Assembly: GCA_934162445.1 (NCBI GenBank)
Contig: CAKPIT010000002.1
Location: forward strand, 11,101-75,100
Direction of reading: 5' to 3'
DNA length: 64,000 nucleotides
Origin: an uncultured Bacilli bacterium
GTDB taxonomy: Bacteria > Bacillota_I > Bacilli_A > RF39 > UBA660
Shown here: piece after piece, positions 1-64,000 of the stretch
Layout: the number at the start of each line of letters is the position of its first letter
Numbering within the stretch: position 1 is the first letter of the stretch
The notes under the pieces: generated by a model
The model's input: the letters and a program-made list of their open reading frames with translations, nothing else
Databases searched by the model: none
What the model was told of the DNA's origin: nothing
Translations under genes and position numbers: made by a program

Positions 1-722
1 AAAGCGGGACCTTTAAATTCTAAAAGAGTAATAATAGCAATCATAAATCCTAAATACATGGAACAGTCACCACAAAAGATTTTAGCAGGATAGAAATTAT
101 GAACTAAAAATCCTAAAGTAGCACCTAGCATAATGTAGGTTAAAATCATAACTAAACTACCACTTCGACCTTGGAAGAAGCCAATAATACCAATGGTTAA
201 GAAGAAAATACTGCAAATACCACCACATAAGCCATCTAAACCATCTATTAAATTAATAATATTAACACAGGCTACAATAAAGAAAATGGTAATTGGATAT
301 GATAAAATACCAAAATTAAGACTATAACCAAAAGCAGTAATATTATTTAAAAGAAAACCGCCATAAAAAACAACGACAAAGGCACTAATTAATTGACCAA
401 TTAATTTATAACGGGCTTTAAGAGATTTAACATCATCAATAATTCCTGTTAGAATAATGATAAAACTACCAATTAAAATGGAATTCATTTGAACACTTTC
501 TTTACCAAATAACATGTAACCAATTAAGAAAGCTAAGAAGATTCCTACACCCCCAAGTTTAGGGATTGGCTTTTTATGAATATGTCTGTTTCCTTCATCG
601 GAACGGGGCATATCAATAGCATTTATATAAACAGCTATTTTTTTCATAAAAGGCATAATTAAAGCGGAACATATAAAAGTTGATACAACTATTTTTAATG
701 CATCAATAATATCTGAATTCAT
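1..722 (-). CDS. Glycosyltransferase family 4 (MraY/WecA/TagO-like undecaprenyl-phosphate sugar-phosphate transferase). N-terminal part only; the 3' end runs off the window.
   Basis: Own translation from ATG at 722: MNSDIIDALKIVVSTF...HKKPIPKLGGVGIF...IIDDVKSL...NLIDGLDGLCGG. Multi-pass membrane protein with GT4-type motifs. Absent from the ORF track because it is truncated. Confidence 0.75.
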   Translation of the reverse strand, partial: MNSDIIDALKIVVSTFICSALIMPFMKKIAVYINAIDMPRSDEGNRHIHKKPIPKLGGVGIFLAFLIGYMLFGKESVQMNSILIGSFIIILTGIIDDVKSLKARYKLIGQLISAFVVVFYGGFLLNNITAFGYSLNFGILSYPITIFFIVACVNIINLIDGLDGLCGGICSIFFLTIGIIGFFQGRSGSLVMILTYIMLGATLGFLVHNFYPAKIFCGDCSMYLGFMIAIITLLEFKGPA

Positions 723-800
723 AAATTTACCTCATTTCTTAAAGATATTATAACAAGCCTTAGAATATTTTACAACAAAATAAAAAACTACTATTAGAGT

Positions 801-1793
801 TTAATCTTCTTCTAGTAATTTAATATTATCTAATAATACGCCAGTTCCTTCGACAACACAGGTTAGAGGACTATCAGCAATTAAAACAGGAACTTTCAAT
901 TCTTCCTTTAATAAATCATTTAAGCCTTTTAACATAGATCCGCCACCGGTTAAGACAATACCTTTATCCACAATATCTGCGGATAACTCAGGCGGAGTTT
1001 GTTCTAACACATTAGTAGCAGCTTTAACTATTTTATAAATAGAGTCATGTAGTGCTTCTTCAGTTTCAACTTCATTTATTTCAATGGTATTAGGTAGCCC
1101 AGTAATAAGATCTCTACCACGCACTTCCATTTTATTCTTTTTATCAGGTTGATAAAGGTTAGCAAAATTGATCTTAATATCTTCTGCTGTTTTCTCACCT
1201 ATTAAAAGCTTATATTTTTCTTTAATGTATTTAACAATATCTTGATCAAAAATATTACCAGCAACTCTAACAGATGCACTACTAACAATATCATTTAAAG
1301 ATAAAATAGCAATATCAGTAGTACCACCACCAATATCAATAACCATATTAGCACTTGGTTTTGAAATATCCATACCAGCCCCAATAGCGGCAACTTTTGG
1401 TTCTTCTTCCAAGTAAACTTTTCTTGCACCAGTTCTCTCTGCAGCTTCTTTGATAGCATTTTTTTCAACAGGAGTTACATTGGTAGGACAGCATATTAAA
1501 ATACGAGGTCTTGATAAGAAGTTACGGGCATGGATTTTTCTAATAAAATAATCTAACATAATTTCGGTTATCTCAAAATCGGCTATTACCCCATCTTTCA
1601 TGGGCTTTATGGCTTTTACTTTTTCAGGAGTACGTCCTAACATTTCACTAGCTTCTTTTCCAACGGCTACTACTTTTTTATTATCAGTATCAATAGCCAC
1701 AACACTAGGTTCATTTAAAACTATTCCTTCCCCTTTTATATATATTAAAACATTAGCGGTTCCTAAATCTATTCCTATATCTTTTGAAAGCAT
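801..1793 (-). CDS. mreB: Rod-shape-determining actin homologue MreB/Mbl
   Basis: IGIDLGTANVL..., DIGGGTTD and VLTGGGS actin-fold ATPase motifs; 330 aa. Confidence 0.95.
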   Translation of the reverse strand: MLSKDIGIDLGTANVLIYIKGEGIVLNEPSVVAIDTDNKKVVAVGKEASEMLGRTPEKVKAIKPMKDGVIADFEITEIMLDYFIRKIHARNFLSRPRILICCPTNVTPVEKNAIKEAAERTGARKVYLEEEPKVAAIGAGMDISKPSANMVIDIGGGTTDIAILSLNDIVSSASVRVAGNIFDQDIVKYIKEKYKLLIGEKTAEDIKINFANLYQPDKKNKMEVRGRDLITGLPNTIEINEVETEEALHDSIYKIVKAATNVLEQTPPELSADIVDKGIVLTGGGSMLKGLNDLLKEELKVPVLIADSPLTCVVEGTGVLLDNIKLLEED

Positions 1794-1874
1794 ATTATCA
1801 CGTCCTTTTTACTGTTAATATTTTAACAAATTTATTACAAAATGTAAATTGTCTTCTAGAAAAAAAACGGTTTT

Positions 1875-2570
1875 TTACTCCGCTTCTTTTTTTGACTCTT
1901 CTTGTTGGTTAGGGGTTGTTGTATCTTCGGTTGTTTTTTCATTATCATTATTTATTACCTGATCAAAATATTGGCTAGGATCTACGACTTCACCCTTTTT
2001 ATAAAGCTCAAAATGAAGATGATTACCCATATCTTTATCAATCGTGTTCATACCACTTTTACCAAGTAGTTGGCCCTTTTTTACAGTATCATTTTTCTTG
2101 ACTGTTACTTCACTAAGGCTTTGATAGCTACTAATAAAATCATTATCATGTTTGATTTCAACGATAGTTCCTAACACGTCATCAGTTCTTATATCAGTAA
2201 CCGTACCATCTAATATAGCAATAACATCAAAAGGATCAGTTAAGCCAAAGTCAATTCCTGAGTTTTGAATATAGGTATTTTGATGATAGATGATGGATTT
2301 TTCTTGACTAGCATTATCGGCTTTATAATCATAAAAATATTTTAAAACTTCTACTTTTTCATCAGTATATGGTTTTCCTATTTTTACTTCTTCTTTTAAG
2401 ACTTCTACGTCATTTTCAATGATAGACTTGTTAACATAATCAACATCTTCAGAACTTGGAAGAGAATTTTTCATGTTTTCACTCACTAGAAAGGCCCCAA
2501 AGCCCGTTAAAGTAAAGATAGTTAAATAAGCCCCAATTAAAACACCTTTTTTTAATCTTAATCTTTTCAT
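1875..2570 (-). CDS. Membrane-anchored LytM/M23-domain protein, SpoIIQ-like. The first catalytic motif is degenerate.
   Basis: N-terminal TM segment. M23 core has NSGIDF where HxGxD is expected, but HLHFE is retained. The ATG at 2570 has a GAGGTG RBS; the track start at 2579 is a GTG inside that RBS. Confidence 0.55.
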   Translation of the reverse strand: MKRLRLKKGVLIGAYLTIFTLTGFGAFLVSENMKNSLPSSEDVDYVNKSIIENDVEVLKEEVKIGKPYTDEKVEVLKYFYDYKADNASQEKSIIYHQNTYIQNSGIDFGLTDPFDVIAILDGTVTDIRTDDVLGTIVEIKHDNDFISSYQSLSEVTVKKNDTVKKGQLLGKSGMNTIDKDMGNHLHFELYKKGEVVDPSQYFDQVINNDNEKTTEDTTTPNQQEESKKEAE

Positions 2571-2623
2571 AATTTTCACCTCATTTAGAGTTTTAACAAA
2601 ATTATGAATTTTATACTTTGTTT

Positions 2624-2830
2624 TTAAATAATACTAGCAGAAGTATATAAGTCCCATAAAAAATTAGTAACTAAATAAATTAAGGACATGGCTAAGAAGA
2701 AATAGAAGACTCTTGCTTTAGCAATTTTATTTTTTTTAAAAATAGCATTTATATTGATAGCATCAAGGCTCCAAATAGTAAGAATACTAATAAGGATATA
2801 TAAAAAATATTTAGCATTCATGTTCTTCAT
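2624..2830 (-). CDS. Small two-TM membrane protein, DUF1146/YwzB-like
   Basis: 68 aa and hydrophobic, in the position of B. subtilis ywzB. Start uncertain (2830 or 2821). Confidence 0.5.
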   Translation of the reverse strand: MKNMNAKYFLYILISILTIWSLDAININAIFKKNKIAKARVFYFFLAMSLIYLVTNFLWDLYTSASII

Positions 2831-3254
2831 ATTCCTTTATTTTGTTAATACGTCTTAAGTGACGTTCTTCATTAGAAAATGGAAGGGTTACAAAAGTTTT
2901 TATTAATTGATATGCTTCTTCTAAAGGGATATTTGCTTTTAAACAAATAATATTAGCATCATTATCTTGTCGTGTTTCTTTGACATCTTCTAAATCTACT
3001 ACTCTTGCAGCTCTTATTCCTTTTACTTTATTGCAAGCGATAGAAATACCAATTCCACTACCACAAATAGCAATTCCAAAGTCTATTTCTTGATTTTGAA
3101 GAGCTTTACCCAATTTAAATGCATAATCTGGATAGTCAACACTCATAGGAGTTGAACATCCATAATCAATTATAGTATATTCGGGATTTAATTTTGTTAT
3201 TAATGCTTCTTTTAAATTATAACCACGATGATCACTAGTTATTCCTAATTTCAT
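2811..3254 (-). CDS. rpiB: Ribose-5-phosphate isomerase B (RpiB/LacAB family)
   Basis: MKLGITSDHRGYNLK...CGSGIGISIACNKVKGIRAA. Start trimmed to the ATG preceded by a GAAGG RBS. Confidence 0.9.
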   Translation of the reverse strand: MKLGITSDHRGYNLKEALITKLNPEYTIIDYGCSTPMSVDYPDYAFKLGKALQNQEIDFGIAICGSGIGISIACNKVKGIRAARVVDLEDVKETRQDNDANIICLKANIPLEEAYQLIKTFVTLPFSNEERHLRRINKIKEYEEHEC

Positions 3255-3306
3255 TTTATTACCTTCTTTCTTTATTAGTATATCATTATATTTAAAAAAG
3301 AAGAAA

Positions 3307-3522
3307 CTAGGCTTCTTCTTTGGTTGTAAATCCATATTTTTTATTAAACTTGTCTACTTGTCCAGCTTTAGATGCTCTTCCTTGTTTTCCAGTATAGAAT
3401 GGATGACATTTAGAACAAACCTCAACTGTAATCTCATCTTTGTTTGACATTACTTCAAATGTTTCTCCACATGCACAAGTTACTTTACAAGGTCTATAAT
3501 TTGTATCATTTTTCTTGGCCAT
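3307..3522 (-). CDS. rpmE: 50S ribosomal protein L31 (Zn-ribbon type)
   Basis: MAKKN...CACGETFEV...[22 protein letters not shown] before the ATG at 3522. Confidence 0.95.
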
Positions 3523-3634
3523 TTTTATCTCTCCTTTCACCATGATAAGTTTATATCATAGAAACTATTTACTATTGTTAATAGCAAAGTAATTCGCTAA
3601 TTACTATATCAGAAAAAGAAGAAAGTTGCAAGTA

Positions 3635-4369
3635 TTATTCTAAATATTTAGTAATTATTTGCCTAGCTATAACTTGATGAGCCTCAATAGAGGGATGAAT
3701 GTTGGTAGGATTAGGTAAATAATCTTTTTTAGTAGCAAAAATGTTATAAATATCCAAGTATGAAATATCATATTTTTTGGATAAAGCTTTACTTTTTGTT
3801 ATTAAATAGTTAAATAGACGATTAGTAGTTATATCTTTAGTGGAAAATGGATTATAATAGCCAATCATAATAATTTGCTTTTTGTTGTATTTGCGAAGCA
3901 TGATAAACAGTTTTTCTAGAGATTTGATATAGTTTGTCCCAATTTCACTTATTTCTTCATTAGTTAGATTTGAAGGAGAAATATTCTTGGAAGTAATAGC
4001 AATAATTATATCATTTAGGCCAATACTTAAAGTTGTGAAATCTGCTTCTTGAAGGCACTTTTTGAATGATAAGACTTCTTTAGGGGTTGTTATAATACGA
4101 TTGGTTTCTAAATCATAAAGTAAGTCTTTAATTCTTAGACCGCTTTCAGAAAAGTTGTTAATTGATGATGTGAGGAGATTATTTTCTTGTAAATAGGTTG
4201 TTAAATAATTACTATAACCATAACCAGTATTATTATTGGAATCAAGGCCAACACTTAAAAAATCACCAAGGGCTAGGTAGTTTATTTTGTCTTTCTTCGT
4301 TACTTTATATATTAAAAAAACTAATAAACATAAGATAAGAATAATTAGGAGTTTTTTTATTTTTTTCAT
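3635..4369 (-). CDS. SGNH/GDSL-family hydrolase with N-terminal membrane anchor
   Basis: LALGDFLSVG block I and GLNDI block III; GGAGG RBS before the ATG at 4369. Confidence 0.7.
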   Translation of the reverse strand: MKKIKKLLIILILCLLVFLIYKVTKKDKINYLALGDFLSVGLDSNNNTGYGYSNYLTTYLQENNLLTSSINNFSESGLRIKDLLYDLETNRIITTPKEVLSFKKCLQEADFTTLSIGLNDIIIAITSKNISPSNLTNEEISEIGTNYIKSLEKLFIMLRKYNKKQIIMIGYYNPFSTKDITTNRLFNYLITKSKALSKKYDISYLDIYNIFATKKDYLPNPTNIHPSIEAHQVIARQIITKYLE

Positions 4370-4403
4370 ATTTGCCTCCAAAAAAAATATAGTTATTACT
4401 ATA

Positions 4404-5657
4404 CTATATTTCTTTTAGTTCTACTTTAGCACCAACATCTATTAATTTTTCTACAATATTTTCATAACCTCTTAATATGTGCTCAACATTAGTAATTCGG
4501 GTAGTACCTTGGGCCATAAGACCAGCGATTACTAAAGCAGCTCCGGCTCGAAGGTCGGTGGCAACAACATCAGTACCAGTTAATTTGGTAGGACCAACAA
4601 TAGTTGAGGTTTGATTTTTTATTCTAATATCGGCTCCCATTTGGTTTAAATATGGGATGTGCATAAATCTATTTTCATAAATTGTTTCTTCAATTTTACT
4701 TTTGCCATTACATTTTGTTAGTAGTGGTGTTAGGGGTTGTTGTAAATCGGTGGCAAAGCCCGGATATGTTTGGGTTTTAACATTGATGGCTTTATATTTA
4801 TCTTTACTGCTTACAATGATATAATCAGCCCCAATATCAAGAAATACTCCCATTTCTTCTAATTTGCTAGTTAAAGCTTCAATATGTTCAGGAATAATAT
4901 TGGTAATTTTTAATGGATCTCCTAAAGCAGCTCCTAAAATAACATAAGTTCCCGCTTCAATGCGATCAGGAATAACTTCATGGAAGCATTTTCCTAAGTG
5001 TTCAACGCCGGTTATTTCAATACTACTGGTACCTGCTCCTCTTATTTTGGCACCCATGTTGTTAAGAAGGGTGGCAACATTAACTATTTCAGGTTCTTTG
5101 GCTGCATTATCAATAATCGTTGTACCTTTGGCAAGAGAGGCGGCCAGCATAATATTTATGGTAGCTCCAACACTGGCAAAATCAAGATAAATATTAGCTC
5201 CTTTTAATTCTTTAGCTTCAACAGTATAGATATTATCATTATTAGTAACTGTTGCTCCTAAAGCTTCGAAGCCTTTAAGATGTAAATTGATAGGACGAGC
5301 ACCAATAGAACATCCTCCCGGTAAGGCCATGGTTACTTTTTTATATTTACCTAATAAAGCTCCCATAAAATAATATGAAGCTCGAAGTTTTTTGGTATAA
5401 GTATCAGGTATTTCAATATTTTTCATTTCATCACTATTAATTACTAATGATTCAGTTGCGCGTTTTACTTTAACATTTAAAAAATCTAAGATTTCACATA
5501 AAGCGTCAGTGTCAGTGATATCTGGAACATTACAAATTGTAACAACATCATCAGATAAAATTGCGGCTGGTATTAATGCAACAACACTATTTTTAGCACC
5601 ACTTATTCTGATAGTACCACTTAATGTTTTTCCTCCTTTTATTTCTAATACTTTCAT
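4404..5657 (-). CDS. murA: UDP-N-acetylglucosamine 1-carboxyvinyltransferase
   Basis: MKVLEIKGGKTLSGTIRISGAKNS...LPGGCSIGARPINLH; full-length MurA. Confidence 0.95.
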   Translation of the reverse strand: MKVLEIKGGKTLSGTIRISGAKNSVVALIPAAILSDDVVTICNVPDITDTDALCEILDFLNVKVKRATESLVINSDEMKNIEIPDTYTKKLRASYYFMGALLGKYKKVTMALPGGCSIGARPINLHLKGFEALGATVTNNDNIYTVEAKELKGANIYLDFASVGATINIMLAASLAKGTTIIDNAAKEPEIVNVATLLNNMGAKIRGAGTSSIEITGVEHLGKCFHEVIPDRIEAGTYVILGAALGDPLKITNIIPEHIEALTSKLEEMGVFLDIGADYIIVSSKDKYKAINVKTQTYPGFATDLQQPLTPLLTKCNGKSKIEETIYENRFMHIPYLNQMGADIRIKNQTSTIVGPTKLTGTDVVATDLRAGAALVIAGLMAQGTTRITNVEHILRGYENIVEKLIDVGAKVELKEI

Positions 5658-5818
5658 ATTTTTACCTACTTTCATCATTATTATATTGTTTTTTTTAGTT
5701 TTGGTACTAATAACCTATAAAGAATTATTATTTTCTAATATTTTGTTTAACTATAATAACTTCTATATATATCATAATCAATAACCTGTTAATTGTCAAA
5801 AGAAAACGAATGATTTTA

Positions 5819-6352
5819 CTAAGTAAAAAGATGAACAAGAGCTAGGATAAATAAAAGGAGGCTACCAATAATATTGGCAATTTTTCCATAAGTAAGGGAT
5901 AGTTTATTACCAATATTTAAGCCTAGATAGGTAAAAAGGGCACTAAAAGTAGAAAAGAAAAGACCAGCTATATAAATATTATCATGATGAGTACCAAGGG
6001 CTATACCTATTGAAAAACTATCAAGGCTGACACTGAAAGCGAAAAGGAGGGCATCAAAATATGTTTTAAATGTTTTTTTATCTTTGGAATCTTTAATACT
6101 AATAATCATTTCTATACTTAAAATAAAAAAAATAATGGTAACTAAAATATCCGGATCACTAATGATATTACTAATAATAAATGTACCAATAAGGCTACCT
6201 AGTAGAGGCATGAAATAGTGAAAAAGGCCAACTGTAGAGCTTAAAAACAGTTTGACCTTTTTAGTGGGAAGAATGGTTCCATAGGCAATGGCAAGCGAAA
6301 AGGCATCCATTGATAAACTAATAGCCATGATTATTAGTTGTATATAAGACAT
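5819..6352 (-). CDS. mntP: Manganese efflux pump MntP (DUF204)
   Basis: Duplicated SxDAF/SLDSF motifs (LSMDAFSLAIAYG, SVSLDSFSIGIALG); six TM segments. Confidence 0.8.
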   Translation of the reverse strand: MSYIQLIIMAISLSMDAFSLAIAYGTILPTKKVKLFLSSTVGLFHYFMPLLGSLIGTFIISNIISDPDILVTIIFFILSIEMIISIKDSKDKKTFKTYFDALLFAFSVSLDSFSIGIALGTHHDNIYIAGLFFSTFSALFTYLGLNIGNKLSLTYGKIANIIGSLLLFILALVHLFT

Positions 6353-6378
6353 AAAATCACCTATAGTAACTTATTCTG

Positions 6379-6918
6379 TTATTTTTTGTTTGATGATAAA
6401 TATTTAGTAATCATTTCTTGAACAAAGGATTTGTATTCAACATCTTTAGGGAGAGTTTCCGTATCCATTAGGCATAAAGGAGGAAAAAGAACACACCACC
6501 AATTTTCACCATTACCATTTCCTAAAGTGATGACTAATGATTCATAGTATCCTTCTTCATATACGACGCCTTTATATTTTTTCGCAGGAAAATAATTAAG
6601 GCCATAATTTATGTGATAAGTTTCAGTTAAATGATTGGTCAATAAGGTGGTTTTAATAGTATTATCGAATGTTTGGTAATTAGATTTTAAAATAGACTTG
6701 GTTTCATTAACACTTTGACTATTCTTTAGTAAAACATTTAACTTTTCTTCTAGAGCTTCTTTGATTAAAAACTTGGTTTGTTGCGACTTATTACTGTTAT
6801 CGTTTGCTACTACCCGGAATCTAATGGCTTCATCGGGAATAACAACAATTTTATCTTCTTTATTTAGGTTGGAAGTGAAAGCTAAAAGAATACTGATTAT
6901 GATTAAATATTTTTTCAT
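6379..6918 (-). CDS. spoIIR: Stage II sporulation protein R
   Basis: IRFRVVANDNS...NWWCVLFPPLCL signature with a signal anchor. Confidence 0.85.
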   Translation of the reverse strand: MKKYLIIISILLAFTSNLNKEDKIVVIPDEAIRFRVVANDNSNKSQQTKFLIKEALEEKLNVLLKNSQSVNETKSILKSNYQTFDNTIKTTLLTNHLTETYHINYGLNYFPAKKYKGVVYEEGYYESLVITLGNGNGENWWCVLFPPLCLMDTETLPKDVEYKSFVQEMITKYLSSNKK

Positions 6919-6969
6919 TTTAAAACACCACTCTTTCTTTACTTTATTAATGAGTGATGTTTATTGTTT

Positions 6970-7797
6970 TTAATCAATATTTTTTTCGACAAATAGCATT
7001 CTATCTTTAGAACTTAAATCTTGTTTGATAGTAATTTTAACATTATCTAAAGTGTTTTTTATTAAAGTTTCTAATGATTTGCCTTGTTGATAACCTATTT
7101 CAAAGGCTATTAAGTATTTTTCTTTTAAATATGGTTTAATATCATTTATAATGTTTTGATAACAATCTAAACCACTCTTACCGCCATATAAGGCAAGATG
7201 AGGTTCATTGCTTTTTACAATTTCTTCTATTTCTTCATCTTCTTTAATGTATGGGGGATTAGAAACAATAATATCATATGGTTCTTTATTAACATTATCT
7301 AACCAGTTACTTTGAATAAACGTAACATTTAAATTTAGGTTCTTGGCATTAGTTTTAGCTACTTCTAAGGCTTTAGGAGAAATATCAGTTAAGGTTACAT
7401 CAGCGGTTGGAAAAAACTTTTTTAAAGTTAGACCAATGACGCCACTACCGGTTCCAAGATCTAAGATTTTCGGAGTAGTTAAATTGTTTTTTATAATATA
7501 ATTTTTAATATTTTCTACTAATTCTTCGGTTTCAAAGCGAGGAATTAAAACATTTTCATTAATTGTATAATTTATACCATAAAAATTAACATTACCAATA
7601 ACATATTGAAGGGGTTTATTATTTTGTAAGGAGATTAAGGCTTTTTGGTACAGATCAACAGTTTTAGGGTCTACTTGTTGATCTAATATGGTTAATAATT
7701 CTAAAGAATTAACATTAAGAAAAGAAGCTAATAGCATTTTGGCATGAATACTTGATGTGTATTTTTTACCTAAAACTATTAAGTCTTCAATAGTCAT
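6970..7797 (-). CDS. prmC: Release-factor glutamine N5-methyltransferase PrmC/HemK
   Basis: DLGTGSG SAM motif and NPPY motif; directly downstream of prfA. Confidence 0.92.
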   Translation of the reverse strand: MTIEDLIVLGKKYTSSIHAKMLLASFLNVNSLELLTILDQQVDPKTVDLYQKALISLQNNKPLQYVIGNVNFYGINYTINENVLIPRFETEELVENIKNYIIKNNLTTPKILDLGTGSGVIGLTLKKFFPTADVTLTDISPKALEVAKTNAKNLNLNVTFIQSNWLDNVNKEPYDIIVSNPPYIKEDEEIEEIVKSNEPHLALYGGKSGLDCYQNIINDIKPYLKEKYLIAFEIGYQQGKSLETLIKNTLDNVKITIKQDLSSKDRMLFVEKNID

Positions 7798-8855
7798 TAT
7801 TCTTCTCCTTTTAATTTACGACGTTGATCTTCCATTGTTAATGCTTCTATTAAATCTTTTAAATCACCATTCATGATACGATCAAGATTATTAGTAGTAT
7901 AACCAATACGATGATCAGTTACTCTATTTTGAGGGTAGTTATAGGTTCTAATTTTTTCAGCACGGTCACCACTACCTATTTTATTACGACGAGCATCGCC
8001 TAATTCTTCTTCTTGTTTTCGTAATTCTTGTTCATAAAGCCTTGCTTTTAAGACTTTCATAGCTTGTTCTTTATTTTGAATTTGACTACGTTCATTTTGA
8101 CAAGTTACAACAGTATTGGTTGGAAGATGGGTAATTCTAACGGCACTATCGGTGGTATTTACCCCTTGACCACCACAACCTGAGGAACGATAGATATCTA
8201 TCCTAAGATCAGCAGGATTAATTTCAATATTTACATCTTCAGCTTCAGGCATTACTAGAACAGTGGCAGTACTTGTTTGAATACGACCATTACTTTCTGT
8301 TACAGGAATACGTTGTACTCTATGAGATCCACTTTCATATTTTAGTTTAGAATAGGCCCCATTTCCTTTGACCATAAATTCAATTTGACTAAACCCACCA
8401 GCAGTTCCTTCGATAGCATCAATTACTTCGGTTTTAAAGCCTTCTTTTTCAGCATATCTTGTGTACATACGGTATAAGTCACCAGCAAAAATATTAGCTT
8501 CATCCCCTCCGGCTGCTCCTCTTATTTCCACAATAACATTTTTGTTATCATTAGGATCTTTAGGAATTAGTAAAACTTCTAATTCTTCTTCTAAAGATGT
8601 TTTAGTGGCTTCTAAATTGGCTAATTCTTCTTTAGCCATTTCTTTTAATTCTTCATCTTTTAACATTTCTTTAGTGACAGGAATATCTTCTAATACTTTT
8701 TTATATTTTTTATAAACAGTTACTATTTCTTCTAAGTCGGCTAATTCTTTGGAAATTCTTTTGGTTTTATTGATATCTTTTAGAGTTGCTTCTTCCATTA
8801 AGACATCTTGTAATTCTTGATATTTATTTAAAGTTGCTTCTAATCTTTCTATCAT
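7797..8855 (-). CDS. prfA: Peptide chain release factor 1
   Basis: [16 protein letters not shown] (GGQ); RF1-type sequence. Confidence 0.97.
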
Positions 8856-8907
8856 AATACTCTCCTTTTCGTTAATATTTTACCATAATATTTGAAAAAG
8901 AAGAAGA

Positions 8908-9345
8908 TTAACTTTCTAATTCTTCTTCTACTACTACTAAATCTTTTAAATCTTCATTAGGATCTACAAAGTCATCATCGTCATCATTATCGCCAGAATC
9001 ATAGTTATCTTCTTCTATCTCATCTTGAACGATGGTATCATCTTTTGGTTCATCTTCCTCTTCATCATCGTCTTCAGTTACTTTTACAATTTTATCAGAA
9101 GTGTGTCTACTTCTTAAATCCCATGTTCCATCTTCTAAAGAAATAAATCTTTTATCAGTTGTTAATGATGTATAATAATCACCTATTTTTTCTTCATATG
9201 TTTTTTCTGGTAATTCAAGGAGCCTTACAATTTTTTGAAATAAATAGGCAGTATTTTGTTTTCCTTCTTCTTCTAGTATTTTGTAGGTTATATCTTTATT
9301 TGATAATAACTCTAAATCTTCTTTTTTCATTTTTGCTAGCTTCAT
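8908..9345 (-). CDS. rpoE: RNA polymerase delta subunit
   Basis: N-terminal HARE-HTH-like domain (GDYYTSLTTDKRFISLEDGTWDLR) plus a poly-acidic C-terminal tail; AGGAGG RBS. Confidence 0.9.
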   Translation of the reverse strand: MKLAKMKKEDLELLSNKDITYKILEEEGKQNTAYLFQKIVRLLELPEKTYEEKIGDYYTSLTTDKRFISLEDGTWDLRSRHTSDKIVKVTEDDDEEEDEPKDDTIVQDEIEEDNYDSGDNDDDDDFVDPNEDLKDLVVVEEELES

Positions 9346-9457
9346 AAATAATTCCTCCTAAGCTAAAAGCATTATATGCATCAGGTTTTTATTTGTGTAT
9401 TAAATCATACAAATTTATAGCATATTTTATAGGAAATGACAATACCTTTTTTAATAT

Positions 9458-11206
9458 TTACATTTTTTCTGGAACTTCTATTCCTAAAAGGTTAAGTAAT
9501 TCAAGATTGGTATCTTTAACAAGATTAGTTAGAGTTAACCAACTTTCACGAATATTATTATCTTGTTCTTTCAAGATATGATGTTCTTCATAGAAACGAC
9601 TATAAAGACTTGTTAGGTTATATAAATAATCGGCAATAACATTTAATTCTTTATTATTATAGGCTTTATGTAAAATATTATTCTTCTCAAGAAGATAAAG
9701 AATTAATTCTTTTTCTGTACCTGTTGGGATATTAGTATAGTGTTTATAACTTATGTTGTTAAGAGAGGCTTTGCGTAAAATAGATTTCATACGAATGGTA
9801 TTGTATAAAAGATAAGGACCAGTTTTACCTTCAACATCAATAAATTTGGCAGGATCAAAGATATAGTCTGTAGTACGGTTAGAGATAATATCAGCATATT
9901 TGATAGCAGCAATAGTAACTTTTTCGGCAATTTCATCTTTTTCTTGATTATCCATATCTTTATGCATATGAGAAATAATTTCTTCTTTAACGCTTGCTAG
10001 TAGAGATTTTAAACTAGCAGCTTCGCCATCTCTTGTTTTAAATGGTTTACCATCTTTACCGTTCATGGTTCCGAAGCCATAGTGGTTTAGTTTGGTATTT
10101 GAATTGACAAGACCAGTTTTATATGAAGCTCTAAATACTTGTTCGAAGTATAAAGATTGTCTGATATCGGCTATATACCAAATTTCATCGGGTGCAAAAC
10201 GACTCATCCTTGAAGTGATGGTGGCTAGTTCTCTTGTAGCATAAAGGGTGGCCCCATTACTTTTAATAACTACTAATGGTGGCATAGGGGCTTTATCGGT
10301 ATCTAGTTTAACATCAACAATTTTAGCGCCTTCACTATCAATTAAGTAACCAGAATCTTCCATTATTTTTAAAGTTTCAGGGATATATTTGTAGCTATCA
10401 CTTTCCCCTTCCCATAAATCAAAATCAGTATTAAGGCGTTTATATAGTTTTTTAATATCTTTAACTGAAAGTTCTTTGATTTTATTCCATAGGGCTACAT
10501 AACCTTTATTACTATTATTTTCAAGTTCCTTAGTTATTTGTTGAACCTCTTGCATGATCGTTTCATCTTCTTTAGCTTTAATGCTGGCAGTTGGATAAAG
10601 CTTATCAAGTTCTTCGCCGGTAATTGGTAATTCGTCCCACTTTTCTTCTTCTTGACCACTAAAATAGTTTAAGTTTGGATAACGAGTCTTTAATTCATAA
10701 ATAACCATACCAGATTGGCGGCCAATATCGCCAAAGTGAACATCGGCTATTACTTCTTTACCAAGGTATTTAGTTAATCTTTTAATAGCTTCACCAATAT
10801 TGGCACTACGAAGATGACCAACATGAAGGGTTTTAGCAATATTGGCACCACCATAGTCAATCATAATTTTTGTCTTTTCTAGTTTTTCCACATCTTTTGA
10901 TGGATCAGAAATAATGTTTTCCACAAAAGTTGTTAATAACTCTTTTTTAAAACTTAAATTAACAAAACCGGCTCCTGCTATATTAATATTTTCGAAGTAG
11001 TTTGTTTCTTCAAGAGCGTCAGCAATAGTAGTTGCTATTTCATGAGGAGATTTATGCATTATTTTGGCTAATTTCATAGCATCATTTATTTGGTAATCCC
11101 CAAGGTCTTTTCTACTGTTTGGAATTAAACTTATTTCCATTATTGGTAAGTCATGTTCTTGTAATTTTTTTAATATTTCTTTATTTACAGTTGTTAAAAT
11201 ACTCAT
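9458..11206 (-). CDS. argS: Arginine--tRNA ligase
   Basis: ANIAKTLHVGHLRS (HIGH-like) and class I ArgRS layout; GGAGG RBS before the ATG at 11206. Confidence 0.95.
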   Translation of the reverse strand: MSILTTVNKEILKKLQEHDLPIMEISLIPNSRKDLGDYQINDAMKLAKIMHKSPHEIATTIADALEETNYFENINIAGAGFVNLSFKKELLTTFVENIISDPSKDVEKLEKTKIMIDYGGANIAKTLHVGHLRSANIGEAIKRLTKYLGKEVIADVHFGDIGRQSGMVIYELKTRYPNLNYFSGQEEEKWDELPITGEELDKLYPTASIKAKEDETIMQEVQQITKELENNSNKGYVALWNKIKELSVKDIKKLYKRLNTDFDLWEGESDSYKYIPETLKIMEDSGYLIDSEGAKIVDVKLDTDKAPMPPLVVIKSNGATLYATRELATITSRMSRFAPDEIWYIADIRQSLYFEQVFRASYKTGLVNSNTKLNHYGFGTMNGKDGKPFKTRDGEAASLKSLLASVKEEIISHMHKDMDNQEKDEIAEKVTIAAIKYADIISNRTTDYIFDPAKFIDVEGKTGPYLLYNTIRMKSILRKASLNNISYKHYTNIPTGTEKELILYLLEKNNILHKAYNNKELNVIADYLYNLTSLYSRFYEEHHILKEQDNNIRESWLTLTNLVKDTNLELLNLLGIEVPEKM

Positions 11207-11565
11207 AATATCCTCCATTCTATTTGATAAATATGATTATAATTATTACCATCAATGTTATATTCAACTTCATAATTATTATCGTTTCTTTTTATTTGAT
11301 AAGTTTTAAGTTTAACATATCCACAGCGTTTTGTATCTTTTAAATAGATTTCAAAATCATTTTCACTGTTTTCTTTATATTTGTAACTTAGAATTATTTC
11401 AGCAGTTTCACGAAGCAGAATATCATCGTTAATAAATAAGGTTACTAAGGCATTTTGATCTTGATATTTAATTATTTTCTTTTTAGGATCATATTTACCT
11501 TCACCTTCATAAATTTGACAATCATCTTTACTTATAATTTTGGCTTTAATTAATACTTTTTTCAT
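11203..11565 (-). CDS. DUF1934 (YwiB-like) beta-barrel protein
   Basis: 120 aa, translationally coupled to argS as ywiB-argS is in Bacillus. Confidence 0.7.
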   Translation of the reverse strand: MKKVLIKAKIISKDDCQIYEGEGKYDPKKKIIKYQDQNALVTLFINDDILLRETAEIILSYKYKENSENDFEIYLKDTKRCGYVKLKTYQIKRNDNNYEVEYNIDGNNYNHIYQIEWRIL

Positions 11566-11661
11566 GGAAACTCCTTTTTCTCTTTGTGATTATAACAAAA
11601 AATAGAAAAAGTTACAACTATTAGGTTTGATTAAGTGAATTTTGGATATTACTATTAGTGG

Positions 11662-13617
11662 GTGAAAACGATGAAAATATTTAAAAGAAGTTTAAAAATC
11701 ATGGGAATAGCAATGGGAATTTTTATAGCTGCACATATTGCTATATACACTTATGCGAAAGTAACACCTAAAATTGAAATTAAAAATGCTAATAGTTTTA
11801 TGTTATTTGATAGTAATAATGAAGTGTTTTTTCAAGGGAGTGGATCAAGGGAATGGGTAGGACTTGATGATATTTCTCCTTATGTAATTAAGGCTACAAT
11901 TGATACTGAGGATAAGTGGTTTTATAAACATAAAGGGTTTGATTACTTAAGAATTATGAAGGCTATTTTTATTAATATTGTTAATAGAAAAACGAGTCAG
12001 GGGGCAAGTACTATTACCCAACAGTATGCCAAGAATTTGTTTTTAGATTTTGATAAGACGTGGAAAAGAAAATGGGATGAGATGTGGTATACAATTGAAA
12101 TTGAGGCTCATTATGGAAAAGATGAAATCTTGGAAGGATATTTAAATACAATCAATTATGGTCATGGAAAGTATGGAATTGAAAATGCTAGTAGATTCTA
12201 TTTTGGAAAAAGTGCAAAGAATTTAACCTTGGCAGAAGCGGCAATGCTTACAGGAATTCCAAAGTCTCCTAGTAATTATTCACCTCTTGTTAATTTAGAA
12301 AAGGCAACCAAAAGACAACAATTAATTCTTAAGAATATGTTAAAAGATAAGATTATTTCTAAAGCAGAATATAATAAGGCAATTGATGAAGAGTTATTCT
12401 TTGTGGGAAAAGAAGATGATATCTTATTAGAGAGTGTAATGTATTATCAAAATGCAGTTACTGAAGAACTTAGAGGCTTAAAAGAAATTAAGGATACTTT
12501 TTTAGAAAAGGGAGGATTAAAAGTATATACTAGTCTTGATTTAAAGATGCAAAAGGAACTTGAGAGTATTACAAAGGAGACAATGCCTGATAGTGAACTT
12601 GAGACGGCTAGTGTTATGATGAATCCTTATAATGGCAGAATTATAGCTCTTGTGGGGGGTAAAAATTATAGTAAATCCGAGTTTAACCGGGCGGTTGATG
12701 CTAGAAGACAAGTAGGGTCAACGATGAAACCATTTTTATATTATGCGGCTTTAGAAAACGGATTTACCGCATCGACTACTTTTACCAGTCAAGAGACTAC
12801 TTTTACTTTTAATAGTAAAGATACTTATTCGCCTAAAAATTATAATGATACTTATGGTCATAAACCAATTTCTATGGCTACGGCTATCGCTTATTCTGAA
12901 AATGTGTATGCTGTTAAAACCCATATGTTTTTGGGAGAAGATACCCTTATTAATATGGCAAGACGAGTGGGAATTACGGCTAAACTTGATAAAGTACCTT
13001 CTCTTGCACTTGGAACTAGTGAAATTAGTATGTTAGAAATGGCGGCGGGATACTCTGCTTTTGCCAATAATGGTTATAAAGTTAAACCACATTTAATTAC
13101 AAAGGTAGTAGATAAGGAAGGTAATGTTTTATATGAGGCGAATGAGGAAAAAGATTTAATTTTAAATTCTAGTTTAACTTTTATTTTAGATAATTTACTT
13201 ACTACTACTTATAATCAAGCATTTATTGATTATAATTATCCAACAGCTGTTAATTTAGCAAGTCGAATGACGCATAAATATGCTTTAAAAAGTGGTACAA
13301 CTAATACGGATAACTGGTATATTGGATATAATAAAGATATTGTAACAGCCGTGTGGTGTGGGTATGATGATAACAGAAATCTTTCTTCTAAGGAATATAA
13401 ATATGCCCAAAATATTTGGTTAAAGGCAATGGAAGGATTTATGAGTGATAAGGTTGATGATTGGTATAAACAACCTAGTAATGTGACTAGTGTTTTAGTA
13501 AATCCGATTACAGGAAAGCCTGCTACTGATAATGACGATAAAAAGGTGGAAATGTATTATATAAAAGGAACAGAACCACATGAAGATGATCCTGTTTTTG
13601 ATGAAAAAGGTTGGTAG
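11662..13617 (+). CDS. Class A penicillin-binding protein (GT51 glycosyltransferase + transpeptidase)
   Basis: EDKWFYKHKGFD and GASTITQQ (GT51); STMKP, SEN and KSGTT (transpeptidase). The start may be the ATG at 11671. Confidence 0.93.
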   Translation: MKTMKIFKRSLKIMGIAMGIFIAAHIAIYTYAKVTPKIEIKNANSFMLFDSNNEVFFQGSGSREWVGLDDISPYVIKATIDTEDKWFYKHKGFDYLRIMKAIFINIVNRKTSQGASTITQQYAKNLFLDFDKTWKRKWDEMWYTIEIEAHYGKDEILEGYLNTINYGHGKYGIENASRFYFGKSAKNLTLAEAAMLTGIPKSPSNYSPLVNLEKATKRQQLILKNMLKDKIISKAEYNKAIDEELFFVGKEDDILLESVMYYQNAVTEELRGLKEIKDTFLEKGGLKVYTSLDLKMQKELESITKETMPDSELETASVMMNPYNGRIIALVGGKNYSKSEFNRAVDARRQVGSTMKPFLYYAALENGFTASTTFTSQETTFTFNSKDTYSPKNYNDTYGHKPISMATAIAYSENVYAVKTHMFLGEDTLINMARRVGITAKLDKVPSLALGTSEISMLEMAAGYSAFANNGYKVKPHLITKVVDKEGNVLYEANEEKDLILNSSLTFILDNLLTTTYNQAFIDYNYPTAVNLASRMTHKYALKSGTTNTDNWYIGYNKDIVTAVWCGYDDNRNLSSKEYKYAQNIWLKAMEGFMSDKVDDWYKQPSNVTSVLVNPITGKPATDNDDKKVEMYYIKGTEPHEDDPVFDEKGW

Positions 13618-13665
13618 TATAAATTTATTCATTTTAGCATATATTTTTCTCGAAAGGATGATATT

Positions 13666-13998
13666 ATGAATAATAATTATGGAGGATTTGTTAATCCTAA
13701 TCAAGGTACAGAGCCTCCTTATCAAAATTTTAATTACAATCAAGGAAATATGACTAATCCAAATGAGGCTCCTTATGCTGAGAATATTTTGGAACTTAAT
13801 ATAGGAAAAACAGCGAATTTTTATATGTCATATTCTGATTCTTTGGAGTGGCGGGACCGAGTATTTTCAGGTGTTATTGTAGCGGCTGGAAGAGATTATG
13901 CAGTTATTAGGGATAGTAATACTAATCGTAACTTTCTATTATGGACCGTTTATCTTAATTATGTAGAATTTTTAGAAAATATTATTCTTAAAAGATAA
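13666..13998 (+). CDS. gerQ: Spore coat protein GerQ
   Basis: Q/N/P-rich N-terminus followed by the conserved GerQ core (YAENILELNIGK...VIVAAGRDYAVIRD...LLWTVYLNYVEF). Confidence 0.8.
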   Translation: MNNNYGGFVNPNQGTEPPYQNFNYNQGNMTNPNEAPYAENILELNIGKTANFYMSYSDSLEWRDRVFSGVIVAAGRDYAVIRDSNTNRNFLLWTVYLNYVEFLENIILKR

Positions 13999-14051
13999 AA
14001 ATTGTTTCTTCTCTTGTTATTTGTTATAATAAGAATGAGGATGTGATATGA

Positions 14052-14582
14052 ATGATTTATTTAATTATTGGAGGCTTGGTTGTTGTTTTCGGGTTAATCA
14101 TATTCTTTATGATTAAATATTACCGTAATAAGTATAATTTTCTTTATATTAAAGTGAAGGAAGCTGATAATAATTTAGATATTTTATTACAGAAACAAGA
14201 AGAAATTCTTTTAAAAATAGTACCTATTTTAGAAAAAGCGAAAATTAAAGACATTCCCGTGGTGGTTAAAGTTAAATCAATGCGATTAACACATCAAAAG
14301 TTATATCAAGAATTAATGAAGATGACAGAAGAAATGTTAAAATTAATTGATGAAAATGAAGAGAAAATTGACAATAAAAAGCTTAATTCTTTAATGGATA
14401 AGTTAGAAGAAAATGAAAATGATTTACGAGGCGCTTTAAAATATTATAATGATAATAGTGAAGAAATTAATTATTTAGCACATAAGTTTCCTGCTAATAT
14501 AGTTAAAAAAGTTTTTCATTATCAAGATGTTGATACTTATAAAATAAAGAGAAGAGAAACTTTTGAGATTTTAAAAAATTAA
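14052..14582 (+). CDS. LemA-family membrane-anchored protein
   Basis: N-terminal TM and coiled region; C-terminal LKYYNDNSEEINYLAHKFPANIV resembles the LemA motif. Confidence 0.6.
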   Translation: MIYLIIGGLVVVFGLIIFFMIKYYRNKYNFLYIKVKEADNNLDILLQKQEEILLKIVPILEKAKIKDIPVVVKVKSMRLTHQKLYQELMKMTEEMLKLIDENEEKIDNKKLNSLMDKLEENENDLRGALKYYNDNSEEINYLAHKFPANIVKKVFHYQDVDTYKIKRRETFEILKN

Positions 14583-14600
14583 TATATTTGAAACCTTAGA

Positions 14601-14634
14601 AAAAGGACTGTTACTAATTAGGTACAGTCCTTTT
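14601..14634. terminator. Bidirectional intrinsic terminator between the convergent lemA-like gene and ung
   Basis: aaaaggactgt...acagtcctttt: perfect stem flanked by an A-run and a T-run. Confidence 0.8.
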
Positions 14635-14651
14635 AAATATATATCTTAAAA

Positions 14652-15326
14652 TCAATCTTCTTTGGTTTCAATATTCCAATTAATAGGAGTTAAGCCTTTA
14701 GAAATTAGAAAGTTATTGGTTTTAGAAAAAGGCTTACTGCCAAAGAAACCGTTATTCGCTGAGAATGGGGATGGATGAGCGGATTCAATAATATAATGAT
14801 TTTTGTTAGTGATAAGACTTTTTTTGGCTTTAGCAAAATTACCCCAAAGAATAAAGACAATTGGTTCTTCTTTTTTATTTAAAATCTCAATTACTTTATC
14901 GGTAAATATTTCCCAACCATGGCCTTTATGAGAAGCTGCTAGATTGGCTTCAACGGTTAAAACTGAGTTTAAAAGTAATACGCCCTGTTCAGTCCATGGA
15001 ATTAAACTACTATGTTCGGGAAAAGGAATATTTAAGTCACTTTCTAATTCTTTAAAGATATTTTTTAAACTTGGGGGCTTTCTGATGCCATTTTTAACAG
15101 AGAAAGAAAGGCCTTCCGCTTCGCCGTAACCGTGATATGGATCTTGGCCTAGAATAACCACTTTAACATTACGATATGGGGTATGACGAAATGCATTAAA
15201 TATTTCATTTTGAGGGGGATATATTTCTTTTTTGTGATATTCTTCTTTAACAAAATTTACTAAGTCAAGAAAATATGGCTTTTCATATTCTTCTTTTAGA
15301 TAAATGTCCCAATCGTTACCTATCAT
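14652..15326 (-). CDS. ung: Uracil-DNA glycosylase
   Basis: VVILGQDPYHG and AHPSPFSA motifs. Confidence 0.96.
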   Translation of the reverse strand: MIGNDWDIYLKEEYEKPYFLDLVNFVKEEYHKKEIYPPQNEIFNAFRHTPYRNVKVVILGQDPYHGYGEAEGLSFSVKNGIRKPPSLKNIFKELESDLNIPFPEHSSLIPWTEQGVLLLNSVLTVEANLAASHKGHGWEIFTDKVIEILNKKEEPIVFILWGNFAKAKKSLITNKNHYIIESAHPSPFSANNGFFGSKPFSKTNNFLISKGLTPINWNIETKED

Positions 15327-15335
15327 ATTTACCTC

Positions 15336-15791
15336 CTATTTGTGATATGATTCATTATTTCTTATTTTGTATGAGCGATATAATTGTTCTAGTAGAATAA
15401 CTCTAAACAGTTGATGAGGAAAAGTTAATTTGGAAAAAGATAAAGCGTAATTGCTTCTTTGTTTGACTTCATCTGATAACCCATAGCTACCACCTATGAT
15501 AAAGGTTAGATTGCTGTTTTCACTTTCAAACTGAGCGAGTTTACTTGCTAATTCTAGGGAAGTAACACTTTGTCCATTAATGTCTAAGGTTATCACAAAG
15601 TCCTTATCTTTTATGTGCTTTAAAATGTTTTCTCCCTCTTCTTTTTTGCATTTATCGCAGTCATTATAGTTAACATCTGGTAATTCAATGATGTCTAGTT
15701 TTGTATATTTTGATAGCCTTTTTTGATATTCATCAATGGCTTCTTTTAGGTATTTTTCTTTGATTTTACCGACACATATTAACTTTTTCAT
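15336..15791 (-). CDS. rlmH: 23S rRNA (pseudouridine1915-N3)-methyltransferase RlmH (SPOUT)
   Basis: Family-typical N-terminus, IGGSYGLS motif; 151 aa. Confidence 0.9.
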   Translation of the reverse strand: MKKLICVGKIKEKYLKEAIDEYQKRLSKYTKLDIIELPDVNYNDCDKCKKEEGENILKHIKDKDFVITLDINGQSVTSLELASKLAQFESENSNLTFIIGGSYGLSDEVKQRSNYALSFSKLTFPHQLFRVILLEQLYRSYKIRNNESYHK

Positions 15792-16557
15792 TATTGATAA
15801 CCTCTATTTCTTGTAAGGATTCTGTTTGCTTAGCAATGATGATACTAACTTGATATGAAGTAGTTTTTAAAACTTCAGATGTAGCTTGTAATGCTAAGGC
15901 TTCGCTGTTATTATGTTCACTTAAGTGGGCAAGAATAATAGTTTTAGTGTTTGAACCTATTAATTTTTGTAAGTATCTGGCCGTGGTCTTATTAGATAAA
16001 TGGCCTTCATCACTGATAATTCGTTGTTTTAAATAATAAGGATAAGGCCCATTCATTAACATTTCTTCATCATGATTGCTTTCAATATAGTAAATGTTTT
16101 TATTAGTGAGCATTTTAAAGTATTTTCTATTTAAATAGCCGGTATCAGTAATATAAACAAGGCTAGCATTATCTTCTTCAAAAAGGAAGCCAACAGAACC
16201 TTTGGCATCATGGCTGGTTTTAAAGACTTTAATAATTAAATTATTATAGACAATTTCATCAGCATAGTCTTCTTGTCTTAAAAGAGAAATCTCATCTTTT
16301 AATTCTTTTCTTATTTCATTATTAGCATAAATTTTGAAGTTAGTGTGTTTCATTAAAACTTTTAAGCCACTAGTATGATCGTTATGAGAATGGGTTAAAA
16401 GAATAAAGTCAAGATCATTGGGAGTTAGATTAATGGTTTCTAGTTCTTTTTTTAAGTGTTGATAAGTGATACCAATATCAACAAGAAAACGAGTGGTCTT
16501 TGTTTCTATATAGGAACAGTTACCTTTTGAACCACTCGCTAAGACTTTAATTTTCAT
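15766..16557 (-). CDS. MBL-fold metallo-hydrolase (YycJ/WalJ-like)
   Basis: LTHSHNDH metallo-beta-lactamase motif; 263 aa. Confidence 0.85.
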   Translation of the reverse strand: MKIKVLASGSKGNCSYIETKTTRFLVDIGITYQHLKKELETINLTPNDLDFILLTHSHNDHTSGLKVLMKHTNFKIYANNEIRKELKDEISLLRQEDYADEIVYNNLIIKVFKTSHDAKGSVGFLFEEDNASLVYITDTGYLNRKYFKMLTNKNIYYIESNHDEEMLMNGPYPYYLKQRIISDEGHLSNKTTARYLQKLIGSNTKTIILAHLSEHNNSEALALQATSEVLKTTSYQVSIIIAKQTESLQEIEVINNEKVNMCR

Positions 16558-18086
16558 TAGAATAGAGCCATTGGATTCATTGAACTAGAACCTCTTGAAT
16601 ATGGGAAGCCTTTGAAAAGACCAAAGTGTAAGTGAACTCCTGTGGCAAAACCTGTTTTTCCCATAGCTCCGATGGTATCTCCTATTGAAACTTCTTGACC
16701 AACACTAACATAACGATCAGAAAGATGAGCATACATTGTGTAATAACCATTATTATGATTGATAACAATATATTGTCCATTATCATATTTATAACTTGAG
16801 GCTACAACAATACCGTTATTAGCAGCATAAATTGGAGAACCAAAGCCTGCTCCTGCTATATCTATTCCATCATGTAGAACTCCCCAACGATATGCATAAG
16901 GACTACTTATGTAATATGGAGTTCTAGTAGGCCATAACCAATAACCGGCAATTTTGGTATTACTACTTAATTCTTTATTAGAGCCACCAATACCACCACT
17001 ATAACTATTTTTCTTGGTACCTTTAACAACTATTTCTTTAATAGGTTCTTTTATGACTTTCGTGGCACTATTATCAATAACCGCACTTTCAACTTGACCA
17101 TTTACTTTTTGAACCTTGGAAGTTACTAGCTGTGAACCTTTAACGCCTTGTTGAAGAGTTTCGGTGTATGAGGTTGGTTTGCTACTATCTTCTCTTGTTT
17201 CGGTTTCATAAGGAATATCTTGGGTAGCAACTTGATGATCAACTTCTACTAAACGGAATTGAGGTTTAATAATACTAATAGTTACTTGTTGACCTTCATA
17301 TAAAAGACTACTAGCATTAGTAAATTCTGGGTTGGCTATTAAAAATTCTTCGTTTGAAAGCTTATTGTTGAATGAGACATCAGAAATGGTATCACCACTT
17401 TTAACTGTATACTTTTGATGTTCATCTAATGACCCATATAGTAAGTATTTACTTAAATCATCAGTATCTTCATAAATGGTAGTATTGGTTGGAATATTAG
17501 TTTCTTTAACAGTTACTTTGTTTTCAATATAAACATTTTCAAGAATAGTTCCGGTTTTACCATCTTCTATTTTTTCTTGAGTATTTTTTAAATATTTATC
17601 ATAACTTTCATTATTAACAAAAGATCTAACGGTTCTATCCATAGCATCTAAAAATACTTGTTTATCTAAAACATAAATAGTTTGATCTTTACCTTTGATT
17701 TTTTCTCCTTGTTCAGTAGTCGTATCTATGCCACTAATTTTTATTTCATACCCTTTGATCGTAAATGGTTCAATGTCTTTAATTTTATTGTAGATTTCTT
17801 TGGTTGTATCGATTTTTTCATCATAGGTTATATCACTAACGATTTTTAAATCGGCAGGAGCATAAATTTTATCAGCATTATACTTTTCTTTTAATGTCTT
17901 TTGTTCATTATCAATATATTTATCTAATGAATTTTTATCAGTTATTAATCCCACAGATTTACCGGCTAGATAGACACGATAAACTTTCTTTGGTTGTTTG
18001 ACGTTATTTTGGGGAGTAATAATTATAATTAGAAAGCTTAAAATGAGTGCTAAAGCTATAAATATACTGTTTTTAAAATTAGGCAT
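16557..18086 (-). CDS. Secreted LysM + G5-like + M23 peptidoglycan endopeptidase
   Basis: LysM-like YTVKSGDTISDV; intact M23 motifs LHDGIDIAG and HLHFGLF; N-terminal TM segment. Confidence 0.85.
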   Translation of the reverse strand: MPNFKNSIFIALALILSFLIIIITPQNNVKQPKKVYRVYLAGKSVGLITDKNSLDKYIDNEQKTLKEKYNADKIYAPADLKIVSDITYDEKIDTTKEIYNKIKDIEPFTIKGYEIKISGIDTTTEQGEKIKGKDQTIYVLDKQVFLDAMDRTVRSFVNNESYDKYLKNTQEKIEDGKTGTILENVYIENKVTVKETNIPTNTTIYEDTDDLSKYLLYGSLDEHQKYTVKSGDTISDVSFNNKLSNEEFLIANPEFTNASSLLYEGQQVTISIIKPQFRLVEVDHQVATQDIPYETETREDSSKPTSYTETLQQGVKGSQLVTSKVQKVNGQVESAVIDNSATKVIKEPIKEIVVKGTKKNSYSGGIGGSNKELSSNTKIAGYWLWPTRTPYYISSPYAYRWGVLHDGIDIAGAGFGSPIYAANNGIVVASSYKYDNGQYIVINHNNGYYTMYAHLSDRYVSVGQEVSIGDTIGAMGKTGFATGVHLHFGLFKGFPYSRGSSSMNPMALF

Positions 18087-18089
18087 ATT

Positions 18090-19436
18090 TTATTGTTCCT
18101 CCTCTTCTTTTTTAGTAGCATTTCTAAAGGTTGATGTGTCTTTTTTAAAGATTAAGTTGATAGTAGCTTGAGGACCATTACGATGCTTAGCAATAATAAA
18201 TTCACTAAGACTGGTTGAATCCTTACTAGCTTCTTTGGTGTAATAATCATCACGATATAAAAATCCTACTAAATCGGCATCTTGCTCAATTGAACCTGAT
18301 TCTCTTAAATCAGATAGCATTGGTCGTTTATCTTCTCTTCCTTCAACACTACGAGATAATTGGGCAAGAGCAATGACTGGAATGTGTAATTCCATGGCAA
18401 GAGTTTTTAAACTACGAGAAATATCAGCAACCTCTTGTTGACGGTTAGCACCATAGTTTTTTCCGCCGGAAATTAATTGCAAATAATCGATGATTACTAA
18501 GTCAAGACCATCACTACTTGATGAAAGACGACGACATTTTGCTCTTATTTCACCAATAGTAATACCCGGAGTATCATCAATATATAATTTGGCATCTTGT
18601 AATTTACTTACGGCTTGATCAAATCGTTTCCAATCATTATTTAACATTTTACCAGTTCTTAATTTGTATCCTTCAATTTGACCAAGGGAAGAAATAATAC
18701 GATTGGCTAGTTGTTCAGCGCCCATTTCTAAGTTGAAAACGGCTACGGTTTTATCTGTATGGGTGGTAACGTATGTAGCAAGATTTAAAGCGAAAGCTGT
18801 TTTTCCCATAGCAGGACGAGCGGCTAATATTATTAGCTCATTTTCATGTAATCCTGAAGTTATACGATCAAGATCATACCAACCAGTGGGAATACCGGTT
18901 ATTTCACCTTTAGCTTCTGCTAATTGTTGAAGATCTTGTTCGGTTTTTACTAAAACATTTTGAATAGTTTTAAATTCACTAGTTTTACGATTTTTAGCAA
19001 TAGTTAAAATTTTACGTTCTGCTTGATCTAAAATATCATTAATACTCTCTTCACTGTTATATCCGGATGAGGCAATGCCTTCGGCTGTTTCAATTAAGTT
19101 TCTTAGAAGAGAGGCATTTAATACTTCTTTAATATAGTACTCTACATTAGTAGCAGTAGGAACAAAAGTGGTTATTTCGGTTAAATAAATAACTCCACCC
19201 GAATCATTTAAGAAATTTAATTTGGTTAACATAGTTGTCAAAGTAGTAAGATCAACAGGTATTTTTTCTTCATTTAAAGCTTTTAAGGCCTTAAATATTT
19301 TTTGATGACGAGTATCATAAAAATCTTGTTCATCTAAATTTTCAACCGTTAATAACAGAGCACTTTTGGATAAAAAGCAAGAACCTAAAACACTTTTTTC
19401 AGCTTCAATATTTTGAGGTAATTGTTTTAAGGCCAT
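18090..19436 (-). CDS. dnaB: Replicative DNA helicase (DnaB family; DnaC in B. subtilis nomenclature)
   Basis: ARPAMGKTAFALN Walker A; LAQLSRSVEGR. Confidence 0.97.
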   Translation of the reverse strand: MALKQLPQNIEAEKSVLGSCFLSKSALLLTVENLDEQDFYDTRHQKIFKALKALNEEKIPVDLTTLTTMLTKLNFLNDSGGVIYLTEITTFVPTATNVEYYIKEVLNASLLRNLIETAEGIASSGYNSEESINDILDQAERKILTIAKNRKTSEFKTIQNVLVKTEQDLQQLAEAKGEITGIPTGWYDLDRITSGLHENELIILAARPAMGKTAFALNLATYVTTHTDKTVAVFNLEMGAEQLANRIISSLGQIEGYKLRTGKMLNNDWKRFDQAVSKLQDAKLYIDDTPGITIGEIRAKCRRLSSSSDGLDLVIIDYLQLISGGKNYGANRQQEVADISRSLKTLAMELHIPVIALAQLSRSVEGREDKRPMLSDLRESGSIEQDADLVGFLYRDDYYTKEASKDSTSLSEFIIAKHRNGPQATINLIFKKDTSTFRNATKKEEEEQ

Positions 19437-19446
19437 ATTATCCCTC

Positions 19447-19887
19447 CTATTTTACTAAATGCACCTTTACTTGGGCAATTACACCTTTATATAATTCTAT
19501 TTCTATTTTGTGAAATCCTAAAGTTGATAAAGTCTCTTTGGAATTAAGCATATTCTTTTCAATTTTGTAGCCTAGTTTATTAAGTTCTTCTTTTATTTGT
19601 TTAATACTAACACTACCAAAAACTTTATCCCCCTCCCCTGTTTTTACTTTAAAGGTTAAGGTTTCTTTTTCAAGTTTTTCTTTTATTTTTAAGGCTTCTT
19701 GTTCTAAGGCTTGTTCTTTAGCCTCTTTTTTTAAATTATCTTGTTTTAAAAGTTCTAGATTAGTAGGAGTTGCTAAAATAGCATAACCTTTTTTTATTAA
19801 GAAATTATTGCCATAACCGGTTTTAACTTCTTTTATTTCACCCTTTTTACCTTGATTTTTTAAGTCTTTTATAAAAATTACTTTCAT
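19447..19887 (-). CDS. rplI: 50S ribosomal protein L9
   Basis: [21 protein letters not shown]. Confidence 0.96.
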
Positions 19888-19888
19888 G

Positions 19889-20878
19889 TTATTCCTCCTT
19901 TTTTAGTTGTTGTTTTAGCCTCTGTTCAACTTTACTAATTTGAGTATCAGTAATTTGAACAGCACCACTGGTAGTAGAACCGCCGCCACCTAAGGGCGTT
20001 AAAATATTAGCGATATTATAATGTTCAAGACTACGACCACTGATTGATACTACATCTTTTGTGGTTTTGGCAATAACAAATGAGGCTTCAATATCATTAA
20101 AGAATAAAAGTGTATCTGCTATTTTGGCTAAGTCTTCTTTACGATATAAGCTATAAGGACTACCTTTCGCTACGGCTATTTTATTATCAATTATATCAAC
20201 GTTAGTAATTACTTTTTGTTGTTCTATATATTCTTTTAAATCCTGTTTTAAAAGATATTGAACTTTCTTAGTACTAGCCCCCATAACAGATAAATAGTAG
20301 GCAACATAATAGGTTGCAGAGGTTGTCTTAAGAGTGAAGTTATTGGTGTCTAAAACTATTCCTGATAATAATAGAGTAGCATAATATGGGTCTAAATCTA
20401 TTTTGTAGGTTTCAATTAAATTAGTAACTAATTCACAAGTACTTGAGGATGTTTGATCAACAATTTGAAAAGCATTAGTAATTGATGATTCTCCTAAATC
20501 ATGATGATCAACGATAATAATGTTTTCATCTTGAAAGTAGTCTAAAACTTGACTTGATTGTACTAAGTCCTTTTTATTAGTATCTAAGATAATAAGAAGA
20601 TTCTTTTTAGGACGCAAATAAAGATTTTCAGAAACTTGACTACTTGAAATGATATTTAAGCAACCATCTAATTCCGTTAAGACTTTGGCTACTCCAGTTT
20701 CATGATGTTTATCATCAATAATTAAAAAACAATTTTTCTTTAGTTTTTCCAAAACGGAATATAAACCAATAGAACTTCCTAAAGCATCTAAATCTAGATC
20801 TTTATGAGCCATTATGAAAATGGTTTTAGCAGTTTTAATTTTTTTCTTTAGTTTTTGTTCTTGTTCTTTTAATTTCAT
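19889..20878 (-). CDS. Stand-alone DHH/DHHA1 phosphoesterase in the gdpP (yybT) position
   Basis: [12 protein letters not shown] and IVDHHD motifs. The DHHA1 motif reads GGGGS rather than GGGH. Only 329 aa, with no TM/PAS/GGDEF part. Confidence 0.75.
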
Positions 20879-20952
20879 TTTTTCTCCTTTTATCTCTTTT
20901 AATATTATATACTATTTTTAAGATTTTTGAAAGAGTCACATAAAAATAAAAA

Positions 20953-20975
20953 AGTAAATAGAGGTTCTATTTACT
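20953..20975 (-). terminator. Intrinsic terminator after rpsR
   Basis: agtaaatag/ctatttact stem followed by a U-run on the minus strand; overlaps the stop codon. Confidence 0.6.
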
Positions 20976-21186
20976 TAGTATATGGTAATAAGGCAATTGC
21001 TCTTGCTCTTTTTATTTCTTTTGCAATAACTCTTTGATGATGAGCACAGTTACCAGTTACACGACGAGGTAAAATCTTACCACGATCGTTAATATATTTT
21101 CTTAATGTGTCTACATCTTTATAGTTAATTTCTTTACCTGTACACATTAAGCAAACTTTCTTTTTACGACGATTAAATTCTGCCAT
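20971..21186 (-). CDS. rpsR: 30S ribosomal protein S18
   Basis: Conserved S18 sequence in the rpsF-ssb-rpsR operon. Confidence 0.96.
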
Positions 21187-21200
21187 AATTTCTCCTCCTT

Positions 21201-21695
21201 TTAAAATGGTAAATCTTCATCACTTATTTCTATGCTAGAACCAAAGTCTGCATAAGGATTATTAGAAACATTTGTTCCTTCATTTGATGATGAATCTTTA
21301 AAGTCATATGGAGTAGGTTCATTTTGAGGAACTTGATTAGTTCCATTAAATGATGATGGTTGTGAAGATTGATTATCTCTTTTTGAACCAATAAATTCAA
21401 CAGAGTCAGCTACTACTTCAGTTACATAACGACGTTGATTATTTTGATCTTCATAACTACGTACTTGAATACGGCCTTCTACTGCTACTTGACTTCCTTG
21501 AGATAGATAATTTTTCACACTTTCAGCTTGTCTACGCCATACTACAACATTAATAAAATCTGCTTCTCTTTCACCCTCGGCATTCGTAAATGTACGGTTA
21601 ACAGCAATAGTAAAACTAGCTACAGCTGTGTTATTACCAGTATAACGAAGTTCAGGATCTCTTGTTAAGCGTCCGATTAAAAATACTTTATTCAT
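21201..21695 (-). CDS. ssb: Single-stranded DNA-binding protein
   Basis: [21 protein letters not shown] fold; C-terminal acidic tip DEDLPF. Confidence 0.97.
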
Positions 21696-21715
21696 TACTT
21701 CCTCTTTTCTTTACT

Positions 21716-22003
21716 CTAATCATCAATTCTAATGATTAAATGACGTAAAATATTTTCATTGATACGGGCAATACGATCAAATTCATTAATAGCTTCATTA
21801 TTAGCTTCAATAACATATAAGAAATAATATCCATTGTTATATTTGTTAATTTCATATGCTAACTCTTTTTGTCCCATTGCTTTTTCTTCAACAATTTTAC
21901 TTTTCTTATCAGTTAAAACCTTTTTTAGAGTTTCAGCTTCTTTTTTGATAAGTGATTCTTCTAAATCTGGTTTAACGATAAACATAACTTCATATTTGTT
22001 CAT
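21716..22003 (-). CDS. rpsF: 30S ribosomal protein S6
   Basis: MNKYEVMFIVKPDL; operon context. Confidence 0.96.
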   Translation of the reverse strand: MNKYEVMFIVKPDLEESLIKKEAETLKKVLTDKKSKIVEEKAMGQKELAYEINKYNNGYYFLYVIEANNEAINEFDRIARINENILRHLIIRIDD

Positions 22004-22114
22004 TTGTTACACCTCCTTTTGGACATAAGACCTATATAGGTAAGGAGCATTTAAAACACTCGCAAGTATTATAACAAAAAAAAATAAGGAAGTCTACTAC
22101 TTCTTTAATTTTTC

Positions 22115-23215
22115 TTAAACATTGAAACGAAAATGACAAATATCACCGTCTTGCATTAAATAGTCTTTTCCTTCAAGACGAGTTTTACCTTCTTCTTTGG
22201 CCTTTAATTCGCTTCCTGAAGTGATAAGGTCTTGATAAGAAACAACTTCGGCTTTAATAAAACCTTTTTCAAAATCAGTATGAATAATACCGGCACATTG
22301 TTTGGCATTCATTCCTTTTTTGAAAGTCCATGCTCTTACTTCATCTTTACCAACAGTAAAATAAGTTGCAAGTCCTAATAGATCATATGTCGCACTAATT
22401 AGAGCATCTAGACCACTTTTTTCAAGGCCTAAGGCTTCTAACATTTCTTGTTTATCTATATCATCCAACTCACTTAACTCTTCTTCAACTTTAGCACACA
22501 AAACGATTGTTTTAGCTTGACATTTGGAAGCATAGCCTTTGACTGTTTTAACATAATCGTTATCTTTTAGACCAATATCACTTTCACTAATGTTAGCTAA
22601 ATAGATAATTGGTTTATTAGTTAAAAAGTTAAAGTTTTTAATAATTAATTTTTCTTCTTTATTTAAGTCTAATAACCTAATAGGTATGTTCTTTTCTAAA
22701 GCATTTTGACATTTTTCTAAGGTTTCATACTCTAATAATTCTTCTTTATCTTTACTCATTCGGGCTTTTTTACTTATTCTACCTAAGCGATTGGTTATTA
22801 CTTCTAAGTCAGCTAGGGCTAATTCTAAGTTGATGGTTTCTATATCTCTTAGGGGATCAACTTCACCATCAACATGAATAATATTTTTTTTATCAAAGCA
22901 ACGAATTACTTCACAAATAGCATCTACCTCACGAATATGAGATAAAAACTTGTTGCCAAGGCCTTCACCTTTACTAGCTCCTTTTACAAGGCCTGCTATA
23001 TCTATAAATTCATAATTGGTCATTATTACTTTATTTGGATTATACATAACGGCTAATTTATCAATGCGTTCATCTTTGACGTTTACAACGCCAACATTTG
23101 GTTCAATGGTGGCAAACGGATAGTTTTCAGCTAAGATTTTTTGATTGGTTATGGCATTAAATAAAGTACTTTTACCAACGTTGGGTAATCCAACAATTCC
23201 GGCTTTTAAACTCAT
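22115..23215 (-). CDS. ychF: Ribosome-binding ATPase YchF
   Basis: GIVGLPNVGKSTLFNA; C-terminal TGS-like DGDICHFRFNV. Confidence 0.96.
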   Translation of the reverse strand: MSLKAGIVGLPNVGKSTLFNAITNQKILAENYPFATIEPNVGVVNVKDERIDKLAVMYNPNKVIMTNYEFIDIAGLVKGASKGEGLGNKFLSHIREVDAICEVIRCFDKKNIIHVDGEVDPLRDIETINLELALADLEVITNRLGRISKKARMSKDKEELLEYETLEKCQNALEKNIPIRLLDLNKEEKLIIKNFNFLTNKPIIYLANISESDIGLKDNDYVKTVKGYASKCQAKTIVLCAKVEEELSELDDIDKQEMLEALGLEKSGLDALISATYDLLGLATYFTVGKDEVRAWTFKKGMNAKQCAGIIHTDFEKGFIKAEVVSYQDLITSGSELKAKEEGKTRLEGKDYLMQDGDICHFRFNV

Positions 23216-23286
23216 AGTATCCCTCTTTTCTATTCGTTATTATATCATGTTTTTATTTAAAATAAAAGAAAAATACCTTGCGGTAT

Positions 23287-24885
23287 TTAAATTGTTGGAT
23301 ATACTTTTGGACCAATTGGAAGACCAATTAAGTACCAGATGATGGTTAATAAAATCCATGTTATAGCAATAATAGCAAAGTATGGCATAATGTGGCCGAT
23401 ACTGTTATGGATGGTAATTGGTTTTTCTTTGTCTTTATTATAAATATTCATATATCCTAGATAAATAGCAAAACAGCCTAATAATGGAGTTATTCCTGTA
23501 GTAATAGAGCTTCCTACTCGTAATATAAATTGAGCGAACGGAGCAGAAATATTAGCTTGCATGAAAGTTGGTACTAAAGTAGGAGCAAATATTTCCCATT
23601 TTAGGGATGGCGTTGGAACAAATAAATTGGCAATTCCAATCATGATGATAGAAAAAATTAGTAAAGGAAAACCAGTGAAACCAACGGTACCAATACTATT
23701 GGCACACCATATGGTAATAATAGTTCCAATATTAGTATGTTTAAAAATGGAAACGAATTGAGAAACGGCAAAAATAAGAAGTATCAATTCACCAATTGGT
23801 TCAAAAGTTTTCTTACATTTATTAATTATATCTTTATCATTTTTAACACTCTTAGCACCAATACCATAGGCTAGACCAACAACAATTAGGAATAAGCACA
23901 TCATGTAGGTAAATCCATCTTGGAAATAAGATGATTTACCAAACAATTGACCAAGATAAGTATCTTCTTCCATATCAAGAAGCATACCTGATTTAGGAAG
24001 ATTTGGAATAATCATATAGGTAAATAAAAGAATAATGATAATAGCGGCTATTAAAGCATATTTTAAGCCTTTTTTTTCGTTCATTTCTTTTTCTAATTTT
24101 TGTTGTTCTAATTCTTTAACATCACTGACTACTAATTCTTCAGTTTTAGACAATTCTTGTTTTTCTTTATAGCGACCAAAACGAGGAGCAATTATTTTCT
24201 CTACAATAATAGTACCAACAATTGATAAAATAATAGAAAAAGCAATAATGATGTAAAGATTTGAAGTTAGACTTATATGAGAGTTAGCATCAATTAATCT
24301 AGCAGCTGAAGTTGTATCGGGAATGAGATTAACTTCCATACTACCTACAAAGATGGAAACGCCATAACCAAAGGCTACTCCACAAAAAGCGGAAATAATA
24401 CCAATATGAGGATTACGATTATTTAAAAGAAATAATAAGGCCGATGTTGGTATTAAAAAGACATAACCAATATCGTTTATTAAAGATGAAATAGTCGCAA
24501 TAAAAATTATGATAAAGGTAACTATTTTTTTATCTATTTTTATGAGAACTCTTTTACATAAAGTATCTAGAAGCCCTGTTGCTTCTATGACACTCAAACC
24601 AATTAAGGTTAAAAGAAGAGTTCCTAGGGGAGCAAAACTTAAAAATGAGGTCATAGCATTACTGAAAATATACTTCATACCATCAAAGGTCAAAAGATTT
24701 TCAACGGTTACTAGGGTACTTTCTAATTCATTTGTAGTAGGACTTATACTGTTATATGTCGCTTGCATTTGAAGATTTGATAAAATTGCACTAAGTAAAA
24801 TAACAAATAAGGTTAAAACTATATAAATAGTAACGGGATGAATATAAAATTTCTTTAACTTAAGCTTTTTTTTGTTATTATGCAT
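23287..24885 (-). CDS. AbgT-family transporter (p-aminobenzoyl-glutamate / antimetabolite efflux family)
   Basis: 532-aa polytopic membrane protein with an AbgT-like N-terminus and size. Confidence 0.65.
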   Translation of the reverse strand: MHNNKKKLKLKKFYIHPVTIYIVLTLFVILLSAILSNLQMQATYNSISPTTNELESTLVTVENLLTFDGMKYIFSNAMTSFLSFAPLGTLLLTLIGLSVIEATGLLDTLCKRVLIKIDKKIVTFIIIFIATISSLINDIGYVFLIPTSALLFLLNNRNPHIGIISAFCGVAFGYGVSIFVGSMEVNLIPDTTSAARLIDANSHISLTSNLYIIIAFSIILSIVGTIIVEKIIAPRFGRYKEKQELSKTEELVVSDVKELEQQKLEKEMNEKKGLKYALIAAIIIILLFTYMIIPNLPKSGMLLDMEEDTYLGQLFGKSSYFQDGFTYMMCLFLIVVGLAYGIGAKSVKNDKDIINKCKKTFEPIGELILLIFAVSQFVSIFKHTNIGTIITIWCANSIGTVGFTGFPLLIFSIIMIGIANLFVPTPSLKWEIFAPTLVPTFMQANISAPFAQFILRVGSSITTGITPLLGCFAIYLGYMNIYNKDKEKPITIHNSIGHIMPYFAIIAITWILLTIIWYLIGLPIGPKVYPTI

Positions 24886-25081
24886 TATTATTCTCCTTTA
24901 CTATTACTTTTTTTAATTTTTTATTAAAATCTATTCTTGGTAAAAAAATTAGACGACCACAATTTAGGCACTTTAATTTTATGTCAGCCCCAAGGCGGAC
25001 AATTTCCCATTCATTACTACCACAAGGGTGACCTTTTTTCATAATAACGTGATCGTTTAAATGATATTCTTTATTCTCCAT
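24878..25081 (-). CDS. DUF951 (YyzM-like) small protein
   Basis: KKGHPCGSNEWEIVRLGADIKLKCLNCGR motif. Confidence 0.8.
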   Translation of the reverse strand: MENKEYHLNDHVIMKKGHPCGSNEWEIVRLGADIKLKCLNCGRLIFLPRIDFNKKLKKVIVKENNNA

Positions 25082-25880
25082 TATAAACCTCCATATGGGT
25101 TTTGGGTAAGTTGATATTGGCTTTTAATAAAGCTTTTTGAATATCTTTTCGCATTTTTCTTTCAACATCAAAATTTTGATTTGGTAAAGTCTTAACGACT
25201 ATTTTATATAAAAGCGCAGTTTCTGATATTTTATCAATACCCCATAGTTCACTTTTCCCTTTTAAATTCTTATAAGTTTCATCGATAGTTGCAAGGGTTT
25301 TAGTAATAACTTTATCTACTTTATCTAAGTCATTTTGATAATCTATTAAGATATCAACTTCGGCTAAAGAAGGGTTTAAACTATAATTTATAATTTCATT
25401 AATACTATGATTGGAAATGATTTTAACACTACCGTTATAATTTTTTATTCTAGTAGTCTTTAAACCCATGTTGATAACTTCACCACGAAAGCCATTAATA
25501 GAGACATTATCGCCTATTTCAAATTGATTTTCAAGAATAATGGAAATACCGGCAATAAAGTCTTTAGCAAGATCTTGAAAAGCGAGAGTTAAAACAGCAG
25601 CAATAATACCTAGTCCAGCAAAGATTTTACTAACATCGATACCAACACTACTTAAAATGATCAAGATGGTTATTAAAAAGATTATATATTTAATGCAGTT
25701 ATTGATAACTAGTAGAGATGTTTTAATTCGTTTTCTATTTTTTACAGATAATTTTTTTGTATTGTTCATTGTCTTTGAAGTTAATAAAGATAGAAGTTTA
25801 TATATGATATAGGCAATTCCCATATAGATAATTGGTCTTATGATATATATAAATAGATCTGTTTTTACAAATTCCTTCAA
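25071..25880 (-). CDS. Small-conductance mechanosensitive channel (MscS family)
   Basis: FQDLAKDFIAGISIILENQFEIGDNVSINGFRGEV. Confidence 0.88.
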   Translation of the reverse strand: MKEFVKTDLFIYIIRPIIYMGIAYIIYKLLSLLTSKTMNNTKKLSVKNRKRIKTSLLVINNCIKYIIFLITILIILSSVGIDVSKIFAGLGIIAAVLTLAFQDLAKDFIAGISIILENQFEIGDNVSINGFRGEVINMGLKTTRIKNYNGSVKIISNHSINEIINYSLNPSLAEVDILIDYQNDLDKVDKVITKTLATIDETYKNLKGKSELWGIDKISETALLYKIVVKTLPNQNFDVERKMRKDIQKALLKANINLPKTHMEVYNGE

Positions 25881-25893
25881 AATTATGACCTCC

Positions 25894-26778
25894 TTATTTA
25901 TCTAGATGCATTATTTCTAAAATTCTTGTTAAATCACTAGCACTGGTAAAGTTTATTTCAAGATGATTTTTAGTAATTTTTACTTTTGTTCCTAGTTTTT
26001 CACATAAATCACTTTCTAAATATGAAAATTCATTTGATTTATGAGTTTTAGGTTTGATTTCTTTTTTACGATGGAAATCTTCTTTAGATGTAGTTATTTC
26101 TTCTAACTTACGAACACTTAAATTTTCATTAATTATTTTTTCGGCTAAGTCTAGAGCCTGATCTTTGTTTTCTAATTTACTTAGGACTCTAGCATGACCC
26201 ATTGATAGTTCGCCTTTAATAATTTCATCTTTAATTTCAGCCGGTAAATTTAAAAGGCCAAGCATATTGGTAATATGGCTACGAGATTTTCCTACTTTAG
26301 TTGCTAATTCTTCTTGAGTTAGATTTAGTTTAGTTTTTAACATGTTATAGGCTTCAGCTTCTTCTAAAGGACTTAAATTTTCCCGTTGTAAATTTTCAAG
26401 AAGAGCTATTTCCATCATTTCTTCATCAGTTAAATCTTTAATAATAGCAGGAATTTTTGTTAAACCAGCAATTTTACTAGCTTTAACACGACGTTCTCCA
26501 GCTATTATTTCATAACCTTTTATGCTTTTTTTGGCAATAATTGGTTGAAATACACCATGTTCTTTAATGGATGCTGCTAATTCATTCAAACTATCTTCAT
26601 CAAATGTTTTTCGTGGTTGATATGGGTTACTTCTTAACTCATCTAAAGAAATTTCAGTAATTTGATTTTTAGGGGTAGTATCAATTATTTTTTGTTCTAC
26701 TTCACTCATACTAATTTGTTCGTTATTAAATAATTCTTCTAAGCCTCTTCCTAGGGCTCTTCTTTTAGTGTTCTCCAT
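25894..26778 (-). CDS. spo0J: Chromosome partitioning protein ParB/Spo0J (parS-binding type)
   Basis: RGLEELF, ISLDELRSNPYQPR and GERR boxes. HTH reads GKSRSHITNMLGLLNL...LSMGHARVL (Spo0J-type). ATG at 26778 follows an AAGGAAGTG RBS. Confidence 0.93.
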   Translation of the reverse strand: MENTKRRALGRGLEELFNNEQISMSEVEQKIIDTTPKNQITEISLDELRSNPYQPRKTFDEDSLNELAASIKEHGVFQPIIAKKSIKGYEIIAGERRVKASKIAGLTKIPAIIKDLTDEEMMEIALLENLQRENLSPLEEAEAYNMLKTKLNLTQEELATKVGKSRSHITNMLGLLNLPAEIKDEIIKGELSMGHARVLSKLENKDQALDLAEKIINENLSVRKLEEITTSKEDFHRKKEIKPKTHKSNEFSYLESDLCEKLGTKVKITKNHLEINFTSASDLTRILEIMHLDK

Positions 26779-27556
26779 TTCGATCAATCACTTCCTTTGC
26801 TAAATTTAAATAGGCTTCAGATCCTTTACTTTTAGGATCATAAACTATTATTGGCTCGCCATGGGATGGCGCTTCAGTTAGTCTTATTAAACGAGGAATA
26901 ATGGTATTGTAAACTTTTTCTTTGAAAAACTTACGGATATCATCTACTACTTCAAAACCTAGATTAGTTCTTGAATCTAACATTGTTAAAAGAACGCCTT
27001 CAATATCTAAATTGGGATTTAATTGTTTTTGGGCTAGTCGAACAGTATTTAGTAATTGCATAATTCCTTCTAGAGCAAAAAATTCACATTGAACAGGGAT
27101 AATAACTGAATCACTTGCTGTTAGGGCATTAGTCGTTATTAATCCTAGTGAGGGAGGACAATCAATTATTATAAAATCAAAATTATCATCTTGTAATTCT
27201 TGAAGATGGGTCTTTAATTGAGCTCCTTTGGCAAACCCCGGTTCACTTTGACTTTTTTCTAATAATTCAATGTCTAGACCTGCTAAATTAATGGTGGCAG
27301 GAAGAACATATAGTTTCTTATATTTTGTTTTTAACATTGCATCTTTGGTGTTACATTTGTTGGTTAAAACATCATAAATACTTAAATCAATATCTCCTTT
27401 ATTAATACCAACACCGGTTGTAGTATTACCTTGCGGATCCAAGTCTATTAATAACACTTTTTTACCTAAATATGCTAATGAGGCTGATAAATTTATACTA
27501 GTGGTTGTCTTACCTACTCCACCTTTTTGATTTACTAATGAAATTACTTTTGTCAT
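26765..27556 (-). CDS. soj: ParA/Soj partitioning ATPase
   Basis: NQKGGVGKTTT deviant Walker A. Confidence 0.96.
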   Translation of the reverse strand: MTKVISLVNQKGGVGKTTTSINLSASLAYLGKKVLLIDLDPQGNTTTGVGINKGDIDLSIYDVLTNKCNTKDAMLKTKYKKLYVLPATINLAGLDIELLEKSQSEPGFAKGAQLKTHLQELQDDNFDFIIIDCPPSLGLITTNALTASDSVIIPVQCEFFALEGIMQLLNTVRLAQKQLNPNLDIEGVLLTMLDSRTNLGFEVVDDIRKFFKEKVYNTIIPRLIRLTEAPSHGEPIIVYDPKSKGSEAYLNLAKEVIDRNGEH

Positions 27557-27642
27557 GTTATCACTCTTTCTTCCTTGTCTTATTTATTGTATCAAAAATA
27601 TATAATTATGAAAACTACTTTATTTAAAAAAGTAGACATAAT

Positions 27643-29007
27643 CTACTCTTTTGGGTCCTTAGCAATTTTGATAACTATTTGATAATTATTGACTAAATCC
27701 ATTTCATCTGTATCTATTTTGATACCACTTGCCTCTAATTTTTTAACAGTATCTCTTAAAATACTTATAGATTCATTAATAGTCATTTTAGGGGTTGCTT
27801 GGTCTTGATTATTTTGTTCAGTTACTTCTTGTCTAAAGATAGGATTACGAGCAAAAGGATTATTATATGGATCAACAGGAGCAATTGGTGGAGTTTTATC
27901 TTCTTGTTGATTCATTCCCGCTAATAATGTATCCATTGACGTACTAGTAGCATCATTGATATTAGGAGTTTCTGTTGCTACACTAAAAGGATCTGATGAT
28001 TTGATAGTAGTATCTGAAGCTGGAGATACTTTGGTTGCCTCTTGAGTTGGTTTCTCAGTTGGTGTTAAAGTTGTATCAAAGAATTTAAAGGTTGGTTCTT
28101 GAGAGAGACTACTCGTTTCGTGATTATCAACTGATAGGAAGTTAGCCATATTTGGTTTTTCTGTTTGAACATTTATATCTTGAGCATTATCTTTTAATTC
28201 ATTGATATCTATTGGTTTTGTGGCGGTACTTTCTAAATTATCAGTAGTACTTGGAGTATCGTAGTCAATAAATTTAGGAGGAGTTGAATAATCTATACCA
28301 ACATTTTGATTAAAGTCATTTGTTGGTTGTGTTAATGGTGTAGTACTTACTTTTGGGGTATTTAATAAGTTTTCAACTTCATTAACACTTATTTTTTCCT
28401 CTTTTGGTTTGATTTTATCTTCTAGTTCTCTTACAGTCATTTTATTTGCTATTACTTCTTTCAATAATTTTTTTTGCTCTTCAGGCTCTACACTTAAAAG
28501 AGTTCTAGCATGACGTTCTGAAATTTCATCTTTTAATAGAGCATCTTGAACTTCATCAGTTAAAGATAAAAGACGTAGTTTATTGGCTACAGCACTTTGA
28601 CTTTTGCCCATAGTTTTTGCTAGTTCTTCTTGCGTCATTTGATCTAATTCAAGAATTTTTTGATAAGTTTTAGCTTCTTCAATTGGATTTAGATTTTTCC
28701 GTTGAAGATTTTCTAAAAGAGCAACTTTACTACTTTCTTTATCATCTAAATTGCGAACAATAGCAGGAATTTTGGTTAAACCAGCTAAAGCTGATGCTTT
28801 ATACCGTCTTTCGCCAGCTATTATTTCATATTTATTGCCAATATTACGGACAATTATGGGTTGGATTACACCATGTTCTTTGATAGAAACTGCTAATTCT
28901 TTTAAAGCTTTTTCATCAAATACTTGTCGTGGTTGAAATCTATTTGGAATTATATCATCTAAGTGTAAATATACTACTTCATTATCTTTTTGATCTATCA
29001 TTTTCAT
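27643..29007 (-). CDS. noc: Noc-type ParB paralogue (nucleoid occlusion protein homologue) with atypical architecture
   Basis: Sits between rsmG and soj, as noc does in Bacillus. IPNRFQPR and GERR boxes. HTH reads GKSQSAVANKLRLLSL...ISERHARTL (Noc-type). About 200 aa of T/P/S/N-rich linker precede a small C-terminal domain. Confidence 0.8.
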   Translation of the reverse strand: MKMIDQKDNEVVYLHLDDIIPNRFQPRQVFDEKALKELAVSIKEHGVIQPIIVRNIGNKYEIIAGERRYKASALAGLTKIPAIVRNLDDKESSKVALLENLQRKNLNPIEEAKTYQKILELDQMTQEELAKTMGKSQSAVANKLRLLSLTDEVQDALLKDEISERHARTLLSVEPEEQKKLLKEVIANKMTVRELEDKIKPKEEKISVNEVENLLNTPKVSTTPLTQPTNDFNQNVGIDYSTPPKFIDYDTPSTTDNLESTATKPIDINELKDNAQDINVQTEKPNMANFLSVDNHETSSLSQEPTFKFFDTTLTPTEKPTQEATKVSPASDTTIKSSDPFSVATETPNINDATSTSMDTLLAGMNQQEDKTPPIAPVDPYNNPFARNPIFRQEVTEQNNQDQATPKMTINESISILRDTVKKLEASGIKIDTDEMDLVNNYQIVIKIAKDPKE

Positions 29008-29071
29008 CCCTCTTTTATCTTTTTTATTTTTCTACTAGTAACAGTATAGCATTTTTTTTAAAAGGATGCCA

Positions 29072-29716
29072 CTAATATTTACTGATTTTTAAAATTGTTC
29101 TTTGTGATTGTTCAATAGGAAGATTAAAAGTTATTTCATCATCTAGATGATAATGGTATTTTTTGAAAAGAGGAAGAGCTTCTTTTAGTTCAGTTTCAAT
29201 GTTTCCTTTCATGGCTAGAAAGCAACCACTGGGTTTTACTAAAGGCATAGTCCAATTTAAAAGTTTAGGAAGAGAAGCGACGGCTCTTGCCGTTACAATA
29301 TCAAATTTAGCTTGTTTTTTGATTAGGTCTTCTGCTCTTATATGGTAAGCTTTAATATTTTTTAAATCTAGTTTTTTTATTACTTCATTTAAGTAATCTA
29401 CACGTTTTTGTCTAGCATCTATTAAAGTTATATCTAAATTTGGAAAAAAGATTTTTAAAACTATTCCGGGAAACCCTGCTCCGCTACCAACATCACAAAG
29501 GGTTTGAAACTTACTAAGATCTAAGGCTTTAAAAAGAGTGAGACTATCATAGAAGTGTTTTAAATAAACATCTTCTTTAGTAGTTATTCTAGTTAAATTC
29601 ATATACTGATTTTTAGCTATTAATATTTCATAAAATTTGTTTAGGGATGAAGCTTTTTCTTCAGTTAAATTTAGGCCAAGTTTATTAAGTTCTAGAGCAA
29701 ATTCTTGTTCAGTCAT
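29072..29716 (-). CDS. rsmG: 16S rRNA (guanine527-N7)-methyltransferase RsmG/GidB
   Basis: DVGSGAGFPGI SAM motif; synteny. Confidence 0.95.
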   Translation of the reverse strand: MTEQEFALELNKLGLNLTEEKASSLNKFYEILIAKNQYMNLTRITTKEDVYLKHFYDSLTLFKALDLSKFQTLCDVGSGAGFPGIVLKIFFPNLDITLIDARQKRVDYLNEVIKKLDLKNIKAYHIRAEDLIKKQAKFDIVTARAVASLPKLLNWTMPLVKPSGCFLAMKGNIETELKEALPLFKKYHYHLDDEITFNLPIEQSQRTILKISKY

Positions 29717-31580
29717 TAGTTTTCATTCCTCTTTTCTTTAGATAAATAGATAAAATAGCAATATCAGCAGGATTTACACCACTTATTCTACTGGCTTGAC
29801 CTAAGGTTAGAGGCCTTATTTTCTCTAATTTTTCTAAGGCTTCACTAGCAATATTTGGAATTAGATGATAGTTTATATCATCAGGAATGCTTTTAGTTTC
29901 TAAATCTAACATTTTTAAAGCATCTTTAGTAGCTTTTTTTATATAACCTTCATAAGAAATATTAATTTCAACTTCTTTTTTGACTTCTTTATCATATTTA
30001 GATAAATCTATAAAGTTTTCTAGTGATGTTATAGTTATTTCTGGACGTTTTAATAATTCTTTTAAAGTAATACTATCTTTTATTGGTGAAGTTTCTAGTT
30101 GAGTTAATTTAGCATTAATTTCTTTAGTTGGTGTAATTTTTGTTTTTTCTAATAGGATTTCTAGTTCGCTTATTTGGGACTTTTTAACAAGAAAGTTTTG
30201 ATATATTTCATCATTTATTAATCCTAAGTCATGACCATATTCACGCAATCTTAAATCAGCATTGTCATCGCGTAATAGAAGACGATACTCGGCACGAGAA
30301 GTTAATAAACGATATGGATCTTTAATTCCTTTGGTAACTAAATCATCAATTAAAACACCAATATATGATTCATTTCTTTTTAAGATTAATGGTGGTTTTC
30401 CTTCTAGTTTTTGAACGGCATTTATACCAGCAATTAGGCCTTGACCGGCAGCTTCTTCATAACCACTGGTACCATTGATTTGACCGGCTGTAAAAAGATT
30501 TTCTATAATTTTAGTTTCAAGACTTGGTTTTAATTGTCTTGAATCGATAGCATCATATTCGATGGCATAAGCGTAACGTAATATTTTAGCATTTTCCAAC
30601 CCCTTTAGGGAATGAACCATTTCTTCTTGGATTTCATGAGGCATACTGGTAGAAAAACCTTGAAGATAGATATCACTATAGTGGATGCTTTCGGGTTCTA
30701 GGAAAAGTTGATGACGAGATTTATCACTAAATCTAACCACTTTATCTTCAATAGATGGACAATATCTTGGCCCTACTCCTTCAACATAACCACCATACAT
30801 ACTTGATTCTTTTAAATGATCTTTTATGATTTGATGTGTCTTTTCATTAGTATAGACTAAGTGGCAGGGAATTTGATATTGATAAGCGGTAGCTGTTTTA
30901 TTGTCATAAGAAAATGTTAAATCTTCACTAGATCCCTTCTCTTCTGTTAAAACAGAAAAATCAATTGTATCTTTGGCAAGTCGAGGGGGAGTGCCAGTTT
31001 TTAAACGAAGAATATTAAATCCTATTTTTTTTAGAAAAGGACTTAAATAATTGCTTGGTTTTTCACCATGAGGACCACCAGATGTTTTTTCACTTCCTAC
31101 TAGGATAGAACCACGCAAATAGGTTCCAGTTGTTAAAATTACGGTTTTACTTTCAATTCGTTCGTCAGTTTCTAAAATTACACCGGTAACTTTATTGTCA
31201 TCAATAATTAATTCTTTTACTAAACCTTCTTTTAAAGTTAGATTTTTAGTAGAATTTAGGGCCTTTTGCATTTCTTGTTTGTAGACTACTTTATCAGCTT
31301 GAGCTCTTAAGGCCCAAACGGCTGGTCCTTTTTTAGTATTCAACATTTTCATCTGAAGAGAACTTTTATCGGTGTTTTTAGCCATTTCACCTCCTAAAGC
31401 ATCAATTTCACGAACAACGATTCCTTTGGCAGGTCCACCAATGGAAGGGTTACATGGCATATCACCAATGTTATCTAAATTTCCAGTTACTAAAAGGGTT
31501 TTATGATTGGTTCTTGCCCCTGCTAAAGCGGCTTCAATTCCGGCATGGCCACCACCTACTACAATAACGTCATATTTCAT
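29709..31580 (-). CDS. mnmG: tRNA uridine 5-carboxymethylaminomethyl modification enzyme MnmG/GidA
   Basis: YDVIVVGGGHAGIEAA FAD motif; full length. Confidence 0.97.
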   Translation of the reverse strand: MKYDVIVVGGGHAGIEAALAGARTNHKTLLVTGNLDNIGDMPCNPSIGGPAKGIVVREIDALGGEMAKNTDKSSLQMKMLNTKKGPAVWALRAQADKVVYKQEMQKALNSTKNLTLKEGLVKELIIDDNKVTGVILETDERIESKTVILTTGTYLRGSILVGSEKTSGGPHGEKPSNYLSPFLKKIGFNILRLKTGTPPRLAKDTIDFSVLTEEKGSSEDLTFSYDNKTATAYQYQIPCHLVYTNEKTHQIIKDHLKESSMYGGYVEGVGPRYCPSIEDKVVRFSDKSRHQLFLEPESIHYSDIYLQGFSTSMPHEIQEEMVHSLKGLENAKILRYAYAIEYDAIDSRQLKPSLETKIIENLFTAGQINGTSGYEEAAGQGLIAGINAVQKLEGKPPLILKRNESYIGVLIDDLVTKGIKDPYRLLTSRAEYRLLLRDDNADLRLREYGHDLGLINDEIYQNFLVKKSQISELEILLEKTKITPTKEINAKLTQLETSPIKDSITLKELLKRPEITITSLENFIDLSKYDKEVKKEVEINISYEGYIKKATKDALKMLDLETKSIPDDINYHLIPNIASEALEKLEKIRPLTLGQASRISGVNPADIAILSIYLKKRGMKTND

Positions 31581-31598
31581 TTTAATCACTTCTTTCTT

Positions 31599-32957
31599 TT
31601 ACTTTCCAACACAAAAGTTTGAAAATAATTCATCTAATAATTCTTCACTATAATTTTCACCAATAATTTCTCCTAGATAGTAGAAAACATCTTTTAAATC
31701 TACTTCTATTATATCAATTGGAGCATTATTTTCTAAACTGTTTTTGGCTTCTTCTAGACTTTTTAAAGCTTTTTTAGCCAAGATCAATTGGCGATTATTA
31801 GCCAAGTATGTATAATCTTTTTCTAATAGTTCATTTTGATTAAACATTTTTTTAATTTCTTGTTTTAAGGGCATTATACCTTCAATTGAATTAGTATTGG
31901 TACTAACAACATGTGAAAAATTTAAGAATGTTTGATCAACTTTTGATGGTAAATCATTTTTATTTAAGACCACAATGGTATTTTTGGATTTTACTTTTTC
32001 TATAATTATTTTGTCATTTTCTGTTAAAGGTTCACTGCCATTTAAAACGAGAATTATTAAATCAGCATCATTAATCAAATCAAGACTTTTTTCAACACCA
32101 ATTTTTTCTACTTTGTTAGTGGTTTCATGAATCCCTGCAGTATCTATTAAGGATAAGGTTAAGCCATCAAAGGAAATGGTGCCTTCAACAATATCTCTAG
32201 TAGTTCCAGCAACATCAGTTACAATAGCCTTATTTTCTTGTAGAAAAGTATTTAGAATACTACTTTTACCAACATTAGGACGACCAATAATTATAGTTTT
32301 AATACCATTTTTAATAATTTGGCAATCTTCTGAAATAGTTATTAAATTGGATAAATCTTTGGTTAAATCTTTAATTAGAATATTGATGTTATCAAGGGTT
32401 ATTTCTTCAATATCATAGTATTCGGGATAGTCTATGTTCACTTCAATATTAGCTAGTATTTTCTTTATTTTATTGCGAAATGTAGTTATATAGTTTTTTA
32501 AAGAACCGGTTAGATTGGAAATGGCTAATTGGCGGGCAGAATCGGTGTTGCTGTTTATTAAATCCATGACTGATTCAGCTTCTGTTAAATCAATTCGACC
32601 ATTTAAAAAGGCACGTTTAGTAAATTCCCCCGGATCGGCAACACGACATCCTTTTTCTTGTAGAAGTTCAAAAATTTTTAAGGTGGTAGAAATAGCTCCA
32701 TGACAGTTGATTTCAACAACGTTTTCTTTGGTAAAAGTCTTAGGGGCTAACATTACACTTACTAAGACTTCGTCTATTACTTTTTCATTATCAATAATAT
32801 AACCATAATTTATAGTATGACTTTTTACTTTGGTTAAGTCTTTACCTTTAAAAATAGAATTTACAATCGTTAGTGAATCTGGTCCACTGACACGAATTAT
32901 AGAAATAGCCCCTACTCCTAGTTTGGTGGAAATAGCAGCAATGGTATCATTATTCAT
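31599..32957 (-). CDS. mnmE: tRNA modification GTPase MnmE/TrmE
   Basis: GRPNVGKSS G1 motif, DTAG, and C-terminal FCVGK. Confidence 0.97.
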   Translation of the reverse strand: MNNDTIAAISTKLGVGAISIIRVSGPDSLTIVNSIFKGKDLTKVKSHTINYGYIIDNEKVIDEVLVSVMLAPKTFTKENVVEINCHGAISTTLKIFELLQEKGCRVADPGEFTKRAFLNGRIDLTEAESVMDLINSNTDSARQLAISNLTGSLKNYITTFRNKIKKILANIEVNIDYPEYYDIEEITLDNINILIKDLTKDLSNLITISEDCQIIKNGIKTIIIGRPNVGKSSILNTFLQENKAIVTDVAGTTRDIVEGTISFDGLTLSLIDTAGIHETTNKVEKIGVEKSLDLINDADLIILVLNGSEPLTENDKIIIEKVKSKNTIVVLNKNDLPSKVDQTFLNFSHVVSTNTNSIEGIMPLKQEIKKMFNQNELLEKDYTYLANNRQLILAKKALKSLEEAKNSLENNAPIDIIEVDLKDVFYYLGEIIGENYSEELLDELFSNFCVGK

Positions 32958-33045
32958 ATTTTCATCCCCTTTGTTTTTCAGTTTTATTATTATAAGTGGT
33001 TTTTACTTGTTTGTAAATATTATAATTTTTTATATAAAAAAGGAA

Positions 33046-33657
33046 TTATTCATTCCTTGGTTTTATAACAACATAACGATTAGGCTCCTCGCCTTCACTT
33101 TCGGTGTAGACATATTTGTTATTATTTAAAACATTATGGACAAGACGGCGTTGATATGAATTCATTTTATCCATTTTAACAGCTATCTTAGTTTCTTTTA
33201 CTTCCCGAGCTAATTTCTTAGCAAGGTATTCAATATGTCTATCACTTTTTTCTTTATAGTTATTAACATCGATAAAAAAGCGATAATCTTTTCCTAGTTC
33301 TTTTAGAAGTATTTGATTAACGATAATTGTTAAAGCTTTTAAGTTTTTGCCATCTTTACCAATTAGAAGGGCATCATTATTGGAATATAGACGATAGGTT
33401 GGAATATTGTTTGTAACACTAATTTCCATATCACATTCAAAGCCCATGTCTTTTAATAAAGTTTTAATGATTTGTTTCAAATAATCTTTAACTTCTCTTT
33501 TTTCTACTACTTCAATTTCTATTTTTTTAGAAAGAAGACTCTTTTTCTCTTCTTGAGTTACAATTATTAAATTTTCTTCTAATTCTTGTAGATCTAAAGT
33601 GGCATTTTTAATAGCTTCTTCCTTAGTTTTTCCAGTATAATTATGCTTTTTTAACAT
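33046..33657 (-). CDS. khpB: Jag/KhpB RNA-binding protein (Jag_N + KH + R3H)
   Basis: LIGKDGKNLKAL (KH) and NSYQRRLVH (R3H). Confidence 0.9.
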   Translation of the reverse strand: MLKKHNYTGKTKEEAIKNATLDLQELEENLIIVTQEEKKSLLSKKIEIEVVEKREVKDYLKQIIKTLLKDMGFECDMEISVTNNIPTYRLYSNNDALLIGKDGKNLKALTIIVNQILLKELGKDYRFFIDVNNYKEKSDRHIEYLAKKLAREVKETKIAVKMDKMNSYQRRLVHNVLNNNKYVYTESEGEEPNRYVVIKPRNE

Positions 33658-34582
33658 GTTTTTTACTTCCTTTCATAACAATCATATTTTGAATAATAGC
33701 AAATATATTTCCTACTGTCCAATATATTCCTAACGCACTTGGCATGAAGAAAGCAGTTATTATTATTATAACACTCATCATGATTGGCATCATTTTGGTT
33801 GATGGATCATTAGTATTTATATTAGTAGTTTTAAACATAAAGATAGTTGAAGCACCAATTAAGACAGCTAGAATTAAATACATATAAAATGTATTGGTAC
33901 CAAGACCTATTATTGGAGTTGTTCCTAATTGAATTCCTAAAAAGTTATCTTCAAAGATAGCAGGAACTCTATTGATTGCTTCTAAAAAGGCGAATAGTAG
34001 TGGTAATTGAATAAAGGAAATAAGACAACCGACAATAGGATTAAAATTATATTTTTTATAAACCATCATCATTTCTTGATTTTGTTTTAACATAGACTCT
34101 TGATCTGTTTTTCCTTCATATTTTTTTCTAATTCTCTCTAATTCAGGGGAAGCTTGCTTCATATTTTCATTTTGAAGAGCCATTTTTTTGGTAAATGGGA
34201 AGAGAATTAATCTTATAGCAATAGTAATAATAATAATACTTAAGGCAAAACTACCAATAGATGTACCTAATATTAATATTAAGTAGGCTAGGGGTTTAAC
34301 AAATAAACCGGTCCATAGTCCTTCATATTTGGTAGAGGTAGGAGTAAATTTAGAACATTTAGGTAATTTGTCTATTTTTACACCATTTTTCTTATATATT
34401 TCTCTTGTTTTAGCATTTTCTGGTTGACATAAGATATTTTTAGTTAAACTTTGACCAGTTTCAGGGTTTTTCACAGCCTTTTTATTTTTATCAACTAAAG
34501 TTGTCTGACAACCGGTTAATAAAAATATGGCAAAAATTATTAAAATTATTTTTAGGGTTTTATTTTGTTTTGTTTTTTTCAT
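33641..34582 (-). CDS. yidC: Membrane protein insertase YidC/SpoIIIJ (lipoprotein)
   Basis: LLTGCQ lipobox; conserved YidC TM core; synteny with rnpA. Confidence 0.93.
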   Translation of the reverse strand: MKKTKQNKTLKIILIIFAIFLLTGCQTTLVDKNKKAVKNPETGQSLTKNILCQPENAKTREIYKKNGVKIDKLPKCSKFTPTSTKYEGLWTGLFVKPLAYLILILGTSIGSFALSIIIITIAIRLILFPFTKKMALQNENMKQASPELERIRKKYEGKTDQESMLKQNQEMMMVYKKYNFNPIVGCLISFIQLPLLFAFLEAINRVPAIFEDNFLGIQLGTTPIIGLGTNTFYMYLILAVLIGASTIFMFKTTNINTNDPSTKMMPIMMSVIIIITAFFMPSALGIYWTVGNIFAIIQNMIVMKGSKKHVKKA

Positions 34583-34919
34583 GGGAATACTCCTTACTTA
34601 TTTTATTTAATAGCCCCTCTAAACTTTTTTCTAGTTCTTGATATGACAAATTTAAACAGCTATTTCTTATAATTATAATACAATTATAGTTTTTTGGATA
34701 GGACTTTTGATAGTTTCTTATAATTGCTCTTACTTTTCGTTTTAATTTATTACGAAGATGAGCTTTACCTATTTTTTTACCAACAGAAATACCATATTTA
34801 TTGTAGTCAGTCTTGGCTTCTTGATAAAAAACTACAAAGTTATAATTTTTTATCATTTGGCCGTTTTTAATAAGACTATCAAAAACTTTGCTTTCTTTGA
34901 TAATATATTTTTTATTCAT
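34560..34919 (-). CDS. rnpA: Ribonuclease P protein component
   Basis: Basic 119-aa protein with VGKKIGKAHLRNKLKRKVR (RNR-like motif), downstream of rpmH. Confidence 0.93.
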   Translation of the reverse strand: MNKKYIIKESKVFDSLIKNGQMIKNYNFVVFYQEAKTDYNKYGISVGKKIGKAHLRNKLKRKVRAIIRNYQKSYPKNYNCIIIIRNSCLNLSYQELEKSLEGLLNKISKEYSHEKNKTK

Positions 34920-34934
34920 AAATACACCACCTAG

Positions 34935-34961
34935 TTAAAAAAACCACTGCAAAAACAGTGG
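34935..34961 (-). terminator. Hairpin + U-run between rpmH and rnpA (partial terminator/attenuator)
   Basis: Minus strand reads CCACTGtttttGCAGTGG followed by TTTTTTT. Confidence 0.6.
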
Positions 34962-34965
34962 ATAT

Positions 34966-35094
34966 TTATTTTACTAATTCTTTGCGTCCTTTTCTACGAC
35001 GATCATTTAAAATATTTCCTTTTGCGTTTTTACGAGCAAAGAATCCGTGTTTTTTAGCTTGTTTTCTATTATTTGGTTGATAAGTTCTTTTCAT
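34966..35094 (-). CDS. rpmH: 50S ribosomal protein L34
   Basis: [22 protein letters not shown]...; 42 aa. The longer track ORF has an unsupported N-terminal extension. Confidence 0.96.
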
Positions 35095-35199
35095 TTTTAC
35101 ACCTCCAGACTTGAAATCTACATTATTATAATAAGAAGAAAGTCTGTTTGTCAAGAAAAACCACACAAATTAGAAATTTAATTAATATTTTGCACAGAA

Positions 35200-35353
35200 T
35201 GTGGAAAAAAGGAATTAACTTGTTGATTAAAAAATTGTGGAAAATGTGGAAAACTCAAAAATATGTTGATATATTTATATTTTGATTGTGGAGAAATTTG
35301 TCGAAAAATTGTGGATAAATAAAAAGTTGATTTTTGCTATTTCTTTTTCCACA
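35200..35353. promoter_or_regulatory. oriC left part: cluster of at least 6 DnaA boxes upstream of dnaA
   Basis: TGTGGAAAA at 35200, 35236 and 35245 (the last two in tandem). TGTGGAGAA at 35287. Perfect TGTGGATAA at 35310. TTTTCCACA at 35345. Confidence 0.88.
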
Positions 35354-35400
35354 AATTTAGAGTATTATAATGGTAATTTAGAAATTCAGGTGGGAGAGTG

Positions 35401-36789
35401 ATGGAAATGAATGTGGAAATTTTATGGCAAAATGTCTTAAAAGAAATCAATGATGAACTTTCCTCTCTTGCTTTTGATACTTGGTTTGATCAAGTGAGGC
35501 TTATTGAACTTAAAGATGGAGTGGCTATAATTGAAGTGCCTATGTCTATTCATAAGAAACACTTATCTGATAATTATGCAGAGCTTATTAAAGAATCCTT
35601 AAATAAGGTTACAGGAACTTATTTTGAATTAAAATTTTATTTACCTGATGAAGTTATAAGAGAAAAAGAGGAGAATAAAGAGAAAGAAAAAGAAAAAAAT
35701 ATTGATGTTAGTGCTAATACTGCTAGAAATTATAAAGAAAAATCAAATTTGAATGCAAAATATAATTTTGAAAATTTTATTGTAGGAAATAGTAATAAGT
35801 TTGCACAAGCAGCAGCACTTTCAGTGGCAGAAAATCCCGGAAAAATGTACAATCCTTTATTTATATACGGTAATAGTGGGTTGGGGAAGACACATTTGAT
35901 GCATGCTATTGGTAATTATATTGTGGAAAATTCTTCTAAGAGAGTTCTTTATGTTACCAGTGATCAATTTAGAGATGATTTTGTAGGTATTAATAAAAAA
36001 GATAATAATGGAACTAATTTTAGTTATATTGATTTTTTCAAGAATAAATATCGAAATATTGATGTATTAATTATTGATGATATTCAGTTTTTAGGAGGGG
36101 CAACGCAAACGCAACAGGAGTTTTTCCACACTTTTACTAATCTTTATAATGACTCTAAACAAATTATTATATCTTCTGATCGATCTCCTAATGATTTAAA
36201 ACTATTAGAGGAAAGATTAAGAACTAGATTCTGTTGGGGATTGACAGTTAATATTTATCCACCAGATTTTGAATTAAGGAAAGAAATTTTAAGAAAGAAA
36301 ATTATAGCTGGTAATTTTGAAACGGATATTTCAGAAGATATTATTGAATATATTGCGTCTAATATGGGAAGTGATGTTAGACAGCTTGAAGGTTCCATAA
36401 CTAGATTGGTAGCTTATTCTACAATAATGGGGGGAGCAAAAATCGATATTAATTTAGCAATTGAAGCATTAAAAGACTTTATTAGTAAAGGTTTATGTGA
36501 AAAGAACGATATTACAAGGATTCAGAAGATTGTCTCCGAGTATTTTCAAATTTCAGTTGAAGATATTAGATCTAAGAAAAGAAGTAGTAATATAGCGTTT
36601 CCAAGGCAAATTGCTATGTATTTATGCCGAAAATTAACAAGTGAATCATTTCCTAAGATAGGAACAGAGTTTGGAGGCAAGGATCATTCAACAGTTATGC
36701 ACTCAGTTGAAAAAATAGAAACAGAAATTAGAAATAATAAGGATTTAGCCGCTATTATTAAGAAACTTGAAAATGATTTAAAACCTTAA
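35401..36789 (+). CDS. dnaA: Chromosomal replication initiator DnaA
   Basis: GNSGLGKTHL Walker A; C-terminal DHSTVMH DNA-binding motif. The start could be 35401 or 35407. Confidence 0.97.
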   Translation: MEMNVEILWQNVLKEINDELSSLAFDTWFDQVRLIELKDGVAIIEVPMSIHKKHLSDNYAELIKESLNKVTGTYFELKFYLPDEVIREKEENKEKEKEKNIDVSANTARNYKEKSNLNAKYNFENFIVGNSNKFAQAAALSVAENPGKMYNPLFIYGNSGLGKTHLMHAIGNYIVENSSKRVLYVTSDQFRDDFVGINKKDNNGTNFSYIDFFKNKYRNIDVLIIDDIQFLGGATQTQQEFFHTFTNLYNDSKQIIISSDRSPNDLKLLEERLRTRFCWGLTVNIYPPDFELRKEILRKKIIAGNFETDISEDIIEYIASNMGSDVRQLEGSITRLVAYSTIMGGAKIDINLAIEALKDFISKGLCEKNDITRIQKIVSEYFQISVEDIRSKKRSSNIAFPRQIAMYLCRKLTSESFPKIGTEFGGKDHSTVMHSVEKIETEIRNNKDLAAIIKKLENDLKP

Positions 36790-36818
36790 ATTGTTGAAAA
36801 GTAGAAGTTATAAACACT

Positions 36819-36929
36819 TTTTCCACAGTTATTGTTGATAAATTTATGTTATAATATAAGCAAATAACTTTATTTTCCACAATTTCCACTGTGTAAATAT
36901 AAATATTATAAAGAAAGAAGGAATAAATT
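36819..36929. promoter_or_regulatory. oriC right part: DnaA boxes plus an AT-rich candidate unwinding region between dnaA and dnaN
   Basis: TTTTCCACA at 36819 and 36873, and a weaker ATTTCCACT at 36882. About 40 bp of almost pure A/T follow, up to the dnaN RBS. Confidence 0.75.
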
Positions 36930-38057
36930 ATGAAATTTACAATTAGAAAAGAAATATTAATGGATGCTTTAAATAAGGTAAGTAAAGCAATATCTAGTAG
37001 AAATATTATTCCCGTTTTAGCTGGAATAAAGTTTGATTTAACAAAAAAGAAATTAACCTTAACAGCAAGTGATAATGATATTACTATTCAAACCTTTATA
37101 GAATGTAATGATGAAGATATTATTACTGTAAAGGAAGAAGGTAGTATCATTATTCAAGGTAAGTATATTTTAGATATTGTTAGAAAGTTACCGGATAAGT
37201 TTATAAATATTGAAGTAGTAGATGAGTTAAAAATTTTAATTTATACAGAAAATAGTGAATTTAATTTGAATGGTATAAGTGAAAAAGAATATCCAAACAT
37301 TGATTTGGGTGAAAGTAAAAATCATATTGAGCTTTCTGCAAGAGTTATTAAGGATATTGTTAATCAAACCTCTTTTGCGACAAGTATTGATGAAAATAAG
37401 GCTATTTTAAATGGTATTAATTTTAATATTAATTCAGATATTCTTGAATGTAATGCTACTGATTCTTACAGATTAGCTCGAAAAATTATAAAGTTATCTA
37501 AAGCAAGTAAGGAAAATCAAAATATTGTAATTCCTAGTAAAAATTTAGTGGAATTTACAAGAATAATAGAGGATACTGATGATTTAGTAGAGATTCATAT
37601 CTTTAATAATAAAGTTTTATTTAAGTATCAAAGTCTTTTATTTCAATCTAGATTAATAAATGGTAGTTATCCTAATACTTCTAATTTATTACCTAAAGAT
37701 TATTTAGTAAAATTACATTTTAATATTAATCAATTTTATGATGTTGTTGATCGCGTTAGTATTTTAACAAGTGATAAGGATAAAAATGTGGTGACTCTTG
37801 AGACTGATGGTAATAATTTAATTATGAAATCTTCTAGTGCAGAAATTGGTAGAGTAGAAGAGAAGATGCAAATTACTAAGGATAATGATATTGATGTTAA
37901 AGTATCTTTTAGTTCTAAATATATGATGGATGCTTTAAAATCATTCAATACTCTTGATGTTGAATTGTATTTTGTGGGGGAAATTAAACCTATTATTTTA
38001 AAGAGTAGTGGGGATGAAACTTTAACCCAATTAGTGTTACCAATTAGGACATATTAG
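36930..38057 (+). CDS. dnaN: DNA polymerase III beta sliding clamp
   Basis: 375 aa, three-domain clamp, dnaA-dnaN synteny. Confidence 0.96.
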   Translation: MKFTIRKEILMDALNKVSKAISSRNIIPVLAGIKFDLTKKKLTLTASDNDITIQTFIECNDEDIITVKEEGSIIIQGKYILDIVRKLPDKFINIEVVDELKILIYTENSEFNLNGISEKEYPNIDLGESKNHIELSARVIKDIVNQTSFATSIDENKAILNGINFNINSDILECNATDSYRLARKIIKLSKASKENQNIVIPSKNLVEFTRIIEDTDDLVEIHIFNNKVLFKYQSLLFQSRLINGSYPNTSNLLPKDYLVKLHFNINQFYDVVDRVSILTSDKDKNVVTLETDGNNLIMKSSSAEIGRVEEKMQITKDNDIDVKVSFSSKYMMDALKSFNTLDVELYFVGEIKPIILKSSGDETLTQLVLPIRTY

Positions 38058-38195
38058 GACAAATATCAAGAAAAAAGGTAAAAAAATTACTTTTTTTCTT
38101 TTTTTGTGATAAAAAACAACAATTTTCGACAATATAATATAGTAGACTGGTAGCCAAGCAATTTATTATTGCTTAAGGAAGGGGAGTTTCGAAAA

Positions 38196-38657
38196 ATGAA
38201 TGAATATGAGATTAATGATGAGACACTTGCGATTATGCCTGATAATGTATGGAATTCGATTGTAGTAGAGGACCAAGCTTCTTATGAAATTAGCAAAAAA
38301 CCATTAGATATTGTAGATTATAGTTGTAAATACTTTGGTAGTTCATATGATGGCAGAAAGTCAGGAGCTAAAACCATTCTAAATAGTGGTTATAAGTTAC
38401 CTATTTTGGTAGAGGGAACTAGAAATATTGTGTTTTTTCCTACAATTTCGCCGCTTGATGCTGATTGTTGTTGGATATCTTTAAAAAATATAAAAAGTTA
38501 TTCAAAAATTAATGATTATCAGACTTTGGTAGAATTTAAAAACAACAGAACTTTGGTAGTTAATATATCACTAAATTCCTTTAATAATCAGGTTATGAGA
38601 GCAAGTAGACTTGAATCAACAATTCGAAATAGACAAACAAAAAAAGAAACGATATAA
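38196..38657 (+). CDS. comK: ComK-family competence transcription factor
   Basis: YEINDETLAIMP..., PLDIVDYSCKYFGSSYDGRKSGA, IVFFPTISP and NSFNNQVMRASRL align with B. subtilis ComK as I recall it. GGGGAG RBS before the ATG at 38196. Confidence 0.8.
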   Translation: MNEYEINDETLAIMPDNVWNSIVVEDQASYEISKKPLDIVDYSCKYFGSSYDGRKSGAKTILNSGYKLPILVEGTRNIVFFPTISPLDADCCWISLKNIKSYSKINDYQTLVEFKNNRTLVVNISLNSFNNQVMRASRLESTIRNRQTKKETI

Positions 38658-38681
38658 AAAAGCATTTAATTTGCTTTTTTT
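38656..38681 (+). terminator. Intrinsic terminator after comK
   Basis: aaaaagca-tttaatt-tgcttttttt. Confidence 0.7.
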
Positions 38682-38777
38682 GTGTTTTTTAGGGCGAAAT
38701 ATGATATAATATATGTGCGTGTATAGGAGTACTAAAATAGGGTGTAGGTGATAATATGGATAAATATTTGTGTAATT

Positions 38778-39890
38778 ATGATAATTAGGTCATTAAAAGT
38801 TACGAATTTTCGTAATTATGATAAATTTAATATTACTTTTGGATCAAATATGAATATTTTTATTGGAAGTAATGGTAGTGGAAAAACAAATATTTTGGAA
38901 TCTATTTCTTTATTGGGGTTAACAAAATCATTTCGTAATGTTCTTGATATTGATTTAATTAAATTTAATAAGGCTACTGCTTTAATTGAAGGAAGAGTTA
39001 ATAATAATAAGCAACTTAAGGATTTAAAAATAACTCTTAGAGATAAGAAAAAAGAAGTTTTTGTCAATGATAAAAAAGTTAAAAGATATGCTGACTATAT
39101 TTCTAATTTAAATATAATAGTATTTAGTCCACTTGATTTAGAAATTATTAAAGGTTCACCTAGTATTAGAAGAAATTTGTTGAATGTTTCTCTTTCACAA
39201 ATTTCTTATCAATATTTAGTTACTTATAATGAATATAATAAGATTTTAAAAACGCGCAATGAATATCTTAAAATTTTATATACCAATAGTATTGCAGATA
39301 TTTCTTATTTAGATATTTTAACTGATAAATTAGTTGAGAAAGCGGTTGAAATATATATGCTTAGATATGAGTATTTAAAGAAGATTAATGAAAATATTAG
39401 TAATATATATGAATTTATAACTTTGATTCCTACTTCGGTTAAGATAGTTTATAAACCTAATGTAGAGATTGATTTTGATGATGTTCAATCAATTTCTGAT
39501 AAATTAAAAAGTATTTATAAGAAATATTATAAAAAGGAATTACAACTTGGTATGACTATTTATGGGCCACATCGTGATGATTTTCTTTTTTATTTAGATG
39601 ATAAGGATATGAAATTATTTTCGTCACAGGGGCAACAAAAGTGTGCTGTATTAGCGTATAAACTTTCCTCTATTGCAATTTTTAAAGAGTATAGTGGTAC
39701 TAATCCAGTGTTACTTTTAGATGATATTTTTAGTGAACTTGACTTGGAAAAGAGGAATCGGGTTCTTAAATATATAAATAAAGATATTCAGAGTATAATT
39801 ACGACAACTGATTTGAAAAATATTTCAAAGGCTACTTTGAAAGATGCAGTTATTTTTAAAGTGGATAATGGAAAAATTGAAAGGAGTTAA
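38778..39890 (+). CDS. recF: DNA replication and repair protein RecF
   Basis: [14 protein letters not shown]...[12 protein letters not shown]; [11 protein letters not shown]. Start chosen by homology; the RBS is weak. Confidence 0.93.
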
Positions 39891-39892
39891 AT

Positions 39893-41809
39893 ATGGAAGA
39901 TAAAAAATATGATTCATCAGCAATACAAGTATTAGAAGGGTTGGAAGCAGTTAGAAAAAGACCCGGAATGTATATTGGAACTACTAGTTCAAGAGGTCTT
40001 CATCATTTGGTATGGGAGATTGTTGATAATGCTATTGATGAAGCATTAGCTGGTTTTTGTACGCATATTGAGGTTACAATTAATAGAGATAATAGTATAA
40101 CAGTAAAGGATGATGGTAGAGGTATTCCTGTGGATATTCATCCAAAAACAGGTAAAAGTACAGTAGAAACGGTTTATACAGTGCTTCATGCTGGTGGTAA
40201 ATTTGGAGGAGGCGGGTATAAAGTCTCTGGTGGTTTACATGGTGTTGGAGCTAGTGTTGTTAATGCTTTATCTGATTGGTTAGAAGTAAGAGTATATAAA
40301 AATGGTCAAGTTTATTATCAAAGATATCAAACAGGTGGTCATCCTATAGAACCTTTGAAAGTAATAGGTAGTTGTGATGTTAATAGAACAGGAACAACGG
40401 TTACATTTAAGCCAGATGATCAAATTTTTACGGAAACTACAGTCTATGATTATGATATATTAAAAACAAGACTTAGAGAATTAGCCTTTTTAAATAAAGG
40501 TCTTAGAATAACTTTATATGATGATAGGGAAAATCAGAGAAAAGATACTTTTTGTTATGAAGGTGGAATTAGAGAATATGTAGAAATGCTTAATAAAAAT
40601 AAGAATCCTATTCATGACACAATTGTTGATGTTAGTGGAAGTATGAATGATATTTCTGTTGAGGTTGCACTTCAATATAATGAATCATATAATGCTAGTA
40701 TTTATTCTTTTGTTAATAATATTACGACGCCGGAAGGTGGTACTCATGAGGATGGGGTAAGACGGGCATTAACAAGGGTTTTGAATAAGTATGCTGTTAA
40801 TAATAATTTTTTGAAAGATAAAGATACTCCTTTGACTGGTGATGATGTTAGAGAAGGTCTTACAATGATTATATCTGTTAAACATCCTAATCCACAATTT
40901 GAAGGACAAACTAAGACAAAGCTTGGTAATAGTGAGGTTAGGGGTATTGCTGATAAGATTTTTTCTGAGGCTTTTGAAAGATTTTTACTTGAAAATCCAA
41001 ATGAGGCAAAGGTTATTATTGAAAAAGCAATGACGGCCTCAAGAGCAAGGGTAGCGGCTAAAAAGGCGAGAGAACTTACAAGGCGTAAGGGAGATTTGGA
41101 TGTTACTAATTTTTATGGTAAGTTGTCTGATTGTAAGAGCAAAGATGCTAGTATTAGTGAAATATTTTTAGTAGAAGGAGATTCAGCTGGTGGTTCTGCT
41201 ATTAAAGGTCGTGATAGTATGACTCAAGCAATTTTACCATTACGTGGTAAGATTTTAAATGTTGAAAAAGCAAGACTTGATAGAGCTTTATCTAATGAAG
41301 AAATAAGAACAATTATTACAGCTTTTGGAACAGGAATTGGTGAAGAGTTTGATCTTTCTAAACTTAGATATCATAAAATAATAATTATGACTGATGCCGA
41401 TGTTGATGGATCACATATTAGAGTATTGTTATTAACTTTATTTTATCGCTTTTTTAAACCAATTGTAGAAGCAGGTCATGTGTATGCTGCTCAACCCCCT
41501 CTTTTTGTTATAAAACATGGTAAAACAATAAAATATGTTTTAAATGAACAAGAACGTGATGAATATTTAGCTACTTTAGCGCCAAACACAAAGTATGAAA
41601 TTGCTCGTATGAAAGGTTTGGGAGAGATGGATGCTGAAGAGTTAAATGAAACAACAATGGATATTCACAAAAGAGTACTTAGACAAATAACAATTGATGA
41701 TGCGGTTGCTGCTGATGAAGTCTTTTCTCAATTAATGGGTGAAGAAGTGGCTCCACGTAGGGAATTTATTGAAACTAATGCTACTTATGTGGAAAATTTG
41801 GATGTATAG
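39893..41809 (+). CDS. gyrB: DNA gyrase subunit B
   Basis: GHKL ATPase and Toprim (EGDSAGG) motifs; 638 aa. Confidence 0.98.
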
Positions 41810-41821
41810 GAGGTATTATTA

Positions 41822-44266
41822 ATGGATAGATTAGAACAAAATAATATAGTTAAAGAAGTTAAAGATTCGTTTTTGGAATATTCAATGAGTGTTATTGTGG
41901 CAAGGGCTTTACCGGATCTTAGAGATGGTTTAAAACCTGTTCATAGACGGATTTTATATTCAATGTATGAATCTGGTTATACTCCTGATAAACCTCATAA
42001 GAAAAGTGCTAAAACAGTTGGAGAAGTTATGGGTAATTATCATCCACATGGTGATTCTAGTATTTATGAGGCGATGGTAAGAATGGCTCAAGATTTCTCT
42101 TATCGATATATGTTAATAGATGGTCATGGAAATTTTGGTAATATAGAAGGATATGGTGCTGCAGCAATGCGGTATACAGAGGCTCGTTTATCTAAGATTT
42201 CTTTGGAACTTTTGAAAAACATTAATAAAAATACAGTAAATTTTGTTCCTAATTTTGATGAAACTACTAAGGAACCTGAAGTTTTACCATCAAGATTTCC
42301 GAATATTTTGGTAAATGGAACAACAGGAATAGCTGTTGGTATGGCTACTAATATTCCACCACATAATTTACGAGAGGTTATTGATGGTTGTGTAGCTTAT
42401 ATAGATAATCCTGAAATTGATGTTGATGGATTGATGCAGTATATAAAAGGTCCTGATTTTCCAACGGGAGCATCTATTTTAGGTAATAGTGGAATTAGGA
42501 AAGCTTATGAAACAGGGCGTGGAACTATTACGATAAGGAGTAAAGCACAAATTGAGGAAGTTAATGGTAGACAGCATATTATTATTGATGAGGTTCCTTA
42601 TGGTGTTAATACTTTGGAGTTAAAAAATAAAGTTGCTGAACTTGTTCATAATAAAACTATTGAGGGAATAGCTGATTATCATTCTGATTTGAAAAATGGA
42701 ATTAAAATAACTATTACTTTAAAGAAGGATGCTAATGCTCAAGTTGTTTTAAATAAGTTATATAAACATACTCAATTTCAAACAACTTATGGAATCATTT
42801 TCTTAATGCTTGATCAAGGAGTTCCTAAGACTTTAGGACTTAAAGATATTATTTCTAAATATATTGATTATCAAAAGGAAATAATTATTAGAAGAACGAA
42901 GTTTGATTTGGATAATGCTTTAAAAAGAGTACACATCTTAGAAGGCCTTAAAATAGCCCTAGATCACATAGACGCTGTTATTAAGCTAATTAGAGGGTCT
43001 AAGTCTGATGATGAAGCTAGAAAGGGCTTAATGGGGCAATTTGGGCTATCTGAGATTCAAGCTAATGCTATTTTGGAAATGAAGTTAAGAAGATTAACAG
43101 GATTAGAACGTGAAAAGATTGAAAATGAGTTAGCTGATTTATTAAAACTTATTGAAGAATTGGAATCTATTTTAAATAGTAATGAAAAGGTATTAAATGT
43201 TATTAAAACTGAATTATTGGAAATAAAGGATAAATATGGTGATGATAGACGGACAAATATTGATATGACGGCTATTGAGTATATTGAAGATGAATCTTTA
43301 ATTCCAGTTGAAGATATTATTGTAACATTGACTAATAATGGTTATGTTAAGAGAATGCGGGCTGATACTTATAAAGCTCAAAATAGAGGTGGCGTTGGTA
43401 TTAAAGGTATGGCTACTAATGAAGAGGATTTTGTTAAACATTTGATTTCTATGAAGACTCACGATTATATATTATTCTTCTCAAATAAAGGACGCGTATA
43501 TAGATTAAAGGGTTACGAAATACCAGAATTTAGTAGACAATCTAAAGGTTTACCAATAGTTAATTTATTATCGTTAGAACAAGATGAAAACATTAGTTCG
43601 ATAGTATGTTTAGATCCTTCTGTGGAAAACTATAAATATTTGTTGTTTGTAACACGAAATGGTTTGGTTAAACGTACAGAAATCAACGAATTTGATAGTA
43701 TTAGAAAGAGTGGAAAAATTGCTATTATTTTAAAAGAAAACGATGAATTAATTGTTGTGGATAAGACCACTGGTGAAAACGAGATAGTAATTGGCGCTAG
43801 TAATGGACGAATGGTTCGATTTGTGGAAAACGAAATTAGAGCAATGGGACGTGGTACTTCTGGTGTTAAAGGTATTGAGTTAGATGGTAGTATAGTTGTT
43901 GGTGCTAATGTTATTAAATCTGAAACTCAAGAGATTATGATTGTTACTGATAATGGTTATGGTAAAAAGAGTTCTATTGAAGAATATAGATTAACACATC
44001 GTGGTAGTAAAGGAGTCAAGGCTCTTAATTTAACAGAAAAGAATGGAAATATGATTTCTTTAAATGTTGTGGATAAAGGTTCTGATGAAGAACACGACAT
44101 AATGATTATTACAGACAGTGGAATAATTATGAGAATGCCAATGACTCAAGTTTCTACGTTAAAAAGAGCAACACAAGGAGTAAGGTTGATAAACTTGAGA
44201 GATAATCAAAAAGTTTCTACTGTTACAATTGTGGAAAAAGAAAATTCAGATGATACAGAAGAATGA
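41822..44266 (+). CDS. gyrA: DNA gyrase subunit A
   Basis: AAMRYTE active-site Tyr region; GyrA-box-type beta-pinwheel CTD; 814 aa. Confidence 0.98.
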
Positions 44267-44287
44267 TTAAAAATCATTCTTTTTTTA
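44260..44287 (+). terminator. Intrinsic terminator after gyrA
   Basis: agaatgatt-aaaa-atcattct followed by a T-run. Confidence 0.75.
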
Positions 44288-44293
44288 TAAAAT

Positions 44294-44309
44294 TATTTCC
44301 CGGGAAATA
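44294..44309. promoter_or_regulatory. NBS-1 (Noc-binding-site palindrome)
   Basis: TATTTCCCGGGAAATA; palindromy extends to 28 bp (taaaattatttcccgggaaataatttta). Confidence 0.8.
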
Positions 44310-44379
44310 ATTTTAATTCATAATTTATATATAAAATTTAATAGTTGTTAAATTTCTAATAGTTTATATGTTTAAATAA

Positions 44380-44395
44380 TGTTTCACGTGAAACA
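44380..44395. promoter_or_regulatory. parS-1
   Basis: TGTTTCACGTGAAACA, a perfect 16-bp palindrome. Confidence 0.85.
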
Positions 44396-44525
44396 ATGAT
44401 ATATAATAAATTATAATTACTCTTTCTAAAAAAGCGATTGCCGTTTAATTTAGAAAAATTTGAGATGAAAATTATTATGACTTTATGTACAGAAACACAA
44501 TTTATTCTTAAAAAATCAAAAAAAT

Positions 44526-44541
44526 TATTTCCCGGGAAATA
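44526..44541. promoter_or_regulatory. NBS-2
   Basis: TATTTCCCGGGAAATA. Confidence 0.8.
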
Positions 44542-44583
44542 ATCTTGAATTATAAGTTGTTAATATTTTCCATTTTTGAATAA

Positions 44584-44599
44584 TGTTTCACGTGAAACA
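44584..44599. promoter_or_regulatory. parS-2
   Basis: TGTTTCACGTGAAACA; palindromy extends to 22 bp. Confidence 0.85.
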
Positions 44600-44771
44600 T
44601 TAATAATATGTAATGAAACATCACTTATTTATGGTTAGTAAATATGTATATCTACTTATATGTTTTCATAAAGTTTTTTTTTAGATTGTAAAATTTTGTA
44701 ATAAAATGTATGTAAAAAATATAATGATTTAAAAAAATGGTATCGCTTTATTGATAAAATAAGCGAAAAAT

Positions 44772-44787
44772 TATTTCCCGGGAAATA
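44772..44787. promoter_or_regulatory. NBS-3
   Basis: TATTTCCCGGGAAATA; palindromy extends to 28 bp. Confidence 0.8.
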
Positions 44788-44849
44788 ATTTTTTAATATA
44801 TATATGACTTATAACTATAAATCTGTTGATATATTCTATTTTTTAATAA

Positions 44850-44865
44850 TGTTTCACGTGAAACA
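44850..44865. promoter_or_regulatory. parS-3
   Basis: TGTTTCACGTGAAACA; palindromy extends to 30 bp (ttaataatgtttcacgtgaaacattattaa). Confidence 0.85.
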
Positions 44866-44969
44866 TTATTAACGATTAATGCGACGTATATTATGATATA
44901 TAGATAATTAGTGGTTAAAATTATGATTAAATTGTGTGAATTTTGATTCTTTATTATATTAGTTAAAAT

Positions 44970-44985
44970 TATTTCCCGGGAAATA
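44970..44985. promoter_or_regulatory. NBS-4
   Basis: TATTTCCCGGGAAATA; palindromy extends to 28 bp. Confidence 0.8.
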
Positions 44986-45042
44986 ATTTTAAATTAATAA
45001 ATGATTTCTTTAATTGTTTCTTATATAGGTATTGTGAGCAAG

Positions 45043-45058
45043 TATTCCCTGTGAAACA
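45043..45058. promoter_or_regulatory. Hybrid/degenerate site: NBS-like left half + perfect parS right half
   Basis: TATTCCCT|GTGAAACA, in the slot where a parS is expected after NBS-4. Confidence 0.5.
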
Positions 45059-45139
45059 TATTATACTGGTTATTAAATATCTTTAAAATTAGCAAGAATA
45101 CTTTGTGTTTTATAGTTTGTTTAAAAATATATACTTTAA

Positions 45140-45155
45140 TGTTTCACGTGAAACA
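45140..45155. promoter_or_regulatory. parS-4
   Basis: TGTTTCACGTGAAACA; palindromy extends to 26 bp. Confidence 0.85.
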
Positions 45156-45165
45156 TTAAAAAAAT

Positions 45166-45181
45166 TATTTCCCGGGAAATA
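45166..45181. promoter_or_regulatory. NBS-5
   Basis: TATTTCCCGGGAAATA, 10 bp after parS-4 and 4 bp before the -35 of the SRP RNA promoter. Confidence 0.8.
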
Positions 45182-45185
45182 ATTC

Positions 45186-45213
45186 TTGCATTATAATTTT
45201 AATATGGTATAAT
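45186..45213 (+). promoter_or_regulatory. SigA-type promoter of the SRP RNA gene
   Basis: TTGCAT, 16-nt spacer, TGgTATAAT (extended -10). Confidence 0.8.
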
Positions 45214-45219
45214 TTATTT

Positions 45220-45298
45220 GTGCAATAGATTTGTTTGGAATCAGGTCAGGATGGAAACATAGCAGCCTTAACAAATTTAATCTATGTGCACTTTTTTT
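45220..45298 (+). ncRNA. ffs: Small (4.5S-type) signal recognition particle RNA
   Basis: GTGCAATAGATTTGTT pairs with AACAAATTTAATCTATGTGCAC. The apex is TCAGGTCAGG-AUG-GAAA-CAU-AGCAGCC, i.e. the helix-8 AGG/AGCA loops and a GNRA tetraloop. A U-run follows. Confidence 0.85.
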
Positions 45299-45329
45299 AT
45301 TAGAAAAATATATTGATGGTGGTGATAGA

Positions 45330-45773
45330 ATGAATAATATATATATGCAAAAAGCTGTGGAAGAAGCTAAGAAAGCTTATAAACATAATGAAGTACCAGT
45401 TGGTGCAGTTATTGTTAAAAATAATAAAATTATTGCTAAATCTTATAATAAAAAAGAAAAGAAAAAGTGTGCTATTTACCATGCTGAAATTGATGCAATA
45501 AAAAAAGCTGCAAAAGGCCTTGGAAATTGGCGATTAAATGGTTGTGAAATGTATGTTACTTTAGAACCTTGTCCTATGTGTGCTAGTGCTATTAAACAAA
45601 GTAGAATAGAGAAAGTGTTTTTTTTGTTGGAAAATAAGAACAATGAAGTACATGATTTAACAATGAATATTTTATCTGTTACAGATGCTAATGCACCTGT
45701 GGAAATCGTAAAATGTGCTAATCAAGAAGAAATAAATGAATTTATTACTTTTTTTGAAAAAAAACGTAATTGA
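45330..45773 (+). CDS. tadA: tRNA-specific adenosine deaminase TadA
   Basis: EVPVGAVIV, HAEIDAI and PCPMCASA zinc motifs. The start was moved from 45231 because the upstream part overlaps the SRP RNA. Confidence 0.93.
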   Translation: MNNIYMQKAVEEAKKAYKHNEVPVGAVIVKNNKIIAKSYNKKEKKKCAIYHAEIDAIKKAAKGLGNWRLNGCEMYVTLEPCPMCASAIKQSRIEKVFFLLENKNNEVHDLTMNILSVTDANAPVEIVKCANQEEINEFITFFEKKRN

Positions 45774-45839
45774 ACAAATGTTTTGTATAACGTTTTTTTA
45801 AATATATGTTATACTATTAAATGTTAAGGAGGTAGTTTT

Positions 45840-47510
45840 ATGTATCAAGCTTTATATCGTAAGTATAGACCACTTAATTTTGATGCGGTTGTAGGACAAT
45901 CGGTGATTATTAATGCTTTAAAAAATGCTATTTTATATAATTGTATTAGTCATGCTTATTTATTTTCAGGACCACGTGGTACAGGAAAAACAACGGTAGC
46001 AAAGATATTTGCAAGATCAATTAATTGTTTAGAACCGGTTGATGGTTTAGCTTGTGGAAAATGTAATAATTGTTTATATTCTTTTTCAACTGAGTGTATG
46101 GATATTATTGAAATTGATGCTGCTTCTAATAATGGTGTTGACGAAATAAGAGAATTGCGTAGTAAGGTTGGTATTTTGCCTAGTGAATTAAAGTATAAGG
46201 TATATATCATAGATGAAGTTCATATGCTTTCTATTGGAGCTTTTAATGCTTTGCTTAAAACTATTGAAGAACCTCCGGAGCATGTTATTTTTATTCTTGC
46301 TACAACTGATCCTGAAAAGATTCCAACTACAATTATTTCAAGATGTCAGTGGTATAATTTTAAGAAAATTGATAATGTTAGCATTGTTTCTAGATTACAA
46401 GAAATAGTAGATAGTGAAAAAATTAATGTAGAGTCTGGAGTCCTTGAAAAAATAGCATCTAGTGCAGATGGCGGTTTAAGGGATGCAATAGGACTTTTGG
46501 ATAAGCTTTATGCTTATTCTCATGATGAGATATTACTTAATGACTTTTACGAGGTTAATGGGCAAATAAATGATGAAGAATTAAGTGCTTTAAAGGCGAT
46601 TATTTCTGATAATAATGTTAAATTGTTGATGGAAAAAATAGAATCTTATTATCAAAATGGTAAAAATTTAATTCAAGTAATGCGGCAGTTAATGATAAGT
46701 ATAAAGAATGATTTGTTTTCTTATTATATTAGTGATGATAATATTCAATTTGATCCTTTAGATATGATTGATTTATTAAATATTTTGAACAATAGTTTGA
46801 TGGAATTAAAAAAATCTGATGATGTTAGACTTTCTGTGGAAATCTTGTTTTTACATTATTTTGGTTTGAAACATGATAATATTACTAAAGAAAAAAATGA
46901 TGAGAGTGTTTTTTCGAAACCAAAAGTTGTGGAAAAGCCTGTTTCTTTTAAACCAATTATAAAAAATGATGAAGTTATTGATAATAGTGGCGAAGCTAAG
47001 AGATTTGAGGAAAATTTTGATTTTAATAATTTTATTAATGTAATGTTAGTTAGATCAAAAAATATAATGTTGAAGGCATCAAAAGATGAATTAAATAAGG
47101 CTTTGAATAATAATAACATTTTTAAAGGTTCAACTTTTGATAAGACTACAGGATATTTAGCTTGTGAAATACTTGATGGTCATATTAGAGCGGCTAGTGT
47201 TGATGGAATAATAATAAGTTTTGATTATGAATCAATGGTAGAAAAAATGGCTAGTCATTTTGATATTTTGAATAATTATTATCAAAAAATGATAGGAAGT
47301 TCACAGAAAATTGCTATTATTACAAATGAGCGGTGGAGTGAACTTAAGGGAGAATATATTGAATTGAAAAGAGAGGGTAAATCTTTTGAATATCAAGATG
47401 AGCCAGTCTTGAATAAAACTGTTAATAATGATAAAATTGAGGAAACAATATCATCTAATTATATTGATGAAGTTAAAGAGATGTTTGGTGATATTGTGGA
47501 AATAAAATAA
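45840..47510 (+). CDS. dnaX: DNA polymerase III subunit tau/gamma
   Basis: GPRGTGKTT, zinc module CGKCNNC, SRCQ. Confidence 0.96.
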   Translation: MYQALYRKYRPLNFDAVVGQSVIINALKNAILYNCISHAYLFSGPRGTGKTTVAKIFARSINCLEPVDGLACGKCNNCLYSFSTECMDIIEIDAASNNGVDEIRELRSKVGILPSELKYKVYIIDEVHMLSIGAFNALLKTIEEPPEHVIFILATTDPEKIPTTIISRCQWYNFKKIDNVSIVSRLQEIVDSEKINVESGVLEKIASSADGGLRDAIGLLDKLYAYSHDEILLNDFYEVNGQINDEELSALKAIISDNNVKLLMEKIESYYQNGKNLIQVMRQLMISIKNDLFSYYISDDNIQFDPLDMIDLLNILNNSLMELKKSDDVRLSVEILFLHYFGLKHDNITKEKNDESVFSKPKVVEKPVSFKPIIKNDEVIDNSGEAKRFEENFDFNNFINVMLVRSKNIMLKASKDELNKALNNNNIFKGSTFDKTTGYLACEILDGHIRAASVDGIIISFDYESMVEKMASHFDILNNYYQKMIGSSQKIAIITNERWSELKGEYIELKREGKSFEYQDEPVLNKTVNNDKIEETISSNYIDEVKEMFGDIVEIK

Positions 47511-47527
47511 TAAAGGAGAGATAAAAT

Positions 47528-47824
47528 ATGAATATGCAAGCTATGATGCGTCAGGCTCAAAAAATACAAAAAGATATGATGGATATTAAAGAACAAATAG
47601 ATAAAATGGAGTTTTCAGCTACTAATTCTTTAGTTACTGTTAAAGTAAATGGTCAAAAAGAGTTACTTGAAGTTAGTATTGAAAAAGATGAAAATTTTTC
47701 TTCTGATGATTTAGAAATGTTACAAGATATGATTGTTATTGCTACTAATGATGCTTTTAAACAAGTTGATAAAATAACAGAGGAAAAAATGGGCCGTTTT
47801 GCTTCTGTTCCGGGTATGTTTTAA
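47528..47824 (+). CDS. ybaB: Nucleoid-associated protein YbaB/EbfC
   Basis: MMRQAQKIQKDMMDIKEQ...; dnaX-ybaB-recR synteny. Confidence 0.93.
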   Translation: MNMQAMMRQAQKIQKDMMDIKEQIDKMEFSATNSLVTVKVNGQKELLEVSIEKDENFSSDDLEMLQDMIVIATNDAFKQVDKITEEKMGRFASVPGMF

Positions 47825-48420
47825 TGTATCCAGAAAGTTTAAAAAATTTAGTAGATAGCTTTCAAAGTTTTCCCGGGATAGGGGAAAAAACAGCTGAACG
47901 AATGGCTCTTGCTGTTTTGAATTTTGATGAAGAAAGGTTTTCTTTATTACAAGAAAATTTAAAGGATGTTAAGAAAAATATTCATAAATGTCCATTGTGT
48001 AATTGTCTTACGGATAAAGATATTTGTCTTGTTTGTGATTCTGATGTGCGAAATAGGGATACTATTTGTGTTGTTGAAGATCCGAAAATTGTTTTTCTTT
48101 TTGAAAAACTAGGAACATATAAAGGATTGTATCATGTTATTAATGGTTTGATTTCTCCACTTGATGATATTAATCCTGAAAATATTGGATTGGAAAGTTT
48201 AATAAATAGAATTAGTAATAATAATATTAAAGAGGTAATACTTGCTTTTAAGCCGAGTGTTGAAGGGGAAATAACAGCTCTTTATATAAAAAAAATACTA
48301 GAAGGTATTAATGTTGTAGTTACTAGGTTGGCAAGTGGAGTACCAATTGGGGCTGATATGGAATATATTGATGCTTTAACTCTTGAAAGAGCATTAGAAG
48401 ATAGAAAAGAATTGTCATAA
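47824..48420 (+). CDS. recR: Recombination protein RecR
   Basis: FPGIGEKTAERMA HhH, C4 zinc finger, Toprim. Confidence 0.96.
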   Translation: MYPESLKNLVDSFQSFPGIGEKTAERMALAVLNFDEERFSLLQENLKDVKKNIHKCPLCNCLTDKDICLVCDSDVRNRDTICVVEDPKIVFLFEKLGTYKGLYHVINGLISPLDDINPENIGLESLINRISNNNIKEVILAFKPSVEGEITALYIKKILEGINVVVTRLASGVPIGADMEYIDALTLERALEDRKELS

Positions 48421-48458
48421 ACTAAAGTTAATAATCATATTTTTTATTAGGTGTTTTT

Positions 48459-48647
48459 ATGATAAAAAAAATATGGCAGTTATTAAGAAAATTGATTATT
48501 AGTATTTTTATTCTTTATGGTTATAATTTAATTGCTGTTAAATTTAATTTAGTTATTCCAATTAATTTTATAACAATACCGGCGGTGGCCTTTTTTGGAT
48601 TTCCAATGCTTTTTGTTTTAGTTTTGATGAGGGTATTGATTTTTTAG
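48459..48647 (+). CDS. bofA: BofA-like small membrane protein (pro-sigma-K processing inhibitor family)
   Basis: 62 aa with two TM segments. The C-terminal VIPINFITIPAVAFFGFPMLFVLVLM resembles the BofA tail. The position after recR matches Bacillus. Confidence 0.6.
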   Translation: MIKKIWQLLRKLIISIFILYGYNLIAVKFNLVIPINFITIPAVAFFGFPMLFVLVLMRVLIF

Positions 48648-48664
48648 AAAGGATTATTGTAGTG

Positions 48665-49513
48665 ATGGATTTAGAAGTTAAAGAAGTTCAACCAAAGTTT
48701 TATGATAATGTAACTAATATGTTTTTGAAAAATACTTTATCACATGCTTTTTTAATTGAAACTAATAATAATGAAATGGATGTTATTAAAACATGTGTTC
48801 TTTTTTTAGTTAAGAAACTTTATGAGTATTCATATCAAAATGGCGATGTTTTAATTGCTAAAGAAAAACTTTTTCATTTGATTGATGAGGGAGAATTTCC
48901 TGATTATTTAGAAATTTATCCTAAGGATAATATTATTAGAAAAGAACAATTATTGATGGTAAAAAATGATTTTGTAAATAAGTCATTATATAATACTTTT
49001 AAAATATATTGTGTGTTTGAGGCTGAAAAAATGAATGTTAATGCCGCTAATACTATTTTGAAGTTTTTGGAAGAACCTAATTCTTTTGTAATAGGTATTT
49101 TTGTTACTTCTAACTCTTATAACATAATTGATACTATTAAAAGCAGATGCCAACTTATATCTTTGTATGGCCATAATGATAATTCTTTAGTAACGGAATC
49201 AGTATATTTAGATTTTTTTAATGATATTGATAAAAAAAATGAGAAAGATTTAATGCTTAATTTTAATAAATATGTTAATTCTTTATTTCAAAATAAACCT
49301 GACGCTATTAAGACTATTCATGTTTGTTTACAATATTATAAAGGTCTTTTGGATAAAAATAAGGAAAATTATGATAGTAGGACCGAACTTATATCTATCA
49401 TAAGTATTTTTCAAGAAAAGTTGAAGAATTTGAATAATAATGTTAATATGAAGTTGTGGTTAGATGACTTGTTATTATCACTTATGGAGGTAAAAAAATA
49501 TGAAAGCATTTAA
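48665..49513 (+). CDS. holB: DNA polymerase III subunit delta'
   Basis: LSHAFLIE, ANTILKFLEEP, IKSRCQ. Confidence 0.88.
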   Translation: MDLEVKEVQPKFYDNVTNMFLKNTLSHAFLIETNNNEMDVIKTCVLFLVKKLYEYSYQNGDVLIAKEKLFHLIDEGEFPDYLEIYPKDNIIRKEQLLMVKNDFVNKSLYNTFKIYCVFEAEKMNVNAANTILKFLEEPNSFVIGIFVTSNSYNIIDTIKSRCQLISLYGHNDNSLVTESVYLDFFNDIDKKNEKDLMLNFNKYVNSLFQNKPDAIKTIHVCLQYYKGLLDKNKENYDSRTELISIISIFQEKLKNLNNNVNMKLWLDDLLLSLMEVKKYESI

Positions 49514-50288
49514 GATTTATTATCCAAATGAATTACTTACTGATGTTGATTTTGTTTTAATTCCTTCAAATATATTAGTTAAGGAATCAGGACAAATAAT
49601 TGTGGAAAATGATGGAATGTATAAATTGGCAGTTGTTTTGAAAAATGTTGATTGTAATGAGAAAGATATAAATACTAAATTTGTTAGAGTTGCTACTAAG
49701 AAAGATCTTAATCAAGAAAAGCATAATGTTATTGATAGTAGTGAAGTTCTTGCTTTTGCACAGGAAAAAGCTACTTCATTGGAGCTTAATATGCATTTTA
49801 TTTCTTCTTTTTATACGTTTGATCGAAAGCAATTATTTATTTATTATGTTTCTGATAATAGGGTTGATTTTAGAGAACTTGCTAAAATTTTAGCTCAAGA
49901 ATATAAAACGAGAATTGAACTTAGGCAAATAGGGGTAAGGGATCGATCAAAAAAAATAGGAGGTTTAGGTCCTTGTGGATTGTTTCTTTGCTGTAGTAAT
50001 TTTTTAAATGATTTTGCTAGTGTATCTATTAATATGGCTAAAAATCAATTTTTGGCACTTAATCCTTCAAAAATAAATGGTTTGTGTGGGCGACTTTTAT
50101 GTTGTTTAAATTATGAAGATGATGTTTATACAGAATTAAAGAAGGGACTTCCTAATATTGGCAGTCTTGTGGAAACTGAAGAAGGACTTGGTAAGGTAAC
50201 GGAAGTTAATGTGTTTAAACGTTCGTATAAAGTGGAAATTAAGAATAAAGGAATAGTGGAGAAGGTTGTAAATGGAGAAGCTTCTTAG
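49500..50288 (+). CDS. ricT: PSP1-domain protein RicT/YaaT
   Basis: RELAKILAQEYKTRIELRQIGVRD...GPCGLFLCC...CGRLLCCLNYE. Confidence 0.92.
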   Translation: MKAFKIYYPNELLTDVDFVLIPSNILVKESGQIIVENDGMYKLAVVLKNVDCNEKDINTKFVRVATKKDLNQEKHNVIDSSEVLAFAQEKATSLELNMHFISSFYTFDRKQLFIYYVSDNRVDFRELAKILAQEYKTRIELRQIGVRDRSKKIGGLGPCGLFLCCSNFLNDFASVSINMAKNQFLALNPSKINGLCGRLLCCLNYEDDVYTELKKGLPNIGSLVETEEGLGKVTEVNVFKRSYKVEIKNKGIVEKVVNGEAS

Positions 50289-50961
50289 TTTTGATTATAA
50301 TGGTGTTTATCGAGATTTGTATTGTAATGATAATTATTTTAAAGTAACAACTGATAATTTGTGTTTAACTAATTTTATTAAGTTAAGACCTAGTGATAAA
50401 TTATTAGTTGATTTTGGTAGTGGTTTATTTATTATTCCAATATTATTATCTTGTAAATACGATGTTAAAATCATAGGAGTTGAACTTGATAATGAGGCTT
50501 GTTTATTGGCTCATAAAAGTATTGTAAAAAATAAATTGGAGAAACAGATTACGGTTATCAATGATAAGATTCAAAATGTTAGAAATTATTTTGATATTAA
50601 TAGTGTATCAGTGGTTGTTTCTAATCCACCTTATTTTGGGTCTGGTAAGATAAGTCCTAATTCTATTAAGGCTTTGGCACGACATGAATTAGGGATGTCA
50701 TTTGATGATGTCTTGAAATATGCTAATTTGATTTTGAAAGACAAAGGTCGATTTTATTTTGTTTATCGAGTTGAGAGATTAGGAGATATTCAAGAATTAC
50801 TTAGAAAATATAATTTTTCTTTAAAAAGAATTCAAATTATATATCCAAGTGCTTATAAAAGAGCTAAACTAGTTTTAGTGGAAGCGTGCAAAAATGGTAG
50901 AATAGATGGCTTGATAGTGGAGAGGCCAATAATTCTTGAGGGAGGTGCTGAAAATGTCTGA
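50272..50961 (+). CDS. tRNA1(Val) (adenine37-N6)-methyltransferase-like (YabB/TrmN6)
   Basis: DFGSG SAM motif, SNPPYF, synteny. Confidence 0.8.
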   Translation: MEKLLSFDYNGVYRDLYCNDNYFKVTTDNLCLTNFIKLRPSDKLLVDFGSGLFIIPILLSCKYDVKIIGVELDNEACLLAHKSIVKNKLEKQITVINDKIQNVRNYFDINSVSVVVSNPPYFGSGKISPNSIKALARHELGMSFDDVLKYANLILKDKGRFYFVYRVERLGDIQELLRKYNFSLKRIQIIYPSAYKRAKLVLVEACKNGRIDGLIVERPIILEGGAENV

Positions 50962-51781
50962 TGTTAGTTTATATTTAATTCCTACACCGGTTGGAAATTA
51001 TCTTGATATTACACTTAGGGCTATTGACACTTTAAAAATGGTAGATCTTGTTTTATGCGAGGATACAAGGGAAACTTCTAAATTATTATCTAAATATGAT
51101 ATAAAGAAAAAATTAGTTAGTTGCCATGAATTTAATGAAAATAGTATGAAAAATAAGGTGTTGGAATATTTAAATCAAGGTCTTAATATTGGCCTTGTAA
51201 CTGATCAAGGAACACCATTGATTAGTGATCCGGGTTATAGAGTGGTATCATTTATAGTGGAGCATGGATATAATGTAGTTAGTTTGCCGGGAGCCACGGC
51301 TTTTGTACCAGCGTTAACTCTTTCAGCTTTACCAGTAGAGCATTTCCTTTTTTATGGTTTTTTAAATTCTAAGAGTTCGAAACGAAAAAGTGAATTAGCA
51401 TCACTTAAGAATTATCCATATACTCTTGTTTTTTATGAGGCTCCTCATCGGTTAGTTACAACACTTAATGATATGAAGGAGATATTAGAAGATAGAAAAA
51501 TCTGTGTAGTTAAAGAAATAAGTAAAAAATATGAGACAGTAATTAGAGGTAAAATTAGTGATATTTTGGTGAGTAATTTTGAAATTAAAGGCGAATTTGT
51601 TTTAGTTGTTGAGGGTAATTCAACTGATTATGATTATAGTAATTTATCTATTAAAGATCATGTTAATTTATATATTGCTGATGGTATGTTACCTAATGAG
51701 GCAATTAAGAAAGTAGCTAAAGAACGTCATGAAGTTAAGTCTTTAATTTATAATGAGTATCATAAGGATGGTGATTGTTAA
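50954..51781 (+). CDS. rsmI: 16S rRNA (cytidine1402-2'-O)-methyltransferase RsmI
   Basis: LYLIPTPVGN...CEDTR...SDPG; GGAGG RBS before 50954. Confidence 0.94.
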   Translation: MSDVSLYLIPTPVGNYLDITLRAIDTLKMVDLVLCEDTRETSKLLSKYDIKKKLVSCHEFNENSMKNKVLEYLNQGLNIGLVTDQGTPLISDPGYRVVSFIVEHGYNVVSLPGATAFVPALTLSALPVEHFLFYGFLNSKSSKRKSELASLKNYPYTLVFYEAPHRLVTTLNDMKEILEDRKICVVKEISKKYETVIRGKISDILVSNFEIKGEFVLVVEGNSTDYDYSNLSIKDHVNLYIADGMLPNEAIKKVAKERHEVKSLIYNEYHKDGDC

Positions 51782-52347
51782 TGAAATTAGTTGTTGGTTT
51801 AGGAAATCCTACAAAACAATATGATAAGACCCGACATAATATGGGATTTATGGTACTTGATCAATATGTTAAACATTTAGGGTTAGACTTAGCTTTTAAG
51901 GAAAAATTTAATGCATTGTATTTGGAGACAATTATTAATAATGAAAAAATTATTTTTGTAAAACCGCTTACTTACATGAATAATTCTGGTTTGGCAGTAG
52001 CTTCATTTGCTAATTTTTATAAAATAGATGCTTCTGATATTTTGGTTATTAGCGATGATTTGGATCTATCTCTTTCTAAATTTAGATTAAGACCTTCTGG
52101 TAGTAGTGGTGGTCATAATGGTCTTAAGAGTATAATAACTTGTTTAAAAACAGATAAATTTAAAAGATTAAGGGTAGGTATTTCTGGTAATAATACTAAT
52201 GATGTAATTGATTATGTTCTTTCTAAGTTTAGTAAGGATGAACTTTTAGAAATTGATAAACTTTATGAAATCCTTATGAATGTTTTGGATGATTATTTTG
52301 TTTTATCTTTTTCTGATTTAATGAGTAAGTATAATAGGAAAGGATAA
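51781..52347 (+). CDS. pth: Peptidyl-tRNA hydrolase
   Basis: MKLVVGLGNP...TRHNMGF...GHNGLKS. Confidence 0.96.
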   Translation: MKLVVGLGNPTKQYDKTRHNMGFMVLDQYVKHLGLDLAFKEKFNALYLETIINNEKIIFVKPLTYMNNSGLAVASFANFYKIDASDILVISDDLDLSLSKFRLRPSGSSGGHNGLKSIITCLKTDKFKRLRVGISGNNTNDVIDYVLSKFSKDELLEIDKLYEILMNVLDDYFVLSFSDLMSKYNRKG

Positions 52348-52350
52348 GTT

Positions 52351-55300
52351 ATGAGACTTTTTGATAATTTATTTGATAAGATTTATACTGATGATGTGGC
52401 TCTTACTGGGTTAACTAGTGAACTTTTTTCTTTGTATGTTAATGAGTTGAACAAAAAACGTAATGTTTTAATTGTTACTTCATCACTTATTGAGGCTAAT
52501 AATTTATATCAGAGTATCAGTAATTATACTTCTTCAGTTTTTTTATTTCCAATGGATGATTTTTTGACTAGTGAAGCGATGGCTATAAGTCCTGATTTGA
52601 TGATTACAAGGCTTGAAACTTTGCAATCTGTTGCATCAGTTTCTAATGCTATTATTATTACTAATTTAATGGGATATTTACGTTTTTTACCTACTAAGAA
52701 TGAATATATTAATAGTATTTTATCTTTAACAATTGATGATATAATTGAACCACAAAAGTTAGTTGAAAAATTGTTTAGATTAGGTTATTCAAGAACAACA
52801 TTAGTTACAAAAACTGGTGAAGTGGGGGTAAGAGGATTTGTTATAGATGTTTTTCCAATTGGTGAGGATAATCCAGTTAGAATTGAGTTTTTTGGAGATC
52901 AAATTGAATCAATTCGTTATTTTGATATTACGACACAAAAATCATTAGAAAAAATAAATAAGATATCTATATATCCTTGTACAGAAGTTTTTGCTAGAGA
53001 TAAAGATATTCCTGTTGATAAATTAAAAAGTAAATATTTAAGTGAATATGTAGATGTTACAAATATTACAAATTATCTTTTAAATCCAACAGTTATTTAT
53101 AAAGATAAAGATGCTTTAATTTTAAACTATAAAAACATATGTGAAGATGTTTTAGAGTATAAAAATAGTCAAGATACTACATTTAAAGGAAACTATATGT
53201 TTAGTTTTGATGAAGCTTTAATTCCTGATGCTATTAATTATTTAAGTGTTGACAATTTGGATAATTATATGAAGACGGTGGATTTTGGTAGTAAATCTTT
53301 ACCTTTATTTAATGATAATATTGAAGCTATTACTAAGTTTATTAGAGAAAAACTATATAGCAATTATACGGTTGTTGTGTGTTTAAAGGATTATCAGGCT
53401 ATTAGTTTTCAAAAGAAAATAAATTTACCTTGTGTAGTAACAACTTTTGATGAAGTTTATGATAATAAATTAAATTTGGTATCATTTGAAATGATGGAAG
53501 GATTTAGTTATAGAAATTATATATTTTTAACGGCTAAAGAATTATTTAAATCTCATGATAATGTAAGACGATATAAAACAAGATTTAGGTATACTTCAAA
53601 AATTACGGATTTAAATAAACTTGAAGTGGGAGATTATGTTGTTCATCAGATTCATGGAATAGGTATTTATAACGGATTGAAAACACTTAATCAAAATGGT
53701 TATTTAAAAGATTATATCGAAGTTTTATATCAAGATAATGATAAGTTATATATTCCAGTTGAAAAAATAGATTTTCTTTATAAGTATACGGGTAAGGAAG
53801 GATTTAAACCGGTTATTTCTAAACTTGGTGGTAAAGGTTTTGAAAAGATTAAGAATAGAGTTCGTAATAAGATAGAAGATATGGCTTCTTCTCTTTTAAG
53901 AATGCAAGCTTTAAGAGAACAACAAAAGGGGTTTGCTTTTTCTAAGGATAGTGTTTTACAAAAGCAGTTTGAAGATGATTTTCCATATACGGCTACTGCT
54001 GATCAATTACTTGCTACTAAACAAATAAAGGAGGATATGGAAAAGGCAGTTCCTATGGATAGATTATTAGTTGGGGATGTAGGATTTGGAAAAACGGAAG
54101 TAGCTTTTAGAGCTGCGTTTAAGGCTATTTTGGATAATAAACAGGTATTATTTTTGTGTCCAACAACAATTTTATCAAGTCAACACTATAATAGTGCTCT
54201 TGAACGATTTAAGAATTTTCCAATTAATATTGCTCTTTTAAATAGGTTTACAACGCCTAGTTTAAGAGCTAAGATTTTAGAAGGGTTATCCACAGGAACT
54301 ATTGATATGGTTATTGGAACTCATAGAATTCTTAGTAATGATATTAAACCACATGATTTAGGACTATTAATTATTGATGAAGAGCAACGGTTTGGAGTTA
54401 AACATAAGGAAAAGATTAAAGAATATAAGAGCTCAATTGATGTTTTAACACTTACTGCTACTCCAATTCCACGAACTTTACAAATGTCAATTGTAGGACT
54501 TAGGAGTTTATCACTTATAGAAACTCCACCACTGGAACGATATCCTATTCAAACTTATGTTATTGCTTATAATAAACATTTAATTAAAGAGGCTATTTTA
54601 AAAGAAATGTCTCGTAAAGGTCAAGTTTTTATTTTATATAATAATATAGATAATATTGATTTTTTAATTAAGATGTTAGAAGAGTTAGTTCCGTTAGCAA
54701 GATTTACTTCGGCTCATGGAAGAATGAATAAAAATGAAATTGAAAGTGTGATGGAAAACTTTATTAATTATGAGGCTGATGTTCTTGTTTGCACTACTAT
54801 AATTGAAACTGGTATTGATATACCAAATGTTAATACTTTAATAATTTTAGATGCTGATCACTTTGGTCTTAGTCAGTTGTATCAAATTAGAGGAAGAGTG
54901 GGAAGAAGTAATAAAATTGCTTACTGTTATTTGATGTATCAAGGTCAAAAAGTGTTGACGGAAACGGCTATGAAAAGGTTGGAAGTTATTAAGGAGTTTA
55001 CTGAACTTGGAAGTGGTTTTTCGATTGCTACTCGTGATTTGTCTATAAGAGGAGCAGGGGATATTCTTGGGAGTGAACAGGCTGGTTTTATTGATAGTGT
55101 CGGAATTGATTTATATTTAAAAATGTTAAATGATGAGGTTAGTCGTCTTAAAGGAGAGATACCTAGTGATGATGATGAAGCTTTAAATGATGTTAAAACT
55201 CTTAAAAATATTACTACTCATATTAGTGATGATTATGTTAGTGATAAAGATATTAAAATTATGATTCATCGTATGATTGGGGAAATTGATAGTAAAGAAA

Positions 55301-55632
55301 AACTTTTGGAAGTTAAAAGTAATCTTGAGGATAGATTTGGTAAATTAAATGAAGATATGTTAATTTACATGTATGAAGAATGGTTTGAAAAATTAATTAA
55401 ACAAGTGATGGTTAGTAATGTAAAAGAATCTAAAAATACTATTGAACTTTATTTTAATAGTGAGGTTGTTAAAAATATTAATGTAGAAGAGTTATTTACT
55501 AATGCTTATTTAATAACGCCAATGTTTAGATTTAAGAGTAAAGGGGGAGATTTAACAATTATTTTGGATATTGTTAAATTAGAAAAACATCCAATTTATT
55601 ATTTGGTGGAACTTTTAACGAAGATGGTTTAA
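52351..55632 (+). CDS. mfd: Transcription-repair coupling factor
   Basis: CarD-like domain (GDYVVHQIHGIG), SF2 helicase GDVGFGKTE / DEEQRFG, TRG motif. Confidence 0.97.
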   Translation: MRLFDNLFDKIYTDDVALTGLTSELFSLYVNELNKKRNVLIVTSSLIEANNLYQSISNYTSSVFLFPMDDFLTSEAMAISPDLMITRLETLQSVASVSNAIIITNLMGYLRFLPTKNEYINSILSLTIDDIIEPQKLVEKLFRLGYSRTTLVTKTGEVGVRGFVIDVFPIGEDNPVRIEFFGDQIESIRYFDITTQKSLEKINKISIYPCTEVFARDKDIPVDKLKSKYLSEYVDVTNITNYLLNPTVIYKDKDALILNYKNICEDVLEYKNSQDTTFKGNYMFSFDEALIPDAINYLSVDNLDNYMKTVDFGSKSLPLFNDNIEAITKFIREKLYSNYTVVVCLKDYQAISFQKKINLPCVVTTFDEVYDNKLNLVSFEMMEGFSYRNYIFLTAKELFKSHDNVRRYKTRFRYTSKITDLNKLEVGDYVVHQIHGIGIYNGLKTLNQNGYLKDYIEVLYQDNDKLYIPVEKIDFLYKYTGKEGFKPVISKLGGKGFEKIKNRVRNKIEDMASSLLRMQALREQQKGFAFSKDSVLQKQFEDDFPYTATADQLLATKQIKEDMEKAVPMDRLLVGDVGFGKTEVAFRAAFKAILDNKQVLFLCPTTILSSQHYNSALERFKNFPINIALLNRFTTPSLRAKILEGLSTGTIDMVIGTHRILSNDIKPHDLGLLIIDEEQRFGVKHKEKIKEYKSSIDVLTLTATPIPRTLQMSIVGLRSLSLIETPPLERYPIQTYVIAYNKHLIKEAILKEMSRKGQVFILYNNIDNIDFLIKMLEELVPLARFTSAHGRMNKNEIESVMENFINYEADVLVCTTIIETGIDIPNVNTLIILDADHFGLSQLYQIRGRVGRSNKIAYCYLMYQGQKVLTETAMKRLEVIKEFTELGSGFSIATRDLSIRGAGDILGSEQAGFIDSVGIDLYLKMLNDEVSRLKGEIPSDDDEALNDVKTLKNITTHISDDYVSDKDIKIMIHRMIGEIDSKEKLLEVKSNLEDRFGKLNEDMLIYMYEEWFEKLIKQVMVSNVKESKNTIELYFNSEVVKNINVEELFTNAYLITPMFRFKSKGGDLTIILDIVKLEKHPIYYLVELLTKMV

Positions 55633-55640
55633 TCTTTAAC

Positions 55641-55669
55641 TTGACTAAATATCTGATAGTTGCTATTCT
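55641..55669 (+). promoter_or_regulatory. Candidate SigA promoter for the 55692 ORF
   Basis: TTGACT, 17-nt spacer, TATTCT. Confidence 0.45.
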
Positions 55670-55691
55670 TAATTAAGAATTGGAGGAAGTT

Positions 55692-56321
55692 ATGACTGGT
55701 GATGATATTTTAAAACAGCATAAACAAATTTTTGTTGAAGCAAGTCGGGAACTTGTTATAAATAACACTTTGTCTTTAGTAGAGGATGATATAATTAAAG
55801 GTGTTATTACGCCGCCACTTGATACAATGGATTTAATTAAACAGCGAATTTTGAATATAGCTAAAAATAATAAAATAATCTTAAAAACTGATAGTTTTAA
55901 TAAATATTTAAATAATTATAAAAGTAGTTTAAGTGAATATTTTCATGAATTTGGTAAGAAAAGACAAGATTTTATATGTAATTATTTAGATAAATTTGAT
56001 GATGAAAAGCCTCTAAATTTAGTAAAGGGACTAAATAGGGAACTTATTAAGTTTAATAAAGAATTAAAGAAGGAAAGTAAAAACTTTATTGTGGTTAATC
56101 TTGATAAGGAAATAATTAAAAATATAGATAAAATATCTGATGATGGTAATTTAAAATTTAAAAAGGAAGCGTTGAAATATTTACAAAGTCTTTATGTTAA
56201 ACAACTATTGGAGGCTTTGGAAATGAAACTGCTTGTTAAAGATACAATACTTTTAAATAGTTTAAAAGAACAAATTGAAAGGTTTGTTTTTACAAAAGAA
56301 AATTCTCATTTATTTGATTAA
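55692..56321 (+). CDS. Hypothetical protein (predicted helical, K/N/E-rich, no recognised motif)
   Basis: GGAGG RBS 5 nt before the ATG at 55692; own promoter; no signal peptide or TM segment. Confidence 0.6.
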   Translation: MTGDDILKQHKQIFVEASRELVINNTLSLVEDDIIKGVITPPLDTMDLIKQRILNIAKNNKIILKTDSFNKYLNNYKSSLSEYFHEFGKKRQDFICNYLDKFDDEKPLNLVKGLNRELIKFNKELKKESKNFIVVNLDKEIIKNIDKISDDGNLKFKKEALKYLQSLYVKQLLEALEMKLLVKDTILLNSLKEQIERFVFTKENSHLFD

Positions 56322-56460
56322 ATGGAGTTTTTTTTAATTGGAAATAATTACCAAGGAAAAATGCTTCGTCTTATGTTTATAATATCAATAGAAGAGTATA
56401 TTGGATGGTATAAAATGGGTAGATATTGGAACAATAAATACTATAAAGGAAGGAGCATGT

Positions 56461-57003
56461 ATGAAAACAACAGGTGTAGTGAGAAAAATAGATGATTTGG
56501 GCAGAATAGTAATACCAAAAGATATTAGAAAAAATCTTAGAATAAGAGATGGTGAATCATTAGAATTTTTTGTTGATCGGGAAACAATAACTTTAAAAAA
56601 ATTTTCTACAAGTGCAAGTTTATGTGATATAGCTCAAGTACTTTCTGATACTATTTATACAACAACGAATAAATGTATTTTTGTTACAGATCGTGATAAG
56701 TTTATTGCTGGATGTGGTGATTTAAAAAAAACTTTTTGTGATTTTAATATTTCGAGTGTTTTAGAAGAAACTTTATTTAATAACGAAAATATAACTAAAC
56801 AGTCTTCTTTTGGGAAAGATTTGGTTACTAATAATCATGTGGAAAATGTGGTATATAAATATATTGTTAGTCATATTTTAGTTGATGGGGTAACGATTGG
56901 TTTAGTATTAATGTTAAATGATACAGGAAAGAATTTTACGGTTGAGGATGAACATTTGATTCAAATAATTGCTAATTTTCTATCAAAATATCTTGAAGAT
57001 TAA
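56461..57003 (+). CDS. spoVT: Stage V sporulation protein T (AbrB-type SpoVT N-domain + GAF-like C-domain)
   Basis: MKTTGVVRKIDDLGRIVIPKDIRKNLRIRDGESLEFF; about 180 aa; GGAGCA RBS; located after mfd as in Bacillus. Confidence 0.9.
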   Translation: MKTTGVVRKIDDLGRIVIPKDIRKNLRIRDGESLEFFVDRETITLKKFSTSASLCDIAQVLSDTIYTTTNKCIFVTDRDKFIAGCGDLKKTFCDFNISSVLEETLFNNENITKQSSFGKDLVTNNHVENVVYKYIVSHILVDGVTIGLVLMLNDTGKNFTVEDEHLIQIIANFLSKYLED

Positions 57004-57039
57004 AAAAAGTTATGGTAGACTAATGATGTTTAAATGTTG

Positions 57040-57256
57040 TGATGGAGAGATTTGTAATAATTCTTTTCTAAAGAGACTTCTTGGTGGTGAAAATAGAAGG
57101 TTAAGGTATTATAAATTATGGCTCTTGAACTTTCATATTGATATGTAAGTATGAACGTTACTAAGCGTTAATTAGATTGAGTGTGCAAGATTTATTGTAA
57201 ATAAAGGTGGTACCGCGGTTTGTAATCGTCCTTTAGTTATAATGAATCTTTTTTTG
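57040..57256 (+). promoter_or_regulatory. T-box riboswitch leader (Met specifier) of metG
   Basis: GTGATGGAGAGA (GA/AG-bay) and GGTGGTGAAAA. Candidate AUG specifier at 57118-57120. T-box AAAGGTGGTACCGCG at 57203-57217. Terminator stem 57189-57207 pairs with 57230-57248 and is followed by a T-run. Confidence 0.85.
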
Positions 57257-57270
57257 AGGAGGAGAGAAAT

Positions 57271-58809
57271 ATGGAAAAATTTTATATGACAACTGCTATT
57301 GCATATACTTCAGGGAAACCACATATTGGTAATACTTATGAGATTGTTTTATCTGATGCGATAGCTAGATTTAAAAGAATGAAAGGGTATGATGTATTTT
57401 TTCAAACTGGAACTGATGAACATGGTTTGAAAATTGAGCAAAAGGCTAAGGAGGCTTCCGTTGAACCACAAGAATATGTAGATGAAGTAGCTAGTTCTAT
57501 TAAAAATATTTGGGATTTAATGGGAGCTAGTTATAATCAATTTGTAAGAACTACAGATCCTCATCATGTAGAGATGGTTCAAAAAATTTTTAAAAAGCTT
57601 TATGATCAAGGAGATATTTATAAAGGAACTTATGAGGGATGGTATTGTACGCCTTGTGAATCTTTTTTTACTGATAGTCAACTTGTAGATTCTAAGTGTC
57701 CTGATTGTGGCAGGGAAGTTAGTAAAGAAAAAGAAGAAGCCTACTTTTTTAGAATGAGTAAGTATCAAGATCGTCTTTTAAAATATATTAATGAACATCC
57801 TGATTTTATTCAACCAGAATCAAGAAAAAATGAAATGATTAATAATTTCTTGAAACCGGGGTTACAAGATTTATGTGTAACACGAACAACGTTTAAATGG
57901 AGTATTCCGGTTACTTTTGATCCTAAGCATGTTATTTATGTTTGGATTGATGCTTTAACTAATTACATAACTTTTATTGGTTATGATCCAGATGGATCTA
58001 GTGATTTATTTAAAAAATTGTGGCCAGCAGATTTACATATTATTGGAAAAGATATTTTAAGATTCCATACAATTTATTGGCCAATTATTTTAATGGCTTT
58101 GGATTTACCACTTCCTAAGAAAATATTTGGTCATCCATGGTTACTTACCAATAATGATAAAATGAGTAAGAGCAAGGGAAATGTTATTTATGCAGATTCT
58201 TTAGTTGATTTATTTGGAGTAGATGCTGTTAGATATTATTTACTTAAAGAAATTCCTTATGCCAATGATGGTAATATCAGTTACAGTTTGCTAATTGATG
58301 TTATAAATAATGATTTGGCTAATACTCTTGGTAATTTAGTACAAAGAACAATAAGTATGGCTAATAAGTATTTTAATTCAAAGGTTCATAATACTAAAGT
58401 ATATGAAGATGTTGATACTAAACTTATTGCAAAAATTAATGATTTAGCTTCGAAGATGGAAGAAGCGATGAATGACTTGAAAGTTGCCGATAGTATAGAA
58501 TATGTTTTTGATCTTTTACGTAGTAGTAATAAATATATTGATGAAACAATGCCTTGGGTTCTTGCTAAAGATGCTACTAAAAAAGATAGGTTGGAGTGTG
58601 TTCTTTATAATTTATTGGAAGCAATTAGGGTTTCAGCTCTTAGTTTAGAGTTTGCAATGCCTAGTGCTAGTTCAAAAATATTAGAGCAATTAAACAATAC
58701 TTCTTCTTTACCTAGTTATTTAGACGATAATAATTATGAAGTTTTAACACCAACACCAGTCTTTTTAAGAATTGATAAAGAAAAGTTTATGGCTGATAAT
58801 AATTTGTAA
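57271..58809 (+). CDS. metG: Methionine--tRNA ligase (short form, no C-terminal tRNA-binding domain)
   Basis: SGKPHIGN (HIGH), KMSKSKGN, zinc knuckle CPDCG. Confidence 0.97.
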   Translation: MEKFYMTTAIAYTSGKPHIGNTYEIVLSDAIARFKRMKGYDVFFQTGTDEHGLKIEQKAKEASVEPQEYVDEVASSIKNIWDLMGASYNQFVRTTDPHHVEMVQKIFKKLYDQGDIYKGTYEGWYCTPCESFFTDSQLVDSKCPDCGREVSKEKEEAYFFRMSKYQDRLLKYINEHPDFIQPESRKNEMINNFLKPGLQDLCVTRTTFKWSIPVTFDPKHVIYVWIDALTNYITFIGYDPDGSSDLFKKLWPADLHIIGKDILRFHTIYWPIILMALDLPLPKKIFGHPWLLTNNDKMSKSKGNVIYADSLVDLFGVDAVRYYLLKEIPYANDGNISYSLLIDVINNDLANTLGNLVQRTISMANKYFNSKVHNTKVYEDVDTKLIAKINDLASKMEEAMNDLKVADSIEYVFDLLRSSNKYIDETMPWVLAKDATKKDRLECVLYNLLEAIRVSALSLEFAMPSASSKILEQLNNTSSLPSYLDDNNYEVLTPTPVFLRIDKEKFMADNNL

Positions 58810-58835
58810 AATTTAGTGTAAACAGATAATTTAAT

Positions 58836-58867
58836 GGGATTAAAAATGTTTTAATTCCCTTTTTTTG
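58836..58867 (+). terminator. Intrinsic terminator after metG
   Basis: gggattaaaa...ttttaattccc followed by a T-run. Confidence 0.75.
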
Positions 58868-58925
58868 TGTTATATTTGGAGTGTAGTTTTTAGCAAGTAG
58901 TATTCAGGTTGTAGGAAAGGATAAG

Positions 58926-59108
58926 ATGGTGAAGAATAAAGAAAAATTTGAATTCAATACGTGTGTATTGTACTTGCTGTATGTTTTACTTGCAGTTATG
59001 GTAATACTTGATAAGGATATAATTGATATAGTTTATTTCGGATTAATGTCTATATTATTGGGTAAATTACATTTTATTAGAAGAAAAAAGAAAAGTACTA
59101 AGAAGTAA
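58926..59108 (+). CDS. Possible small membrane protein
   Basis: 60 aa with two hydrophobic segments and a basic tail; AGGAAAGGA RBS. No homology recognised. Confidence 0.35.
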   Translation: MVKNKEKFEFNTCVLYLLYVLLAVMVILDKDIIDIVYFGLMSILLGKLHFIRRKKKSTKK

Positions 59109-59154
59109 TAAATAGTGCTTTTCTTGTGTTATAATAAATTTAGGAAGTGAAAAT

Positions 59155-59925
59155 ATGTTAGTAGATACACATTGCCATTTTGAAGATGAGGATTATCAGA
59201 ATCTAGCTAGTATTATTAGTGATAATTTAAAATCTTCAGTTTTAAGGATGGTAGTTTCTTTATGTAGTTTGGAAGACATTAAAAAATATATAGATTTTGA
59301 TTATGATGATATTATATATTTAACAATTGGATATCATCCAGAATATGCATCCTTTATAACTTGTGATGATTTAATTTTTTTGAAAAAAATGTTGAAGAAA
59401 TCAAAAGTTGTTGGAATTGGAGAAATTGGTCTTGATTATCACTATGGCAAAGATAATAAAGATAAACAAATATGGTTATTCGAAGAACAGTTAAAGATTG
59501 CTAGTGAGTTTAATTTACCAGTTGTTATTCATACAAGAGATGCTACTATGGATACTATAAATATTTTAAAGAAGTATAAGATAAGAGGAATAATTCATTG
59601 TTTTAGTGGAAGTTTGGAAGTTGCAAAAGAATATATTAAGATGGGCTTTTATTTAGGAATTGGGGGAGTTGTTACTTTTAAAAATTCTAAATTAAAAGAG
59701 GTTTTAAAAAATATTTCTTTAGATCATATTGTGCTTGAGACGGATAGTCCTTATTTAACGCCTGAACCATATAGGGGAAAGAGAAATTCATCTAAATATT
59801 TAAAAGAAGTATGTTTATTTCTTGCTTCTTTATATGACTCTTCTTATGATGATATTGCAAATATTACTACTAAAAATGCTTATAGTTTATTTGGATTTGA
59901 TTTAAAGGATAAGGAGAATAATTAA
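59155..59925 (+). CDS. tatD: TatD-family metal-dependent hydrolase (YabD)
   Basis: LVDTHCHF, GEIGLDYHY, HTRDA, ETDSPYL. Confidence 0.94.
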   Translation: MLVDTHCHFEDEDYQNLASIISDNLKSSVLRMVVSLCSLEDIKKYIDFDYDDIIYLTIGYHPEYASFITCDDLIFLKKMLKKSKVVGIGEIGLDYHYGKDNKDKQIWLFEEQLKIASEFNLPVVIHTRDATMDTINILKKYKIRGIIHCFSGSLEVAKEYIKMGFYLGIGGVVTFKNSKLKEVLKNISLDHIVLETDSPYLTPEPYRGKRNSSKYLKEVCLFLASLYDSSYDDIANITTKNAYSLFGFDLKDKENN

Positions 59926-60513
59926 ATGGGTAAGAAGTACTTTAGTTATTTGGGTTTTGTAATAATAGTTTTTTGTTTAATATTTATTGTGGCAAGTGGT
60001 GATCATAAGTCCAGTAGTTTAGTGACTAATACTAATAGTGTTAAATCCTTGCAAGCTATGCATATTGTTAATAAATATAATTCTTTAAAGGAGGAGAAAA
60101 AGCAAAAAGAAATTACGGTATTTCCTTCTTTTTCAGAAGCAATTATGGTTGCTAGTACAACTCCGGTTGCTTTTATGGGAAAGTTAACTGCATATGGACC
60201 AGATTGTGTGGGTTGTTCTGGAAATAGTGCTTGTCCGCCACGACAAAATTTTAAAAAAGGCAATATTTATTTTAATGATCAAGATTATGGAACAGTAAGG
60301 GTAGTAGCTGCTGATAGGAGAGTTCCGTGTGGTAGTATTGTAAGAATTACAGGAGTAAATATTTATAGTGAATCTTTTCTAGCCGTTGTTATGGATAGAG
60401 GAGGAGCAATAAAGGAAAATCACTTGGATTTGCTTTTCACAAGTCAAAATAATTTGGAGGGATTTAGAACAAATAACAATATTAAATTCGAAATAATTAG
60501 ATATGGTTGGTAA
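59926..60513 (+). CDS. 3D-domain (RlpA-like double-psi beta-barrel) membrane-anchored protein, YabE-like core
   Basis: GKLTAYGPDCVGC...VAADRRVPCGSIVRI...VVMDRGGAIKENHLDLLF. Confidence 0.8.
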   Translation: MGKKYFSYLGFVIIVFCLIFIVASGDHKSSSLVTNTNSVKSLQAMHIVNKYNSLKEEKKQKEITVFPSFSEAIMVASTTPVAFMGKLTAYGPDCVGCSGNSACPPRQNFKKGNIYFNDQDYGTVRVVAADRRVPCGSIVRITGVNIYSESFLAVVMDRGGAIKENHLDLLFTSQNNLEGFRTNNNIKFEIIRYGW

Positions 60514-60593
60514 TTAGTGTAAATCTTTAAAAAAGGGGTTGCCTTTTTTTAAGGTTGTATGATATATTGGTATAGTAAAGGAGGAAACATAGA

Positions 60594-61241
60594 ATGAAAG
60601 ATAATAATTCTAAACAAGTGTTATTGTCTGTACTTGGAGTTGCTATTTTAGTTGTAGCTGTTGTAGGTGTGTCATTTGCAGCATTTGCTTATAGTAAAAC
60701 AGGTACTAACGTTAACGTTATTACTACTGGTACTATTACAATGGTTTATAATGATGAACAACCAACAATTGATATTAAAGATGCATTACCAATGAAAGAT
60801 GCAACTGGTATGGCATTAAATGGTGAAAAAGAAAAATTCGATTTCACTGTATCTGCTACAATCACTGGTACTACTTCTATCAACTACAAAGTTACTGCTA
60901 ATAAAGAAGCTAGTACTTTAGCTGATAACAACGTTAAAGTTTACTTAACTAAAGGTGCTGTAGAATCTGGTACTGAAGAAGCTTATGCTACTACTTCAAC
61001 ACCAAAAAGAGTATCTGAGTTAACTAAAGTTGGCGCTGATGATGTTAGTGGTGCTCCAGAAGGACAATATATTTTGGATCAAGGTACTTTCAGTGCTACT
61101 ACATCTAATCAATATAGATTAAGAATGTGGGTAGCTGATGATTACAATGGTACTACTGATGGTACTACTACTACTGATGGTATTGTTTCTCAAAATTATC
61201 AATTAAGAGTAAATGTCTATGGTAAAGCTGCTGCTCAATAG
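60594..61241 (+). CDS. Paralogue 1 of a secreted T/S/G-rich protein family with a TasA/camelysin-like (SipW-type) signal region
   Basis: AGGAGG RBS. N-terminus reads ...VGVSFAAFAYSKTGTNVNVITTGTITM, with C-terminal YRLRMWVADDY...YQLRVNVYGKAAAQ. The functional call is an inference. Confidence 0.6.
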   Translation: MKDNNSKQVLLSVLGVAILVVAVVGVSFAAFAYSKTGTNVNVITTGTITMVYNDEQPTIDIKDALPMKDATGMALNGEKEKFDFTVSATITGTTSINYKVTANKEASTLADNNVKVYLTKGAVESGTEEAYATTSTPKRVSELTKVGADDVSGAPEGQYILDQGTFSATTSNQYRLRMWVADDYNGTTDGTTTTDGIVSQNYQLRVNVYGKAAAQ

Positions 61242-61256
61242 TAAGTAGTGTATAAA

Positions 61257-61286
61257 TGTAAAACAGTAATGTTTTACATTTTTTTT
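61257..61286 (+). terminator. Intrinsic terminator after paralogue 1
   Basis: tgtaaaac-agtaat-gttttaca followed by T8. Confidence 0.8.
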
Positions 61287-61348
61287 GATTTAAATTATTG
61301 TTTTTAAAAAATATCTATGTTATAGTTTATTATAGAGGAGGAAGTAGA

Positions 61349-61999
61349 ATGAAGAACAATAATTCTAAACAAATATTGTTATCTGTAATTGGAATTGCTA
61401 TTTTAGTTGTAGCTGTAGTTGGTGTATCATTCGCAGCATTTTCTTATAGTAAAACTGGTACTAACTTAAACGTTATTACTACTGGTACTATTACAATGGT
61501 TTATAATGATGAACAACCTACAATTTCAATTGATAATGCATTACCAATGAAAGATGCAACAGGTATGGTTTTAAGTGGTACAAGAGAAAAGTTTGATTTT
61601 TCTGTAGCTGCTACTATTAGTGGTAGTGGTACAACTATCAACTATAAAGTTACTGCTAAGAAAGAAACTAGTACTTTACCTGACAATGCTGTTAAAGTTT
61701 ACTTAACTAAAGGTGCTGTAACTAGTGGTAGTGAAGTAGCTTATGCTACTACTAGTACTCCTAAAAAAGTATCTGAATTAAGTACTGTAACTGCTGGCGA
61801 TGTTAGTGGTGCAAAAGCTGGTGAGTACATTCTAGATAGTGGTACATTTACTGCTACTAAAACTAACCAATATAGATTAAGAATGTGGGTAGCTGATGAT
61901 TACAATGGTACTACAGATGGTTCTACTAGTAATGCTGGTATTACTTCTAAGAATTATCAATTAAGAGTAAATGTCTATGGTAAAGCTACTGCTCAATAG
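61349..61999 (+). CDS. Paralogue 2 of the same family
   Basis: GAGGAGGAAG RBS before the ATG at 61349. Nearly identical to paralogue 1 over the first ~70 aa. Confidence 0.6.
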   Translation: MKNNNSKQILLSVIGIAILVVAVVGVSFAAFSYSKTGTNLNVITTGTITMVYNDEQPTISIDNALPMKDATGMVLSGTREKFDFSVAATISGSGTTINYKVTAKKETSTLPDNAVKVYLTKGAVTSGSEVAYATTSTPKKVSELSTVTAGDVSGAKAGEYILDSGTFTATKTNQYRLRMWVADDYNGTTDGSTSNAGITSKNYQLRVNVYGKATAQ

Positions 62000-62017
62000 T
62001 AAGTAGTATGAAATAGG

Positions 62018-62048
62018 TGTAAAACATTTTGGTTTTACATCTTTTTTT
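62018..62048 (+). terminator. Intrinsic terminator after paralogue 2
   Basis: tgtaaaac-attttg-gttttaca followed by a T-run. Confidence 0.8.
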
Positions 62049-62113
62049 GTCATTAATATTGATTTTTAGGAATGGAATATGATATGCTTTTTATATAGTA
62101 AGGAGGTATTGTT

Positions 62114-62755
62114 ATGGAGGATAAAAATAAACAAATATTGTTATCTATTCTTGGAGTCGCTATTTTAATAGTTGCTGTTGTTGGAATTTCCTTTGCAGCA
62201 TTTGCTTATAGTAAAACAGGACAAAATATTAATGAGATTACTACTGGTACTATTACAATGGAATATACTGATAGTGAACCTACTATTAATATTAGTAATG
62301 CTTTACCTACAACGGATGCTACTGGTAAAATTTTATCTGGTACAAATCAATATTTTGATTTTACCGTAAAAGCTACTATTAATGGTAGTGGTACAACAAC
62401 TATTAACTACAAAGTTACTGGTAAACAAGAAACTGGTAGTTCTGATTTACCAAATACTGCTGTTAAAGTATATTTAACAAAAGGTGCTGTAACTAGTGGT
62501 AGTGAAGTAGCTTATGCGACTACTAGTACTCCTAAATTAGTGTCACAATTAACAGTTGTTGGTAGTAATGATATTAGTGGTGCTGCTTCAGGTGAGTATA
62601 TTTTAGATAGTGGAACGTTTACAGCTACTACTACTAATAAGTATCGTTTGAGAATGTGGATTGATAATGATTATACTGGTGATGCAAGTGGTGATATTAC
62701 ATCTAAATCTTATAAATTAAGAGTAAATGTTTATGGTAAAGCTGCTGCACAATAG
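62114..62755 (+). CDS. Paralogue 3 of the same family
   Basis: AAGGAGG RBS and the same N- and C-terminal signatures. Confidence 0.6.
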   Translation: MEDKNKQILLSILGVAILIVAVVGISFAAFAYSKTGQNINEITTGTITMEYTDSEPTINISNALPTTDATGKILSGTNQYFDFTVKATINGSGTTTINYKVTGKQETGSSDLPNTAVKVYLTKGAVTSGSEVAYATTSTPKLVSQLTVVGSNDISGAASGEYILDSGTFTATTTNKYRLRMWIDNDYTGDASGDITSKSYKLRVNVYGKAAAQ

Positions 62756-62769
62756 TTAGTTGTTAAGTT

Positions 62770-62795
62770 GAGTAGATTATATCTACTCTTTTTTT
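62770..62795 (+). terminator. Intrinsic terminator after paralogue 3
   Basis: gagtagat-tat-atctactc followed by T7. Confidence 0.8.
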
Positions 62796-62852
62796 ATGGA
62801 CTTGATTATCTATATGGTTTGTGCTATATTTTATTATAGAGGAGGAGCTATT

Positions 62853-63473
62853 ATGGATAAGGGGAATGTTAAAAAAGTTAGTGATGGTGATAATTTTAGA
62901 TCTACTATAATGATAATAATAGCTATAATCATTTTGTTATTAATGGTAGTAGGGGCTTCTTTAGCAGCTATTATTTATAGTAAGACTGGTGAGAAAATAA
63001 ATAGAATAACTACTAGTACTATTACGATGAGTTATAATGAAAAAACAAATGGGATAAATATAACTAATGCTTATCCAATAACAGATGAAGTTGGTAAAAA
63101 ATTAAGTGCTACTAACGAATATTTTGATTTTACGGTTAGTGCTACAACTAATAATACGGCTATTAATTATGCAATTTGTGGAAGTAAGGAAAGTAGTAGT
63201 ACTTTAGAAGATGATGCGGTTAAAGTATATTTGACTAATACAGATAATAATAAAGTTTTATTACAGCCAACAAAAATATCGGCTTTAGATAAAACTGATA
63301 ATAAAATTTCTTTTGCTCCAAGTTTACAATATATTTTGTATAAGGGAACTTTTAATAATAGTGAAACTGTTAATTATCGATTAAGAATGTGGATTGCTAG
63401 TGATTATAATGTAACTGGTACTTCTAAATCTTATATGTTACGTGTTAATGTTTATGGGGCAAGTAGCAAATAA
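62853..63473 (+). CDS. Paralogue 4 (divergent) of the same family
   Basis: GAGGAGGAG RBS before the ATG at 62853. Retains AAIIYSKTGEKINRITTSTITM, YFDFTVSAT, AVKVYLT, YRLRMWIASDY and LRVNVYG. Confidence 0.55.
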   Translation: MDKGNVKKVSDGDNFRSTIMIIIAIIILLLMVVGASLAAIIYSKTGEKINRITTSTITMSYNEKTNGINITNAYPITDEVGKKLSATNEYFDFTVSATTNNTAINYAICGSKESSSTLEDDAVKVYLTNTDNNKVLLQPTKISALDKTDNKISFAPSLQYILYKGTFNNSETVNYRLRMWIASDYNVTGTSKSYMLRVNVYGASSK

Positions 63474-63497
63474 AAGTGTTTTATACACTTTTTCTTT
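63472..63497 (+). terminator. Weak intrinsic terminator after paralogue 4
   Basis: aagtgt-ttta-t-acactt followed by a short T-run. Confidence 0.45.
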
Positions 63498-63549
63498 ACC
63501 TTGAAAATTTAATGTGATACAATTAGTTTAGAGTATGAGGGAGTATATT

Positions 63550-64000
63550 ATGAATAATGAAAATTATGAACAAGAAATAAAAAGAGAAAAAAATAGTCGA
63601 TTATTTGTTATTATTATAGCTTTCTTAATTTTTATCATTATGGTTGTGGGCGTTAGTATGGCGGCTATTACTTATACTAATACTAAAAACAGTATTAATA
63701 CAATTAGTACTGGTAATGTTTATATGAATTATAATGAGGATTCTAACGGTATTAATATTACTGATGCTTATCCAATTGCAGATGAAGTTGGTAAAAAATT
63801 AATGTCTAAGGGTGAATATTTTGATTTTTCAGTGACGGCTAAATTTGAAGGTAAATTAGTAGCTGATTATGAAATATCAGCTTTAAAAGAGGCTGATTCA
63901 ACACTTAGTGATGATGCTGTTAAGTTATATTTAGAAAAGTATGAAGATGGTAATTATGTAGAAGTGATGGCTCCTAAAAGTTTTACACCATTAAAAGAAA
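63550..64000 (+). CDS. Paralogue 5 (divergent); 3' end runs off the window
   Basis: Own translation: MNNENYEQEIKREKNSRLFVIIIAFLIFIIMVVGVSMAAITYTNTKNSINTISTGNVYMNY...YFDFSVTAK...AVKLYLEK. GAGGGAG RBS. Not in the ORF track because it is open-ended. Confidence 0.55.
   Translation, partial: MNNENYEQEIKREKNSRLFVIIIAFLIFIIMVVGVSMAAITYTNTKNSINTISTGNVYMNYNEDSNGINITDAYPIADEVGKKLMSKGEYFDFSVTAKFEGKLVADYEISALKEADSTLSDDAVKLYLEKYEDGNYVEVMAPKSFTPLKE

Follow-up and report, generated by a model that had tools for sequence, protein, structure and literature searches.

How can a Noc protein act when the N-terminal helix that targets canonical Noc to the membrane is missing? This question is raised by a gene in a 64-kb stretch of DNA (the window, by which we mean the whole stretch that was analysed) from an uncultured lineage of low-GC, small-genome (~1.4-1.5 Mb) gut Bacilli. 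The preliminary description of this DNA had presented the product as a Noc homologue with a very short stretch before the ParB N-domain, no membrane-targeting helix and a ~200-aa low-complexity insert, and had suggested that it may not act by canonical tethering. The gene and its surroundings are:

27643..29007, minus strand: noc orthologue, 454 aa if translated from ATG1 (29007), with its stop codon at 27643-27645
29008..29071, minus strand: rsmG-noc spacer, 64 bp, with stops in all frames, a -10-like box (TGcTATACT) and the SD sequence AAAGAGGG
26765..27556, minus strand: Soj/ParA ATPase gene, flanked by noc and spo0J (identified by Pfam for the same gene in L121)
25894..26787, minus strand: canonical ParB/Spo0J paralogue, 297 aa, with an LGRGL motif and parS-type residues

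The open reading frame 27643..29007 is a noc orthologue, and its product is a 454-aa protein of the ParB/Noc family with the N-terminal sequence MKMIDQKDNEVVYLHLDDIIPNRFQPR. The gene order mnmE-mnmG-rsmG-[this gene]-soj-spo0J places it in the noc slot between rsmG (gidB) and soj-spo0J, in the origin cluster, for which an ancestral ORI cluster has been described. The protein is a member of the ParB/Spo0J superfamily, scoring 191 bits with TIGR00180 (cut-off, 58.45). With the Noc model TIGR04285 it scored 286.3 bits over model positions 1-199, which is below the curated cut-off of 315, and the adjacent ParB scored 238 bits against the 286 of this protein. Its closest solved relatives by sequence are Noc structures (212 bits vs 165 for B. 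subtilis Spo0J) and its closest solved relative by fold is Noc 7nfu, at 53-54% identity; the adjacent ParB paralogue has the opposite preference, for Spo0J over Noc structures. A search of this Noc for the ParA-binding motif [LFI]G[KR]G[LFI] gave no match, and the paralogue carries it as LGRGL at aa 12. The folded parts of the protein are:

28702..28977, minus strand: ParB/Noc N-terminal CTPase domain (NTD), aa 11-102 (Pfam PF02195, ParB_N, 121 bits, E = 1.7e-35)
28927-28938, 28804-28815 and 28699-28713, minus strand: CTP boxes of the NTD, FQPR, GERR and ENLQR, respectively
28405..28698, minus strand: HTH DNA-binding domain (DBD), aa 104-201 (Pfam PF17762, HTH_ParB, 116 bits, E = 9.3e-34)
27646..27792, minus strand: Noc-type C-terminal (dimerisation) domain (CTD), aa 406-454 (TIGR04285 match, pLDDT ~92)

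The three CTP boxes are intact and invariant in the family. Residues Q137, K143, S148 and R165 occupy the positions 173, 179, 184 and 201 that were used to define DNA specificity by Jalal et al. 2020. Three of the four NBS-specificity residues (Q173, K179, K184 and R201) are thus kept, and K184 is replaced by serine; the pattern throughout the clade is Q-K-x-R, with S, N, T or A at the K184 position. Q173/R201 are reported to need just one lysine, at either 179 or 184, to read NBS (Jalal et al. 2020, PMC7383237), and the residues found here would accordingly suffice for NBS specificity despite the loss of K184. The parS-type residues R173/G201 are absent from this Noc, which has Q and R instead; the paralogue has R/G at 173/201 and M/N at 179/184, which are variable positions. 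A match to the C-terminal end of TIGR04285 (positions 219-255, 18 bits, E = 1.4e-3) was found in the last 51 aa, the AlphaFold model of this domain consists of a helix (410-426) and two beta-strands with pLDDT ~92, and the domain is conserved throughout the clade. Column identity in the family is 94% over the NTD and DBD, as compared to a mean of 64% in the linker. These features suggest that this Noc would close as a CTP-dependent clamp and would bind NBS.

The N-terminus is where the protein departs from the canonical form. An in-frame TAG lies nine codons 5′ of ATG1, as had been noticed before, and 11 codons 5′ of ATG2, and all three frames of the 64-bp spacer are closed by stops, so a longer N-terminus has no space. 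ATG2 (nt 29001, MIDQ...), which gives 452 aa, is probably the start rather than ATG1, because the SD sequence abuts ATG1; the 452-aa product was also called in independent assemblies, and this start makes the N-terminus shorter still. The TGcTATACT box in the spacer may be part of a promoter, to judge from its letters. Some 10 residues stand before the ParB N-domain, close to the ~13 given originally. A hidden longer N-terminus or a 5′ assembly error was considered and is ruled out by the upstream stops and by the recurrence of the short N-terminus in independent assemblies and hundreds of homologues.

In the alignment with B. subtilis Noc, residue 6 of the protein falls on residue 25, which means that ~20 N-terminal residues are missing. 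These include helix alpha1, which targets canonical Noc to the membrane (aa 1-10/14), and helix alpha2, for which no residues are left before the NTD in the alignment. Canonical apo-Noc has its N-terminal motif docked on the NTD, and the conserved alpha2 keeps alpha1 autoinhibited. Adams et al. found the N-terminal helix in all Noc homologues that they examined, and their NocNΔ10 was non-functional; a heterologous amphipathic helix was able to substitute for the Noc N-terminus. The N-terminal 11-mers of the present protein have net charges of -1 and -2 and low hydrophobicity. A HeliQuest-type scan of the whole protein, of the kind that had been proposed as a check, detected no amphipathic helix of the cationic type beyond the folded domains. 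High-moment, positively charged 11-mers were confined to the folded NTD, DBD and CTD, and no linker window was both high in moment and positive in charge: the sole +2 linker windows (aa 382-383) ranked outside the top eight moments, and linker windows with a high moment were neutral or acidic. The absence of a membrane-targeting helix at the N-terminus was therefore borne out. With alpha1 and alpha2 missing, the published tethering mechanism of Noc cannot work as described.

The protein has also gained a long region between the DBD and the CTD:

27793..28404, minus strand: DBD-CTD linker, aa 202-405, ~204 residues, acidic, T/P/N/D/S/E-rich, non-repetitive and predicted to be disordered

Residues 201-405 (205 residues) contain 30 T, 21 P, 21 N, 17 D, 16 S and 15 E, with a net charge of -18. 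No Pfam domain matched the linker and no tandem repeats were found in it at the DNA level, which excludes an inserted domain or repeat. Since the CTD matches the end of TIGR04285, the extra residues are an enlarged form of the normal DBD-CTD linker. The original reading as a low-complexity insert was right about the length, the T/P/N/D/S bias and the predicted disorder; it has to be amended in that the region is an expanded linker and holds invariant motifs. In AlphaFold models the linker had pLDDT values of 39-66, and the motif blocks 46-66. A first run with 15 sequences was too shallow (mean pLDDT 55) and a second used 86 sequences; neither docked any linker motif on the folded domains. Linkers in the clade have a median length of 216 aa (range 90-547), and 100% of them are net acidic. 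The motifs in the linker of this protein are:

28261..28299, minus strand: linker motif 1, GIDYSTPPKFIDY, aa 237-249 (family conservation)
28171..28212, minus strand: linker motif 2, IDINELKDNAQDIN, aa 266-279 (conservation and AlphaFold)
28075..28089, minus strand: linker motif 3, FKFFD, aa 307-311 (FKFF invariant in the family)
27916..27939, minus strand: linker motif 4, SMDTLLAG, aa 357-364 (kin to DLDSLL of the wider clade)
27835..27864, minus strand: linker motif 5, NNPFARNPIF, aa 382-391 (conservation within the close family)

Across 15 diverse members of the family, motif 1 is invariant from aa 238 to 248; in 119 members, conservation of IDYSTPPKFIDY is at least 90%. Its core is [KR]-F-Φ-D-Φ (KFID, aa 245-248) within PPKFIDY, and relatives have LPKFINYGEID. 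Motif 2 is predicted to form a short helix (aa 268-274) between two DIN triplets, and a short helix is likewise predicted at aa 359-363 in motif 4. Motif 3 (TFKFFD) is of the SLiM type N-K-F-F-N-F-L-E-D-E-E that is found clade-wide. The close-family form of motif 5 is NNPFAxNPIF, in which I390 is nearly invariant and the other motif residues are invariant in 15 members. When compared to shuffled linkers, [KR]FF was found in 36 of 144 linkers (2.9 expected) and KFΦ[DNE]Φ in 23 of 144 (0.3 expected). The motifs vary among subfamilies, and simple regular expressions recover the core in about half of the representative clusters. A variant with the form F-[IV]-P-x-F presumably resembles the FtsZ C-terminal peptide; the ftsZ gene of the lineage falls outside the 64-kb window. 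Motifs 1 and 3, which are of the [KR]-F-Φ…acidic type, resemble the lost membrane motif of canonical Noc, 'SRFFGLGEKE', so that membrane binding may have been relocated and not lost. The suggestion that the protein may not act by canonical tethering accordingly stands as far as alpha1 and alpha2 are concerned, and is tempered by linker motifs that may represent a relocated anchor. Condensate or bridging functions of the linker, which had also been put forward, are hypothetical.

The DNA sites of the presumed loading array lie to the right of dnaA, at a distance of ~8 kb:

44295..45180, no strand: presumed loading array, with five NBS and four parS, all perfect and interleaved

The array spans 0.9 kb and lies between gyrA, which ends at 44266, and the gene for the SRP RNA. 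The five NBS are perfect copies of ATTTCCCGGGAAAT, with 14-bp cores starting at 44295, 44527, 44773, 44971 and 45167, and each is also a perfect 16-mer TATTTCCCGGGAAATA; 0.36 were expected in the window. Perfect parS sites (TGTTTCACGTGAAACA) are at 44380, 44584, 44850 and 45140. Elsewhere in the 64-kb window there were no NBS at up to two mismatches and no parS at up to three. The origin-proximal NBS array that had been postulated is thus real for this window, and holds all of its NBS. Mixed NBS/parS arrays were present in at least 119 species genomes, 117 of them with the origin-side genes gyrA, tadA or dnaX at the locus; one example is Candidatus Onthousia excrementipullorum, which has a mixed array and a 472-aa family member. 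When 8-kb pieces of relatives were scanned, 190 of 225 NBS sites were in the gyrA-dnaX gap, and some relatives had a lone extra NBS, for example within dnaX. Judging from the 64 kb studied here, ~21 kb around noc in one relative and the 8-kb pieces of other relatives, NBS may be restricted to the origin.

The loss of the helix and the long linker are lineage-wide and not particular to one genome. In a survey of orthologues, which had been recommended at the outset, the short N-terminus and long linker were found in 148 of the best 150 clusters at 50% identity. The same short N-terminus is shared by 15 near-identical cluster members from independent assemblies and by 119 family members, and hundreds of homologues with 40-99% identity have the short N-terminus, the long linker and a conserved CTD. 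A second search for homologues, with a 39%-identical representative as query, returned solely proteins of uncultured 'Bacilli bacterium' MAGs, and every member found so far is from an uncultured organism. We found no account in the literature of a helix-less or long-linker Noc, nor of mixed NBS/parS arrays.

We propose, with somewhat better than even confidence, that this noc orthologue encodes a CTP-gated NBS clamp that acts near the origin and delivers its output through the linker motifs. The Noc dimer would nucleate at the NBS array, CTP would close the clamp, and the clamp would then slide to adjacent DNA. An origin-proximal nucleoprotein complex would form alongside ParB, and the linker motifs would deliver the output by tethering the origin region to a partner. 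This partner may be a protein or the membrane. This proposal excludes a role as a chromosome-wide occlusion factor acting through an N-terminal helix. A more specific version, to which we give rather less than an even chance, is that Noc has been repurposed as a second centromere-bound clamp that co-assembles with ParB on a composite array, its effector having moved to linker motifs of which one type descended from, or mimics, the old membrane motif.

Other explanations must be weighed against these. It is unlikely, although the next in rank, that the protein carries out ordinary nucleoid occlusion with a relocated anchor, in which the [KR]-F-Φ…acidic motifs (NKFFNFLEDEE in relatives, PPKFIDY and TFKFFD in this protein) take over from the helix and bind the membrane once many clamps have been loaded, and NBS are dispersed. 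When a matrix built from 94 linker motif instances was run over the ~70 N-terminal residues of Noc from B. subtilis and G. thermoleovorans, its best match was at residues 5-16, the exact membrane-targeting window, with background frequencies of 1e-4 and 4e-4, but this comparison was post hoc and the likeness comes mostly from a three-residue anchor, the tail-only score being weak (0.07 and 0.014 of the anchored background). An acidic stretch also follows the canonical helix, and the helical hydrophobic moment of the clade consensus PNKFFNFLEDE (0.60) exceeds that of the B. subtilis helix (0.50). However, the window's own copies of the motif have low moments (0.23 and 0.38) with prolines close by, AlphaFold predicted no helix at the [KR]-F-Φ…acidic motifs, and the net charge of the motifs is 0 to -3, in a linker of -18, against +2 for the canonical helix. 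The functional replacement of the Noc N-terminus by a foreign amphipathic helix and the lone NBS beyond the arrays of some relatives would fit this explanation, whereas the 63 kb of the window outside the array are free of NBS.

Less probable again is a clamp that lacks an effector and does no more than occupy DNA beside parS, where it might influence ParB spreading or SMC loading in the manner of a roadblock or insulator. Its linker would serve passively, as a spacer or entropic bristle, to widen the lumen of the clamp or to block non-specific DNA binding, and the conserved islands would make intramolecular contacts, such as NTD autoinhibition. The strict interleaving of NBS and parS suggests interplay of two clamps on one DNA, a linker that varies from 90 to 547 aa and is always acidic suits a physical over a sequence-specific role, and the NTD and DBD are under unusual constraint (94% column identity); the docking of the N-terminal motif on the NTD of apo canonical Noc is a precedent for the contacts. 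Nevertheless, several motifs are invariant across 56-99% identity amid freely varying surroundings, which is the signature of binding motifs, and AlphaFold docked none of them, at block pLDDT of 46-66, on the folded domains. Finally, the unusual length and the generic pipeline name of the relatives could raise the suspicion that a normal ~280-aa Noc is masked by a wrongly called start, by a frameshift or decay of the gene, or by faulty assembly. We give this practically no credence: the upstream frames are all closed, independent assemblies have an identical architecture, the hundreds of homologues are alike and the coding DNA is free of repeats.

Comparison with known systems helps to place the clamp that we propose. 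With canonical Noc it shares the CTPase fold with its three boxes, an HTH with Q173, K179 and R201, the 16-bp NBS palindrome in the genome, a related small CTD, the absence of a ParA-binding motif and, judging from B. subtilis, Geobacillus thermoleovorans and S. aureus (TIGR04285; 7nfu, 7ng0, 7ol9, 6y93), the rsmG/soj-spo0J slot. It differs in the lack of alpha1 and alpha2, as if it were a natural form of the crystallised NΔ26 construct, in the loss of K184 and a score under the family cut-off, and in a linker of ~200 residues (90-547 in the clade) with short motifs where canonical Noc has a few tens. The NBS are clustered and interleaved with parS near the origin in this 64-kb window, whereas those of canonical Noc are scattered singly round the chromosome except in the terminus region; B. 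subtilis has dozens, over the two thirds of its chromosome nearest the origin. Loading sites clustered at the origin are a habit of ParB and not of Noc. Chromosomal ParB/Spo0J (TIGR00180; 6sdk, 4umk, 1vz0) shares the fold and presumably also the CTP-clamp cycle; however, the present protein has Noc-type specificity residues and no LG[KR]GL, and a canonical ParB has a gene of its own two genes downstream.

RicO of S. aureus (bioRxiv 10.64898/2026.03.06.710092) can be compared in function alone: it is a site-specific DNA binder with sites near the origin and is proposed to anchor the origin region to the cell periphery, but its fold is unrelated and it has a C-terminal amphipathic helix, none of which was detectable in this Noc. 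KorB of plasmid RK2 (8qa8, 8qa9) is a ParB-family CTP clamp that has no ParA-stimulating function and delivers its output via a partner protein. It is distant (52 bits) and plasmid-borne, and acts as a transcriptional silencer at other DNA sites. A second functional analogue is RacA of B. subtilis.

A lineage of Noc proteins without the helix calls into question the practice of defining Noc by a CTP-gated membrane helix at the N-terminus. In a large and diverse lineage (at least 150 clusters at 50% identity) a predicted NBS-reading clamp has been kept under strong constraint while the helix was discarded, the linker grew and the sites came to lie beside parS. This raises the questions of what other outputs the Noc/ParB CTP switch may have, whether membrane targeting can be moved into a disordered linker, and how sliding clamps of two kinds share the same piece of DNA. 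There is also a consequence for annotation, as the NCBI name of the relatives is just 'ParB/RepB/Spo0J family partition protein'. If the repurposing of Noc that we tentatively suggest is true, these bacteria would have a two-clamp centromere of a kind that has not been described, and would represent a natural experiment in the rewiring of the CTP switch to a new output.

The gene at 27643-29007 (minus strand) is the noc orthologue, and the true parB is the neighbouring ParB/Spo0J paralogue at 25894-26787 (minus strand). The former occupies its slot in the order mnmE-mnmG-rsmG-noc-soj-spo0J, which is the classical Bacillota origin cluster. The Noc model (TIGR04285) gave 286 bits for the Noc-like protein versus 238 for the neighbour. 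The best solved relatives of the Noc-like protein were Noc from G. thermoleovorans (212 bits) and B. subtilis (184 bits), versus 165 bits for B. subtilis Spo0J, and a fold search agreed (Noc structure 7nfu, 53-54% identity). The neighbour showed the opposite preference (Spo0J 216 bits, Noc 143-159) and carries the ParA-binding LGRGL motif; a search of the Noc-like protein for a ParA-binding motif found none. In Noc, the specificity positions 173/179/184/201 are QKKR; Q173 and R201 read the bases specific to the Noc binding site (NBS), and one lysine at 179 or 184 is sufficient (Jalal et al., PMC7383237). The Noc-like protein has Q137, K143, S148 and R165 at these positions and the neighbour R, M, N and G. 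The CTP boxes FQPR, GERR and ENLQR are all intact in the Noc-like protein, which can be divided as follows:

aa 11-102, ParB_N (Pfam), the CTPase domain
aa 104-201, HTH_ParB (Pfam)
last 51 residues, Noc-type C-terminal end (TIGR04285 positions 219-255, E = 1.4e-3)

Taken against Noc as defined by TIGR04285, the DNA-specificity residues, the cognate sites and the synteny are present, but the score lies below the curated cut-off and the N-terminal helix is missing together with alpha2, the helix that keeps it autoinhibited in canonical Noc.

The ORF encodes 454 aa beginning with MKMIDQKDNEVVYLHLDDIIPNRFQPR. B. subtilis Noc begins with MKHSFSRFFGLGEKEQEPEIAEHDTNKEEILEIPVN... (verified against PDB 7ol9), and residue 6 of the Noc-like protein pairs with its residue 25. 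Therefore, both the membrane-targeting sequence (helix alpha1) and alpha2 are missing, in agreement with the preliminary description as to the former. Adams et al. found the N-terminal helix in every Noc homologue they examined, and NocNΔ10 was non-functional. Outside the folded domains, a HeliQuest-type scan revealed no amphipathic segment with a positive charge. The earlier statement that no longer N-terminus is possible also held, since an in-frame TAG lies nine codons 5′ of the first ATG and the 64-bp rsmG-noc spacer (29008-29071) is closed by stops in all three frames. The first ATG lies immediately next to the Shine-Dalgarno sequence AAAGAGGG, which makes the second (29001, MIDQ...) the likelier start; it is the one picked by gene callers on independent assemblies and yields a 452-aa product. 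An extended −10-like box, TGcTATACT, is predicted in the spacer. With this box, and with the Shine-Dalgarno placed for the second ATG, noc is probably transcribed from a promoter of its own and translated into 452 aa.

The AlphaFold model (86-sequence alignment) showed pLDDT values mostly of 86-95 in the CTPase and HTH domains, about 92 in the last 51 residues, which form one helix and two strands, and only 39-66 in aa 202-405. The latter segment is rich in T/P/N/D/S/E with a net charge of −18; it has no tandem repeats at the DNA level and no Pfam match. Because the C-terminal domain matches the end of the Noc model and neither repeats nor a Pfam domain occur, the extra residues are an expanded linker between the HTH and C-terminal domains, of biased composition and non-repetitive. 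The long, T/P/N/D/S-rich stretch noticed previously as a ~200-aa low-complexity insert is thus real, although it is not an insert.

The short N-terminus and long linker are lineage-wide and not peculiar to this genome. The close family comprises more than 100 clusters (56-99% identity, 450-506 aa), whose members all start M(D/Q)N(K/N)ENEVVYL.... An exhaustive search over 1.8 billion representatives was carried out and the best 150 clusters were taken; these are 218-798 aa long, nearly all 335-798, the few shorter ones being partly fragmentary. The same short N-terminus was found in 148 of the 150. Linkers in these clusters have a median of 216 aa (range 90-547), are all net acidic and lack W and C. 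Across the clade, Q-K-x-R, GERR and EN[LIV]QR are retained, and the position of K184 in canonical Noc is always occupied by S, N, T or A. Named members are proteins of uncultured "Bacilli bacterium" MAGs annotated merely as "ParB/RepB/Spo0J family partition protein", one of them from Candidatus Onthousia excrementipullorum; three near-complete contigs or chromosomes put the lineage genomes at 1.44-1.53 Mb. That an artefact explains this architecture is hardly conceivable. Mean column identity among 119 family members was 0.94 in the CTPase and HTH domains, 0.81 in the C-terminal domain and 0.64 in the linker. The first value, for 28405-28977, is unusually high given that the members are only 56-70% identical overall to the protein studied here.

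The window contains five perfect NBS, each also a perfect match to the 16-mer TATTTCCCGGGAAATA, and four perfect parS (ParB sites). All are strictly interleaved within 44295-45180, between the end of gyrA and the SRP RNA gene; no further sites were found in the 64 kb at up to two (NBS) or three (parS) mismatches. Gene strands switch at ~35.2 kb, minus to the left and plus to the right, and dnaA starts at 35398, which places the array ~8 kb from oriC and bears out, within the window, its earlier description as origin-proximal. B. subtilis has about 70 NBS, roughly one per 60 kb, and five NBS in 0.9 kb with parS mixed in are a clear departure from that spacing. The search for sites covered the 64 kb of the window and loci of relatives, and dispersed NBS may occur elsewhere on the chromosome. 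Other features were observed in the window:

38169-38657, ORF between dnaN and recF, ComK family (as Pfam annotates this gene in relatives' loci L121 and L120), an unusual place for a competence regulator gene
45043-45058, hybrid site TATTCCCTGTGAAACA inside the array, with an NBS-like left half and a perfect parS right half-site
45216-45297, small SRP RNA gene directly after the last NBS
47868, NBS-like sequence nearest dnaX, in recR, 3 mismatches
57030-57236, T-box leader

A scan with a single genome for each species, looking for a parS 40-70 bp after an NBS, identified at least 119 stretches; those listed are all of 23-34% GC. In 117 of the 119 loci listed, genes homologous to the origin-side genes of the window are also present (gyrA in 94, tadA in 96, dnaX in 91), with GyrA 52-89% identical to the window's. 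Where both flanks could be placed in the listed loci, the sites lie mostly between gyrA and tadA/dnaX; 190 of 225 NBS in these loci are in the gyrA-dnaX gap and most others nearby. A lone perfect NBS recurs inside dnaX, ~1.03-1.19 kb from the gene start (L014, L025, L038, L079, L086, L089, L093, L096, L105, L118); the window's dnaX (45840-47510) has none. In a relative whose contig measures 1.44 Mb, the ~21 kb surrounding noc contained no site. Loci L051/L055 and L010/L033 are two array-bearing pairs that come from the same MAGs and sit at contig ends, so the repeated arrays probably disrupt short-read assembly, and the sites counted in each array are minimum numbers.

The linker contains islands that are at least 90% conserved in the 119 family members:

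aa 238-249, IDYSTPPKFIDY
aa 275-279, A.DIN
aa 307-310, FKFF
aa 382-391, NNPFA.NPIF

Related motifs are far commoner in 144 linkers of the wider clade than in shuffled linkers: the LPKFINYGEID type occurs in 23 (0.3 expected), DLDSLL in 31 (1.5 expected) and [KR]FF in 36 (2.9 expected). The last has a clear context consensus, P-x-[NG]-[KR]-F-F-N-[FP]-L-E-D-E-E, with a variant Y-K-F-[IV]-P-x-F-E-E-E, and the protein has two core copies, PPKFIDYD and TFKFFDTT. A form Y-[KR]-F-[IV]-P-x-F-E-E occurs in the linkers of homologues P0143, P0145, P0146, P0153, P0158, P0165, P0184 and others; we take its [IV]-P-x-F core to be reminiscent of the conserved FtsZ C-terminal peptide.

The preliminary description had proposed that the protein may not act by canonical membrane tethering. 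This proposal is partly supported: canonical tethering is closed to the protein, but its linker does have distinct features and may itself carry a replacement anchor. A serious rival is ordinary occlusion in which the anchor has moved to the linker. The linker sequences K-F-F-N-F-L-E-D-E and K-F-I-N-Y-G-E-I-D resemble S-R-F-F-G-L-G-E-K-E of canonical Noc, and a position matrix built from 94 motif instances, run over the N-terminal ~70 residues of Noc from B. subtilis and from G. thermoleovorans, had its best window at exactly residues 5-16 in both (background frequencies 1e-4 and 4e-4). However, in this post hoc comparison most of the signal comes from a three-residue anchor, the tail alone being weak (0.07 and 0.014). 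Moreover, the linker motifs are neutral to acidic while the canonical membrane motif is basic, and the two copies in this protein show low helical moments and lie near prolines. We regard relocation as possible but rank it below the best explanation. With its conserved motif-bearing linker, the protein is still less likely to be a clamp with no effector, serving as a roadblock or spacer.

In the literature searched, neither a Noc that lacks the helix or has a long linker nor an array mixing NBS and parS was described. The explanation that we favor, with some confidence, is a CTP clamp derived from Noc whose output goes through the linker motifs. It would load at the origin-proximal NBS array and slide onto the adjoining DNA alongside ParB; the motifs would then tether the origin region, either to a partner protein or to the membrane, and the clamp would not occlude division over the nucleoid as a whole.

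Follow-up and report, generated by a model that had tools for sequence, protein, structure and literature searches.

ParB and Noc are two model DNA clamps that work through a CTP switch. ParB, which serves segregation and SMC loading, and Noc, which serves nucleoid occlusion, are thought to use separate sets of sites. In B. subtilis, around 70 Noc-binding sites (NBS) are spread over two-thirds of the chromosome. The plasmid centromere sopC of F consists of 12 repeats of 43 bp, each of which carries a palindrome of the SopB/ParB family. In sporulating B. subtilis the origin is anchored by the RacA-ram system, where a dedicated DNA-binding protein has origin-proximal sites. The dispersed distribution of NBS in B. 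subtilis has been described, and in S. aureus they occur at 41 loci over +/-700 kb (PMC5540599).

The window, by which we mean the whole stretch of 64,000 nucleotides analysed here, clearly holds both kinds of site side by side in the ~0.9 kb spacer between gyrA and the SRP RNA gene ffs (Table 1). A motif scan bore out the five perfect copies of the NBS 16-mer TATTTCCCGGGAAATA and the four perfect copies of the parS 16-mer TGTTTCACGTGAAACA that a preliminary description had reported, at the same positions and strictly interleaved. The order of the sites, N-P-N-P-N-P-N-P-N (N for NBS, P for parS), is one of 126 possible orders. Palindromy extends to 24–30 bp at the NBS and to 22–30 bp at the parS sites, within the 22–30 bp given before. 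All cores are perfect, and the spacers are alike at just 60–80%, in keeping with the diverged spacers and identical cores described earlier. Two details had to be corrected. Adjacent sites are 26–188 bp apart from start to start, and not 26–86 bp. The site at 45043 had been taken for a hybrid that fills a parS slot; it is a decayed site, because only the parS right half stays perfect and there are four mismatches to either consensus. Including it breaks the strict alternation. There are no further matches with two or fewer mismatches in the 64-kb window, either to NBS (chance expectation 0.04) or to parS (0.01), and no additional copies of either were found in ~82 kb around the window's oriC. 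The positions of the two DnaA-box clusters place the array 7.4–8.9 kb from oriC and the GC-skew switch, in agreement with the ~8 kb estimated before. This origin-proximal position is the same in relatives.

Table 1. Array sites, flanking genes, replication origin and ParB-family genes in the window.
Feature	Position	Strand	Remarks
spo0J/parB, 297 aa	25894..26787	-	predicted parS binder; R..G residues, N-terminal LGRGL ParA-interaction motif, ParB_C domain
soj/parA ATPase	26765..27556	-	
Noc-position ParB paralogue, 454 aa	27643..29007	-	predicted NBS binder; Q-K-S-R residues, Noc-like C-terminal domain
oriC	35200..36881	.	DnaA-box clusters 35200-35353 (upstream of dnaA) and 36819-36881 (downstream), at GC-skew switch
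gyrA	41822..44266	+	left boundary of array locus in all relatives
A/T-rich terminator-like hairpin and T-run after gyrA	~44261-44287		read from sequence
NBS 1 (TATTTCCCGGGAAATA)	44294..44309	.	palindrome extends 44288-44315
parS 1 (TGTTTCACGTGAAACA)	44380..44395	.	motif match
NBS 2	44526..44541	.	motif match
parS 2	44584..44599	.	motif match
NBS 3	44772..44787	.	motif match
parS 3	44850..44865	.	30-bp palindrome 44843-44872
NBS 4	44970..44985	.	30-bp palindrome 44963-44992
Decayed site TATTCCCTGTGAAACA	45043..45058	.	4 mismatches to either consensus; parS right half perfect (GTGAAAC at 45051)
parS 4	45140..45155	.	motif match
NBS 5	45166..45181	.	ends 4 nt upstream of putative ffs promoter -35 (TTGCAT, 45186-45191; read from sequence)
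SRP RNA (ffs)	45216..45297	+	right array boundary in window
tadA	45330-45773		after ffs
dnaX	45840-47510		after tadA

The nature of the palindromes as parS and NBS, claimed at the outset, was confirmed by comparison with crystal structures. The parS 16-mer of the window is the exact core of the 20-bp parS DNA co-crystallised with ParB, and the NBS 16-mer that of the 22-bp DNA co-crystallised with Noc. The four perfect parS copies fit the Firmicute consensus TGTTNCACGTGAAACA, and the five NBS copies match the 14-bp palindrome ATTTCCCGGGAAAT. Perfect palindromes with 6-bp restriction-type cores, intergenic and following a terminator, could in principle be REP/MITE-like repeats, restriction-modification targets (CCCGGG, CACGTG) or hairpin terminators rather than ParB-family sites. 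We regard this reading as essentially refuted and give it next to no weight. The identity to the crystallised sites stands against it, as do the cognate paralogues encoded close by, the single syntenic locus in more than 100 species and the lack of further copies in the ~82 kb scanned. The array itself has no terminator-like sites, no Rfam families (the SRP RNA lies at the edge only) and no ORF longer than 34 aa; an earlier statement that no ORF reaches 60 aa is thus correct. Moreover, one NBS is kept as a perfect 24-bp site within the coding sequence of dnaX, ~1 kb into the gene.

A search for the exact NBS-spacer-parS pattern matched at least 119 stretches, which represent ~113 species of uncultured gut Bacilli with low GC. 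Wherever the flanking genes could be recognised (117 of 119 among the matches listed), the mixed cluster is situated between gyrA and dnaX. GyrA of the array-bearing relatives is 52–89% identical to that of the window. Whether relatives keep an array by gyrA had been raised as a check; they do, at the same locus in more than 100 species, and this suggests an undescribed two-protein bacterial "centromere". Neighbouring sites are closely spaced, with median centre-to-centre distances of 60–68 bp; in the window the smallest distance is 26 bp. The position of the array with respect to ffs and dnaX differs between species. Information content is limited to a 24-bp NBS and an 18-bp parS, and the spacers carry ~0.1 bit. 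A third motif in the spacers was considered and rejected: the 9-mers shared most widely over 120 arrays come from the SRP RNA, from a subclade-specific spacer (ATAGAGAAG) and from DnaA boxes, and no third motif is universal. A mobile-element origin was rejected, since viral contigs gave no match to the composite pattern and plasmid DNA none to the array. NCBI places the clade no further than 'Bacilli incertae sedis'.

As a proxy for a whole-genome scan, metagenomes were searched for the exact NBS 22-mer, which gave 120 stretches among the matches listed. Around 108 of these 120 bear origin-region genes. Of their 196 parS sites, 189 belong to the gyrA-dnaX spacer, its immediate surroundings or short contigs with an array, and the remaining seven are in dnaX, dnaX|recR or mnmE. 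Just two parS sites were seen in 684 kb of flanks. In the sample examined, parS is almost never seen without a neighbouring NBS. NBS, on the other hand, do occur without parS, as conserved origin-proximal satellites in the recF|gyrB spacer, inside dnaX and flanking polA. On the 26 contigs that reach 100 kb or more (5.09 Mb in total), the NBS 22-mer matches listed are confined to 255 kb, and none among them lies elsewhere in ~4.8 Mb; this restriction refers to the exact 22-mer, and weaker dispersed NBS may exist. On these counts, NBS in this clade appear essentially confined to the origin region, that is, to the array and a few conserved satellites. A dispersed repeat of the REP/MITE type is ruled out by the one syntenic locus with its few conserved satellites and by the lack of viral and plasmid matches. 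The preliminary description had named such a family as its own refutation test, and the strong origin bias of the sites decides that test in its favor.

Chromosomal parS clusters (B. subtilis, and the multi-site clusters of Caulobacter, Corynebacterium and Myxococcus) have in common with this locus the 16-bp palindrome, the origin-proximal position, several close sites and a soj-spo0J operon with a cognate ParB and a ParA partner. In contrast to those clusters, parS sites in the clade of the window are interleaved one-for-one (or two-for-one) with the sites of a second paralogue, often stand in true tandem repeats and are confined, wherever checked, to one ~1-kb gyrA-dnaX spacer. The literature searched, of which the coverage was incomplete, contains no account of an array that mixes parS and NBS. 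This agrees with the novelty claimed before.

The relatives indicate how the alternation arose. In 29 of them the array is a true tandem repeat whose unit combines parS and NBS, with periods of 105–373 bp and identities of 80–100% (for example 125 bp x 10.7, 127 bp x 8.8 and 105 bp x 6.1); one weak case has a period of 87 bp and 77% identity. The type of unit varies by lineage, either (NP)n or (NPP)n. The array grew via tandem duplication of a parS+NBS unit, or of an NBS+parS+parS unit in some lineages, and selection afterwards held the 18–24-bp cores perfect while the spacers decayed. In the window no unit repeat was detected by TRF, just a trivial 13/17-bp A/T repeat. The head-to-tail repeats of the 29 relatives, each bearing a ParB-family palindrome, and a copy number that differs between relatives are similar to those of F sopC. 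Unlike sopC, the array is chromosomal and has two specificities per unit.

Duplication of a composite unit is a simpler origin for the alternation than the forced co-loading proposed initially. The alternation may even be only a frozen by-product of it, with no functional coupling of the proteins. Both systems need origin-proximal sites, and a fortuitous parS+NBS unit could have been amplified by unequal crossing-over; ParB would then act in segregation and SMC loading and the Noc-like protein in local nucleoid occlusion, separately, and the interleaving would be functionless. The tandem repeats, the difference in unit between lineages and the NBS satellites without parS are consistent with this account, which differs from a composite centromere in functional coupling only. 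We nevertheless consider it rather unlikely. Two NBS stand next to each other about three times less often than expected in the relatives' loci among the matches listed (37 observed, 118 +/- 6.5 expected), although hetero-adjacency is slightly inflated here because the loci were chosen for one NBS-parS pair. The mixed order survives in 86 loci without spacer repeat similarity (26 against 63 +/- 5 expected), and the arrangement is kept across GyrA divergence down to 52%. The near absence of parS without an adjacent NBS also argues against it.

Both ParB paralogues are encoded 15.3–18.4 kb from the array, in the gene order rsmG-noc-soj-spo0J. Their presence nearby had been recognised, and the distance of 16–19 kb needs this adjustment. 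The best PDB match of the 297-aa protein is B. subtilis Spo0J (216 against 159), and the 454-aa protein has its best score with Noc structures (212 bits against 165 for B. subtilis Spo0J). The GERR and ENLQR motifs (ParB-type CTP motifs) are common to both proteins. The ParA-interaction motif is found in Spo0J only. The Noc-like protein has ParB_N and HTH_ParB domains. Read against Jalal et al. 2020, the Noc-like protein has the specificity residues Q-K-S-R, and Spo0J has R-M-N-G (R at 173, G at 201). In that work, Q173 is assigned to base A1 and R201 to base C6, and a single Lys at 179 or 184 was enough for DNA binding in engineered Caulobacter ParB variants. Three of the four residues Q173, K179, K184 and R201 are present in the Noc-like protein. 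Canonical Noc has a near-invariant Lys at 184, whereas this position is Ser, Ala or Thr in the Noc-like protein and its aligned homologues.

The 454-aa paralogue is not a canonical Noc. Canonical Noc requires an extremely conserved N-terminal amphipathic helix (K2, S4, F5, R7, F8 and F9 in B. subtilis; PMC4331003). This membrane helix is absent in the Noc-like protein, where only nine residues (MKMIDQKDN) precede the ParB fold in the maximal ORF, and the N-terminus is equally short in the 40 aligned homologues. The protein scores 286 bits against NCBIfam TIGR04285 nucleoid_noc, under the curated cut-off of 315. In the window it also has a disordered insert of ~200 aa, which is present in the subclade of the window with the invariant short motifs GIDYSTPPKFIDY, FKFF and NNPFAxNPIF. 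That the insert masks a canonical Noc was rejected: with the insert removed in silico, the score is 296 bits over the full model (1-255/255), still below the cut-off, and the helix is truly absent. An AlphaFold2 model (mean pLDDT 63) resolves the domain layout and leaves the insert without a fold. In some members of the clade the Noc-like protein lacks the long insert, which is therefore not needed for having the array. Relative to Noc, the predicted NBS binder has lost the N-terminal membrane helix and acquired a disordered insert in which short motifs are invariant. Since the defining membrane helix is missing, a Noc function is not to be assumed for this paralogue. The earlier assignment of a Spo0J-type and a Noc-type protein therefore stands for the matching specificity residues and fails for a canonical Noc. 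Compared with the Noc-NBS systems of B. subtilis and S. aureus, the core ATTTCCCGGGAAAT, the position of the noc gene, the Noc-type Q/K/R residues, the CTP motifs and the Noc-like C-terminal domain are alike; the clustering of NBS at the origin, the absent helix, the residue at 184 and the insert of the window's subclade are not.

We consider it probable that the gyrA-ffs spacer is a dual clamp-loading, origin-specific composite centromere for two ParB-family paralogues. Spo0J/ParB would nucleate on the four parS sites and the Noc-derived paralogue on the five NBS sites. Both are presumably CTP-dependent clamps, which would spread from one 1-kb patch ~8 kb from oriC, so that their nucleoprotein domains would cover the same origin-proximal DNA. 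The Noc-like paralogue would most likely be an origin-specific partner of ParB (anchor, adaptor or organiser) and not a genome-wide nucleoid-occlusion factor. RacA-ram is a possible functional analogy for it, since there, too, a spore-former has a dedicated DNA-binding protein with a set of sites near the origin; neither the fold of the protein nor the sequence of the sites is related. A further-reaching proposal, which we put forward tentatively and would not bet on, is that a repurposed Noc paralogue (helix lost, motif-bearing disordered arm gained, sites collapsed onto the origin) acts jointly with ParB, in a large clade of uncultured gut Bacilli that form spores, on a tandem-repeat centromere of two specificities. 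Selection would then have acted on the interleaving itself, as both CTP clamps would have to assemble together in a single mixed complex at the origin, a primitive two-component 'kinetochore'.

The alternation had earlier been suggested to make the two proteins block each other's path or to give a mixed nucleoprotein body, and either outcome is plausible. A purely antagonistic arrangement, in which site-bound dimers of one paralogue block the sliding clamps of the other and confine ParB, the Noc-like protein or both, is in our view improbable. It would give a compact high-density focus, or shield the neighbouring genes and oriC from spreading. The tight spacing and the placing of nearly every NBS between parS sites are what it would predict, and DNA-bound proteins reportedly obstruct ParB sliding in vitro. 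However, blocking and co-loading are not separated by sequence, and the outermost sites would still let clamps escape. ParB is also reported to bypass roadblocks through in-trans recruitment.

KorB and some ParBs act as repressors or insulators. The Noc-like protein, ParB or both could mainly repress or insulate ffs-tadA-dnaX and other replication genes, as the closeness of the last NBS to the putative -35 hexamer of ffs and the NBS satellites at replication genes might suggest. We find this very unlikely. An operator would need far fewer than nine to 22 sites, and promoter-like matches in the array are at chance level (19 against 13 +/- 3.8). The varying placement of the array relative to ffs and dnaX and the depth of the NBS within dnaX point the same way.

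With its adjacent loading sites, this conserved natural array would be a ready system for asking how two sliding clamps share DNA, block or help each other. It would show the re-specialisation of a nucleoid-occlusion factor to the origin, and the growth of a bacterial centromere through satellite-like tandem duplication. Because of the array, assemblies of these MAGs from short reads break at the origin. A practical use of the array could be as a compact cassette for two-colour ParB/Noc labelling.

The spacer between gyrA and the SRP RNA gene (ffs) holds five perfect copies of the Noc-binding site (NBS, N) and four of parS (P), all located where the preliminary description had put them. They follow the order N-P-N-P-N-P-N-P-N, one of 126 possible orders. 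By chance, 0.04 copies of TATTTCCCGGGAAATA and 0.01 of TGTTTCACGTGAAACA are expected in the 64-kb window, and no further match to either was found there at up to two mismatches. Palindromy extends over 24–30 bp for NBS and 22–30 bp for parS, within the 22–30 bp first described, and the intervening spacers are only 60–80% alike. Since every core in the window is perfect despite these decayed spacers, selection acts on the cores. Two details of the array needed correction. Neighbouring sites are 26–188 bp apart, not 26–86 bp, and the element at 45043, taken for a hybrid that fills a parS slot, is a decayed site with four mismatches to either consensus. No ORF in the array region is longer than 34 aa (the claim of none of 60 aa or more stands), promoter-like sites are not in excess, terminator-like sites are absent, and the only Rfam family is the SRP RNA at the region's edge. 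TRF detected no unit repeat in the window's array. Because oriC is fixed by the DnaA-box clusters and the GC-skew switch, the array can be placed 7.4–8.9 kb from it, close to the 8 kb originally estimated.

Features of the array locus in the window, and tandem composite repeats in three related loci
Feature	Position (window) or unit	Remarks
NBS, TATTTCCCGGGAAATA, 5 perfect copies	starts 44294, 44526, 44772, 44970, 45166	gyrA-ffs spacer
parS, TGTTTCACGTGAAACA, 4 perfect copies	starts 44380, 44584, 44850, 45140	gyrA-ffs spacer
gyrA stop	44266	left edge of array spacer
SRP RNA (ffs)	45216-45297	right edge of array spacer
oriC DnaA-box clusters	35200-35353 and 36819-36881	GC-skew switch also marks oriC
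L023	unit 125 bp x 10.7	tandem composite repeat, 91% identity
L057	unit 127 bp x 8.8	tandem composite repeat
L084	unit 105 bp x 6.1	tandem composite repeat

The assignment of the two palindromes was correct. Each equals the core of a DNA present in a co-crystal: GA-TGTTTCACGTGAAACA-TC in that of ParB, and GGA-TATTTCCCGGGAAATA-TCC in that of B. subtilis Noc (Jalal et al. 2020, PMC7383237). The window encodes the block rsmG-noc-soj-spo0J in the classic order; Spo0J- and Noc-type genes are thus both present as described, at 15.3–18.4 kb from the array rather than 16–19 kb. The 297-aa protein (25894-26787, minus strand) matches B. subtilis Spo0J best (216 bits; Noc, 159 bits). Its N-terminus carries the ParA-interaction motif LGRGL, a ParB_C domain is present, and its residues at the four specificity positions of Jalal et al. 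are R-M-N-G (ParB type, R..G). The product of the gene in the noc position (454 aa; 27643-29007, minus strand) matches Noc structures best (212 bits; B. subtilis Spo0J, 165 bits) and has Q-K-S-R (Noc, Q-K-K-R). Base A1 is read by Q173 and base C6 by R201, and a single Lys at 179 or 184 was sufficient for DNA binding in engineered variants (Jalal et al. 2020, PMC7383237). The ParB-family CTPase motifs GERR and ENLQR are kept in both proteins. Site identity, best matches, specificity residues and motifs therefore give good support to the predicted pairing of parS with Spo0J and of NBS with the Noc-like paralogue, and both proteins would be expected to bind the array. That the sites lie outside the ParB family altogether is scarcely credible. 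The HTH region of the window's Spo0J reads TNMLGLLNL, where ParB/Noc proteins read ANxLRLLxL; Gly takes the place of the usually conserved Arg of LRLL, both here and in the more distant clade member L166.

By its sequence, the Noc-like protein does not qualify as a canonical Noc. In B. subtilis, Noc requires for membrane binding and function an N-terminal amphipathic helix (K2, S4, F5, R7, F8, F9) whose conservation is extreme (PMC4331003). In the window's protein only nine residues precede the ParB fold and the ORF is maximal. The short N-terminus is common to 40 aligned homologues, drawn from at least 120 homologue clusters of mostly 450–506 aa. The native protein scores 286 bits against the NCBIfam Noc model (cut-off 315); with residues 218–401 deleted in silico, it scores 296 bits and aligns over the full model (1–255 of 255). 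These alignments identify it as a Noc homologue whose DNA-binding and C-terminal domains are separated by an insertion of about 190 aa. The label of Noc-type paralogue holds for gene position and best matches and fails for the helix and the model cut-off. AlphaFold2 (mean pLDDT 63) predicts a ParB fold at 10–200, disorder at 205–405 with short helices at or near some conserved motifs, and a C-terminal domain of a helix and two strands at 410–449. The insert (residues ~205–405) holds the invariant motifs GIDYSTPPKFIDY, FKFF and NNPFAxNPIF. FKFF faintly resembles the SFSRFF core of the canonical helix, missing from the N-terminus here, and may offer a lead. L166 encodes a 300-aa Noc-like protein that has neither the helix nor a long insert.

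The cluster of two site types is conserved. The exact pattern ATTTCCCGGGAAAT-N(43-73)-GTTTCACGTGAAAC, searched in GTDB with one genome per species, gave at least 119 stretches from about 113 genomes. Flanking genes were recognised (tblastn, window's proteins) in 117 of the 119 listed, the other two being too short for any recognisable gene. In all 117 the locus reads gyrA, array, (ffs, tadA), dnaX, which answers yes to the question, raised at the outset, of whether relatives keep an array there. GyrA identity to the window's is 52–89% among the listed loci. Sites per locus have a median of 7 and a maximum of 22. All the genomes are MAGs or metagenome contigs, several arrays lie at contig ends, and mis-assembly may affect copy numbers in tandem-repeat species. 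Across all listed loci, information content is restricted to the 24-bp NBS (AAAtTATTTCCCGGGAAATAATTT) and the 18-bp parS (ATGTTTCACGTGAAACAT), the spacers holding about 0.1 bit; the parS variants are known ones, TGTTCCACGTGAAACA and TGTTTCACGTGGAACA. Nearly all listed carriers are uncultured Bacilli of low GC content from gut samples (rabbit, goat, sheep, chicken, mouse, human), including Candidatus Onthousia and 'Clostridium sp. CAG:1193'. Several MAGs have the array divided over two contig ends (L011/L035/L094, L057/L061, L116/L118, L032/L115, L067/L117); short-read assemblies are broken by tandem-repeat arrays exactly at the origin-proximal centromere. Many carrier records bear the label Erysipelotrichaceae, Mollicutes or Tenericutes, or have plainly mis-binned names. 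Related MAGs are often labelled Mollicutes, Tenericutes or Mycoplasma, though the window's organism has sporulation and cell-wall genes. It is a walled spore-former: the window and its flank extensions encode SpoIIR, YabP, YabQ, SpoVG, a YabG-type peptidase, MreB/Mbl and a class A PBP.

Adjacent pairs in the listed loci comprise 279 NP, 281 PN, 183 PP and 37 NN. Within-locus shuffles gave 118 ± 6.5 NN (minimum 95), so NBS are almost always parted by one or more parS; hetero-adjacency is slightly inflated by choosing loci that hold one NBS-parS pair. Arrays follow (NP)n or (NPP)n, with typical centre-to-centre spacings of 68 bp from N to P and 60 bp from P to N. The composite unit forms a true tandem repeat in 29 loci. 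Strict alternation results automatically when a unit with one site of each kind duplicates, and unit duplication is the simplest explanation. The two site types could be co-located independently, with alternation a frozen by-product; we regard this as unlikely, though a serious alternative. NN depletion is kept in the 86 loci without residual repeat similarity (26 vs 63 ± 5 expected), and 0 of 3000 shuffles gave a value as low.

The 10 kb adjoining the window on the left and the 8.4 kb on the right (L122, L121) contained no further site at up to three mismatches, save one NBS-like sequence with two. Beyond the gyrA-dnaX spacer, 684 kb of flanks of the genome loci hold 2 parS and 45 NBS, 33 of the latter being a single conserved perfect 24-bp site within dnaX (AAATTATTTCCCGGGAAATAATTT; L007, L010, L012, L015, L016, L021, L026, L031, L037, L040, L043 and others). 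It lies ~+1020 to +1200 nt into the gene and encodes K-I-I-S-R-E-I-I-S; because the flanking codons are not conserved, the constraint is at the DNA level. The window's dnaX (45840-47510) does not have it. A metagenome scan with the clade-typical exact 22-mer NBS gave at least 120 stretches (L124–L243), of which about 108 of the 120 listed have homologues of the window's origin-region genes. Within the 120 listed, the recurrent places of NBS are the array, the interior of dnaX (~25 sites among the matches listed) and of 'mts', and recF/gyrB, mnmE/jag, mnmG/mnmE and rsmI/pth. Of the 196 parS in them, 189 are found on short array contigs, in the gyrA-dnaX spacer or beside it. The five longer 'non-origin' stretches (L129, L161, L178, L210, L211) all flank polA/fpg; on contig ODHZ01000312.1, 20–25 kb separate the polA site from dnaX. 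Such satellite NBS, absent from the window's species, are solitary, without parS, and occupy conserved places round the origin and beside polA. Of the 5.09 Mb in 26 contigs of 100 kb or more, just 27 stretches (255 kb) hold 22-mer matches among those listed. As far as an exact 22-mer and the listed matches can show, NBS in this clade keep to the neighbourhood of the origin. Viral contigs yielded no composite site, and plasmids no match to the array.

We favour, with some reserve, a dual-loading composite centromere with an origin-specific Noc derivative. Both proteins would load at the array as CTP clamps and spread across shared origin-proximal DNA. ParB would do its usual work with Soj and SMC, and the disordered arm of the Noc-like protein would link the origin complex to the membrane, pole, divisome, replication machinery or the like. 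The two proteins might instead road-block one another or provide insulation, which we think improbable. The last NBS (45166) ends 4 nt 5' of a good ffs promoter (TTGCAT, 16-nt spacer, TGgTATAAT; 45166-45213). Its occupancy could alter ffs transcription; alternatively, the promoter could limit clamp spreading. That the array serves to control transcription of ffs/dnaX and other replication genes is very improbable.

The components (parS, NBS, ParB, a Noc homologue, tandem-repeat centromeres on plasmids) are already known. An array that interleaves two specificities, kept at one locus in more than 100 species, appears undescribed, as does an NBS set collapsed onto the origin with a changed Noc architecture. 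Full-text searching, including the NBS sequence itself, returned only standard Noc and ParB papers, consistent with the initial statement that no description of a compact interleaved array was known. For work on ParB and Noc the array should be of high interest.

Just upstream of the array, the gyrA 3' end (43621-44238) has five minus-strand DnaA-box matches, two of them perfect. Over all loci, the density of perfect TTATCCACA rises to 0.18–0.36/kb in the last 1 kb of gyrA and the first 1 kb beyond; elsewhere it is ~0–0.05/kb in most bins and ~0.25/kb in two near gyrB/recF. They could represent a cluster of DnaA boxes next to the centromere, or else a constraint on the sequence that codes for the GyrA C-terminus. 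A ComK-family ORF (38169-38657, plus strand; Pfam PF06338; called 153-aa product) occupies the place between dnaN and recF that yaaA has in B. subtilis, and is kept in many relatives at 25–68% identity.

Follow-up and report, generated by a model that had tools for sequence, protein, structure and literature searches.

The 3′ end of the stretch of DNA analysed here (64000 nt from an uncultured Bacilli bacterium, referred to as the window) carries a tandem array of paralogous genes, g1–g5, and the question that it raises is whether their products, predicted small secreted proteins, belong to the TasA/camelysin family and whether they build an extracellular fibre. The layout claimed in the original prediction was borne out in full: there are five plus-strand ORFs of 206–216 amino acids, the last of them cut by the window edge, with 150 of the 210 codons of g5 inside the window and its full length visible in contig L001. 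A family-profile scan of the whole window recovered exactly g1–g5 and none besides (E 4e-78 to 2e-50), g4 and g5 being 46% and 38% identical to g1 respectively. Each gene has its own RBS, which on direct reading is an AGGAGG-type site 6–9 nt 5′ of the ATG for g1–g4 and a weaker GAGGGAG for g5, and a hairpin with a T-run follows each of g1–g4. The hairpins after g3 and g4 are the weakest of the five listed in Table 1, which span −13.2 to −6.5 kcal/mol (z −4.1 to −2.0), and the stem after g1 has an AT content too high for the consensus terminator scan and was picked up by folding. At its 5′ end the cluster is bounded by the hairpin after the yabE-like gene. The composition of the mature proteins is as T/S/G/A-rich as had been described (T 12–17%, S 6–11%, G 5–9% and A 7–10%), and the codon bias of g1 and g2 resembles that of highly expressed genes, with g4 at the genome background.

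Table 1. Features of the tandem array, in window coordinates
Feature	Position	Strand	Description
Hairpin + T-run after yabE-like (3D-domain) gene	60525..60560	+	−13.1 kcal/mol, z −4.1
g1	60594..61241	+	215 aa; class A (major-type) subunit; mature part a 186-aa β-sandwich (AF2)
Predicted g1 signal peptide, M1–A29	60594..60680	+	Basic n-region, 18–21-residue h-region, S27-F28-A29 before cleavage point
Terminator-like hairpin + T-run after g1	61254..61286	+	−12.2 kcal/mol, z −3.5
g2	61349..61999	+	216 aa; class A subunit; 80% identity to g1
Terminator after g2	62015..62049	+	−13.2 kcal/mol, z −3.95 (folding and consensus scan)
g3	62114..62755	+	213 aa; class A subunit; 67% identity to g1
Terminator after g3	62770..62795	+	−8.9 kcal/mol, z −2.0 (folding and consensus scan)
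g4	62853..63473	+	206 aa; class B subunit, position −2 relative to sipW; site S-L-A↓A-I
Weak terminator-like hairpin after g4	63472..63498	+	−6.5 kcal/mol, z −2.8
g5	63550..64000 (window edge)	+	Class C subunit, position −1; site S-M-A↓A-I

Membership of the TasA/camelysin family, which had been proposed for these proteins, was not supported by HMM searches, as g1–g4 matched none of PF12389, NF046066 and TIGR04088–TIGR04090 at E≤10 and g5 matched neither PF12389 nor NF046066 at E≤1, whereas TasA itself, used as a positive control, matched the TasA-family model at 509 bits and the TasA and CalY controls scored 38–40 bits against TIGR04088 (cut-off 19 bits). Among 70 diverse relatives, which served as our conservation set, sub-threshold matches were found to TIGR04088 in eight (best E 0.07), to NF046066 (TasA equivalog) in six (best E 0.0013) and to PF12389 (Peptidase_M73) in three (best E 0.0048), and the single Peptidase_M73 match inspected (P0131, E 0.2) was confined to residues 7–77. 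TIGR04090 (BsaA) and TIGR04089 (‘exported by SipW’) did not rank among the 25 most frequent family matches of these relatives, and none of the family members looked up carried a name or a Pfam domain. The mature core aligned with TasA at an hhalign probability of 0.2–0.8%. The AF2 model of g1 (pLDDT 85.3 over the full length and 84.0 over the mature part) predicts with good confidence a β-sandwich of ~10 strands, preceded in the monomer by ~8 unstructured mature residues with a pLDDT below 50. Structural comparison gave a weak likeness to the TasA fibre 8aur: Foldseek with the full model returned it at E 5.6e-3, prob 0.94 and TM 0.34, the highest query-normalized TM-score in a list that also held the archaeal bundling pilus 7ueg as a weak match (E ~1e-2, TM 0.26). 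With the mature model 8aur came at rank 38 (E 0.029, TM 0.31), no PDB match reached E≤1e-3, top TM-scores were ~0.35, and generic jelly-roll/β-sandwich proteins (Pgp3, CBMs, lectins) scored as well as 8aur. Given the null HMM searches, the core hhalign probability below 1% and fold TM-scores of 0.31–0.34, TasA/camelysin membership is not supported; by HMM, profile and fold alike, the mature β-sandwich matches neither TasA nor BsaA nor any other family significantly.

The part of the predicted likeness that held is the TasA/CalY-like N-terminal motif, i.e. the signal site and the next ~30 residues, for which hhalign against the TasA/CalY profile gave an in-register alignment, S-F-A↓A-F falling on T-W-A↓A-F (↓ marks the cleavage point) and TGTITM on AGTLDL. 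The whole-profile match extends over 61 N-terminal columns only (prob 42%, pairwise E 2.6e-4). Direct reading finds the SipW-cognate motif in VGVSFA↓AFAYSKTGTNVNVITTGTITM, in which an h-region ending small-aromatic-Ala is followed by [AY]-F and N..GT[LI].[LM]. The pentapeptide S27–F31 is the family's most conserved segment, with a mean column identity of 0.65 compared with 0.40 in the core; A29 is nearly invariant among the 70 diverse members, and S-x-A↓A at the end of the hydrophobic segment is kept by all cleavable-type members. From these residues, SipW-type cleavage at S-F-A↓A-F is predicted, and the N-terminal likeness to TasA could reflect convergence on a SipW recognition site and not a donor strand.

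At ~21 residues, the hydrophobic segment could also serve as a membrane anchor, and the proteins might then be uncleaved type II membrane-anchored surface proteins, with SipW a general signal peptidase linked to them by synteny alone. The h-region is highly conserved (column identity 0.53), many members weakly match models of transmembrane segments, and a minor paralogue (class m, see below), with mostly L or V rather than A at −1, is probably uncleaved. However, the small residues at −3 and −1 (S27 and A29) are nearly invariant at the helix end and are lost only in class m, the TasA family, a known SipW substrate, has the same conserved signal region, and the linkage to the peptidase is tight and includes translational coupling, so that we regard a membrane anchor as very improbable. 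The same helix might instead be kept as the core of an archaeal-type or type IV pilin-like filament, an idea to which g4 lends weak Pfam matches (Arch_flagellin, E 0.027; Pilin_N, E 2.5), as do the five of the 70 relatives that match Pilin_N and the best PDB profile matches, the Sulfolobus pilins 6nav (E 0.19) and 8tib (E 0.93). All such matches are non-significant and driven by the hydrophobic helix, however, and by direct reading no G/A-type prepilin cleavage motif precedes it. A prepilin peptidase, an assembly ATPase and a PilC-like gene are absent from all 65 clusters examined for them, which instead conserve SipW and two small membrane proteins beside the array, and a pilin-like filament is thus scarcely credible.

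Our search of the window ORFs agreed with the original prediction that the 64-kb window holds no SipW-like peptidase, and its suggestion to look just beyond the edge was rewarded. Contig L001 shares 99.6% identity with the window across 12.65 kb and runs on past the edge through sipW, a sixth, divergent paralogue, genes for two membrane proteins and ksgA, with sipW beginning ~210 nt after the window end. In L001 the gap between g5 and sipW is 28 nt and lacks a terminator, which makes g5 the first gene of the sipW operon; this runs g5–sipW–minor paralogue–229-aa TM protein–144-aa 4-TM protein, at ~63550–66558 in window numbering. The 227-aa product of sipW scores 98.4 bits against TIGR02228 (ER/archaeal-type signal peptidase I; cut-off 51.85) and its PDB matches include human SEC11A/C (E~1e-3). 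Its score with the B. subtilis SipW equivalog model is 98.2 bits, below the 190-bit cut-off, so the protein is a peptidase of the SipW type and not a SipW orthologue. The Ser/His catalytic motifs SPSMVP, THR and TKGDxNNTxD are kept in at least 95% of 65 peptidase homologues.

This arrangement recurs when 78 related loci of uncultured Bacilli from the gut are compared. An ER/archaeal-type peptidase lies directly 3′ of the array in 65 of them, which makes the family SipW-cognate substrates under the operational definition (encoded beside an ER/archaeal-type signal peptidase I), and the loci that lack it are almost all truncated contigs or secondary loci. The full order, i.e. one to seven paralogues, sipW, the minor paralogue, the TM protein and the 4TM protein, M(1–7)-S-m-T-E, is found in 64/78. 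The cluster occupies one chromosomal slot, between metS-tatD-(yabE) and ksgA-yabG-veg-spoVG, and the context is the same in all flanks of sufficient length (55/55 downstream and 51/51 upstream). The view of the array as an accessory insertion in housekeeping synteny needs qualifying, because every related locus with enough flank has the same slot: in this gut Bacilli lineage the cluster is fixed and passed on vertically.

The surroundings of this slot are sporulation-linked, with spoVT upstream and yabG, veg, spoVG, yabP and yabQ downstream, and the proteins might be SipW-processed components of a spore coat, crust or appendage made in sporulation. TasA was originally described as spore coat-associated protein N, and many of its homologues still carry that annotation. 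Adjacency to sporulation genes nevertheless says little, since the gene order here is simply the one that Bacilli have kept from their ancestor near the origin; in addition, promoter-like sites of the sigma-70 type around the gene starts are no commoner than chance, and the codon bias suggests very high expression. We consider a spore role improbable, and it would in any case be compatible with a fibre.

By positional orthology the paralogues fall into four classes, A (g1–g3), B (g4), C (g5) and m (the paralogue after sipW), with 95% of the best cross-genome matches of class C sharing position −1 and 72% of those of class B sharing position −2. Several subunit classes fit a multi-subunit structure, and to this extent the earlier multi-subunit idea is sustained. 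The sequence blocks said to be shared by the array are likewise present and are conserved across the 70 relatives (SFAAF, N.I.TGTI.M, A.P..D..G, FDF.V, KVYL, YRLRMW and VNVYG), and long family members bear Big_2/Flg_new adhesin-type repeats. Class A varies in copy number from one to five or more, with copies 60–75% identical within one locus, and variability is greatest in the T/S/G-rich loops (column identity 0.18–0.19, compared with 0.40 in the core). This pattern, together with the separate RBS and terminator of each class A gene, the strong codon bias of g1 and g2 and the generic lectin/CBM/jelly-roll fold matches, would also suit SipW-processed proteins that form no fibre but cover the cell abundantly and variably, as an S-layer-like or loosely bound coat or sheath, or make up a secreted matrix, with the tandem class A copies as a source of antigenic or functional diversity. 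Such a coat seems to us unlikely, in that a set of four conserved classes, one of them apparently not cleavable, along with two membrane proteins dedicated to the locus, resembles an assembly system, and the free N-terminal segment is in register with the TasA donor-strand region.

With the array immediately upstream of a SipW-type peptidase in more than 60 related genomes, a TasA-like fibre is the most likely explanation. Like tapA-sipW-tasA of B. subtilis, the locus clusters an ER/archaeal-type signal peptidase with its presumed substrates, combines a major subunit with a divergent accessory paralogue (TapA there, class m here), has a conserved signal region that ends [ST]-aromatic-A↓A-F and is followed by N..GT[LI].[LM], and shares a β-sandwich mature domain (here AF2-predicted) and the absence of LPXTG; the C-termini here end ..LRVNVYGKAAAQ, with neither an LPXTG motif nor a hydrophobic tail on direct reading. 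It differs in that the mature domain has no detectable profile similarity and a weak fold match to TasA, and in having five to eight subunit genes of four orthology classes in place of one major subunit plus TapA. Furthermore, the genes for the major subunit are monocistronic and precede the peptidase operon, there are two extra conserved membrane proteins, and class m, in contrast to the SipW-cleaved TapA, is apparently uncleavable. The C. perfringens sipW-bsaA-bsaB-bsaC operon similarly joins sipW to several remote TasA-like paralogues, and the membrane-anchored, sortase-independent polymers of the BsaA/TasA family have a counterpart here that is suggested by the genes. A survey of 2172 BsaA/TasA proteins described operons in which several paralogues accompany signal peptidases, and found the sequences of the family to be very highly divergent (PMC11580942). 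An N-E-K isopeptide triad is a feature on the BsaA side. Unlike BsaA, the present proteins lack a TIGR04090 match, and neither a von Willebrand A protein nor a type IV pilus link was seen. Archaeal donor-strand filaments (the Pyrobaculum bundling pili AbpA 7UEG, Sulfolobus threads and Pyrodictium cannulae) also have small β-sandwich subunits and Sec11/SipW-type processing with chaperone-free N-terminal strand donation, which would apply here as well; on the other hand, the present host is bacterial, the 7ueg Foldseek match is weak and no multi-class gene array is described for those filaments. Chaperone-usher and sortase pili are functional analogues only, their gene clusters providing, in one fold, an abundant shaft subunit and scarcer adaptor, tip and anchor subunits, whereas chaperone, usher, sortase and LPXTG are all absent here.

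We lean, with slightly better than even confidence, towards g1–g5 encoding the subunits of an extracellular fibre or pilus, SipW-dependent and sortase-independent, in an uncultured low-GC gut bacterium of the Bacilli. The best reading of the proteins is as a new, unannotated subunit family for a multi-subunit fibre of this kind, for which we infer both cleavage and polymerization. The ER-type peptidase would cut the subunits at S-F-A↓A-F, and the freed N-terminal segment AFAYSKTGTNV.., the putative counterpart of the TasA donor strand (residues 28–38; PMC9674648), whose residues the AF2 model of g1 leaves unstructured, would enter the sandwich of a neighbour to give a donor-strand-exchange polymer. 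In such a polymer the shaft would consist of class A, with classes B and C supplying adaptors or tips in small amounts. The class m protein probably stays uncleaved in the membrane and, like TapA, acts as a base or nucleator, and the two membrane proteins may provide an assembly or anchoring platform. Relatives that combine the N-terminal module with Big_2/Flg_new repeats may be plugged into, or displayed on, the fibre.

A more far-reaching proposal, tentative and, taken jointly in all its parts, doubtful, is that the ~200-aa module serves for polymerization and attachment in a previously unrecognized pilus class, which would be the main surface display of uncultured, reportedly sortase-less gut Bacilli (RFN20-like). 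On that proposal, a SipW-type peptidase would expose the N-terminal donor strand of a subunit whose fold is unrelated, or just anciently related, to that of TasA, the fibre would be anchored through the uncleavable paralogue kept in the membrane and ordered from base to tip by adaptor classes of its own, and giant adhesins with the same module would join it through strand exchange.

Five consecutive + strand genes (g1–g5) occupy the final 3.4 kb of the window; their products are clear paralogues, with identities to g1 of 80% for g2, 67% for g3, 46% for g4 and 38% for g5, and a family profile search of the entire 64 kb returned g1–g5 as the only matches. An AGGAGG-type ribosome-binding site precedes every gene, that of g5 being weaker (GAGGGAG), and a hairpin with a T-run lies 3′ of the yabE-like gene and of each of g1–g4 (folding energies of −13.2 to −6.5 kcal/mol, z-scores of −4.1 to −2.0, the weakest after g3 and g4). 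The tandem array put forward in the original prediction, with a ribosome-binding site for each gene and terminators after g1–g4, was thus upheld by the open reading frames, identities and profile search; the conserved blocks listed there are likewise real, as judged from the alignment and conservation of relatives, as is the T/S/G/A-rich composition. A search for inverted repeats able to flank invertible promoters, as in phase variation, found only similarity of the terminators to one another.

Positions of the array genes, the downstream membrane proteins, related family loci (L057–L079) and other features (window numbering unless stated)
Feature	Position	Strand	Remark
g1	60594–61241	+	215 aa
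g2	61349–61999	+	216 aa
g3	62114–62755	+	213 aa
g4	62853–63473	+	206 aa
g5	63550 to window edge	+	Cut at codon 150; full length 210 aa in L001
229-aa and 144-aa membrane proteins	L001 14085–15210 (would be window ~65433–66558)		End of sipW operon in 64 loci
Module + extension relatives	L079 8001–18379; L057 2133–5495; also L065, L072, L074
Replication origin region	33046–47510
dnaA	35398–36789	+
Small SRP RNA	45216–45297
180-aa ORF	45231–45773
213-aa ORF	55680–56321
T-box leader	57030–57236
60-aa hydrophobic ORF	58926–59108

A near-identical metagenomic contig (L001), which shares 99.6% identity with the window across 12.65 kb, runs past the window edge. In L001, g5 is followed, after a 28-nt gap without a terminator, by a gene for a 227-aa protein, which is overlapped by 4 nt by the gene for a 179-aa protein, a divergent sixth family member; next come a 229-aa protein with a single TM segment and a 144-aa protein with approximately four, and then ksgA, yabG, veg, spoVG, yabP, yabQ, divIC, tilS and ftsH. 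Judged from its sequence, the 227-aa protein is a signal peptidase I of the ER/archaeal (SipW) type: it exceeds the TIGR02228 cut-off of 51.85 with 98.4 bits, falls short of the 190-bit equivalog cut-off of the B. subtilis SipW model with 98.2 bits, and matches human SEC11A/C in a sequence search of solved structures; among 65 peptidase homologues, the motifs SPSMVP, THR and TKGDxNNTxD show conservation of ≥95%. The original prediction had reported no SipW-type gene within the 64-kb window, where we also found none, and had proposed a search just beyond the edge; in L001 the gene starts approximately 210 nt past base 64000. In Pfam and NCBIfam scans of all the paralogues and the four downstream proteins, the signal peptidase alone gave a significant match, and the 229-aa and 144-aa membrane proteins had no PDB sequence match either.

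A genome scan using an alignment of the closer family members returned 77 loci from gut samples, belonging to ‘Candidatus Onthousia’, to Clostridium sp. CAG:451 and to numerous MAGs that carry the label uncultured Bacilli or Tenericutes; with L001 added, counts are based on 78. A SipW-type gene lies directly 3′ of an array of one to seven paralogues in 65/78 loci, and 64 loci have the complete order M(1–7)-S-m-T-E (array paralogues, SipW-type peptidase, post-sipW paralogue, 229-aa and 144-aa membrane proteins), MMMMSmTE being the commonest (n=30). Nearly all loci that lack the SipW-type gene are truncated contigs or extra family loci belonging to the same genomes. Where flank length permits a judgement, the cluster is always situated between metS-tatD-(yabE-like) and ksgA-yabG-veg-spoVG (51/51 upstream and 55/55 downstream), and this constant position means that it is a fixed, vertically inherited trait of the lineage. 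The housekeeping synteny described in the original prediction was therefore confirmed, but the cluster is not a recent insertion into it. A spore-associated structure, which would be compatible with a fibre, might be considered from the sporulation genes nearby, but these neighbours merely repeat the ancestral origin-proximal synteny and we regard a spore association as quite unlikely.

The chromosomal replication origin region itself lies within the window, with jag (R3H/KH) and yidC on the − strand and dnaA, dnaN, gyrB, gyrA and dnaX on the + strand. Both the gene strand switch and the sign change in GC skew occur at approximately 34–36 kb, which therefore places the cluster on the leading strand, approximately 25 kb from dnaA. 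The window also carries a bacterial small SRP RNA (RF00169, 52.9 bits), overlapped by a probably spurious 180-aa ORF, a T-box leader (Rfam RF00230, 101.7 bits) upstream of metS, and two ORFs without a Pfam match, one of 213 aa between mfd and spoVT, conserved in L001, and one of 60 aa, hydrophobic, between metS and tatD, which was also called as a gene in L001.

The proposed TasA/camelysin-like character of the N-termini was assessed by profile–profile alignment with 30 TasA/CalY sequences, which placed 61 columns in register (probability 42%, pairwise E 2.6e-4), spanning the signal peptide and extending ~35 residues into the mature protein. The predicted cleavage site S-F-A/A-F (the slash marking the cut) falls on T-W-A/A-F and N41 on a conserved N, and TGTITM aligns with AGTLDL and I.I.NA.P with f.LsNLKP; in TasA, the donor strand comprises residues 28–38 and the linker residues 39–47 (PMC9674648). 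Conservation is higher in the signal region than in the folded core, a feature shared with the TasA family; the mean values are 0.65 for the cleavage pentapeptide, 0.53 for the h-region, 0.40 for the core and 0.18–0.19 for the loops. However, comparison of the mature cores with the 30-sequence TasA profile in hhalign gave no similarity (probability <1%), and the window proteins did not match PF12389, NF046066, TIGR04088, TIGR04089 or TIGR04090 at E≤10, whereas TasA and CalY controls did, so that the Peptidase_M73/TasA and TIGR04088 searches suggested originally came back negative. A few of 70 diverse relatives gave sub-threshold TasA-type matches, and the one examined in detail covers the N-terminal region. 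With an N-terminal likeness and no match in the core, the system seems to operate in the manner of TasA, CalY or BsaA, yet on sequence grounds its subunits cannot be filed under the TasA family; the resemblance of the N-termini stood and family membership did not. Either whole-domain homology or convergence on SipW recognition and a donor-strand motif may account for this pattern.

The AlphaFold2 model of g1 (pLDDT 85.3 at full length; 84.0 for the mature part, with pTM 0.82) comprises an N-terminal helix, corresponding to the signal, approximately eight unstructured residues and then a β-sandwich of ~10 strands. Two Foldseek searches of the PDB found no confident relative, the weak matches being mostly generic jelly-roll and β-sandwich proteins, besides Wntless and a Fab; the full model matched the TasA fibre 8aur with E 5.6e-3, probability 0.94 and TM 0.34 and the mature model matched it with E 0.029 and TM 0.31, and the archaeal bundling pilus 7ueg was also among the matches. 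PDB sequence searches with g1 and the family profile returned non-significant, helix-driven matches to archaeal pilins only. As non-significant matches driven by the helix are the sole point in favour of type IV or archaeal-type pilins, and neither a prepilin peptidase nor an ATPase is present in the clusters, we consider a pilin identity extremely improbable.

Positional orthology, taken from the best cross-genome matches of array paralogues, separates the subunits into classes. Class C (g5 type, adjoining sipW) has its best matches at position −1 in 95% of cases and class B (g4 type, position −2) at −2 in 72%, and matches of class A (g1–g3 type, −3 and beyond) are mixed among the class A positions; within one locus, class A copies share 60–75% identity, a sign of recent duplication. 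Class m, the paralogue that follows sipW, forms a separate group. Each of classes A, B and C retains S-x-A/A where the hydrophobic segment ends, whereas class m has in most genomes S-[IMF]-[LV]-W-Y, a poor site for type I signal peptidase, so that class m may remain anchored in the membrane. That the family as a whole consists of uncleaved membrane anchors is very unlikely, given that small residues are nearly invariant at −3 and −1 and are lost only in class m. Codon usage also differs along the array: g1 and g2 (AAC 0.36, TAC 0.30, GGT 0.82–0.89, ATA almost absent, ACT also enriched) depart from g4, g5 and the window's housekeeping genes, whereas g4 and g5 are similar to the genomic background, ATA making up 0.52 of the Ile codons in g4. 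In low-GC Firmicutes, highly expressed genes usually have the g1/g2 pattern, and the contrast suggests that genes of the array are expressed at very different levels.

The subunit family is large, with 1442 matches among 90%-identity clusters and 3616 clusters at 50% identity (E≤1e-3). No member or relative checked carried a Pfam domain or a name, and no Pfam or NCBIfam model exists for the family; 18 clusters looked up had no name and none was in UniRef or nr, and literature searches on the family, on RFN20/Onthousia with SipW and on DUF7472 found no description of it. DUF7472, weakly matched by 11/70 relatives, was rejected as uninformative because the one match examined spans the TM helix only. 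Some relatives join the ~200-aa N-terminal module to extensions of 300–1600 aa, several with Big_2/Flg_new repeats; these are mostly in loci without sipW, and one 1120-aa member is located inside an array. At least seven distinct loci of the family occur in one MAG, Lapin-012 bin84.

Taken as a whole, a SipW-dependent donor-strand fibre is the reading we favour, with modest confidence, building on the paralogy, the linkage to an intact ER-type peptidase, the S-x-A/A site, the orthology classes, the predicted β-sandwich and the giant module-bearing relatives. SipW would cut after A29 of g1, and the freed N-terminal segment would serve as the donor strand for chaperone-free polymerization. Class A would form the fibre shaft, classes B and C adaptors or tip subunits, and class m a membrane-retained base or nucleator with a TapA-like role, whereas the two membrane proteins would aid assembly or anchoring and the giant proteins would be displayed on the same fibre structure. 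A variable surface coat of subunits that are processed by SipW and do not form fibres is a somewhat unlikely alternative to such a fibre.

Sortase-independent fibres with SipW and remote TasA-like paralogues in one operon are known, and a published report describes them as widespread and very divergent (PMC11580942). What is new here is an unannotated subunit family, the core of which has no detectable relation in sequence to TasA or BsaA, a cluster of conserved architecture with four subunit classes, in which the shaft genes are monocistronic, one paralogue is apparently uncleavable and two membrane proteins are dedicated to the system, and a host group of uncultured gut Bacilli. SipW-dependent donor-strand fibres (TasA, CalY, BsaA and archaeal bundling pili) are increasingly recognized as a widespread route to filaments in biofilms and on surfaces that needs no chaperone, and with this cluster they would reach a large group of gut Bacilli that is entirely uncultured. 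According to the names of related MAGs, the organisms probably belong to the order RFN20, which in one survey lacked srtA/B sortases (PMC10868615), and the cluster is a concrete candidate for adhesin display in these reportedly sortase-less organisms. The locus also offers a defined multi-class system for ordered strand-exchange heteropolymers, made up of a shaft, adaptors and an anchor that putatively stays uncleaved. As the subunit family is probably abundant and surface-exposed, it is a candidate both for targeting by host immunity and for use as a strain-level marker in gut metagenomes.
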